Virus record (IMG/VR): IMGVR_UViG_3300032167_000022
DNA from: a virus
Direction: 5' to 3' (one strand)
Length of the DNA stretch: 25,767 nt
Notes under the pieces: generated by a model
The model's input: only the letters and a program-made list of their open reading frames with translations
What the model was told of the DNA's origin: nothing
The model's database searches: none
Made by a program: the position numbers and the translations under genes
Shown: piece by piece, positions 1 through 25,767 of the stretch
Layout of the letters: the number at the start of each line of letters is the position of its first letter
Numbering within the stretch: the stretch's first letter is position 1

Positions 1-839
1 GTATGAATAGGAAACAATTCATATTCAAGAAATGTTTTCTTACATTTTGCGCAATTTACCCATTCATCAGCAAAATCAAAATTTTTAGTTGCCATAGCCA
101 ATGTTGCTAATTTGCCATAAGAATACTGATTTGGAATATAATCATATGGGATAATTACATTATTAATATCTTTAAGCATATTAATAACACGATTAATAGT
201 TTTATACATTGGATGAATGTGTAAAGTTTCACTATAAGAATGTTCATCTTGATAACCGATAGAAAGATTTACACCAGCAATTTTCCAAGCAGGACAAATC
301 TCACTAATATCAGAAAAACTTCCCCAAGCTTCTACAAATCCAAAAGACTCAACATACTGGATAAATAACTGATTATCGCAATCATAAAATACGCAATCAA
401 CTACTCCTCTGCGGTCAAGCTCAATAATATATTTCATTTCCGCAAAAGGCTTTGGATGTTCAGTAATTAAAGCCGTAGCACCTTTACCACCGACCTCTTC
501 ATCCATGGTAAAAATAACGTGCGGCTTGTAGCCTTGACGAACAATTTTTAAAATAGCAAATACACCAGCCCTATCATCGGCACCAAGTCCCTGCGGACTC
601 CACAATACACCTTTGCGCGAATCATAATAAATATCAGAGGGCTGGGTGCTATAAACCGTATCTAAATGTGCTACCAGTGCGACCGGGATATCTCCAACCG
701 CATATACATATTCTTTTGTCGCAATGACTTGTTTATATTCTTTTTGAAGGAATGTCATCATAGTTTTCAATAGAACTTTATCAGACATTTTAAGTAAATG
801 CGTAATTAAACGATAATCTTGTTTATTTAATACTTCCAT
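1..839 (-). CDS. Zn-metallopeptidase, M20/M28/M42 (clan MH)-like, C-terminally truncated by window edge
   Basis: Hand translation from ATG at 839 (RBS GGTGAG) gives MEVLNKQDYRLITHLL...GDIPVALVAHLDTV...GLGADDRAGVFAIL. The HxD and GxxDDRxG motifs are typical of the peptidase clan. No other ORF of 60 aa or more lies in 1-840, consistent with an ORF running off the edge. Frame continuity to position 1 was not fully verified. Confidence 0.55.
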   Translation of the reverse strand, partial: MEVLNKQDYRLITHLLKMSDKVLLKTMMTFLQKEYKQVIATKEYVYAVGDIPVALVAHLDTVYSTQPSDIYYDSRKGVLWSPQGLGADDRAGVFAILKIVRQGYKPHVIFTMDEEVGGKGATALITEHPKPFAEMKYIIELDRRGVVDCVFYDCDNQLFIQYVESFGFVEAWGSFSDISEICPAWKIAGVNLSIGYQDEHSYSETLHIHPMYKTINRVINMLKDINNVIIPYDYIPNQYSYGKLATLAMATKNFDFADEWVNCAKCKKTFLEYELFPIH

Positions 840-876
840 ATACTCACCATTTTCATTATTTTTATTTTATATAAAT

Positions 877-905
877 ATTATATCATATTTTTTATATAAA
901 ATCAA
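877..905 (-). promoter_or_regulatory. sigma70-type promoter cassette (TTGATT-17-TGaTATAAT) upstream of the peptidase gene
   Basis: Reverse complement reads ttgatt tttatataaaaaatatga tataat; member of the repeated promoter family. Confidence 0.55.
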
Positions 906-1709
906 TTAATTTTCTTTCATTTTCTCTATATCCATATTCACTTTAACATTATGAATTTTTTTAACCAATTCTGCGTATTTAAACACAGTTTCACAATGAT
1001 GACAAGTATTATGCGACATACAGCGCTGGCCGCAATTCATTCTTCTAATTGCCAAGTCTTCTGGAATTAATCTATTATCAATATTAAAGTTTAAATTTGT
1101 AAATAAAAGATTTAAATTTCCAGGATATGATTCATTGTCTTTATAAATGTGGAATAATGTAGCTTCTTTTTCTATATCATCTCGTGTAAAAAATTCTAAA
1201 GTATCAACATATTTTTCATAATTCTTTACATCTTCTGGGCGTATCCAACTGCCATAAATACCATTTTCTTTTGGAATATAACTATCATAAGCAATGTTAG
1301 CAAATATTCTAATTGGGATATCAGTAATCTTTTTTACATTTTCCAAATCAAAAGATAATGGCGCCTCAAGGATAATATAGCACGGTTTTTGTGCTATTAA
1401 GCTACGCAATTCATAATAAGTAAATACAGGATAATCCCAATAGAAAGGAATATTGTAATTGCGGCAATATTCTGCTAAATACATATCTTTAATTGCTAAC
1501 TTAAAATTAGCAGTGTCCGCATATTTTTGGAATAATGACCATTCACAATCTCTATTGGAACAATTTTTTGGAATTTCTAATATAAAAGATTTATCTGGAT
1601 AATCTTCAATATAATTCTTTAATCTTGCGATGTCATTTAATCTTACTTTAATTTCATCGGCTTTTTCTAAAACCTGTCTTGACTATCTATTGGAAATACA
1701 ATATTTCAT
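906..1709 (-). CDS. hypothetical protein with C-terminal Cys/His cluster; in-frame TAG at codon 9 (1683-1685)
   Basis: ATG at 1709 has a strong RBS (GGAGAGTGAG). Reading MKYCISNR-TAG-SRQVLEKADEIKV... continues in the same frame into the listed ORF 906..1484. The downstream ATG at 1484 has no SD. The C-terminus carries CGQRCMSHNTCHHCE. Confidence 0.5.
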
Positions 1710-1731
1710 AGTTCTCACTCTCCTTTATTAT

Positions 1732-1760
1732 ATTATACACTATATTTTTCTTTTTGTCAA
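1732..1760 (-). promoter_or_regulatory. promoter cassette TTGACA-17-TATAAT
   Basis: tgtcaa at 1755-1760 and attata at 1732-1737 on plus, i.e. a consensus -35/-10 on the minus strand. Confidence 0.65.
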
Positions 1761-1775
1761 ATTTTATTATAAAAC

Positions 1776-1808
1776 AAAAAAGCCCTTGCGGGCTTAATTG
1801 TTTTATTT
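1776..1808. terminator. bidirectional rho-independent terminator
   Basis: Hairpin aagcccttgcgggctt flanked by A-run and T-run; lies 3' of the 1810..2247 gene. Confidence 0.7.
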
Positions 1809-1809
1809 A

Positions 1810-2247
1810 TTACTGCTCAGTGGGAGTTTCGCCTTCAACTGCGATACGATAAGCCATAATACGTCTGGACTTACCATCGCCATCCTTAACAGAAATTTCT
1901 TCCTTCTCAGCAAAACCTGCCTTAACAAGCTGGCTCAGACGATAAGAAACCTTGCTTACAGTAATATCCTCACCTTCAATGCGAGCTGCGATATCTGCGA
2001 TAGCCTCAAACTCGTTAGTAAGAACTTCCTTAATTACCGCAGTCAGCGGGTCCTCAGTCTTCTTCTTTGCCGCGGTCTCCTTAGCCTTGGCAGCCTTCTT
2101 ATCAAGCAACGCAATCTCGTTATCGCAGAATTCAACTACCATTTCATCGGTTACACCCTCTGCGAAATCCTCAATGTGCATGTTGCCATCCAGAGCCATA
2201 GCCTTGAAAGCCTCAAAGAAATCTCTCTTAACAATCTTCTTTTCCAT
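1810..2247 (-). CDS. winged-helix-like DNA-binding protein (paralog family A, member 1)
   Basis: 145 aa ORF with RBS AAGGT; its C-terminal ...ITVSKVSYRLSQLVKAGFAEKEEI resembles the C-terminal regions of the 15583 and 19693 gene products. GC-richer than the surrounding sequence. Confidence 0.75.
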   Translation of the reverse strand: MEKKIVKRDFFEAFKAMALDGNMHIEDFAEGVTDEMVVEFCDNEIALLDKKAAKAKETAAKKKTEDPLTAVIKEVLTNEFEAIADIAARIEGEDITVSKVSYRLSQLVKAGFAEKEEISVKDGDGKSRRIMAYRIAVEGETPTEQ

Positions 2248-2302
2248 AATTAAATACCTTAACCTTTCATAATTTATATTGTTTTTTTATTTTGTATATA
2301 TA

Positions 2303-2330
2303 TTATATAATATTTTTTTAAAAAAGTCAA
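2303..2330 (-). promoter_or_regulatory. promoter cassette TTGACT-16-TATAAT
   Basis: agtcaa at 2325-2330 and attata at 2303-2308 on plus. Confidence 0.65.
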
Positions 2331-2337
2331 ATATGTT

Positions 2338-3912
2338 TTAATAGTTTACAATAAAATCTTTATTATATTTGATAAATTCTTCTTTATCATCATATCCAAT
2401 TTCATTTAAAACAGCTAAACTCAAATCATCTAATAAAACATATTCAACACTACGCCAATGATTTATTTTCTTCTTATGAATTGTATATTTATCATAACAA
2501 TTATAACAAAGAGTAACATACTGTGCAGTAAGTTTATCATGGTCAATTGCGATTTTTACAACTACCATATTGTCAGAGAAATGACAATCGCCGCATTCAT
2601 CACAACTACAAGTGTTATCATAGCAGCAACTACAAACAATTTCTCCATCTACTTCATACCATTCATCATTTGAGTAAATTGTTTCTCCACAATGACTACA
2701 AATTCTAACATTATTACAGTCATCACAAAGTAAATTGTAATTTTCAGAAAAATGTGCTACATCCTTGCCGCAACACATACAGATTAATTCACCAGAATAG
2801 GAAGTAGTAATATCTGTATCGTGAATATTTTTATTTAAATAAACATAATGCAGACAAGTGTAAAAATCATTATACATATTATTAGTATAAAAATGAAGAT
2901 TTACTCTATGACCAGTTTCCGCAATAATATTATCATCTTTCCATGAACTAAATTGACATTTTTTAGAAGAATATGCGTCTGCCCCAGCAATTTCTTTAAG
3001 CCAATCAAGACAAGTAAAAGTTAATGATTCATTCGCATAAGGATATGGTTTTACACTACAAATCATATTTTCATTAACAATGAAAAGTTCTCTCCACTTT
3101 TTATTAGACCAGAGATATTCATCAGAAGAATAGGTAAATGTCATAGGAGTACTTGCGGCAAGATATGCTACAACTACCATCGGAGAATTCATCATTTCAA
3201 TGGTGCCGCATCTATAATCTCCCTTATTATCCCAGCTCATACAACTTTCCCAATTACTATCATTATCACTCATGGTCATATAATCAAGAGGATGAATAGA
3301 AAGACAAAGCTTTCCTTTAACTTCTTTCTGGTTAAGAATCATAGAGTGCGCAATACGGAATTCTTCATAATTAGGAAGATTATAAGCTGTCGCAATCTTA
3401 CCAAGCATTTTACTAACTTTACAGCCAGGATTCATCTGAATAAATCTTCCATCAGGAGTAGGAATATTAAAGTTTTTATCACCATTCCAAGTATTAACAG
3501 CAAGATTATCAGACCACATCAATTCACGCACAACATCATACTCCTTAAGAGGACAAGTTGTTTCAAAATCAGAATAACGCCATTTATAAAATAATTCATT
3601 AAATGCTTGAGTAAAGTTTTTTATTTCTACAGTAGGATTCTCAAACATTACATTTTCAACTTCTTCAATAAGCATATCATAAGATTTCTCAAATTTAATT
3701 TCTTTTTCAAGAATTAATTTGTTACCAAATTTTTCAAATAGCCATTGTTTATTATGGTTCCAATAACGAAGAAGATGAACCATATCACAAATTTCTTTTA
3801 CTTCATCATCAAAAGCATTTTCCTGAATGCGGAAATACATCATATCAATTTCATTAGTTGTAAGTGATTCGTAAGGATAAGAATTCATATATCTCACACT
3901 TTCTTTTCTCAT
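2338..3912 (-). CDS. large hypothetical protein with C-terminal multi-CxxC region
   Basis: 524 aa ORF with a TAA stop. Its C-terminal third has many CxxC/CC motifs (ICMCCG...CDDCNN...CSHCGE...CSCC...CDECGDCH...CYNCYDKY), suggesting zinc binding. Confidence 0.8.
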   Translation of the reverse strand: MRKESVRYMNSYPYESLTTNEIDMMYFRIQENAFDDEVKEICDMVHLLRYWNHNKQWLFEKFGNKLILEKEIKFEKSYDMLIEEVENVMFENPTVEIKNFTQAFNELFYKWRYSDFETTCPLKEYDVVRELMWSDNLAVNTWNGDKNFNIPTPDGRFIQMNPGCKVSKMLGKIATAYNLPNYEEFRIAHSMILNQKEVKGKLCLSIHPLDYMTMSDNDSNWESCMSWDNKGDYRCGTIEMMNSPMVVVAYLAASTPMTFTYSSDEYLWSNKKWRELFIVNENMICSVKPYPYANESLTFTCLDWLKEIAGADAYSSKKCQFSSWKDDNIIAETGHRVNLHFYTNNMYNDFYTCLHYVYLNKNIHDTDITTSYSGELICMCCGKDVAHFSENYNLLCDDCNNVRICSHCGETIYSNDEWYEVDGEIVCSCCYDNTCSCDECGDCHFSDNMVVVKIAIDHDKLTAQYVTLCYNCYDKYTIHKKKINHWRSVEYVLLDDLSLAVLNEIGYDDKEEFIKYNKDFIVNY

Positions 3913-3930
3913 TTTTTATTTTCTATAAAT

Positions 3931-3959
3931 ATTATATCATATTTTTTTATAAAAATCAA
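3931..3959 (-). promoter_or_regulatory. promoter cassette TTGATT-17-TGaTATAAT
   Basis: aatcaa at 3954-3959 and attata at 3931-3936, then tca. Confidence 0.6.
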
Positions 3960-3995
3960 GTAAGCCCTTATGAATTACTCATAAGGGCTTATTTT

Positions 3996-5180
3996 TTAGT
4001 TATTGGAAGGAGGAGTCATTACATTAACAGGAATAGGAGTCCGATTCATCATTGCGAACAAAGGAAGCATATCCTTCATATCATTCTTACCACTCATAAA
4101 CGCATACATAAACATGGGATTATTCGTAAGATTGAAATTACTATTCATCATCATCAGAGGGAATACCTTTTCTACGCTTGCGTCATCATCCATCAGAAGG
4201 AAAGGAAGCATATTACCAAACGGATTGTCTGCGGTTGCGGTGTTATTAAGATTAAACAGCGAGACTACCTGCGTTACGAAATCAAAACCGAACGGCGAGC
4301 GCACAGGCAGAATCATCTTTTCCTCACCGTTGATTACATCAATAACAAGCAGCTTCTTGTTATTTTCAACAGCTTCCTTAACAAACATGGGCTTCCGCTG
4401 ATGAATAATTACTGCGCCAGGAATTACATCCTTAATCGCAACCGGCATCTTCCACATCCACTTGCCGCCATCAAAATTCAGAATATCCACATCCACAATA
4501 TCACCAGTCTGCTGGTTATAAGAAACCCAATTACCAGCAGCATTCTTTACGGCAAGACCATAGAGAGACATACGGACATTATCATTTTCGCAAGAACCAA
4601 AATCAAAATTAAAACCCTTCATCATTGTTTTATTCTCCTTATCATTTTCTTTATCAAGATTATAATTATCTACATCAAGTTTTGTCGCATAAAGATTATC
4701 AATGTCATCTTTAACTACATCAATACGTTTACTCAAACAATCAATTGATTCACTTAAAGATTGTGCGGAAGTTCTATAATTTAGCATTTCATCAGTAGTC
4801 ATTTTCATGCAATAATCAGTTAATTCCCCAAGAGCATTAACAGCTCCACCAGTTATATTAACTTTTTCAGGTTCAGGCATATCTAATTTTATAGTTTTAA
4901 AATATTGGTCAAATAAAAATTCACCAAATGAATTATCATCAATCCTAAAATAATATTCGTCAAGAAAATTTTCTTCATGGACACAAATTTCAGGACCAAG
5001 TAATTCAATATAAATTAAACCTTCAAATTCTGATAAATTACGCCATTTATTATAACCCAATTTATCATACTTTTTATCTTTTACTTCTTTGTTAAAAAGA
5101 GTTAATACAACATTAACCCACTCATTATTTGAAAAACATTCTATCTTATTCTTTTGTGCTACAATAGTTTCATTTGACAT
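3996..5180 (-). CDS. hypothetical protein, Met-rich C-terminus
   Basis: 394 aa ORF with RBS GAGAGGAAGT 7 nt before the ATG and a TAA stop. Confidence 0.8.
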   Translation of the reverse strand: MSNETIVAQKNKIECFSNNEWVNVVLTLFNKEVKDKKYDKLGYNKWRNLSEFEGLIYIELLGPEICVHEENFLDEYYFRIDDNSFGEFLFDQYFKTIKLDMPEPEKVNITGGAVNALGELTDYCMKMTTDEMLNYRTSAQSLSESIDCLSKRIDVVKDDIDNLYATKLDVDNYNLDKENDKENKTMMKGFNFDFGSCENDNVRMSLYGLAVKNAAGNWVSYNQQTGDIVDVDILNFDGGKWMWKMPVAIKDVIPGAVIIHQRKPMFVKEAVENNKKLLVIDVINGEEKMILPVRSPFGFDFVTQVVSLFNLNNTATADNPFGNMLPFLLMDDDASVEKVFPLMMMNSNFNLTNNPMFMYAFMSGKNDMKDMLPLFAMMNRTPIPVNVMTPPSNN

Positions 5181-5335
5181 CGCTTACTTACTTCCTCTCT
5201 AATATAGTCCAATTCAGCAGGAGAAAAATCTTCTATAATACTATAAGTACCATTTTCAATTATCTGCTGAACGACCATATCTAATTTTTCTTTTCTATCC
5301 ATCAAAAAAAGAGGCAAATATAAATTATCAAACAT
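5159..5335 (-). CDS. possible small coupled ORF (about 58 aa)
   Basis: Its ATG lies 2 nt after the TAA of the upstream gene (TAAtATG). It reads MFDNLYLPLFLMDRKEKLDMVVQQIIENGTYSIIEDFSPAELDYIREEVSKRCQMKLL and ends at a TAG overlapping the next gene start. It has no SD of its own. Confidence 0.3.
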   Translation of the reverse strand: MFDNLYLPLFLMDRKEKLDMVVQQIIENGTYSIIEDFSPAELDYIREEVSKRCQMKLL

Positions 5336-5336
5336 A

Positions 5337-5606
5337 TTATTTAGTTATATCAACGAGAATAAAATCTCTATCATAAAATGTATCTTCAAGAAAATTATAA
5401 ATTATACGTCTTTGTTCATTATCATAATTTTCCGTATAAAGACTTGTAATTGTGTTTTCATCAAACCATAACTGTTTATAAGGTGCTCTTGGGTCATCAA
5501 GATGGAAATCAAACAATTTACAAATATCTACTTCAAGATTACACTGAATTTTTAATTCTTTTTCAAGCGTACTCAAATTGACTACAAATTCAGTATGATA
5601 TTCCAT
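5337..5606 (-). CDS. hypothetical protein
   Basis: 89 aa ORF, first gene after the promoter at 5641; TAA stop. Confidence 0.7.
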   Translation of the reverse strand: MEYHTEFVVNLSTLEKELKIQCNLEVDICKLFDFHLDDPRAPYKQLWFDENTITSLYTENYDNEQRRIIYNFLEDTFYDRDFILVDITK

Positions 5607-5640
5607 ATTTTATTTTCTCCTCTTTTGATTTTCTATATAT

Positions 5641-5669
5641 ATTATATCATATTTTTTATAAAAAATCAA
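5641..5669 (-). promoter_or_regulatory. promoter cassette TTGATT-17-TGaTATAAT
   Basis: aatcaa at 5664-5669 and attata at 5641-5646, then tca. Confidence 0.6.
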
Positions 5670-5670
5670 A

Positions 5671-6411
5671 TTAAGATTTTATTTCAGAACATCTTGTAAG
5701 AATTGTCTGCGGCTTTCCTTTATAGGTAGAATGCGCTTTTACTGTTCCGCGGATTTTTCTAATTGTACCCGGTTCCCAGCTCTTCGCATTAGTCATCCAA
5801 GTATATTGATTGCCGCAAGCATCTTCAAAAGTATGTAATGTACCCACACCATAACTGTTTTCAAGTTTAATAGCACTAATTACAGTAAGAGTAAGGTCTA
5901 ATCTTTCTCCAATAGAACCAACATGTGAGGATGAATTGTCTGCGGGGTAGCGTGCCGCATCTACTGCCGCAATTACTTTGTCTTCTGGCTTTAATTTTCC
6001 ATCATCATTACCAACTTCTTCCCATTTTAATTTAATGACATTAACTTCTGTTGGAAGATTATCGGGGAGAGTTTCAGTGCCCGGAAAATACCACCCCCAA
6101 AAACGGGTACATCTGCGGCAATACATACGAAACCAATCAAAAAGCTCATCTTCCTCATTAATATCTTTATCAAAGATATAGATAAATCCATTCGCAAATC
6201 CAAGAACATCTTTTTGCGGTTTGTAATAAATATCATGAACTTTTACAGTTTCTTTCTCTTCTGGATAAAGTTTATAATATTCATCTTCTGAATACCAGCG
6301 CACTTGTCGTTCGGTCTTTGTTTTAGGATTGCGCACGCGCACATACATCTTTTTACTGATTTCATAAGGTTCGCATAAAATTTCAAAATCTTTAAAACTT
6401 TTAGCCACCAT
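5671..6411 (-). CDS. hypothetical protein
   Basis: 246 aa ORF; its start overlaps the upstream stop (TAATG). Confidence 0.8.
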   Translation of the reverse strand: MVAKSFKDFEILCEPYEISKKMYVRVRNPKTKTERQVRWYSEDEYYKLYPEEKETVKVHDIYYKPQKDVLGFANGFIYIFDKDINEEDELFDWFRMYCRRCTRFWGWYFPGTETLPDNLPTEVNVIKLKWEEVGNDDGKLKPEDKVIAAVDAARYPADNSSSHVGSIGERLDLTLTVISAIKLENSYGVGTLHTFEDACGNQYTWMTNAKSWEPGTIRKIRGTVKAHSTYKGKPQTILTRCSEIKS

Positions 6412-6704
6412 TAAAAGATATCATCTCCCTTTGCTTCTTCTACTTTATCGGTAATGCTGGTGAAATTAAGATTATTCAGACAAACAGTTAAATGAACGCC
6501 ATAATCATGATTGTATCCATTAACATAGAATTTAGTATCAGGAAATTCATTAAAAAGTGTAGATACTGCGCAATGAATTTCATAATAAAGCTGTTCTTTG
6601 CGTGCATCTTCACGAGATTCTAATTCATTCTGAAGAGCATCAATCATAACCTTTAAGTCTTCAGACTTATATTCAGCGATATTATTAAGGTTAATAGTAT
6701 TCAT
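6411..6704 (-). CDS. hypothetical protein
   Basis: 97 aa ORF, TAA stop, tightly packed in an operon. Confidence 0.7.
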   Translation of the reverse strand: MNTINLNNIAEYKSEDLKVMIDALQNELESREDARKEQLYYEIHCAVSTLFNEFPDTKFYVNGYNHDYGVHLTVCLNNLNFTSITDKVEEAKGDDIF

Positions 6705-6717
6705 ATTATTCTCCTTT

Positions 6718-7032
6718 TTAATAATCAGTAAATTTAAATCTCATTAAATAGAAATTAAATTCAACATTTCCTTTAAAAATTCTATAAAAATCTTCTTTTA
6801 AATCTTTTTCATCTTCTGTAGATAAATTGGTATAATTGCTCCAAGAAATTATATCATATTTATAGCTACATTCAAGTAAAATGCCGAAGAATACAGTACC
6901 ATCATACATTTCATAACAAAATCTTTTACACGCACGCATTTCTCGTTGTGTTTCAAGGCTTAATGATTCTATATCTTCAGCAGTAAAAATATATCCATAT
7001 CCGATTCTTGCGTCTACATCATAAGTATTCAT
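6718..7032 (-). CDS. hypothetical protein
   Basis: 104 aa ORF. Confidence 0.7.
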   Translation of the reverse strand: MNTYDVDARIGYGYIFTAEDIESLSLETQREMRACKRFCYEMYDGTVFFGILLECSYKYDIISWSNYTNLSTEDEKDLKEDFYRIFKGNVEFNFYLMRFKFTDY

Positions 7033-7043
7033 ATTATTTTCCT

Positions 7044-7316
7044 TTAGGCGCGCACAAGCCGCACAATATCATATTCTACATCGTAAGCAATTACAAGTCC
7101 AGTAGCATTGATACAGTTATCACCAGCTTTGAGATATACAATATCTTTAGCAATAGACATATGCGCGCACTCTTCTTCGCCCATAAATGACGAATGGATA
7201 ATTGATTTTACGAACGCTACAGCAGACTCATAGTCATCAAATTCAAGAATGGAATCACCCCATCGTAAAAGGTGGAAATTACTTGTATAAATATGCCATT
7301 TACGCATTTTTATCAT
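7044..7316 (-). CDS. hypothetical protein
   Basis: 90 aa ORF; first gene downstream of the promoter at 7342. Confidence 0.7.
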   Translation of the reverse strand: MIKMRKWHIYTSNFHLLRWGDSILEFDDYESAVAFVKSIIHSSFMGEEECAHMSIAKDIVYLKAGDNCINATGLVIAYDVEYDIVRLVRA

Positions 7317-7341
7317 TTCCTTTCTTTATTTTTCTATAAAT

Positions 7342-7370
7342 ATTATATCATATTTTTTTATAAAAATCAA
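7342..7370 (-). promoter_or_regulatory. promoter cassette TTGATT-17-TGaTATAAT
   Basis: aatcaa at 7365-7370 and attata at 7342-7347, then tca. Confidence 0.6.
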
Positions 7371-7405
7371 AAATCCCTCATACTTTCTTGTATGAGGGAT
7401 TAATA
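7366..7405. terminator. rho-independent terminator (bidirectional)
   Basis: Hairpin aaatccctcatac-tttctt-gtatgagggatt with T-runs on both sides. Confidence 0.7.
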
Positions 7406-7406
7406 T

Positions 7407-7469
7407 TTAGATATCGGTCCATACGTCAAAGAACATGAATGCTATAAGGATAGCCGCCACAACAGACAT
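7407..7469 (-). CDS. putative 20-aa hydrophobic peptide
   Basis: Perfect SD GGAGG 7 nt before the ATG; reads MSVVAAILIAFMFFDVWTDI then TAA. It sits between a membrane-protein gene and a terminator. Confidence 0.35.
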   Translation of the reverse strand: MSVVAAILIAFMFFDVWTDI

Positions 7470-7486
7470 AGTTATGCCTCCGCAAA

Positions 7487-7870
7487 TTAATCAAGTCCAA
7501 TAGGCTTAATATCAAGAACACGTTCGGGGATAATAGAAAAGAAACCATACATTTTGCGTCTAGCCTGATAATCACACAGTTTTTTATTTGCGGATATTAC
7601 ATCTGCGACATTGTAAATGTCGGGGTACCAGTTATCATTTTCCTGAATATTATGATATACTTCTTGCTGTAATTCAAAACTGGTTTCAAATAGATTATAA
7701 TCAATACTGGTATCTGCCACACTAACAAGCGCAATTACACCTGCCGCAGTTAAAATAAGACCAACTATCATGACAATATATTCCCCTTTAAAATCATTTT
7801 TAAAGCTGATTACAAGTAAAAAAATGCCAATTATAAGTCCAATAAAACCAAAAAGAAACCAAAAAGTCAT
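7487..7870 (-). CDS. membrane protein (N-terminal TM helices)
   Basis: 127 aa ORF with RBS AAAGGAGATAATATAA before the ATG and a hydrophobic N-terminus MTFWFLFGFIGLIIGIFLLVISF. Confidence 0.75.
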   Translation of the reverse strand: MTFWFLFGFIGLIIGIFLLVISFKNDFKGEYIVMIVGLILTAAGVIALVSVADTSIDYNLFETSFELQQEVYHNIQENDNWYPDIYNVADVISANKKLCDYQARRKMYGFFSIIPERVLDIKPIGLD

Positions 7871-7950
7871 TTATATTATCTCCTTTAATTGATTTTAAAT
7901 AAATTTTATGTTATAATTATATTACTTAAATTAGAAAGGAATTTTTATGA

Positions 7951-8226
7951 TTATATTTTTTCTACATGGTATTGTATTGTGGAGTATATTACTTCTCTGT
8001 AATAATTATCCACATCCTCATCAGTTATTTCTTCTTCGCCTGAATGAATTAATTCCTCACGACACTCTTCCCAAGATAGATAACCGTTGCCGCCGCAATT
8101 ACTTTCATAATCCTCAATGGCTCGTTTCTCCGCGTAATCAAGTGCGGCGGCCGGTGTCTCAAATTCCAATTCCTCTTGGAATTCTGCCTAATGAGTTCCC
8201 GCATAATAGATGTTAAATTTACTCAT
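7951..8226 (-). CDS. hypothetical acidic protein; in-frame TAG at codon 13 (8188-8190)
   Basis: ATG at 8226 overlaps the upstream stop (ATGAGTAA). Reads MSKFNIYYAGTH-TAG-AEFQEELEFETPAAALDYAEKR... The ORF track only found the portion after the TAG, starting at TTG 8169. Confidence 0.5.
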
Positions 8227-8464
8227 TTAATTTCCTCGCTACTATTGGTTCAATATAAATATCTTTTTCCTCTAAGATTTGAATTAATTTTTGTAAATCT
8301 TCTTTGCCCATATTATATTCTGAAGTTTTTCCACTCCTATAATAGAATGTTACTGTAGGTCTTTTCTTACTATCACAAGCATTACTGATATTAACTTGTT
8401 CTACAAAATTAAGATTAATATAATCTACGCGGTCAGAAATTACAAGTTTAAAAAAATTATTCAT
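8219..8464 (-). CDS. hypothetical protein
   Basis: 81 aa ORF with a TAA stop; overlaps neighbours at both ends. Confidence 0.7.
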   Translation of the reverse strand: MNNFFKLVISDRVDYINLNFVEQVNISNACDSKKRPTVTFYYRSGKTSEYNMGKEDLQKLIQILEEKDIYIEPIVARKLNE

Positions 8465-8798
8465 TTTCTATTATCTCCTGTTTTACACAATCACGAATAA
8501 TACGTTTGCTTAAAGAAGGGTCTTTCTTCCATAAGTCAGACCACGCAATCCAATCGTATTGATTGGTTACGATGCCGGTAATATCATAAATTTCATTATC
8601 AATTTTTGTGGCGAAATGATTTTCTACTTCGTCATACATAATTTCACATTGGACATTTGGTTCGGCAGAGAAACGTCCATGGAGAATATAAGCGAACCAG
8701 AAGCAATTGCCGCAAGTGAAGCATTCAATTACTTGTTTGCGGTCGCCAGCCTATGTGAAATGGTCAATGAAGTCTAAGACACGATTGGGGTCAATCAT
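8457..8798 (-). CDS. hypothetical CxxC-containing protein; in-frame TAG at codon 16 (8751-8753)
   Basis: ATG at 8798 has SD AGGAGGAAG and an ATG..TGA overlap with the upstream gene. Reads MIDPNRVLDFIDHFT-TAG-AGDRKQVIECFTCGNCFWF...CEIMYDEVENHF, in frame with the listed ORF 8457..8639. There is no TAA or TGA in the extension. Confidence 0.55.
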
Positions 8799-9258
8799 TA
8801 GTTTCTTCCTCCTGGATAATAGATTTGTGGTTCTCACATGAATTTAATTGTCTACGGCAACCATTTTCTTTATCGTAACAAGGACAACCTTTTTCACAGG
8901 TAATTTGGATGCGCAACGGGTTTTTTACTTGTTGTTGAATTACCATGTTTCCCTGACGGATTTGTTGTTGAATTACTTTCAGCACTGGAGATGGGTCGCT
9001 TTCAAAAAGACAAGTTGAAGAATTGCGGCAACCAGCGCAAGTAGATAAGGCTAGTCGGCATTCATCACAGATTGCGCCTCCAGGAGTTAGGAAAATTGGT
9101 AAAGTTAAAATGCGGTGACATTGCGCGCAGGTGAAAGGTTCGGCATTATGCCGAGAACAATAATCAATTTCTGGGTTTATCTAATGCCCGAGCAACTGAC
9201 ATACAGGTTGCTAGGGGTCTCGGAAACCGCAAGTTTTACAATATTTAATTTCTTTCAT
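8791..9258 (-). CDS. Cys-rich zinc-finger-like protein; in-frame TAGs at 9211-9213 and 9181-9183
   Basis: From the ATG at 9258 it reads MKEIKYCKTCGFRDP-TAG-QPVCQLLGH-TAG-INPEIDYCSRHNAEPFTCAQCHRIL...CDECRL..CAGC..., continuous with the listed ORF 8791..8985. It has multiple CxxC pairs and no TAA or TGA for about 155 codons; it ends with a TGA stop. Confidence 0.55.
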
Positions 9259-9270
9259 ATTACGATACTT

Positions 9271-9473
9271 TTATTCAATTACAACTTTAGCTATTACAGA
9301 TTCTACAATTTCTCCAGTTTGAAAATGTCTTAATTCGCCGGTTTTAATATTTACAGCATTGGGTTCTTCACAATTAATTTTCATAAAACATTCATCGCCG
9401 CATCTAAAAACACTTCCGCAACGAACTCTATATACAGTCGTCATAGGTTTTGTATTATTATAAACAATATTCA
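9271..9473 (-). CDS. hypothetical protein
   Basis: 67 aa ORF; TAATG overlap with the upstream gene. Confidence 0.65.
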
Positions 9474-9686
9474 TTATTTAACTACTACCTCCACATCTAC
9501 TTTTTCTACTGCTTCATAAGTATTAATCCATAATGTATGGCCACTCTCAAGAGAAACTGCGTCGCCCGAATTTGAGCCTAACTTATATAATTTTAGATAA
9601 AGATTACCATGATAGAGGAAAGCATCTCCGGGGTTAAGTTCATTAAAAGACATGACGAAATATTTTTGACTATAAGTAATTTTCAT
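9474..9686 (-). CDS. hypothetical protein
   Basis: 70 aa ORF with RBS AAGGAGA 8 nt before the ATG; first gene after the promoter at 9719. Confidence 0.7.
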   Translation of the reverse strand: MKITYSQKYFVMSFNELNPGDAFLYHGNLYLKLYKLGSNSGDAVSLESGHTLWINTYEAVEKVDVEVVVK

Positions 9687-9718
9687 TATTTTATCTCCTT
9701 TTTTTATTTTGTATATAT

Positions 9719-9747
9719 ATTATATCATATTTTTTTATAAATGTCAA
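9719..9747 (-). promoter_or_regulatory. promoter cassette TTGACA-17-TGaTATAAT
   Basis: tgtcaa at 9742-9747 and attata at 9719-9724, then tca. Confidence 0.7.
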
Positions 9748-9769
9748 TAGAGTTATTGTTAATTAGAAA

Positions 9770-9990
9770 AGGGTAAAATTTAATAGTTAGTAAAATTTTA
9801 GGTAATTTTTCATAGTTAGTAAGTAATATTTTTATTAATTTTTTAATAGAAATATTATTAGAATATTACTTTTAAAAAAGGTAAAATTACCTAAAAATAT
9901 TGGACAAAAAAGGTAAAATATAAATAAATGAAATTGAAATAATTGTGCGACTAGAAAGGTAATTTTTCATAGTTAGTAAAATTTAGATTG
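9770..9990. repeat. iteron cluster (about 22-bp repeats AGGGTAATTTTTcATAGTTAGTAA) upstream of the rep-like gene
   Basis: Copies at about 9776-9798, 9812-9835 and 9955-9985, plus related AGGTAAAAT half-sites at 9880-9925. The last copy abuts the rep RBS. Confidence 0.6.
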
Positions 9991-10001
9991 GAGGTTTCCT
10001 T

Positions 10002-10685
10002 GTGGTAAAATCAAAAGATTAGATTGAAAAAAGGTTTCCTGCGGATACTACATTAGATTATGAAACTTTTTTAAATACAAATACATTAGATGGTGAATTG
10101 TATGGATTGTTATAGTCTATTTCAATAGCAGAAAAAGTTTGTAAAAAAGATGATAAGGGTGTGGCTTATGAAGTATATGAAACAGTAGTAAAGAAATCAA
10201 TTATTCCAAAACAAATAGATATGTGTGAAAAATTAAAAATTAAAAGTCCAAAAACATTAAGAGCGCATTTGAAGTCATTAAAAGATTAGGGGTATTTAGT
10301 GGAAAAAGAGAATGGAGATTATTATTTGCCAGTAAAAGAAAATATTTATTTAGATATTCCTTTAGCAACTTTAGAATATTTATAGGATAACTGTCGGGAA
10401 CATATTATTAAAATTTATATTTATTTAGTTTAGAAATATAAATATAAAGAAGATTAGAATAAAAGATTAAAATAGTAGGAAAATTATATTTTTACTTTGA
10501 ATGAAATAGCAGAACATATAGGTATATATATAAAAAATAATTAGAGAGCTTATGATATAATTAATCACGCTTTAGAATTATTATATAATTCAAAATTAAT
10601 TGACTATGAAACCATTTATATTAATAAAGTACCAAAGAAAAAATTATTAAATGTATCTTTAGTATATAATAGTAAAAAGAAATAA
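10002..10685 (+). CDS. Rep-like (two winged-helix segments) replication initiator candidate, open only if TAG is read as sense (9 in-frame TAGs)
   Basis: GTG at 10002 follows GGAGGT by 6 nt. Codon-by-codon reading has no TAA or TGA until the TAA at 10683. TAGs lie at 10020, 10113, 10287, 10383, 10431, 10455, 10473, 10476 and 10542. The translation has WH-like segments KQIDMCEKLKIKSPKTLRAHLKSLKD.GYLVEKENGDYYL and FTLNEIAEHIGIYIKNN.RAYDIINHALELLYNSKLIDYET. Flanked by iterons. Confidence 0.55.
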
Positions 10686-10770
10686 AAGGGTAATTTTTAA
10701 TAGTTAGTGAGGGCAATTTTTAATAGTTAGTAAAAAGGAAAAAAGGGTAATTTTTCATATTATATCTAAA
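10686..10770. repeat. iteron copies downstream of the rep-like gene
   Basis: aaaagggtaatttttaatagttagtga, gggcaatttttaatagttagtaa and a partial third copy. Confidence 0.55.
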
Positions 10771-10796
10771 TAATACTAAAAACTAAATAATTAACA

Positions 10797-10836
10797 AAGC
10801 GAAATTTATGTTCCAGCTATCGCTTGGAACATAAAT
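10797..10836. repeat. perfect 15-bp inverted repeat (gaaatttatgttcca N9 tggaacataaatttc)
   Basis: Seen directly. Followed by ttatagaaaattttttt; a candidate terminator or operator between the rep-like gene and the 10902 ORF. Confidence 0.5.
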
Positions 10837-10901
10837 TTCTTATAGAAAATTTTTTTCTGTTGATAGGGGCGGAAAACTGAAGTGAAAAAGGAGAATTCAA
10901 A

Positions 10902-11123
10902 ATGGAAGTCGGTTTTGTAAAATTAAGTGAAAATGATTATCATTCAGGTTTATCAGAGGTTGCGAAGCAGCCTCATAGAAAAGTAAAAGAATTGTATATA
11001 GATGAAACAACTGGAAAAATTTTCTTTGTTTTAGAAAATAAAAGAAGAGTTGATAAAGATAAAAAAATATGCTATAATATATTTGAAAATAAAAATGAAA
11101 GAGAGGATAATCCTTTTTTATAG
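10902..11123 (+). CDS. hypothetical protein (possibly extended to 11182 if TAG is read through)
   Basis: RBS AAAAAGGAGAAT before the ATG. It ends at a TAG; the same frame continues through a second TAG to a TGA at 11180-11182. Confidence 0.55.
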   Translation: MEVGFVKLSENDYHSGLSEVAKQPHRKVKELYIDETTGKIFFVLENKRRVDKDKKICYNIFENKNEREDNPFL

Positions 11124-11224
11124 GGTATGAATTTTAATTTTGATGATGCGGATTCTATTTTATAGAATGTATTTGAAAAATGAAATGAAAAAGGGACCCT
11201 TTCAGAAAGGTGAATTGAAAACTC

Positions 11225-11536
11225 ATGAGGCATTGTGGTACGTATGGTTATAAAAATGTTTATTTAATTGATAGAGATAATTATTTTTTGAATGAGAAGA
11301 ATAAGGATAAAGAGAATTATTTTATTATTGAAGATGATGATAGGTGGTTAGTTTTTAAAGGTAAAGTTGTTGGTAGAGTAGGATTAGATATGAAAGTTAA
11401 AGAGTTTGGGAGCAATAAATGTTGGGTATATGAAAAGTTAAAGAAAGAGAAAGAAAAGGAAAAAGATAATTATTTTAGTCAATATAGTACGGTAGTTGAT
11501 AAGTTTTTTGCGGAATTGAAAGAGGTTAAGTTATGA
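11225..11536 (+). CDS. hypothetical protein, K/E-rich
   Basis: RBS AAAGGTGA before the ATG; 103 aa; its stop overlaps the next start (ATGA). Confidence 0.55.
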   Translation: MRHCGTYGYKNVYLIDRDNYFLNEKNKDKENYFIIEDDDRWLVFKGKVVGRVGLDMKVKEFGSNKCWVYEKLKKEKEKEKDNYFSQYSTVVDKFFAELKEVKL

Positions 11537-11733
11537 TAGGGGTCGCGGCAGGTGTAGTAGTTGGCTTGGTGCTAGGCGCAGTTGTTAGGTATGTGTTGAA
11601 AAGAGTTTCTTTTTCTTCTGCTCTTGGATGTTGGTTGTTGAGAGGGTTTGAGGCGGAGGAGAGGAAGAGGTTTAAGGAGATTGGCAAGGAGAGAAGGAAG
11701 TTGTTGCGGCAGGGAGTTATTTGGGTGTTGTGA
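11533..11733 (+). CDS. small protein with N-terminal TM helix and basic C-terminus
   Basis: 66 aa, MIGVAAGVVVGLVLGAVVRYVL...; ATGA overlap; GC-rich. Confidence 0.45.
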   Translation: MIGVAAGVVVGLVLGAVVRYVLKRVSFSSALGCWLLRGFEAEERKRFKEIGKERRKLLRQGVIWVL

Positions 11734-11736
11734 TAG

Positions 11737-11870
11737 TAGGTAGGTAACAATATAGATAATAGGTAGTAGGTAGTAAGTAATAGGTTGATAATGGATAACA
11801 ACTGTATAGATAATAGATAATAATTATATAGATAATAATAAGTAAATAAAGTAATAAGTAATAAAAATTG
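11737..11870. repeat. C-depleted purine/T low-complexity block rich in TAG, GTAA and ATAA motifs
   Basis: tgatagtaggtaggtaac...ataggtagtaggtagtaagtaatagg...atagataatagataataatt... has almost no C on plus and stop codons in all frames. It is followed at 11915-11965 by a pyrimidine-only tract. Confidence 0.6.
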
Positions 11871-11966
11871 CGAAAATTGGAGAGGTGTCGTGCCGTTCGG
11901 CTCCACTAGACACTCATCACTTTTCCCTCGTCATCGTCATCCCTCATCCTTTCTTAATAAAAAATA

Positions 11967-12005
11967 AAGAGAGACATTTTCTTGTGTCTCTCTTTTTCTC
12001 ATTTT
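11967..12005. terminator. rho-independent terminator for the plus-strand module (bidirectional)
   Basis: Hairpin aaagagagaca-ttttctt-gtgtctctcttt followed by ttctcatttt. Confidence 0.7.
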
Positions 12006-12071
12006 ATAGTTCAATTTGCCAATTTTCGCAATCTGTAGCCCTCTCAAAACATTTTTACGAACATCTTTTCA

Positions 12072-12110
12072 CATCAAATAAAAAAGCCACGAAAATCGTG
12101 GCTTAAAATA
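12072..12110 (-). terminator. rho-independent terminator 3' of the 12111 gene
   Basis: Hairpin aagccacg-aaaat-cgtggctt; the reverse complement is followed by ttttttatttg. Confidence 0.65.
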
Positions 12111-12557
12111 TTAAATACCATTGTTCTTAAAGAAAGTATCAAAAACATTATCCAAATTAGACTTATCAGTCTTAATTGAGAGGGTAGCATTGCCAGGCTT
12201 CAGCATATGAGCAAAATTACCAAACATAGAGAATGCTTCGCGCATTTCCGCAACAGTTTCATCAACCAAATCAACAAGGTCTTCTGCGGTGATATCAATA
12301 TCCTTATACTGGGCGGCAAGGTTGGGGTACCAGCGCTTAATGTAGGCTGCGATAGCATCCTTCATCTTGCCCATGTCCGCAATCTTATCTGCCCTCTCCT
12401 GGACCTTCTTTCTAGCCTCTTCTTCCTTAGCCTCTGCTCTCTTGGCTTCGTCAATCTTTTTTGCCTCGTTCAGTGCGGCGGTGAATTCCTTGGCAATATC
12501 ATCTACAGATTTGCCCTCCTGAATCATCTTAAGAATGTCATTAGAATTGTAATTCAT
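12111..12557 (-). CDS. hypothetical protein, charged helical N-terminus
   Basis: 148 aa ORF with RBS AAGGAGAT 8 nt before the ATG and a TAA stop. Confidence 0.75.
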   Translation of the reverse strand: MNYNSNDILKMIQEGKSVDDIAKEFTAALNEAKKIDEAKRAEAKEEEARKKVQERADKIADMGKMKDAIAAYIKRWYPNLAAQYKDIDITAEDLVDLVDETVAEMREAFSMFGNFAHMLKPGNATLSIKTDKSNLDNVFDTFFKNNGI

Positions 12558-12589
12558 AATTTTATCTCCTTTTTTTATTTTGTATATAT

Positions 12590-12618
12590 ATTATATCATA
12601 AATTTTTAAAAAAGTCAA
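12590..12618 (-). promoter_or_regulatory. promoter cassette TTGACT-17-TGaTATAAT
   Basis: agtcaa at 12613-12618 and attata at 12590-12595, then tca. Confidence 0.7.
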
Positions 12619-12740
12619 ATTTCGGCATTTTAAGCCACGCAAAAAAATTTTTGAGTAAATGTGAGGGAGAGGGTCTTTATTTAAGCCGTAGCTCTCAATA
12701 GATAAGCACTGGCGTATCTCTGGAGAAATCGCGCGTTCAT

Positions 12741-12778
12741 AAAAATTTTACAAAAATTTTTACAAAAATTTTACAATT
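12741..12778. repeat. tandem repeat (AAAAATTTTTACA) x3
   Basis: ttttacaaaaatttttacaaaaattttacaa seen directly. Confidence 0.6.
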
Positions 12779-12779
12779 C

Positions 12780-13050
12780 CGGTCGGCTGGCTGGGGTACT
12801 AGAATTATAGGAAAATGCGCATATAGGCTGAGGGTCGCTAGAAGTAGCAAAAAATTCGCATATGGGGGTCCGAACGGGAACTCGGTCCGCAGCGCCCGCG
12901 CCCGGACCGCTTGACAGGTGTAGAATATGGGAAAATCTGGCTGGACTGGAAAATCCTGGAAATCGCCGCAAAATTTTGTAAATATGGTAAAAAATGGAAA
13001 TCCCGCCCTGCGCGAGCGCAATCGGGCGGCGCAAATGTGAACAAATCTAT
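12780..13050. other. GC-rich non-coding island with repeated GGAAAAT and gcatatgg motifs and several GC hairpins
   Basis: Only spurious overlapping ORFs and no RBS. Hairpins include cggtccg..cggaccg and cgccctgcgcgagcgcaatcgggcggcg. Repeated motifs include ggaaaatgcgcatatagg, aaaattcgcatatggggg and ggaaaatctggctggactggaaaatcctggaaatcgcc. Confidence 0.4.
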
Positions 13051-13100
13051 CATAATTTGTAAACAAATTATTTTTGTATAAAATAACGAAAAAGAAGTGG

Positions 13101-13370
13101 TCATTTGACCACTTCTTCAATAAATGAACCAAGGCAATTAACAATGGTTGTTAAATTGATATATTCATTCAAATCATCAGAATAATAATCGTCATCACCA
13201 AAAATGTTGTCATTGTTAATTTTTTCCAAAATAGCAAAAGCTGTTCGTAACTGCTCTTTAGCGCCCTGTTTTTGATGTGATTTAATAGCACTTTCAACGT
13301 TAGCAAGCTTCTGTTTCAAAGCATTGTATTCGTTCATTAAATCAAGTAAAGTTTCTTCATTCGGCTTCAT
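13101..13370 (-). CDS. hypothetical protein
   Basis: The track ORF starts at TTG 13448, but the SD GGAGGA precedes the ATGs at 13370-13379. Reads MKPNEETLLDLMNEYNALKQKLANVESAIKSHQ... with a TGA stop. Confidence 0.6.
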   Translation of the reverse strand: MKPNEETLLDLMNEYNALKQKLANVESAIKSHQKQGAKEQLRTAFAILEKINNDNIFGDDDYYSDDLNEYINLTTIVNCLGSFIEEVVK

Positions 13371-13512
13371 CTTCATCATCCTCCTCATCTTCTTCTTCTT
13401 CGTACTCTTCTTCCTGCTCACAAGGTGCCCAACCTTCCGGGCCTTCAAAGTGGCAATGGGCGTATTTCTCGCACTCTTCTTTCCAACAGTAGCCGCATTC
13501 TTTACAAGTCAT
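13357..13512 (-). CDS. small Cys-rich protein with polyacidic tail
   Basis: GGAGGT lies 9 nt before the ATG. Reads MTCKECGYCWKEECEKYAHCHFEGPEGWAPCEQEEEYEEEEDEEDDEDEAE; its TGA overlaps codons 4-5 of the downstream gene (ATGAAGCCGAATGA). Confidence 0.45.
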   Translation of the reverse strand: MTCKECGYCWKEECEKYAHCHFEGPEGWAPCEQEEEYEEEEDEEDDEDEAE

Positions 13513-13536
13513 TTTCTTTACCTCCATGAAGGGCGA

Positions 13537-13944
13537 TTACTCGCCCTTCCCCGCAAACAGTTGAAACATTTTCATCATTTCAGTAAGCCTGTTGAATTCT
13601 TCGTGCCAGTTTTCCCAAGTGTCAGAATTACGATTGAAATAAATCAACGTGGTATCAGTATCTTTGAAAACATGGCTAAGAGCAGGTAATTCACCATCAA
13701 AAATAAAATCATCCAGCTCCATATAACTTCCATCTTCGTAATTATCTTCTTTTACAAGAATATAATATACATCATCGGATTCAAAATGCTCGTCATTAGT
13801 GTCAAGAAGATGTCCATTGATATCATAACAGGAGAAAGGTTCAAACACCTGCTTAATGTGGAGTTCTTCTTCATACTGTACGCAGTCAAATTCATCTTCA
13901 AACTGCGTGCCATCTTCTGCGATAAAATACATTACTTTTTCCAT
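13537..13944 (-). CDS. hypothetical acidic protein
   Basis: 135 aa ORF; its TAA stop sits in the loop of hairpin gaagggcga-ttac-tcgcccttc. Confidence 0.75.
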   Translation of the reverse strand: MEKVMYFIAEDGTQFEDEFDCVQYEEELHIKQVFEPFSCYDINGHLLDTNDEHFESDDVYYILVKEDNYEDGSYMELDDFIFDGELPALSHVFKDTDTTLIYFNRNSDTWENWHEEFNRLTEMMKMFQLFAGKGE

Positions 13945-13988
13945 TTTATTTTACTCTCTTTCTCCCCCCCTCTCTGGGGGGTACTATT

Positions 13989-14017
13989 ATTATACCATAC
14001 TTTGCGCGATTTGTCAA
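13989..14017 (-). promoter_or_regulatory. promoter cassette TTGACA-17-TGgTATAAT with 5' leader hairpin
   Basis: tgtcaa at 14012-14017 and attata at 13989-13994, then cca. Leader cccccccagagagggggg (reverse complement of 13958-13978). Confidence 0.75.
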
Positions 14018-14023
14018 GGGGTT

Positions 14024-14251
14024 TTATAAAAGTTTTTCAAGTTTTTTTGTGTATGCTTCATAGTTTGCTTCAAGGAACAAATATTCAATACCAAGATACT
14101 GGCACAGAGTAGTCGCTCCAAGCATTCGCTGTTTTGCGTTATCTACGATTTCAAGGGGCGTGTAAAGATTGCGTTCAAGCGCTCTTTCTGCGTCTTTTAC
14201 TTCCTGCTCAAAGTATTCAATCAACTTTTCGCTGATTACAAGTGTATTCAT
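14024..14251 (-). CDS. hypothetical protein
   Basis: SD GGAGGAAT before the ATG at 14251 (MNTLVISEKLIEYFEQEVK...). The track's longer version starts from an alternative start inside the upstream gene. Confidence 0.6.
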   Translation of the reverse strand: MNTLVISEKLIEYFEQEVKDAERALERNLYTPLEIVDNAKQRMLGATTLCQYLGIEYLFLEANYEAYTKKLEKLL

Positions 14252-14252
14252 T

Positions 14253-14450
14253 TTATTTATTCCTCCATGCGTCTTTAGAATGTTCTTCAATGCGTCCATC
14301 TGCGCGATACCATTTAATGTAAGTGAAGTAAGTAGTTTCAAATACAATGCCATCAACCGCAGGAAGGGCAGACTTGATACAGAAATTTTTTCCTTTATGT
14401 ACTTTTACTCTTGCGGTAGCTTCTAAAAGGTCGCTCATCCACATATCCAT
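14253..14450 (-). CDS. hypothetical protein
   Basis: 65 aa ORF, first after the promoter at 14491; RBS AGAAAGAGAG. Confidence 0.55.
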   Translation of the reverse strand: MDMWMSDLLEATARVKVHKGKNFCIKSALPAVDGIVFETTYFTYIKWYRADGRIEEHSKDAWRNK

Positions 14451-14490
14451 TTTATTTGCTCTCTTTCTGTTGGTTCTTTACTGTATATAT

Positions 14491-14519
14491 ATTATATCAT
14501 ATTTTTATAAAAATGTCAA
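14491..14519 (-). promoter_or_regulatory. promoter cassette TTGACA-17-TGaTATAAT
   Basis: tgtcaa at 14514-14519 and attata at 14491-14496, then tca. Confidence 0.7.
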
Positions 14520-14620
14520 TAGATATTCTTGTTTATTTACAAAATGTTCATAATTGCGGGATTTGTGCGGTTTGTACAAAAATGTTAAAAAAATTTCTGA
14601 AAATTTGTATAGATTACCAC

Positions 14621-14657
14621 TTGACAAAATAACGCCCGTGGCCTCCGGTCGCGGGCG
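14621..14657 (-). terminator. rho-independent terminator
   Basis: Hairpin cgcccgtggcctccggtcgcgggcg; the reverse complement is followed by ttattttgtc. Confidence 0.6.
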
Positions 14658-14714
14658 TTTGAACAAATCAAGTATATTTTGTAAATAAATTATGAACACA
14701 GCATTTTCGTCATT

Positions 14715-14751
14715 ATGCACAAAAGAAAATCCCTCTACATCAGTAGAGGGA
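14715..14751 (-). terminator. rho-independent terminator overlapping the stop of the 14735 gene
   Basis: Hairpin atccctctac-atca-gtagagggat; the reverse complement is followed by tttcttttgtg. The TAG stop lies in the stem. Confidence 0.65.
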
Positions 14752-15133
14752 TTGTATAAGTTTTGCGGATGGTAATTTCTACCTGTGGTGGAATTTCATG
14801 GAGAACAAAGCGGTCGTTCCGCACATATTCACCAATTCCCATTTCCTGCCACTTTTGGCGGTTTCTGTCCTCAAAACGCAGAGTATTATATTTTGAAAGG
14901 GGCAGCTTCCATAAATAGGTAAATTTGCCATCTGGCGGCATTGTGTGTTCAGGGCTTTTCCTATAATTGCGCGTGTGCTCTGCCTGTCTGCGCTTTAGGT
15001 CGTTAGTTGTTCCAATCTTTAGAACAAAATTTTTGTCGGTATCGTGGTAAAAACCCACATAAAGAAACTCTTTTTCTGCCATTTTTGCATCTTTTTGACT
15101 AAAATTTAAGTGAAAAGTGGGAAAAATTCCCAC
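14735..15133 (-). CDS. GIY-YIG-like nuclease domain protein
   Basis: EFLYVGFYHD...FVLKIGTTNDLKRRQAEH matches the GIY-YIG core (KIG.T.....RR...H). It ends in TAG; if TAG is sense, a 14-codon extension runs to the next TAA. Confidence 0.7.
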   Translation of the reverse strand: MGIFPTFHLNFSQKDAKMAEKEFLYVGFYHDTDKNFVLKIGTTNDLKRRQAEHTRNYRKSPEHTMPPDGKFTYLWKLPLSKYNTLRFEDRNRQKWQEMGIGEYVRNDRFVLHEIPPQVEITIRKTYTIPLLM

Positions 15134-15139
15134 TTTTCT

Positions 15140-15553
15140 TTACTTTTTGGGCTTTCGCTTCTGAACAAGCGTCAATTCAAAGGCATCTTCACCAATTTTG
15201 AACGCAATTTGCCGTTCTTTGTTGGTAATTTCCACATCTTCGGTCGCAAACTGACTGTTTTTTGTCAAAAACTCCGCCAATTCTGCGATTATTCCGCCCT
15301 TTGTGGGATTTGCCTTGCGCTCACGCTGGGAGAAATTGTAAACAGTAGGCTTGCGGTCGCGGCAGTTAGCCATACGCATCGCTTCCTTCTCTGTCTCCTT
15401 GTCAAGGTCGTACGCCAGCCTGTCATTAGCGGAAGCCTTCTCAACTTCCTTGTCATAGGACAAAACCTCAAGAGCTTCTTCTTCGGTACAGCGCAAGCCC
15501 TCTTGAATTCGCTTGACTTGCGCTTTGTCGGCTCGGGTCAGTTCCATCTTCAT
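15140..15553 (-). CDS. hypothetical protein (module partner B; paralog of 19305..19661)
   Basis: RBS AAAGAGGTG. Its C-terminal half is similar to the 19305 gene product. Confidence 0.75.
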   Translation of the reverse strand: MKMELTRADKAQVKRIQEGLRCTEEEALEVLSYDKEVEKASANDRLAYDLDKETEKEAMRMANCRDRKPTVYNFSQRERKANPTKGGIIAELAEFLTKNSQFATEDVEITNKERQIAFKIGEDAFELTLVQKRKPKK

Positions 15554-15572
15554 CACCTCTTTTGGTTAGGCG

Positions 15573-15594
15573 TGGCAGAGGATTAAACCTCTGC
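15573..15594 (-). other. conserved inter-cistronic RNA hairpin enclosing the stop codon (ggcagagg-tttaa-tcctctgcc)
   Basis: Seen directly. The counterpart at 19679-19700 has a different stem and the same loop. Confidence 0.6.
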
Positions 15595-15981
15595 CAGCTT
15601 GAAGTAGGAAACGCGCTTTTCAATCACCTTTTCCATCTTGCCATCTTCTACCAGCTGACGGACAAGCGCAGTGATTCTCTGCTGGGACAGTCCAGCGCAT
15701 TCGGGAACATTCTTGATGAAGTCAGTAACGGTGTGCTGACCGCCATCATTTGCGAGGTAGTCAAGCATTGCCTGCTTCAGCGCATCGTTTGCTTCCTTCT
15801 TTTCCATCTGCTTGCCAGACGGCTTAGCGTTCTTACGAGCCAGTAGGTCAAGCTCATTTTCAATGAATTCAACGAGCGTGGGGTTAGATGCTACAGAGGG
15901 GATAGCGAGGAGGGCGTTGAAGTGGTCACGCTTGGTGAGCTTCTTTGCGGTAGCGTTGAGAGTAGAATTAGTGTTAGCCAT
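15583..15981 (-). CDS. winged-helix-like DNA-binding protein (paralog family A, member 2)
   Basis: 132 aa ORF; a close paralog of 19693..20082 (for example TVTDFIKNVPECAGLSQQRITALVRQLVEDGKMEKV). Leader ccatggtatcaatcctttcagc is shared. Confidence 0.8.
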   Translation of the reverse strand: MANTNSTLNATAKKLTKRDHFNALLAIPSVASNPTLVEFIENELDLLARKNAKPSGKQMEKKEANDALKQAMLDYLANDGGQHTVTDFIKNVPECAGLSQQRITALVRQLVEDGKMEKVIEKRVSYFKLAEV

Positions 15982-16061
15982 GGTATCAATCCTTTCAGCT
16001 GTTTAGGTTGCCAACCTTTTAATTTGTTTGCCGTGGTAGGTTTCCCTCACCCGGTATATAT

Positions 16062-16090
16062 ATTATACCATACTTTATGGTATTTGTCAA
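16062..16090 (-). promoter_or_regulatory. promoter cassette P1 of a tandem triple (TTGACA-17-TGgTATAAT)
   Basis: tgtcaa at 16085-16090 and attata at 16062-16067, then cca. UP-like ttgaaaaacttttcaaaaacc upstream. Confidence 0.75.
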
Positions 16091-16223
16091 GGGGTTTTTG
16101 AAAAGTTTTTCAAAAATTTTTTGCGATACTATCAAGATTTGAAGTCAATTTATCGCATTTTGGACTTCACTTGATGAGGAGATTTTTTACGAGGTTTTAC
16201 TCACCCTCGCCCCTGACATATAT

Positions 16224-16252
16224 ATTATACCATACTTTGAGCGATTTGTCAA
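16224..16252 (-). promoter_or_regulatory. promoter cassette P2 of the tandem triple
   Basis: tgtcaa at 16247-16252 and attata at 16224-16229. No ORF between it and P1. Confidence 0.75.
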
Positions 16253-16330
16253 GGGGTTTTTGAAAAGTTTTTCAAATTTTTTTGAGTGGCTTTCGGCGTC
16301 CCCGCGCATCCTTTTGTTTGGTACATATAT

Positions 16331-16359
16331 ATTATACCACACAATCACGTTTTTGTCAA
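16331..16359 (-). promoter_or_regulatory. promoter cassette P3 of the tandem triple
   Basis: tgtcaa at 16354-16359 and attata at 16331-16336, then cca. Confidence 0.7.
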
Positions 16360-16632
16360 GAGGTTTTTCAAAATTTCTCAAAAAATTTTTTCAATATCCA
16401 AGAACAAGTCAGATTGTCAATTTTTGGTAATGGTATAATATGTGAACGAGTCTATGTTCATTTGTTAATTTTTTATTACGGGAAAACGGCTAATTCACTT
16501 GATTGTTAATAAAATGTTTACAATTTTTTTATACGATATCTCTTGACAAAATTTCGCCCGTGACCTCCGGCCGCGGGCGACTCAAAAGTCAAGTGTTTTT
16601 TATAAATAATTTGTAAATAAATTATGAATGCC

Positions 16633-16668
16633 AAAAGTAAAAGAAAGAGAGGGGCTTGCGCCCTCTCC
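16633..16668 (-). terminator. rho-independent terminator
   Basis: Hairpin gagaggg-gcttgcg-ccctctc; the reverse complement is followed by tttcttttactttt. Confidence 0.6.
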
Positions 16669-16671
16669 TTA

Positions 16672-16905
16672 TTAAAATTCAAGAATCGGAATATCATCTT
16701 CCGCCGCATACACGCCGATAATTTCTTCACCATTATGAAGTTCACAGCGTGCCAGCAGTCTGTTTGTGATAATTTCTTTTGCTTCGGAATAATCTTCATC
16801 TTCTCCAAAAGTGGTAGGGTCTTTATGGATTTCATGAAGTCTTTCAAAAACTTCTTCATTTACATCCATTTCAATCGTGCGATAAAGTGTAACAGCAACT
16901 TTCAT
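16672..16905 (-). CDS. hypothetical acidic protein
   Basis: 77 aa ORF downstream of the promoter at 16948; TAA stop. Confidence 0.7.
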   Translation of the reverse strand: MKVAVTLYRTIEMDVNEEVFERLHEIHKDPTTFGEDEDYSEAKEIITNRLLARCELHNGEEIIGVYAAEDDIPILEF

Positions 16906-16947
16906 TTTATTTTACCTCTTTCTCCCCCCTTTATTGGGGGTACTATT

Positions 16948-16976
16948 ATTATATCACATTTCTTCGGATTTGTCAA
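16948..16976 (-). promoter_or_regulatory. promoter cassette TTGACA-17-TGaTATAAT with leader hairpin
   Basis: tgtcaa at 16971-16976 and attata at 16948-16953. Leader cccccaataaagggggga. Confidence 0.75.
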
Positions 16977-16982
16977 GGGGTT

Positions 16983-17240
16983 TTACAAAATTTCTACATT
17001 TTCCCACCAATCTATAAGTTTTACTTCTGTATAATAAGTATCCCACGATTCTTTTTTCTTTTTATCCCATTCTTCTTTTGCTTTAATAAATTTTTCCTGC
17101 ATATCTGTTTCGCTGGTGTAAGCACCCGTATAAAAAATTGTCTCTTTTGTCCAGTTGCCACGAGAGCCTTGTCCACCATCAACATAACAAGCGGGAACAT
17201 AAATTTTTGCCATTTTCATTTGCTTTACAATTCTTGTCAT
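16983..17240 (-). CDS. hypothetical protein
   Basis: 85 aa ORF; its stop overlaps the UP region of the next promoter. Confidence 0.7.
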   Translation of the reverse strand: MTRIVKQMKMAKIYVPACYVDGGQGSRGNWTKETIFYTGAYTSETDMQEKFIKAKEEWDKKKKESWDTYYTEVKLIDWWENVEIL

Positions 17241-17287
17241 TTTATTTTACCTCTCTCTTTTAGTGCCCCCTGTATTGGGGTACTATT

Positions 17288-17316
17288 ATTATACCACACT
17301 TTTGCTTATTTGTCAA
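17288..17316 (-). promoter_or_regulatory. promoter cassette TTGACA-17-TGgTATAAT with leader hairpin
   Basis: tgtcaa at 17311-17316 and attata at 17288-17293. Confidence 0.75.
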
Positions 17317-17333
17317 GGGATTTAGTAAAATTT

Positions 17334-17657
17334 TTATTCATTAAAAATATATTTCATTGTTTCATTTACCAAATCTTCATCATCATAAATAAATGCATAA
17401 CCATCTGCTGTACAAGCAAAAATAACTGCTTCATCTGCTTTACAATATGGTTTAACAATTTCATCCAGTAAATCACACAATTTATCAAAAGTTTTTCTAC
17501 GTGTCACAACATCTGTTTCTTTATAATGTTTATTTATATATATTGATTTATCAATAATCTGTTTGAAATCATTATTGTTTGTTTCAATTTTAATGATGCG
17601 ATGTCCAGTATCTTCTTCATCCATTTTACGTTTTGCTAAAATAATACCAAGTTTCAT
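17334..17657 (-). CDS. hypothetical protein
   Basis: 107 aa ORF. Confidence 0.7.
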   Translation of the reverse strand: MKLGIILAKRKMDEEDTGHRIIKIETNNNDFKQIIDKSIYINKHYKETDVVTRRKTFDKLCDLLDEIVKPYCKADEAVIFACTADGYAFIYDDEDLVNETMKYIFNE

Positions 17658-17699
17658 TTTGTTTTATTCCTTTCTATCCCCTGTATCGGGGATGTATAT

Positions 17700-17728
17700 A
17701 TTATACCACACTTTTTTGAATTTGTCAA
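17700..17728 (-). promoter_or_regulatory. promoter cassette TTGACA-17-TGgTATAAT with leader hairpin ccccgatacagggg
   Basis: tgtcaa at 17723-17728 and attata at 17700-17705. Confidence 0.75.
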
Positions 17729-17747
17729 TAGGTTTTGCGAAAGTTTT

Positions 17748-18221
17748 TTAAAGAATTTTTGTTTCGCTCACAAAATACTTTGCTTTGTTGGCTTCAAGCA
17801 GTCCTTTTACAATAAGGCTTTGCGCTTGCGTTTCTGCGTAAATGTTGAAAATGGTATATTTACCAATGTTGGGAATATAATTACAAGAAATTCCATTTTC
17901 TCTTAAGTCATTATAAAGGCTTTCGGTGTAAGGCTCACACACAGATGCTTCAATCTTCCAGAGTTTATCTTTACGCGCCTTTTCCTCTACAAACTTAATA
18001 ATCCATACGCAGATGAAATTTGCGATGGCAGTAATTGCCATATTCACCAAAATGCCTACGGTGCCTTGCGCGGTCAGCATGACAATCAGAGGATAGAAAC
18101 CATAACAAACCGCATTCATCACAGCGGACAGCCATTTACCGCTTTTAATGGTGGTAATGGCGCGGATAGTGGAAAGTGATACGTTAATTACAGTAGCGAT
18201 TGCAAAAATTAAAATATTCAT
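17748..18221 (-). CDS. membrane protein (about 3 TM helices) with C-terminal soluble domain
   Basis: Hydrophobic N-terminal 100 aa (MNILIFAIATVINVSL...ITAIANFICVWIIKF) followed by a polar domain. Confidence 0.75.
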   Translation of the reverse strand: MNILIFAIATVINVSLSTIRAITTIKSGKWLSAVMNAVCYGFYPLIVMLTAQGTVGILVNMAITAIANFICVWIIKFVEEKARKDKLWKIEASVCEPYTESLYNDLRENGISCNYIPNIGKYTIFNIYAETQAQSLIVKGLLEANKAKYFVSETKIL

Positions 18222-18227
18222 TTTTTT

Positions 18228-18464
18228 TTATCCCTCCGATTCAATTACAATGTGCGTTTTTACTGGAGTTATAGGGCTATCTTCATCACAAGCCCACAGT
18301 TGACCAGTTAAAAGCACTACAGCATTAATAGATTCATAATCAAAAGATTCAATATTTTTTATTTTCATATTTAAATCGCCATCACAGTCAATGAAGCATT
18401 CACCGACTTTAATGTCTTTAATTGTTACCTCTTTGTCCTTATTTCTCATGTCCTCAACTCTCAT
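18228..18464 (-). CDS. hypothetical protein
   Basis: 78 aa ORF. Confidence 0.7.
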   Translation of the reverse strand: MRVEDMRNKDKEVTIKDIKVGECFIDCDGDLNMKIKNIESFDYESINAVVLLTGQLWACDEDSPITPVKTHIVIESEG

Positions 18465-18506
18465 TTGTTTTACCTCTTTCTACCCTCTCTCTTGGAGGGT
18501 ATATAT

Positions 18507-18535
18507 ATTATACCACATCCAAGAGAGAAAGTCAA
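18507..18535 (-). promoter_or_regulatory. promoter cassette TTGACT-17-TGgTATAAT with leader hairpin
   Basis: agtcaa at 18530-18535 and attata at 18507-18512. Confidence 0.7.
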
Positions 18536-18554
18536 TGTATAATTTGTATTTATT

Positions 18555-18986
18555 TTATGAATTCTTTTTGAACGGGCACTGCGTTTCGCCTGCGTGGTCT
18601 TTCCACCAGTCTGCAAAATCTTCTGCAGTTAATACTTTCATCAAATCATTAATGGAAAGGTTATTAACTCTTTTACAGACCTTCTTGAAGCTAATAGGCT
18701 TCTTGAAATGCTTTTCATCATAATATTTGCCATAGCTATCCCAATCAGAACCCTGCACACGGATGTAAGGACTGCGCCGGAAAAAGGTATAATTTTCTTT
18801 GATACCGGGGAATCTGTCTACCTCTTCGCGCAGTTCCTCAAACGTGCGGCAGGTCGTGCGGAAAGTATCTTCAAAGGTTTTTGCTTCTTCGGGGGTGAGA
18901 TACTCATAATTGTAATCCCACACAAAAATTTCTTCCCATTCATCATCAAAGCGGACGTAATTCTTAACAGCGTAAATATTTTTCAT
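18555..18986 (-). CDS. hypothetical protein
   Basis: 143 aa ORF. Confidence 0.75.
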   Translation of the reverse strand: MKNIYAVKNYVRFDDEWEEIFVWDYNYEYLTPEEAKTFEDTFRTTCRTFEELREEVDRFPGIKENYTFFRRSPYIRVQGSDWDSYGKYYDEKHFKKPISFKKVCKRVNNLSINDLMKVLTAEDFADWWKDHAGETQCPFKKNS

Positions 18987-19031
18987 TGTTTTATCTCCTT
19001 TGCCTGTTGGCTCTTTGTTTTCTGTATATAT

Positions 19032-19060
19032 ATTATATCATATTATAATAAAAAAGTCAA
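19032..19060 (-). promoter_or_regulatory. promoter cassette TTGACT-17-TGaTATAAT
   Basis: agtcaa at 19055-19060 and attata at 19032-19037. Confidence 0.7.
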
Positions 19061-19162
19061 TAGGTTTTCTTTATTGTTTACAAAATGTTCATAATTGCGG
19101 GATTTGTATGAATTGACTAAAAACGCCCAAAAATTTTCTGAAAATTTGTATACATTACCTAT

Positions 19163-19200
19163 TGACAAAAAAAACGCGCGCCACCATCGGCGACGCGCGT
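19163..19200 (-). terminator. strong rho-independent terminator
   Basis: Hairpin acgcgcgccaccatcggcgacgcgcgt; the reverse complement is followed by ttttttttt. Confidence 0.75.
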
Positions 19201-19249
19201 TTGAACAAATCAAGTATATTTTGTAAACAATTTGTGAACTGGAAATTTT

Positions 19250-19295
19250 CGTCAAAATAAACAAAAATGCATATTACATTTGTAATATGCATTTT
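19250..19295 (-). terminator. rho-independent terminator (16-bp perfect inverted repeat)
   Basis: aaaatgcatattaca-tt-tgtaatatgcatttt; the reverse complement is followed by tgtttattttg. Confidence 0.7.
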
Positions 19296-19304
19296 GGAAA
19301 ATAT

Positions 19305-19661
19305 TTACTTTCGGGGAGCAGATAGAGTCAACTTGAATTTTCTACCATTGTAAAGAAACTCCATTTCACGTTCGGGATTGATAATGGTAAGATTTTCCAC
19401 TTTGTCAAAAATTGCCATTTCAATGCCTTTGATTAGTGCTTGCTTGTCGTTGTCGCTTTTGCGTTCCTTGGTGCTTGCTTTGCCGTATGCGTCAACGACT
19501 TTGCGCGGTGCTCGCCGCAATTCTTTACTTGCGTTCTTTTCTTCGGCGGTCTGCTCAAATAGTTTTTCGCCCTTGTCAATGCGCTTATCTGCGTCCATTA
19601 CGTCGGCGATTTCTTCATCTGTAAAGCCGAGCCGCCGCATTGCTTTTTCCTGTTCGCTCAT
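19305..19661 (-). CDS. hypothetical protein (module partner B; paralog of 15140..15553)
   Basis: 118 aa ORF with RBS GAGGGGGG. Confidence 0.75.
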   Translation of the reverse strand: MSEQEKAMRRLGFTDEEIADVMDADKRIDKGEKLFEQTAEEKNASKELRRAPRKVVDAYGKASTKERKSDNDKQALIKGIEMAIFDKVENLTIINPEREMEFLYNGRKFKLTLSAPRK

Positions 19662-19678
19662 GGATTACGTCCCCCCTC

Positions 19679-19700
19679 TTGGGGGAGGGGGATTAAACCC
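19679..19700 (-). other. conserved inter-cistronic RNA hairpin enclosing the stop codon (ggaggggg-tttaa-tccccctcc)
   Basis: Seen directly; a structural homolog of 15573-15594. Confidence 0.6.
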
Positions 19701-20082
19701 CCTCCGGAATGCGGAAGTAAGATACGCGCTTTACGATTACCTTTTCAAGCTTGCCATCTTCTACCATCTGGCGAACCAGTGCGGTAATCTTCTGCGGAGA
19801 AAGTCCAGCGCACGCAGGCACGTTCTTGATGAAGTCGGTAACAGTGTGCTGTTCGCCGCTCGCGGTTGCGAATTCAAGAATCGCCGCCTTAAGCCCCTGA
19901 TTTGCGATGTCCTTTTCAGTGAGCTTCTTGTTGTCGCTGTTGTTCTTGCGAGCCAGCAGGTCAAGTTCGTTGTTGATGAAATCAACGAGTGCGGGATTTG
20001 CGGCAACTTCGGGGAGCTGGAGCAGGGTGTTGAAGTGGTCGCGCTTAGTGAGCTTCTTGGAAGTAGAGTTAGTAGTAGCCAT
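19693..20082 (-). CDS. winged-helix-like DNA-binding protein (paralog family A, member 3)
   Basis: 129 aa ORF, highly similar to 15583..15981. Confidence 0.8.
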   Translation of the reverse strand: MATTNSTSKKLTKRDHFNTLLQLPEVAANPALVDFINNELDLLARKNNSDNKKLTEKDIANQGLKAAILEFATASGEQHTVTDFIKNVPACAGLSPQKITALVRQMVEDGKLEKVIVKRVSYFRIPEGV

Positions 20083-20166
20083 GGTATCAATCCTTTCAGC
20101 GTAGGTCGCTACCCATTATTTTTATTTTACCGATTGGAGGTCGTGCCCTCTTGCTTCGGTATATAT

Positions 20167-20195
20167 ATTATATCATACTTTGAGCGATTTGTCAA
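20167..20195 (-). promoter_or_regulatory. promoter cassette TTGACA-17-TGaTATAAT
   Basis: tgtcaa at 20190-20195 and attata at 20167-20172. Confidence 0.75.
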
Positions 20196-20226
20196 GGGGT
20201 TTTGCAAAAGTTTTTGAAAAATTTTT

Positions 20227-20333
20227 TGGAGGCAGTGGTAGGAGTTGAACCTACGTTTTCCAATGGCGAACGTTTCCATTTGTTGTATCTCAAGCCATCT
20301 TTATGGAAATAGAGCCGCTTCTATCTCACTGCC
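20227..20333 (-). tRNA. tRNA-like element, atypical length (104 nt plus encoded CCA)
   Basis: The minus strand reads GGCAGTG...atag-aagcggct-ctat...gtagg-TTCAACT-cctac-CACTGCC-t-CCA. It has a 7-bp acceptor stem, a D-arm with GG, and a canonical T-arm and loop. The anticodon region carries about 16 extra nt (a 23-nt loop between tccat and atgga), and no clean anticodon was identified. Confidence 0.4.
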
Positions 20334-20373
20334 ATATTATCGGGGAGGATTTGTTCCTCTCTTCTGTATATAT

Positions 20374-20402
20374 ATTATATCATACTTTTGCGGTTTTGTC
20401 AA
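20374..20402 (-). promoter_or_regulatory. promoter cassette TTGACA-17-TGaTATAAT driving the tRNA-like element
   Basis: tgtcaa at 20397-20402 and attata at 20374-20379. The tRNA-like 5' end lies about 35 nt downstream of the predicted transcription start. Confidence 0.75.
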
Positions 20403-20451
20403 GGGGTTTTGCGAAATTTCTTAAAGTTTTTTTTGCGGTAGTCATGGGGGA

Positions 20452-21156
20452 TTAATTCCCCCATAACTCTTTCTGCATTGCCTTGTGTTGTCTGAAACAG
20501 TACGCCATTATCTGCGCTTCAATTTCCACATCTTCAAGCCCTGTATGATTTTCAACAAAATCATTATTGCGGGAAATGAATCTGTAAAGATTTTCCGCTG
20601 TCATGGAAAGTCTGCCAGTTTTTGTCAGATAACCATGTTCTTCACAAAATGCGCGGTAGGTGGGCATCTTTCCGATTACACTTTGCGCCATCTTCATACT
20701 GTCCCAAATTGTAATTCCATAAGGGAGAAAATAGCGGTACTTGCTTTTTGTAGTCCAGCGCTCTGTGCTGTTTAGGCTGTTGTAGTCAAAACGGGCGTTA
20801 TGCGCGCAAATTGTATCAACTGCGAAATCTGCGATATCATTCAGCAGAGCCGAGCGCATTTGATAGGTATTAGCCACAATGCGCCTACCCGCTTCAATGT
20901 CTGCGAGATACTGCGGGATTTTATTTGCGTAGTATGCCGACTTCATCAGTTCAGCTTCATGGAAGAAAATATCAGAATTTACAAAACTCTTTTTGCGGTA
21001 GATGTTTCCATGCTTATCAGTTACCGCCCACCCAAGGTCATACACAAGTGTACTACTTGTGTCAAGCTGTCCTCTTTCATCGCGGAAGGTGTTTGCGGTT
21101 TCCGTGTCAAGCACGATAATGTAATGTCTGCGGCGGTCAATCTTTTCTGTGTTCAT
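20452..21156 (-). CDS. DEDDh-family 3'-5' exonuclease (DnaQ/epsilon-like)
   Basis: Exo I YIIVLDTETAN, Exo II CAHNARFDYNSL, Exo III HTGLEDVEIEAQIM. 234 aa. The TAA stop sits in the loop of hairpin atggggg-attaatt-cccccat. Confidence 0.8.
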   Translation of the reverse strand: MNTEKIDRRRHYIIVLDTETANTFRDERGQLDTSSTLVYDLGWAVTDKHGNIYRKKSFVNSDIFFHEAELMKSAYYANKIPQYLADIEAGRRIVANTYQMRSALLNDIADFAVDTICAHNARFDYNSLNSTERWTTKSKYRYFLPYGITIWDSMKMAQSVIGKMPTYRAFCEEHGYLTKTGRLSMTAENLYRFISRNNDFVENHTGLEDVEIEAQIMAYCFRQHKAMQKELWGN

Positions 21157-21198
21157 TGGTCTATCTCTCTTTCTACCCCCTGTATCGGGGGTATATAT

Positions 21199-21227
21199 AT
21201 TATATCATACTTTGAGCGATTTGTCAA
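21199..21227 (-). promoter_or_regulatory. promoter cassette TTGACA-17-TGaTATAAT with leader hairpin cccccgatacaggggg
   Basis: tgtcaa at 21222-21227 and attata at 21199-21204. Confidence 0.75.
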
Positions 21228-21256
21228 GGGGTTTTGCGAAAGTTTTTTAAAGATTT

Positions 21257-21460
21257 TTAGCGGGGGAAAAAGCAAGCACTTCTGTCATTCCATACTACTA
21301 TGTATTTGTCGCCATTGACTTCTTCTACTCTGTGAAGGGTGGCTTCGTAGAAACCGCATTCCATGAGCGCGTTATACTCATCACGGGCATCATTGAAATT
21401 ATTGAATTGGGTTACTACGCCCTCAATTTCTACCTCAAAATAAATTTTAGTGTTAGTCAT
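21257..21460 (-). CDS. hypothetical protein
   Basis: The true start is the ATG at 21460 (RBS AGAGAGG; MTNTKIYFEVEIEG...). The track's longer version translates the promoter. Confidence 0.65.
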   Translation of the reverse strand: MTNTKIYFEVEIEGVVTQFNNFNDARDEYNALMECGFYEATLHRVEEVNGDKYIVVWNDRSACFFPR

Positions 21461-21494
21461 TTGTGATGTACCTCTCTTTCTTTTCTGTATATAT

Positions 21495-21523
21495 ATTATA
21501 CCACATATCAAGCCAAAAGTCAA
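21495..21523 (-). promoter_or_regulatory. promoter cassette TTGACT-17-TGgTATAAT
   Basis: agtcaa at 21518-21523 and attata at 21495-21500. Confidence 0.7.
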
Positions 21524-21632
21524 TAGGTTTTTGAAAAAAATCTTTCGTCAAATTGCACAAACATTTTGGGAAAATTTCCCTTCACAATTTGTTTACAAAA
21601 TGCTTACAAAAAAGTATTGAAATTCACAATTT

Positions 21633-21670
21633 GTTCAAAAACCGGCCGCTTGGAGCGCGGGCGGCCGGCC
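21633..21670 (-). terminator. rho-independent terminator
   Basis: Hairpin ccggccgc-ttggagcgcgg-gcggccgg; the reverse complement is followed by tttttg. Confidence 0.6.
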
Positions 21671-21767
21671 CAAAAGTCAAGTCAAAATTTGTAAATAAAA
21701 TGAAAACAAAATATGAATTGAAATGAAAAAATGAATCCAAAAAATGGAAACAAAAATTGAAATTGAA

Positions 21768-21796
21768 ATAAAAAACCGCCCAAAGGCGGCTTTTAT
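21768..21796. terminator. bidirectional rho-independent terminator
   Basis: aaaaaaccgcccaaaggcggctttta. Confidence 0.75.
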
Positions 21797-22069
21797 TTAA
21801 TAGGTGATACGAATATTATTCAATCTATCTGTATATGATTCTGGACCATCTTCTTCAAACAGTCTTGTTCCGTTAGCAACTCTTCCACGTTGAACGCAGA
21901 AGAAAATACCATCTTTTCTTGCCCGAGAAATTAAATCATTAAATTCTTCCATATAATTATCGCGTGTAATTTCTTTTTTTCTTCTTTCAATGATAAGTTT
22001 AAGCTCTTCGGCGGTGACTTCCATCAGAACAACATTCTCTTCAACTTCATTAAATCTACCAGTAGGCAT
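21797..22069 (-). CDS. hypothetical protein
   Basis: 90 aa ORF. Confidence 0.7.
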   Translation of the reverse strand: MPTGRFNEVEENVVLMEVTAEELKLIIERRKKEITRDNYMEEFNDLISRARKDGIFFCVQRGRVANGTRLFEEDGPESYTDRLNNIRITY

Positions 22070-22124
22070 TTTGTTTTCTCTCTTTCTTCCGTTCTTTTGG
22101 GCTTCCGGATTTCCTCTGTATATA

Positions 22125-22153
22125 TATTATATCATACTTTGCGGTGTTTGTCA
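22125..22153 (-). promoter_or_regulatory. promoter cassette TTGACA-17-TGaTATAAT
   Basis: tgtcaa at 22148-22153 and attata at 22125-22130. Leader cttccgttcttttgggcttccggatttcc is shared with the promoter at 24362. Confidence 0.75.
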
Positions 22154-22186
22154 AGAGGTTTTGCGAAATTTTTTGAAAAAAATTTT

Positions 22187-22378
22187 TTATGCCAAGAATT
22201 CACCAGTTTGAATATAATGCCAGATAGCTTCTATGCAAGTATGCTCAAAATCATCTATGCGTTTTTCATCATGGCATTTATCATTTAATGGACATTCTTC
22301 ACATTTAAAAATTGGGATATCAATAGATTTTGGGTCAATAATTGCTTGAAAACGTTTAAACTGAATATTTTCTTCCAT
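22187..22378 (-). CDS. small CxxC protein
   Basis: 63 aa with RBS AGGAAAG; contains CEECPLNDKCHDEKRIDDFEHTC. Confidence 0.55.
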   Translation of the reverse strand: MEENIQFKRFQAIIDPKSIDIPIFKCEECPLNDKCHDEKRIDDFEHTCIEAIWHYIQTGEFLA

Positions 22379-22395
22379 GCTATTTCTTTCCTGTA

Positions 22396-22893
22396 TTAAA
22401 ACTTTTTTGAATTTACCTGTATGCGCTCAATCCAAGAGCGCATACAGTAATTCAAGAATATCAATCGCGGTCGGGTCAAACGCTTCGCCCATGTGCCAGC
22501 CCTTGCGAACCTTTTCATTGTCATCAAAGAGCAAGCGGTTTCGTCCTCTTCAAGGTATCTGCGGATGCTGTCAGCCTTAGTCGCGCCATACTTTACACCG
22601 TGGAAGTGAGTGTAAGGAATGCCGAGGGCTTCAAGCCATTCTCGCTTCGCTTCGCGTACCGCTTCATCATACTCGGGAGTGCTTTCCTTTGACAGCCAAG
22701 TGATAATGCGAATTTCAACGCCGTTATCAATCAGCGTATTCAGGATGCAAGCAAGCTCCTCTTCATCCCACATACATTCTGCTTCCCGATACGGGGCAGG
22801 GTCAAACGCACGAAGCTGTTCAAGCCAGTTGGGCACGTTGTAAAGGTCTGCGAGGGTGCCGTCCATGTCAAAGCAAATCATCTTAGGTAACAT
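22396..22893 (-). pseudogene. HAD-superfamily 5'(3')-deoxyribonucleotidase-like gene with apparent -1 frameshift near 22540-22560
   Basis: The start is MLPKMICFDMDGTLADLYNVPNWLEQL (HAD motif I, DxDGT). After ...RRYLEED, the homologous continuation RNRLLFDDNEKVRKGWHMGEAFDP (motif IV, DD) is in another frame, which is closed by a TGA just upstream. The track's M at 22971 translates the promoter. Confidence 0.55.
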
Positions 22894-22942
22894 AGTTTTT
22901 ACTTCCTTTCTCTTGGAACCTCTTGGGTTCCTCTGTATATAT

Positions 22943-22971
22943 ATTATATCACATTTCCGGTCGTTTGTCAA
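22943..22971 (-). promoter_or_regulatory. promoter cassette TTGACA-17-TGaTATAAT
   Basis: tgtcaa at 22966-22971 and attata at 22943-22948. Confidence 0.75.
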
Positions 22972-23015
22972 GAGGTTTTGCGAAATTTTTTAAATTTTTT
23001 TTCGCAAGGTAGAGG

Positions 23016-23192
23016 TCACTTGACCTCTACCACATCCACGATTTCCCATTCTTTGGCAGGATAATCGGTCTCGTTATCAAGGCGATACATACATTCTTTC
23101 TTCGCTTCACCTTTATTACTCGCTTTAACGAAGTATTCATCCCATCCAAATTTCTTGTGATAAACAGAGCAAGCATAAGTTTTCATCTCCAT
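23016..23192 (-). CDS. small hypothetical protein (58 aa)
   Basis: RBS AAAGAAAGGA. Reads MEMKTYACSVYHKKFGWDEYFVKASNKGEAKKECMYRLDNETDYPAKEWEIVDVVEVK; TGA stop inside the palindrome ggtagaggtca-ct-tgacctctacc. Confidence 0.45.
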   Translation of the reverse strand: MEMKTYACSVYHKKFGWDEYFVKASNKGEAKKECMYRLDNETDYPAKEWEIVDVVEVK

Positions 23193-23238
23193 GTGTCCTT
23201 TCTTTGGTCGCCTATTGGCTTTCCTTTACTGTATATAT

Positions 23239-23267
23239 ATTATATCATATTTTAATAAAAATGTCAA
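23239..23267 (-). promoter_or_regulatory. promoter cassette TTGACA-17-TGaTATAAT
   Basis: tgtcaa at 23262-23267 and attata at 23239-23244. Confidence 0.7.
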
Positions 23268-23384
23268 TGAATATTCTGTAAATAGATTGTGAAGTTTCTG
23301 TGAACTGGCCTATTGGTAGTTTCAGGAAATGGGAAACATATGCGAATTATCCAGTTTTTGCCATAAAAAATGCGGAATTAGGTG

Positions 23385-23435
23385 GCCATTAGAAATACCG
23401 CTCGTTTCGGGTGGTAAACGCCCGGAAACGAGCGG
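23385..23435 (-). terminator. rho-independent terminator (11-bp stem)
   Basis: ccgctcgtttc...gaaacgagcgg; the reverse complement is followed by tatttctaat. Confidence 0.55.
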
Positions 23436-23454
23436 GCGCCCACAATTGTAAATT

Positions 23455-23545
23455 TTTTAAAAAAATTTTATGAACAAATTGTGAACAAAATATGAACAAA
23501 AATGTATGAACAAATTGTGAACAGAATATGAACAAATTGTTACCA
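23455..23545. repeat. six tandem copies of (T)ATGAACAAA(T)
   Basis: tatgaacaaattgtgaacaaaatatgaacaaaaatgtatgaacaaattgtgaacagaatatgaacaaattg. Confidence 0.65.
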
Positions 23546-23591
23546 AAGCGGCTGGATATTTTTTCCACCCAGCCGCTTTATTTTACATCTG

Positions 23592-23957
23592 TCACATAGG
23601 GATTCTATCAACCGCATCCGCCTGCGCGATTGCTTTTTCAATCAGTGTATCAAGCGCTTTTTCAATTCTCGCAAGCTCTGCTTTGTTCTTGACTATATAA
23701 TGGTCATTCCCTTTACGTTCAACATCAAAGTTGTTTTCAAGAATCAAATGCGCGTTAGCCTCAATTACTCTGCGATATGCGATATTATCGTCGCACTCCC
23801 AATTTTTCATGATTAGGTCTTTGTCTCTGTAAAATACCTCTCTTGCTCTTCGGATAACGTTATTTGTTTCGCCGATTTTAATGACGTAGGTGCCGCGCTT
23901 TTTTTCTTGTAAAGCAAGCACCGTTTTTTCGTTCATCGCATAGTAAACACAGCTCAT
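23592..23957 (-). CDS. GIY-YIG-like nuclease domain protein
   Basis: VYYAM...GTYVIKIGETNNVIRRAREV fits the GIY/YIG plus Arg pattern. 121 aa, TGA stop. Confidence 0.65.
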   Translation of the reverse strand: MSCVYYAMNEKTVLALQEKKRGTYVIKIGETNNVIRRAREVFYRDKDLIMKNWECDDNIAYRRVIEANAHLILENNFDVERKGNDHYIVKNKAELARIEKALDTLIEKAIAQADAVDRIPM

Positions 23958-24003
23958 TTTATTTTACCTCTTTCTTTATTTTTTGTTGGAGTCAATCCCC
24001 GCT

Positions 24004-24123
24004 TTACGCGGGGATTTTTCTGACCAGCTTGCCGTGCTTCATTTCTTCCACCTTAAGCTCGCGCTTGCTGAATCCCTTCACTGCTGTTCTGTAGCCGTCT
24101 GCGAAAATAAACCACCAAAACAT
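24004..24123 (-). CDS. small hydrophobic/basic protein (39 aa)
   Basis: SD AAGGGGGAT. Reads MFWWFIFADGYRTAVKGFSKRELKVEEMKHGKLVRKIPA; its TAA sits in the loop of hairpin atccccgc-tttac-gcggggat. Confidence 0.4.
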   Translation of the reverse strand: MFWWFIFADGYRTAVKGFSKRELKVEEMKHGKLVRKIPA

Positions 24124-24143
24124 CTTTTTTATCCCCCTTTTAT

Positions 24144-24303
24144 TATTCGTGTTCAGCTCTGTCAACGTACTTAACAACTTCAACGGGTACGTCACACATA
24201 ATTGCGATTTCTTCAATGCCGTACAAGTAAACATCGCCGACGCATTCATCAAGCAGGTTTGCAATTTCTACATACTTTTCAAAAGTGATGCTTTCAATAG
24301 TCA
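24144..24303 (-). CDS. small hypothetical protein (53 aa)
   Basis: The ATG at 24303 follows leader ...agagagattaaaaaa. Reads MTIESITFEKYVEIANLLDECVGDVYLYGIEEIAIMCDVPVEVVKYVDRAEHE. Confidence 0.55.
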
Positions 24304-24361
24304 TTTTTTTAATCTCTCTTTCTTCCGTTCTTTGTGGCTTCCGGATTTCCTTTACTGTATC

Positions 24362-24390
24362 TATTATACCACACAATTGCGATTCTGTCA
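24362..24390 (-). promoter_or_regulatory. promoter cassette TTGACA-17-TGgTATAAT
   Basis: tgtcaa at 24385-24390 and attata at 24362-24367. Confidence 0.7.
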
Positions 24391-24508
24391 AGGGGGTTTT
24401 TGAAATTTCTTTAAAAAAAATGTATTTTGTACGTTTTGCACAAAAATGTATAAATATTCATTTTTGTATAATTTGACTAAAAATGTATATTATACATTTT
24501 TGTGCAAT

Positions 24509-24538
24509 TTGACGAACGAACATTTGTTCGCGTATAGT
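24509..24538 (+). promoter_or_regulatory. plus-strand promoter TTGACG-18-TATAGT with a perfect Firmicutes LexA (Cheo) box CGAACATTTGTTCG in the spacer
   Basis: ttgacg at 24509-24514, cgaacatttgttcg at 24517-24530, tatagt at 24533-24538. Confidence 0.5.
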
Positions 24539-24696
24539 TTTGCGATTTTCTGCTTTTACCATTTTCTTCCAGCACTTACAAATTTTCCCATTTACCAGAA
24601 AATGGTAAAAAGACCGTTAAATTCTTAACAAGCGCATCCAGTTTCTTCCATTACCAAATGGTGGATGAATTTCCAAAATTTACCGGGTAGGGAAAA

Positions 24697-24960
24697 CGCG
24701 AAAACTGTTTTTTCCAAAAACTGGAATTTCGTGAAAATTTTAACAATCGCGCGGCCGCCCCTTATTTTAACACTTTATCACTTTACCATACTAAAGCGCG
24801 ACTTCGGGGCCCCGCGACACTTGTCGTACAAAACGGAAGGCTGGCATTGTGAAATTTTTCACAAACACGAAAATCGTCAAAAAACTGTTTTTCACTTTCA
24901 CGCTTTACCATACTAAAGTGTGTGAAATTTTTAACAATCGGCGGGCCGCAGGGGAGAGGG
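24697..24960. repeat. two diverged direct repeats (aaaactgtttttc..., ctttaccatactaaag, gtgaaatttttaacaatcg-GC hairpin)
   Basis: Shared blocks at 24697-24770 and 24870-24960, seen directly. Confidence 0.5.
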
Positions 24961-25270
24961 TTTGTTAACAAAAAATTTACAATTTAAAAATTTACAATTT
25001 GTTTACATTCGGGAGAATTTGTTCACAATTTATTTACAATTTATTTAAAAAAAAATATTGAAATTCACAGTTTGTTCACAAATTCGGGCCCTGGGGCCCG
25101 AGAACAGAGATAATTGTGAACAAATTGTAAATTTTTTGTTAACAATTCATAAATTGTTAACAAAAAATTTACAATTTGTTCACAATTTGTTCACATTCGG
25201 GAAATAAAAAGTTTACAATTTGTTCACAATTTGTTTACAAAAAATTCACAAATTGTTCACAATTTGTGAA
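24960..25270. repeat. dense array (more than 20 copies) of an 11-12-bp repeat ACAATTTGTTCACA / TTGTGAACAA with three TCACAttCGGG punctuations
   Basis: Examples: tttacaatttgtttacattcggg, aatttgttcacaatttatttacaattt, aattgtgaacaaattgtaaat, tttacaatttgttcacaatttgttcacattcggg, ttcacaaattgttcacaatttgtgaac. Confidence 0.7.
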
Positions 25271-25399
25271 CTCCGGCCGCTTGGAACGCGAGCGGCCGGC
25301 TCAAAATCAAGCATATTTTGTAAATAATTTGTAAATTAAAAATGAATTTTTTGTAAACAATTTATGAATTTTTTATTCATAGAAATTTTACAATTTGTT

Positions 25400-25442
25400 C
25401 ATAAATTAAAAATGGTAAATGCTGGAATTACCAGCATTTACC
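25400..25442 (-). terminator. rho-independent terminator with the stop codon in the loop (12-bp stem)
   Basis: ggtaaatgctgg-aatta-ccagcatttacc; the reverse complement is followed by atttttaatttat. Confidence 0.7.
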
Positions 25443-25634
25443 AATCTTTGCGATTAATTTTTTTTGGTAATCTCTACCATGCGCAAACACCCACTTGCTT
25501 TTGATTTTGTGATTTGTTTCATTATAAATATTAGTGCTTCTGATTGCGCTCTCAAGCCATCTGACATTGTTTGCCATAAGCACTTCACCAGTAGTAAGAT
25601 TGTAAGCGGCATGCGGTCTGTTGTTAGTAGTCAT
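25428..25634 (-). CDS. hypothetical protein
   Basis: The true start is the ATG at 25634 (RBS GGAAGT; MTTNNRPHAAYNLTTGEVL...). The track's longer form translates the promoter. Confidence 0.6.
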   Translation of the reverse strand: MTTNNRPHAAYNLTTGEVLMANNVRWLESAIRSTNIYNETNHKIKSKWVFAHGRDYQKKLIAKIGKCW

Positions 25635-25680
25635 TTTATTTACTTCCTTTCTGTGAGGGTTTCTCCCTCTCTCTGTATAT

Positions 25681-25709
25681 ATTATACCACACTTTTGGTT
25701 TTTTGTCAA
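25681..25709 (-). promoter_or_regulatory. promoter cassette TTGACA-17-TGgTATAAT
   Basis: tgtcaa at 25704-25709 and attata at 25681-25686. Confidence 0.7.
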
Positions 25710-25726
25710 TAGGTTTTTGAAAAGTT

Positions 25727-25764
<38 letters not shown>

Positions 25765-25767
25765 TGT

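What the first reader, a model, noticed from the sequence alone, without database searches (positions are those of the whole stretch)
24509..24560. SOS-box promoter on the plus strand pointing into the repeat array
A perfect Firmicutes LexA/DinR Cheo box (CGAACATTTGTTCG) lies exactly in the 18-nt spacer of a plus-strand TTGACG...TATAGT promoter. That is the canonical LexA-repressed geometry, and it is the only convincing plus-strand promoter outside the rep module. It would transcribe into the 24.6-25.3 kb repeat region, antisense to the direction of all neighbouring genes. Possible roles are an SOS-inducible non-coding or antisense RNA, a DNA-damage-responsive switch, or transcriptional activation of an origin-like repeat array. 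It also points to a low-GC Gram-positive host.
Basis: partly seen in the sequence, partly recalled or inferred. Interest (0 to 1): 0.6.

Follow-up and report, generated by a model that had tools for sequence, protein, structure and literature searches.

The report
LexA-type SOS box in phage spacer DNA
A textbook binding site for the bacterial DNA-damage repressor LexA sits inside a promoter-like sequence in a gene-free stretch of a large gut phage. It lies in an optional DNA cassette, drives no recognisable gene, and its promoter part is broken in the nearest relatives, so it is a modest curiosity rather than a new system.

Summary
CGAACATTTGTTCG (24517-24530) lies in the 18-nt spacer of TTGACG (24509-14) / TATAGT (24533-38) on the plus strand. 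Chance is very unlikely: about 0.006 such boxes are expected per window, and about 0.0035 of boxes would be framed by a promoter this good. The same register is used by real promoters in Clostridia genomes and in prophages.

The window is the early-gene region of an uncultured large Bacillota siphovirus of the phAss-1 / Enterococcus EF1-H1 group. About 25 perfect sigma-A promoters all point the other way.

- The box lies in a 1.95-kb optional cassette (23308-25254, carrying a T5orf172 gene) that the 88-93% relative lacks.
- Of the two nearest cassette variants, both have lost the key A of the -10. One has also lost a core box base and the G of the -35.
- A distant variant keeps TTGACG and the box, but at a 20-nt spacer.
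- 708 kb of related early regions show no enrichment of LexA boxes.
- There is no ORF, no Rfam family and no convincing terminator downstream.

Best reading: a real LexA operator, like the SOS boxes of phage SPbeta. It gives at most an accessory, strain-specific, SOS-inducible non-coding or antisense transcript. A decaying relic is nearly as likely.

The parts
24517..24530 (.). LexA/DinR-type operator (Cheo box), CGAACATTTGTTCG
   Evidence: It is a 13/14 match to the B. subtilis consensus CGAACATATGTTCG (PMC8270828). The core is kept in L116 and L112 and mutated in L115.
24509..24514 (+). -35-like hexamer TTGACG, which is also the end of a 22-nt direct repeat
   Evidence: family D8. It is kept in L116 and L112 and reads TTAACG in L115.
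24533..24538 (+). -10-like hexamer TATAGT, 18 nt after the -35, with no TG extension
   Evidence: It reads TGTAGT in L115 and TGTAAT in L116. In L112 it is TATGGT at a 20-nt spacer.
24459..24516 (+). Two copies of CATTTTTGTRYAATTTGACNAA, 36 nt apart
   Evidence: D8. TAGTCAAATTATACAA is conserved in L112, L115 and L116.
24415..24505 (.). AT-rich palindromes between the two divergent promoters (for example AAAAATGTATA-T-TATACATTTTT and GCACAAAAATGTATA / TATACATTTTTGTGC)
   Evidence: (I7, D9).
24363..24391 (-). Perfect early promoter TTGACA-17-TGgTATAAT for the operon of the 53-aa gene, the 39-aa gene and T5orf172
24143..24304 (-). 53-aa early gene, with no family match
23592..23957 (-). T5orf172-domain gene (121 aa), the cargo of the cassette
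   Evidence: PF10544, 21 bits against a cut-off of 20.
23308..25254 (.). Optional 1.95-kb cassette that is absent from relative L015. Both junctions lie in or near arrays of the 11-bp repeat.
24545..24960 (.). Gene-free region downstream of the plus-strand promoter. It contains duplicated ~122-nt units with GC-rich palindromes, CTTTACCATACTAAAG palindromes (24781-96, 24903-18) and Rex-operator-like boxes (24847-64 perfect; 24729-46 and 24920-37 degenerate).
   Evidence: L116 lacks one unit.
24960..25400 (.). Array of about 25 units of TTYACAAWTTG with an 11-bp period, in both orientations, interrupted by GC-rich hairpins
25413..25443 (-). Intrinsic terminator of the upstream 68-aa early gene (25428-25634)

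Best explanation
The element is a genuine binding site for the host's LexA repressor, of the Bacillota Cheo/DinR type. In this phage strain it sits in the spacer of a moderate sigma-A promoter. The promoter faces away from the early genes, in a gene-free, repeat-rich intergenic region of a large Bacillota gut siphovirus.

Inferred mechanism: in an undamaged host, LexA occupies the spacer and blocks RNA polymerase. When LexA is cleaved, because the host is already in SOS or because infection damages host DNA, the promoter fires. It then makes a non-coding plus-strand RNA that runs into the structured region and the 11-bp array. If that RNA passes the hairpin at 25413-25443, it becomes antisense to the 68-aa early gene.

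The element travels with an optional T5orf172 cassette. It is accessory, not part of the conserved phage programme. The box is better kept than the promoter.

Shown directly: sequence, geometry, non-randomness, cassette status and the variant states. Inferred only: LexA binding, inducibility, the existence of the transcript and any effect.
For: - The box and promoter are present, with a joint chance expectation of about 2e-5.
- The identical register is used by independent promoters with genes downstream. These are six IMG/VR loci next to tRNA ends and four Clostridia/Acutalibacteraceae MAGs. The MAGs carry the very same 14-mer upstream of a conserved protein of about 120 aa with a sigma-70 region 4-like segment.
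- The box matches the consensus better than any SPbeta SOS box, and LexA binds several of those in vitro at nanomolar Kd (PMC8270828).
- The host type fits: sigma-A extended -10 promoters, with Enterococcus phages and the phAss-1 group as relatives.
- The core box next to TTGACG recurs, in the same orientation relative to the early genes, in a cassette whose T5orf172 is only 57% identical. There too it faces a repeat array (L112). The chance of a core box in that 580-nt spacer is about 0.006 (my estimate from base composition).
- A second box with the same ATTT spacer exists elsewhere in the same lineage. It is perfect in L015 and has one mismatch in L009.
Against: - There is no ORF with a usable ribosome-binding site downstream and no Rfam family. 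There is also no clear plus-strand terminator.
- The plus strand folds less well than the minus strand (z -2.0 against -3.0).
- The whole segment is dispensable, because it is absent from L015.
- In L115 and L116 the -10 lacks its A. L115 also has GTTC changed to GTTT and TTGACG changed to TTAACG. Substitutions accumulate at the background rate.
- L112 has a 20-nt spacer.
- LexA boxes are not enriched in 708 kb of related early regions.
- The second box of the lineage is not in a promoter.
- The -35 is part of a direct repeat.
- Enterococcus relatives have only a core-mismatched look-alike.
Confidence: 0.4

Rival explanations
1. Relic. A once-functional LexA-repressed promoter arrived with the T5orf172 cassette, or was captured from a host or prophage. 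It has lost its gene and now drifts neutrally. LexA may still bind, but nothing depends on it.
For: - The geometry is too good for chance, yet there is no downstream gene.
- The substitution rate in the promoter equals the background rate. The changes hit the -10 A, the -35 G and the box core in the nearest variants.
- The segment is dispensable.
- The family shows no enrichment of LexA boxes.
Against: - The core box plus TTGACG survives in L112, although the rest of that spacer is barely alignable.
- The element is identical in the roughly 100%-identical copies of this phage fetched from six metagenome assemblies; one search read 23 contigs that carry its T5orf172 protein.
- No donor sequence was found in the phage collection. 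The single genome scan used only a 30-nt promoter pattern and returned no copy of the window sequence.
Confidence: 0.3
2. The box is a LexA site that acts without the plus-strand promoter. One possibility is that it is one of several host-factor sites, alongside the Rex-like boxes, that tune the adjacent early operon (53-aa gene, 39-aa gene, T5orf172) or shape the DNA. Another is that it blocks read-through transcription on the minus strand.
For: - The box is conserved better than the -10.
- It always lies 125-200 bp upstream of the early promoter of the T5orf172 operon.
- The second box of the lineage has no promoter around it.
- Perfect Rex-type operators lie in the same spacer and in Enterococcus phage spacers.
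Against: - A single site about 125 bp upstream of a perfect extended -10 promoter is a poor repressor position.
- No second box was found near P24391.
- A strong terminator at 25413-25443 should already stop read-through.
Confidence: 0.12
3. It is not a LexA site. The palindrome would be one member of the phage's own family of operator-like palindromes and repeats, bound by a phage protein. These include CTTTA-N6-TAAAG, TTGTGAA-N4-TTCACAA, TGTATA-N-TATACA and the TTCACAATTTG array. The LexA match would then be coincidental.
For: - The spacer is crowded with other palindromes and repeats.
- ATTTGTTC is shared between the box and the junctions of the 11-bp array.
- The Enterococcus phage look-alike has GTGC, not GTTC, and is conserved in that form.
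- A TAG-containing winged-helix ORF in the window gives a weak, sub-threshold hit to the LexA DNA-binding domain.
Against: - All ten specified positions match the LexA consensus, where 0.006 matches are expected.
- Clostridia genomes use the identical 14-mer and register in gene promoters.
- No phage protein with this specificity was identified.
Confidence: 0.1
4. Pure chance: an AT-rich spacer that happens to contain the motif and promoter-like hexamers.
For: - 10/12 promoter matches are common in this AT-rich DNA, with 21 found against 8.5 expected in 23000-25767.
Against: - The joint expectation is about 2e-5 per window.
- The box recurs in L112 and at a second locus of the same lineage.
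Confidence: 0.04

Closest known systems
SOS boxes of Bacillus subtilis phage SPbeta (yolC/yolD, yopS/yopT, yorB and others)
   Same: SPbeta is also a large Bacillota siphovirus carrying Cheo-type LexA boxes in promoter regions, several of them between divergently transcribed genes. LexA binds some of them in vitro (Kd 3.9-12 nM), and their role in the phage is still unknown (PMC8270828). The longer contig of this phage also encodes a protein with a YonG_N domain.
   Different: The SPbeta boxes precede genes and the phage is temperate. Here there is no gene downstream, no lysogeny gene was seen in the window, and the box is closer to consensus than any SPbeta box.
Chromosomal LexA-repressed promoters of Bacillota with the box in the -35/-10 spacer
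   Same: The register is identical, TTGAC-N3-CGAAC-N4-GTTCG-N2-TAnnnT. In Acutalibacteraceae and other Clostridia MAGs even the 14-mer CGAACATTTGTTCG is the same. The register also occurs in IMG/VR prophage loci.
   Different: Those promoters have near-consensus -10 hexamers (TATGAT, TATAAT) and a protein-coding gene 20-85 nt downstream. This one has TATAGT, an 18-nt spacer and no gene.
LexA-controlled switches of temperate phages, such as the GIL01 P1 dinBox with gp7 (PMC6182141, listed). Coliphage 186 tum, Gifsy antirepressors and CTXphi rstA are cited from my own knowledge.
   Same: The host LexA is used directly as the sensor at a phage promoter.
   Different: In those phages the regulated product is a defined regulator or the early replication genes, and LexA decides between lysogeny and lysis. 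Here no product is encoded and no lysogeny module is evident.
Spo0A boxes in the early promoter and origin regions of phages phi29 and Nf (PMC2731898)
   Same: A phage classified as lytic (though phi29 can suppress its lytic cycle and become trapped in the host spore) carries operators for a host global regulator in its early control regions, coupling infection to the state of the host.
   Different: The regulator is different. The phi29 sites overlap essential early promoters and are conserved, whereas here the promoter is accessory and not conserved.

Membership tests
Bacillota LexA (DinR) operator / Cheo box | Palindrome CGAAC-N4-GTTCG with invariant GAAC/GTTC cores | tested here: met
   24517-24530 is CGAACATTTGTTCG. 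About 0.006 such boxes are expected per window. The consensus is taken from PMC8270828.
Bacillota LexA (DinR) operator / Cheo box | The operator overlaps the core promoter, so that bound LexA excludes RNA polymerase | tested here: met
   The box fills the 18-nt spacer of TTGACG/TATAGT. The same register occurs in independent promoters that have genes downstream. This holds for this strain only.
Bacillota LexA (DinR) operator / Cheo box | Conservation of the operator at the orthologous position in relatives | tested here: inconclusive
   The box is perfect in L116 and its core is perfect in L112. L115 has a core mismatch. The segment is absent from L015. The family shows no enrichment.
Bacillota LexA (DinR) operator / Cheo box | Binding by LexA and de-repression after DNA damage | not testable with these tools
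   This needs EMSA or ChIP, and RNA-seq with and without mitomycin C.
Sigma-A (sigma-70-type) promoter | TTGACA/TATAAT-like hexamers 16-18 nt apart | tested here: met
   The match is 10/12 with an 18-nt spacer and no TG. It is much weaker than the phage's own 12/12 TGn promoters.
Sigma-A (sigma-70-type) promoter | The -10 hexamer (A at position 2, T at position 6) is maintained in relatives | tested here: not met
   The hexamer is TGTAGT in L115 and TGTAAT in L116. In L112 it is TATGGT at a 20-nt spacer.
Sigma-A (sigma-70-type) promoter | A transcribed gene or a defined RNA lies downstream | tested here: not met
   No ORF has a usable ribosome-binding site, and the TAG-readthrough frame is also unconvincing. 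There is no Rfam family.
LexA-controlled phage lysis/lysogeny switch (GIL01, 186 tum, antirepressor type) | The LexA box controls a phage regulator or early replication gene | tested here: not met
   Nothing is encoded downstream on the plus strand. The neighbouring genes are on the other strand behind their own perfect promoter.
LexA-controlled phage lysis/lysogeny switch (GIL01, 186 tum, antirepressor type) | Temperate life style (integrase, repressor) | tested here: inconclusive
   None turned up among the ten window proteins scanned. Only about 31 kb of a genome of at least 91 kb was seen.
Replication origin activated by transcription (lambda ori, T4 ori type) | A unique iteron cluster next to an AT-rich unwinding element and an initiator gene | tested here: not met
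   The array is present. However, smaller arrays of the same unit lie in at least four other spacers, and no initiator gene is adjacent. A separate module with a rep-like ORF and iterons lies at 9.7-10.8 kb.

The most novel reading that the evidence does not exclude
Large gut Bacillota siphoviruses of the phAss-1/EF1 group may use their long, repeat-rich, gene-free early spacers as sensor boards made of operators for host global regulators. These would include LexA for DNA damage and Rex-type TTGTGAA-N4-TTCACAA for NADH/NAD+. The operators could gate non-coding or antisense transcription, or titrate the regulators as the genome copy number rises. Either way, the infection programme would be coupled to the host's physiological state, as phi29 does with Spo0A.
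Probability: 0.12. Interest if true: 0.6.

Novelty: new member of a known kind. Interest (0 to 1): 0.3.

Why it matters
If the box is functional, it would show that a large and apparently virulent gut phage reads the host's SOS state directly through LexA at a promoter that encodes no protein. That adds a case to the short list of phages using host global regulators as sensors. It also supports a Bacillota host for an uncultured phage lineage that is common in gut metagenomes (6,549 homologues of one of its proteins). As the evidence stands, the element is strain-specific and probably accessory, so its main value is as a host clue and as a pointer to the unusual operator-rich spacers of this phage group.

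Tried and rejected
- **Known RNA.** Rfam gave nothing at gathering thresholds over the whole window. At permissive E-values over 24300-25500 it gave only long-hairpin miRNA artefacts. No tRNA or tmRNA was found.
- **Hidden plus-strand gene.** No ORF of 20 aa or more has a usable ribosome-binding site. The frame that stays open when TAG is read through (24481-24852) has no convincing start and is not protein-like. The 83-aa ORF at 24665-24916 has no Pfam match.
- **Structured plus-strand RNA.** The plus strand gives z -2.0 with a poorly defined centroid, and the minus strand folds better (z -3.0). No covariation test was possible, because the variants are at least 85% identical or not alignable.
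- **Conservation through the exonuclease neighbourhood.** I fetched 80 metagenome loci and several long contigs. None carries a homologue of the promoter.
- **DNA similarity to known phages.** There was none.
- **IMG/VR scan for the conserved box+CGTCAA motif.** No hits.
- **Enterococcus phage H1 look-alike (GGGAACGAACCGAACATATGTGCG).** This looked promising at first. EF1 and the VRE9 phages all keep GTGC rather than GTTC, and the flanking GAAC repeats vary. I therefore do not count it as a LexA box.
- **Origin of replication at the array.** Rejected as the leading idea, because the same unit is scattered over other spacers and a separate rep-plus-iteron module exists.
- **Short contigs of T5orf172 homologues (L109-L111, L113, L114).** They do not reach the spacer.

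Full report
**What is in the sequence.**
The plus strand reads TTGACG (24509-14), AA, CGAACATTTGTTCG (24517-30), CG, TATAGT (24533-38). The promoter scan lists it as a 10/12 match with an 18-nt spacer and no TG extension. It is the only GAAC-N4-GTTC in the window. It is also the only CGAAC-N4-GTTCG even when one mismatch is allowed.

A first-order Markov model of the window predicts 0.2 core boxes and 0.006 full boxes. Only 0.35% of simulated boxes are framed by a promoter this good.

The published B. subtilis consensus is CGAACATATGTTCG (PMC8270828), so the box is a 13/14 match. That is better than any of the SOS boxes listed there for phage SPbeta, several of which bind LexA at nanomolar Kd.

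**What the window is.**
Nearly all genes lie on the minus strand. About 25 of them are preceded by a perfect TTGACA-17-TGnTATAAT promoter with conserved flanks, and most genes are small and have no known family.

An exonuclease-like protein (20452-21156) and a peptidase-like protein (3-866) are about 40% identical to proteins of the ~140-kb Enterococcus phages H1, EF1, EF5 and VRE9. They are more distantly related to phAss-1. That group consists of large siphoviruses of Bacillota (PMC10607447).

Contigs carrying identical proteins reach 91 kb and encode a protein with a YonG_N domain. Phage H1 has the same layout: many consensus promoters in front of small early genes, and gene-free spacers of about 1 kb. 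The window is therefore the early region of an uncultured large Bacillota phage. The inference of a low-GC Gram-positive host is sound.

**Is the geometry that of real LexA promoters?**
Yes. The pattern TTGAC-N3-CGAAC-N4-GTTCG-N2-TATANT occurs in six IMG/VR prophage loci. Five of them are followed by a long ORF after a leader of about 80 nt.

With the window's own ATTT spacer, the pattern occurs in six bacterial genomes. Four are Clostridia or Acutalibacteraceae MAGs. In these it precedes a conserved protein of about 120 aa with a sigma-70 region 4-like segment. For patterns with 21-22 specified bases, these counts are well above chance (my estimate: below 0.1 expected).

**What lies downstream.**
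Nothing recognisable.
- No ORF of 20 aa or more after the presumed start near 24545 has a usable ribosome-binding site.
- Reading TAG as sense opens a frame, but it has no convincing start.
- Rfam finds nothing beyond hairpin artefacts.
- The plus strand of 24545-24965 folds only modestly better than shuffles (z -2.0). The minus strand does better (z -3.0).

The region holds duplicated ~122-nt units with GC-rich palindromes and CTTTACCATACTAAAG palindromes. It also holds one perfect and two degenerate Rex-type operators. Beyond these lies an array of about 25 units of TTYACAAWTTG with an 11-bp period. Smaller clusters of the same unit lie in at least four other spacers.

**Conservation.**
The first related contigs obtained were about 100% identical and so uninformative.

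- **L015.** This relative is 88% identical in the exonuclease and about 90% at the DNA level. It lacks window 23308-25254 entirely. Both junctions lie in or near 11-bp arrays. The box therefore sits in an optional 1.95-kb cassette whose cargo is a T5orf172-domain gene.
- **L115 and L116.** These carry the same spacer at 85-90% identity. L116 reads TTGACG..CGAACATTTGTTCG..TGTAAT. L115 reads TTAACG..CGAACATTTGTTTG..TGTAGT. Both have lost the A at position 2 of the -10. L115 has also lost a core base of the box and the G of the -35. The density of substitutions in the 30-nt promoter (2-3 changes) equals that of the surrounding 230 nt (6-10%).
- **L112.** Its T5orf172 is only 57% identical and its spacer is barely alignable. 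It has TTGACG-C-TGAACATGTGTTCG-GGGGG-TATGGT on the strand opposite to the early genes, again facing a (different) repeat array. The core box and its adjacency to TTGACG are kept, but the spacer is 20 nt.
- **The wider family.** In 708 kb from 87 loci (56-88% identity in the exonuclease), GAAC-N4-GTTC occurs 13 times. Palindromes of the same composition occur 4-23 times. None of the 13 occurrences is in a promoter spacer.
- **A second box.** It has the same ATTT spacer and lies about 3 kb beyond the window end in the same lineage. It is perfect in L015 and has one mismatch in L009. It is not inside a promoter.
- **The Enterococcus phage look-alike.** It has GTGC in all four phages examined, and I do not count it.

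**Interpretation.**
The element is too good to be accidental, and it looks exactly like LexA-repressed promoters of gut Clostridia. I expect LexA of a Bacillota host to bind it.

However, the promoter part is not maintained in the nearest relatives and the segment is dispensable. No product is encoded. My best reading (0.40) is a real LexA operator that, in this strain, gates a weak SOS-inducible non-coding or antisense transcript as an accessory feature of a T5orf172 cassette.

A decaying relic of a once gene-linked LexA promoter is nearly as likely (0.30). Less likely readings are:
- a LexA site acting without the promoter (0.12);
- a site for a phage protein (0.10);
- chance (0.04).

The idea that transcription activates an origin is weakened in two ways. 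The repeat unit is scattered over other spacers, and a separate module with a rep-like ORF and iterons lies at 9.7-10.8 kb.

**Comparison with what is known.**
The closest analogue is the set of SOS boxes in SPbeta. SPbeta is also a large Bacillota siphovirus, LexA binding there is shown in vitro, and the role of the boxes is still unknown. GIL01 and other temperate phages use LexA to control defined regulators (PMC6182141). phi29 and Nf use Spo0A boxes in their early regions (PMC2731898).

This case belongs to the known kind 'LexA operators in phage genomes'. Its unusual points are the gene-free, antisense context and the apparently virulent-type genome. I score interest at 0.30.

Noticed in passing
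window 24847-24864 (perfect); 24729-24746 and 24920-24937 (2 mismatches); L014 420, 761, 1120, 9794, 10155; L081 6200; L086 3807: There are perfect matches to the Rex redox-repressor operator TTGTGAA-W4-TTCACAA (PMC2883068). They lie in the gene-free early spacers of this phage, of Enterococcus phages H1/EF1/VRE9 (five copies, conserved) and of two other metagenomic relatives. In 708 kb of relatives, same-composition control palindromes are almost always absent. The 11-bp array unit TTCACAA equals the Rex half-site.
   Followed up: partly
window 9750-10790: A segment with 23% GC and strongly positive GC skew carries a plus-strand ORF of about 240 codons (9963-10685) interrupted by 10 in-frame TAG codons and no other stops. 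It has two winged-helix-like segments, with only weak Pfam hits (HTH_11 at 24 bits). It is flanked by iterons AGGGTAATTTTTCATAGTTAGTAA. It looks like a rep-plus-iteron module that uses TAG recoding, as reported for phAss-1 relatives, and may be a foreign or parasitic element.
   Followed up: partly
window 12590-25709, minus strand: About 25 perfect 12/12 promoters (TTGACA-17-TGnTATAAT) share longer conserved flanks (AAAACCCCTTGACAAATCG...TATGATATAATATATATAC). Each stands in front of one or a few small genes. Enterococcus phage H1 has the same organisation. It resembles the host-takeover modules of phages such as SPO1 and T5 (comparison from my own knowledge).
   Followed up: partly
window 23308-25254: The 1.95-kb segment carrying the T5orf172 gene is missing from the ~90% identical relative L015. 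Both junctions lie in or near 11-bp repeat arrays, which suggests that the arrays mediate gain or loss of early-gene cassettes.
   Followed up: partly
window 24781-24796, 24903-24918; L009 5030, 5206, 6446; L015 398, 578, 1821; L063 228-370: A conserved palindrome, CTTTAGTATGGTAAAG (CTTTA-N6-TAAAG), is repeated five times or more per genome in the gene-free spacers of this lineage. Its partner protein is unknown.
   Followed up: partly
L009 6479-6492; L015 1854-1867 (outside the window): A second LexA-type box with the same ATTT spacer lies next to one of the CTTTAGTATGGTAAAG units. It reads CAAACATTTGTTCG in this phage and is a perfect CGAACATTTGTTCG in the 88% relative.
   Followed up: partly
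window 24960-25400, with 25087-25102 and 25273-25300: An array of about 25 units of TTYACAAWTTG with an 11-bp period lies here, in both orientations. It includes a perfect 36-nt inverted repeat (25112-25147 / 25152-25187) and is punctuated by GC-rich hairpins (CGGGCCCTGGGGCCCG; CCGGCCGCTTGGAACGCGAGCGGCCGG). Its function is unknown. The 11-bp periodicity would place sites on one face of the helix, as in the parC centromeres of plasmids (comparison from my own knowledge).
   Followed up: partly
window 25726-25757: A run of about 32 T followed by A5 lies at the window end. Several independent assemblies of the same phage break within about 150 nt of this point (L008, L011-L013). It is likely an assembly breakpoint, or close to a repeat or terminus boundary.
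   Followed up: no
window 1-9700 versus 12000-25767: The left part has about 31% GC and promoters of a different flavour (TTGATTTTTATAAAAAAATATGATATAAT). The right part has 37-46% GC. The two halves may have different evolutionary origins or belong to different expression classes.
   Followed up: no

Follow-up and report, generated by a model that had tools for sequence, protein, structure and literature searches.

Between positions 24961 and 25400 of the window, the 25,767-nucleotide stretch of viral DNA analyzed here, an uncultured phage of the Clostridia type carries, in its early-gene region, a 440-base non-coding array of short repeats. What might such an array do, and what kind of protein could read it? 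A first-pass annotation described more than 20 repeats of 11-12 bp and proposed that they form a multimeric platform for a sequence-specific DNA-binding protein. The region does look like such a platform, and the repeats can indeed be resolved into about 25 distinct boxes. The identity of the predicted protein is the harder question, and several of the first suggestions had to be revised.

An array of boxes with an 11-bp period

Strict matches to TT[C/T/A]ACA number 28 in the array, 19 of them forward and 9 reverse (TGT[G/A/T]AA). Because three palindromic TGTTAACA sites score on both strands, the number of distinct sites is approximately 25 and not 28. Both direct and inverted copies are present, as originally noted, in four blocks of alternating orientation that are interrupted by two GC hairpins. 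Box density is 63.6 per kb here and 4.2 per kb in the remaining window, a 15-fold excess over background, and composition-matched shuffles gave at most 10 matches (means 1.8 and 3.1) compared to the 28 in the array.

Boxes on the same strand are spaced 11 bp (n = 14), 22 bp (n = 8), or 33 bp (n = 6) apart, and the autocorrelation of the array sequence has its maxima at 11, 22, and 33. Therefore, the period is 11.0 bp; the suspected helical phasing is sharp, but its value is not the suggested 10.5 bp. The hexamer occurs as TTTACA (12), TTCACA (10), and TTAACA (6), and never as TTGACA, within the unit consensus w-t-w-G-TT[T12/C10/A6]ACA-A-w-T. The preceding G is found in 18 of 28 units and the following A in 25 of 28. 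Instead of the GAAC/GTTC half-site palindrome first put forward as the recognized unit, the repeating element is a head-to-tail hexamer, TT[C/T/A]A[C/T]A, every 11 bp.

Several known sites could be set aside on these grounds. The array units are not the GAAC-N4-GTTC of LexA sites, despite a true Cheo/LexA-type box (CGAACATTTGTTCG) at 24517-24530. The Rex consensus, TTGTGAA-N4-TTCACAA, has inverted half-sites and a 4-nt spacer; its half-site and 11-bp center spacing match the array, but the array repeats are direct and not inverted in Rex order. Spo0A (TGTCGAA), parS (TGTTNCACGTGNAACA), CRP/FNR, and TnrA sites all differ from the array units in sequence or symmetry.

Block 1 (24961-25047, plus strand) contains six to seven forward boxes in 11-bp registers (TTAACA, TTTACA twice, TTTACA, TTCACA, and TTTACA) with one TTTACATTCGGGAG punctuation. 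An A/T tract (25045-25060) precedes two forward boxes, TTCACAgtttgTTCACA (25065-25081, plus strand), that abut GC hairpin 1 (25084-25101; CGGGCCC-tggg-GGCCCG, −8.2 kcal/mol as DNA). A perfect 36+4+36 nt palindrome of 76 bp (25112-25187; −36.5 kcal/mol, z = −11.4) holds three reverse and three forward boxes. The longest run, block 3 (25158-25262, plus strand), has nine forward boxes in one continuous 11-bp register, with one unit swapped for TTCGGGAAATA. The orientation reverses at a 17-bp palindrome, GTTCACAATTTGTGAAC (25256-25272), which is followed by GC hairpin 2 (25273-25299; CCGGCCGCT...AGCGGCCGG, −13.9 kcal/mol). Block 4 (25313-25393) consists of three to four reverse boxes (TGTAAA) at 25319, 25330, and 25352 and one forward box at 25388. 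The punctuating sequence TCACAttCGGG had been described together with a single GC hairpin; we found three copies of the former, at about 25005, 25078, and 25193, and two hairpins.

The right-hand boundary of the array is the intrinsic terminator (25413-25443, minus strand) of the upstream early gene. This gene belongs to a cassette (25428-25709, minus strand) with a consensus promoter at 25709-25681 and a 68-aa gene at 25428-25634; an exact-protein look-up with the 70-aa translation of 25428-25640, adjoining the array, returned no match. To the left, the remainder of the roughly 1-kb non-coding gap that holds the array (24400-24960) contains a duplicated module of about 120 bp with the near-palindrome CTTTACCATACTAAAG, GC-rich segments, and a 36-bp tandem repeat (24425-24513); past the gap, the nearest promoter is at 24391.

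At least seven independent assemblies are 99.97-100% identical across the array. Two assemblies (contigs of 90,957 and 40,982 bp) continue beyond the end of the window, placing the array internally and ruling out an artefact of a contig end, and other contigs end at a 33-nt poly-T (25725-25757) roughly 330 bp past it. The first-pass annotation was right that the array is neither coding nor CRISPR. Overlapping open reading frames (24665-24916, plus strand; 24783-24971, minus strand) are translated repeats, and no assembly has a gene call there. CRISPR arrays have repeats of 24-40 nt and unique spacers of similar length, whereas the unit here is 11 bp, spacerless, and bidirectional.

Box sites at promoters and in other phages

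The same core had been noticed in other intergenic modules of the window, and these proved to be real box sites. The largest is a mini-array of seven boxes (GTTCAYA) at 23462-23538 (minus strand), followed by a GC-rich structured segment. A pair, TTCACAatttgTTTACA (21581-21597, plus strand), with a further TTCACA at 21623, lies upstream of the promoter at 21523; another pair is at 19222-19238 (minus strand), with a paralogous pair at 14680-14696. Upstream of the promoters at 19060 and 14519 are further pairs, at 19077-19093 and 14536-14552, each with 16 nt between it and the −35 element. Two sites were new to our analysis. One consists of three boxes (TTCACAgaaacTTCACAatctaTTTACA; 23293-23309, minus strand), the last of which is separated by 9 nt from the downstream −35 of the promoter at 23267. 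The other has four boxes at 11-12-bp spacing (one TTCATA and three TTTACA; 12736-12776, plus strand) at one edge of a GC-rich non-coding segment of about 450 bp, whose opposite edge has TTTACA and TTCACA boxes (about 13040-13075).

All of the approximately 28 early promoters of the window phage carry TTGAC[A/T] at −35. Since G never occupies position 3 of the array hexamer, boxes and −35 elements are kept distinct. This separation bears on a reading in which the array is a set of weak sigma-A promoters that overlap one another, or a trap for RNA polymerase, making short structured RNAs that end at the GC hairpins. Each TTnACAAT unit does combine a −35-like and a −10-like hexamer, units two periods apart leave a 17-bp spacer (TTCACA-18-TACAAT at 25190-25219 is an example), and GC hairpins follow box runs in the array and in L237 and L005. 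However, avoidance of G at position 3 is the opposite of promoter selection, and the array hairpins have no T-run on either strand. Searches of Rfam at gathering thresholds and for tRNAs gave no match; at E ≤ 1, Rfam returned solely miRNA-precursor models on the palindrome and, as the best suggestive match, a sub-threshold csRNA (34 vs 57 bits). We consider this reading highly improbable.

The position of the boxes relative to promoters is more informative. In the window phage and its relatives L160 and L206, forward box pairs end upstream of the −35 by 9 nt (n = 7), 20 nt (n = 4), 21 nt, and 31 nt, counts that include paralogous promoter modules within one phage. At other viral loci, the last box is separated from an extended −10 by 9, 20, or 31-32 nt. 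In Clostridium phages of the phi29-like type, extended −10 promoters without a −35 are preceded by three to four boxes, the last ending at a distance of 9 or 20 bp; in L179, four boxes extend from about −60 to −22. In CS229P2, a cultured phage of Clostridium symbiosum, there is exactly one site, three boxes followed after 9 nt by TGtTATAAT, at the promoter (1414-1470) of the unit leading to its DNA polymerase gene. The last box lies 9 nt before the −10 in CS229P2, L179, and L158, and one period further out in the L002/L011/L177 clusters. A register fixed at 9+11n bp from the −35 or −10 suggests a transcription factor in contact with RNA polymerase, and not the nucleoid, partition, or packaging protein proposed at first. 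Whatever the binder, both the register rule and the box consensus offer a means of annotating the promoters and early regions of metagenomic phages.

The box is widely shared. An exact 18-mer, GTTCACAATTTGTTCACA, occurs at 52 viral loci in 22 sequence clusters, and a four-unit query matched 12 records among GenBank phages, 10 of them Clostridium phages. Relatives of the window phage at 33-45% protein identity retain boxes and arrays of varying size, with about 20 boxes in L206, 13 in L237, two to four in L239/L240, and composite modules in L194. The repeats have both a period and counterparts in relatives, two of the properties on which the first-pass annotation had let its reading depend. By megablast or blastn, neither the window nor the region resembled any GenBank phage, and a literature search for the literal repeat strings returned unrelated primers only.

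Candidate readers of the box

The PHO box of Bacillus subtilis has a published definition: TT(A/T/C)ACA in direct repeats with an 11-bp period and at least four repeats. Like sites for B. subtilis PhoP~P and E. coli PhoB, the array has the hexamer TT(A/T/C)ACA in 28 of 28 matches, arranged head-to-tail with an 11-bp period, including the run of nine in one register, and with inverted blocks too. PhoB/PhoP-dependent promoters have their boxes on the coding strand at about −60 to −20, without a −35 and about 10 bp upstream of the −10. Boxes of the phi29-like Clostridium phages are placed similarly, at about −60 to −22 in −35-less promoters and 9 nt before the −10. Unlike PHO boxes, the array comprises approximately 25 boxes in both orientations without a promoter in register, and the phages use TTCATA variants, conserve the preceding G, and also place sites upstream of perfect −35 elements. 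The likeness is one of box sequence and geometry, not of phosphate genes.

Because the box stands at fixed positions beside promoters in many Clostridium phages, the most probable role of the stretch is that of a landing pad of high capacity on which a transcription factor, probably one encoded by the host, would bind. Our preferred reading, put forward tentatively, is that the array forms a multimeric platform for a host response regulator of the OmpR/PhoB type, a PhoP-like protein being the foremost candidate. We observe the array and its period, the sharing of the box, its register at promoters, and its retention in relatives; protein binding, host origin, OmpR/PhoB type, and titration by the array are inferred. 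One protein would read TT[C/T/A]A[C/T]A (in fuller form, tGTTCAyAAwT) head-to-tail every 11 bp, with adjacent monomers stacking cooperatively on one face of the DNA. The same predicted protein would act at promoters through two to four boxes, the last ending 9+11n bp before the −35 or −10; its targets would be the early promoters of the window clade and the −35-less extended −10 promoters of phi29-like Clostridium phages. In the array itself we found no −10 or promoter in register, which, together with its roughly 25 sites, argues for a sink or a hub. The array may draw the factor away from promoters of the host and the phage by titration, or it may raise the factor's local concentration next to the early-gene region.

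Clusters of sites that titrate a protein have precedents in E. coli datA (DnaA) and the iteron arrays P1 incA and F incC, tandem sites proposed to buffer free protein. The array resembles these in having many tandem copies of one site apart from the site of action. In contrast, datA, incA, and incC serve chromosome or plasmid replication control, while the array boxes are the promoter-proximal boxes of lytic-phage early genes, and titration by them is predicted.

Assignment to PhoP in particular is not specific, because the hexamer is short and AT-rich and the half-sites of many OmpR-family members, among them PhoP, WalR, ResD, KdpE, and HssR, are similar. Two considerations also weigh against a PhoP-like activator: the early promoters of the window phage are perfect consensus and should not need one, and the rationale for a lytic phage to link replication genes to a phosphate-starvation regulator is not obvious. 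In one Clostridia MAG, a pair of boxes precedes an OmpR-family regulator/kinase operon at a distance of 9 nt from its −10. This anecdotal case, to which we give low weight, is consistent with autoregulation. A bacterial scan with TTCACA-WWWWK-TTCACA-WWWWK-TT was too permissive to expose a regulon: the matches listed were mostly in AT-rich Clostridia MAGs, and among them there was no coherent downstream gene set. Plasmids yielded one intergenic two-box site, in Vescimonas fastidiosa, out of register with its promoter.

Could the phage encode the factor itself? Winged-helix paralogs had been named as possible binders. In such a scheme, an early protein (one of three winged-helix paralogs in the large clade, encoded in the window at 1810-2247, 15583-15981, and 19693-20082, or a small early protein in the phi29-like phages) would switch early promoters, and the array would be a timing sink or a nucleation center for shut-off. 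Boxes precede most early promoters in the clade, and in phi29 the proteins p4 and p6 set a precedent for phage-encoded factors. The winged-helix family is multi-copy, is kept in the relatives L160, L185, L194, and L209, and has 292 homologs, all metagenomic. A structural model (pLDDT 82.7) has a C-terminal winged helix like the DsrD, Z-alpha, ArsR, and MarR folds, and in CS229P2 the box promoter comes after seven tiny early genes, possible activator genes. The models of the paralogs are generic winged helices, but their fold matches are weak (E about 0.01) and not of the OmpR type; a Pfam search of 59 open reading frames of the window phage found no OmpR-type domain. Moreover, BLAST detected no proteins, winged-helix or other, common to the large-phage clade and the phi29-like box phages; the absence of winged-helix homologs from phages that use the same boxes favors a host factor. 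Identity of the 18-mer across 22 phage sequence clusters is also easier to reconcile with one conserved host protein. It is possible that a phage-encoded binder diverged beyond BLAST detection, and we regard this scheme as doubtful.

A different host protein, DnaA, deserves consideration since its universality would explain why unrelated phages share the box. According to this alternative, TTGTTCACA 9-mers and their variants, 2 bp apart in opposed blocks, would bind host DnaA cooperatively; the array would either titrate DnaA so that host initiation shuts down or use it to anchor or sense. TTGTTCACA differs from the DnaA consensus TT(A/T)TNCACA solely by G at position 3, and the conserved TTG before TTCACA stretches the recognized unit to 9 nt, the length of a DnaA box. 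E. coli oriC carries low-affinity DnaA arrays of 9-mers 2 bp apart (an 11-bp period) in two opposed arrays that fill cooperatively in a filament-like manner. The array has the same spacing and opposed blocks but no anchoring consensus DnaA box, and its context is probably not an origin. In bacteria, 2 of 120 matches to TTCACA-N5-TTCACA fall inside DnaA-box clusters in oriC-like regions; one of the two, an Erysipelotrichaceae dnaA-rpmH intergenic region, has tandem TGTGAA pairs adjoining TTTTCCACA boxes.

T5-like phages offer a further parallel. Davison described in them a large untranslated region, rich in repeats and palindromes, in the first-entering DNA, with paired DnaA or DnaA-like boxes; in T5, the DnaA-box clusters of this injection-stop (iss) region were proposed to bind host DnaA. 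The array, too, is a large non-coding region rich in repeats, inverted repeats, and palindromes among the early genes of a large lytic phage, whose boxes, clustered and proposed to serve a host DNA-binding protein, include the TTATTCACA and TTATTAACA types that occur in T5-like phages. However, T5 has eight boxes, paired at a 3-bp distance inside fixed inverted repeats, whereas the array has about 25 in 11-bp tandem runs, most of which break the DnaA consensus, and the likeness is to be read as one of sequence, not of terminal-repeat location or two-step injection. Exact TTWTNCACA occurs in 0 of 28 array units, with the TTGTTCACA units one mismatch off. Approximately two thirds of the array boxes (TTTACA and TTAACA) break one of the invariant positions of DnaA boxes, 6 or 8, as does GTTCATA, the dominant box of relatives. 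Canonical boxes are not enriched overall near the motif (0.14 vs 0.09 per 800 bp), and the strict 9+11n register is that of an activator in contact with RNA polymerase and is not DnaA-like. We consider DnaA an unlikely reader.

Replication enters in another way at the ends of phi29-like genomes: in one cluster, 12-37 nt separate the boxes from each of the two inverted terminal repeats, where protein-primed replication begins. In phi29 itself, the host response regulator Spo0A is exploited at promoters and near the replication termini, and the phi29-like Clostridia phages resemble it in placing boxes at both. They differ in that the 0A box is TGTCGAA and Spo0A is not an OmpR-family protein; phi29 is not known to have large box arrays.

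If the boxes were iterons, the array might be a replication origin, its AT-rich tracts, 76-bp palindrome, and a second array 3.7 kb away (L012, 2040-2200) forming an ori/enhancer pair as in P4 ori/crr, with the terminal-repeat boxes of phi29-like phages as auxiliary origin sites. The iteron-like repeats run both ways and are accompanied by A/T tracts and a perfect palindrome. In P4, the alpha protein uses a winged helix to bind TGTTCACC iterons, and the viral contigs L202 and L224 arrange sets of 11-bp TGTGAA iterons as in a classical origin. Yet more than 10 promoters have boxes in register, an unexpected arrangement for initiator iterons, and the number of boxes per array varies from 2 to 28 across relatives. 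No initiator, helicase, or primase gene adjoins the array, no initiator-like gene was found in about 45 kb, and there is no local GC-skew switch at the array. An origin is very unlikely.

A possible shared regulatory box in Clostridia phages

Returning to a host regulator as the reader, a broader picture can be proposed, which we consider possible but rather unlikely as a whole. Clostridia phages of the gut and rumen, ranging from podophages of the phi29-like kind (13 kb) to TAG-recoded phages larger than 90 kb, would share a cis-box read by one host regulator, either a response regulator or DnaA. Large phages would have amplified the box into decoy arrays of 13-28 sites that soak up the factor for host takeover or infection timing, and phi29-like phages would also recruit the factor to their replication termini. 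Clostridium symbiosum DA229 and CS229P2, with its single clean three-box promoter, make the idea testable in culture. If true, it would establish a regulatory box common to many uncultured Clostridia phages and provide a clear natural case of a virus that multiplies a site for a host transcription factor until it forms a titration array. There would also be a bacterial parallel to adenovirus, in which host factors act at the ends from which protein-primed replication begins.

Structure and conservation of the box array

The array occupies non-coding positions 24961-25400, and its periodicity is visible by eye when the sequence is written in rows of 11 bases. The hexamer TT[C/T/A]ACA occurs 19 times on the forward and 9 times on the reverse strand; these 28 hits reduce to about 25 distinct sites, as three TGTTAACA sites are palindromic and score once per strand. 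Shuffled sequences never exceeded 10 hits. Box density reaches 63.6 per kb, compared to 4.2 per kb in the rest of the window, a 15-fold excess bearing out the more than 20 punctuated repeats described in the first-pass annotation. The unit consensus is w-t-w-G-TT[T/C/A]ACA-A-w-T, and no array box carries G at hexamer position 3. Same-strand spacings concentrate at 11, 22 and 33 bp, lags at which sequence autocorrelation also peaks; the suspected helical phasing is therefore sharp, but with a period of 11.0 bp rather than 10.5 bp.

The array divides into four blocks whose orientation alternates, with a perfect 36+4+36 palindrome at 25112-25187. The runs are broken by two GC hairpins (25084-25101 and 25273-25299) and by three copies of the 'ACA(aa)TTCGGG' punctuation. 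On one side the array is flanked by a minus-strand terminator (25413-25443) that closes a small early gene; on the other, non-coding DNA continues for about 560 bp, as far as the next early promoter, at 24391. This gap also contains, at 24517-24530, a Gram-positive SOS box of the Cheo/LexA type, CGAACATTTGTTCG; in L005, a 150-kb phage contig, a 3-box element (1340-1420) is flanked by two such boxes and GC hairpins. Motifs of the TTGCACAAAAATGTATAA and TTTGTGCAAAACGTACAAA types occur within a 36-bp tandem repeat at 24425-24513. In L005, an unrelated phage, numerous copies of a similar motif, TTTGTGCAAAATGTAGAA, surround the box element (1100-1660), and this motif also occurs in L194 and L162. 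Judged by sequence, it appears to be a second shared cis-element.

An assembly-boundary artifact, one concern raised initially, does not account for the repeats: the phage was assembled independently many times with 99.97-100% identity across the array, and two contigs (90,957 and 40,982 bp) run on past the window end. Several others terminate at a 33-nt poly-T (25725-25757), which we rejected as a genome terminus and attribute to a homopolymer break. Nor is the array confined to this phage. Among relatives, the count runs from 2-4 boxes in L239/L240 through 13 in L237, accompanied by a GC hairpin, to about 20 in L206, where GC-rich stretches break up the run; L209 shows at least four perfect units, at which its contig stops. 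The feature is thus conserved, yet expands and contracts rapidly, as expected of tandem sites under dosage-type selection. The window array remains the densest, with 29 hits per 440 bp versus at most 20 at any other retrieved locus. We conclude that it is real, conserved and more specific than could be seen at first.

The early region and its neighboring elements

The early-gene region spans the right half of the window and 5.4 kb beyond. About 20 near-perfect sigma-A promoters (TTGAC[A/T]-17-TGnTATAAT, minus strand only) lie in window 12000-25767, and the count rises to 28 in the longer contig, with L012 1-5500. Each has a conserved A/T-rich upstream element, aaattttcaaaaaccta, followed by a short structured leader, and drives one or two small genes closed by a terminator, an organization resembling the SPO1 host-takeover module. 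Boxes recur here, as originally noticed for several intergenic regions: seven boxes form a mini-array at 23462-23538, four make up a run at 12736-12776, further sites in the window have 2-3 boxes each, and a second array of about 14 boxes lies at L012 2040-2200, 3.7 kb further upstream.

Other elements share this landscape. A repeated module of about 120 bp, containing the near-palindrome CTTTACCATACTAAAG, GATTGTTAAAAATTTCAC and GC-rich hairpins, follows each box array (window 24665-24960; L012 2200-2450 and 3580-3660). GC-rich, structured-looking non-coding segments bracketed by box runs (23290-23440 and 12640-13090) may encode small RNAs; neither matched Rfam. Two paralogous intergenic regions, 82% identical, carry CodY-type boxes at 19132-19146 and 14591-14605: AATTTTCTGAAAATT, a perfect match to AATTTTCWGAAAATT, and AAATTTCTGAAAATT. 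The motif (A/T)TGTTCACAAAATGTTCACA recurs with identical spacer in nine retrieved loci (L033, L034, L038, L041, L060, L062, L071, L076 and L078) from genomes spanning several phyla (Bacillaceae, Clostridia, Desulfomonilaceae, Alistipes), and may be a mobile-element end or conserved operator.

At about 9700-11200, the window has no ORFs, low GC (23-25%) and very strong G-over-C skew (+0.3 to +0.5); L239/L240 have an equivalent pyrimidine-rich non-coding stretch of about 900 bp past the last early gene, near the contig ends. Before the window start (L019 15621-18179), gene calls of the ENA assembly hold 7-8 in-frame TAG codons each, TAG only, and window gene 906-1709 holds one. Non-early genes therefore appear, from these reading frames, to use TAG-recoded translation, as has been reported for phages of the gut (bioRxiv 10.1101/2021.08.26.457843); in the early cassettes the standard code applies.

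Boxes at phage promoters

Pooling the extended contig with its protein-level relatives L160 and L206, forward box pairs precede the -35 by 9 nt (n=7), 20 nt (n=4), 21 nt (n=1) or 31 nt (n=1), a 9+11n register. Relative L194 (122.7 kb; exonuclease 45% identical) differs, with forward pairs 76 nt upstream of the -35 (n=4) and a composite module (two boxes, CCGTTATAACGG, two inverted boxes) before at least 9 of 14 promoters.

The exact 18-mer GTTCACAATTTGTTCACA identified 52 IMG/VR loci in 22 sequence clusters, where the last tandem box ends 9, 20 or 31-32 nt ahead of an extended -10 far more commonly than at other distances. Two clusters consist of phi29-like podophages that encode a DNA polymerase of the protein-primed type, a capsid protein and a packaging ATPase; in one, the boxes sit 12-37 nt from both ends, within inverted terminal repeats measuring 170 nt or more. 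A four-unit query matched 12 GenBank phage records, 10 of them phi29-like Clostridium phages from C. perfringens and C. symbiosum. The complete genome of the C. symbiosum phage CS229P2 has a single box site, TTTACAatttgTTCATActttgTTCACA, then 9 nt and TGtTATAAT, at the promoter that separates the first seven tiny genes from the unit leading to the DNA polymerase gene. The array is an amplified cluster of a promoter-associated box widespread in Clostridia phages.

Candidate binders and possible function of the array

We tentatively favor a host OmpR/PhoB-type regulator as the binder. The phage boxes resemble the B. subtilis PHO box in sequence, 11-bp head-to-tail layout, need for several copies and, at those promoters of phi29-like phages that lack a -35, placement between about -60 and -22. 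The same features suit response regulators of the OmpR/PhoB family in general, whose recognition sequences include TTTATA-N5-TTTACA for KdpE, TGTWAH-N5-TGTWAH for WalR and 11-nt GTTCACC units for Streptomyces PhoP. Two findings favor a host factor: the phi29-like phages and the large-phage clade have common boxes but no common protein detectable by BLAST, and none of 59 ORFs of the window phage has an OmpR-type domain. In one Clostridia MAG, an OmpR-family regulator/kinase operon has two boxes placed 9 nt ahead of its -10, the arrangement expected of autoregulation; we give this single case little weight.

A phage-encoded binder seems rather unlikely. The three winged-helix paralogs, proposed at the outset, come from a family of 292 proteins, all metagenomic. 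Modeling gives them a C-terminal winged helix of generic type (pLDDT 82.7), for which DsrD, Z-alpha, ArsR and MarR are the best PDB matches (E about 0.01). They could act within the window-phage clade, but they fail to explain the boxes of phi29-like phages.

The main rival, host DnaA, we consider unlikely. TTGTTCACA is one mismatch off the relaxed DnaA box, and the low-affinity DnaA sites of E. coli oriC likewise form opposed arrays of nine-mers separated by 2 bp. Of 120 bacterial hits to a two-box pattern, two fall in DnaA-box clusters, one being a dnaA-rpmH intergenic region. There is a precedent in phage T5, whose injection-stop region, large, untranslated, rich in repeats and palindromes and within the first-entering DNA, has paired DnaA and DnaA-like boxes, among them TTATTCACA and TTATTAACA. 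However, no array unit contains exact TTWTNCACA; the frequent TTTACA, TTAACA and TTCATA boxes violate invariant positions, with GTTCATA dominant in relatives; and strict register to the -35/-10 is the signature of a factor contacting RNA polymerase. The array may have a T5-like role in DNA entry, and that it is a replication origin is improbable.

The array is not itself a box promoter, a role we rejected because no block is followed by a -10 or -35 in the 9+11n register, no T-runs accompany its GC hairpins and it matches no RNA family. Its sites, about 25 spaced in one-turn register, outnumber those of every other retrieved locus, and we infer most simply a cooperative, high-capacity platform for one factor. 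Such a platform could be a sink titrating the factor or a hub concentrating it beside the early region. The array is akin to known kinds of element (response-regulator box clusters, titration arrays and the T5 injection-stop region), and our reading of it is directly testable in the cultured C. symbiosum/CS229P2 system.
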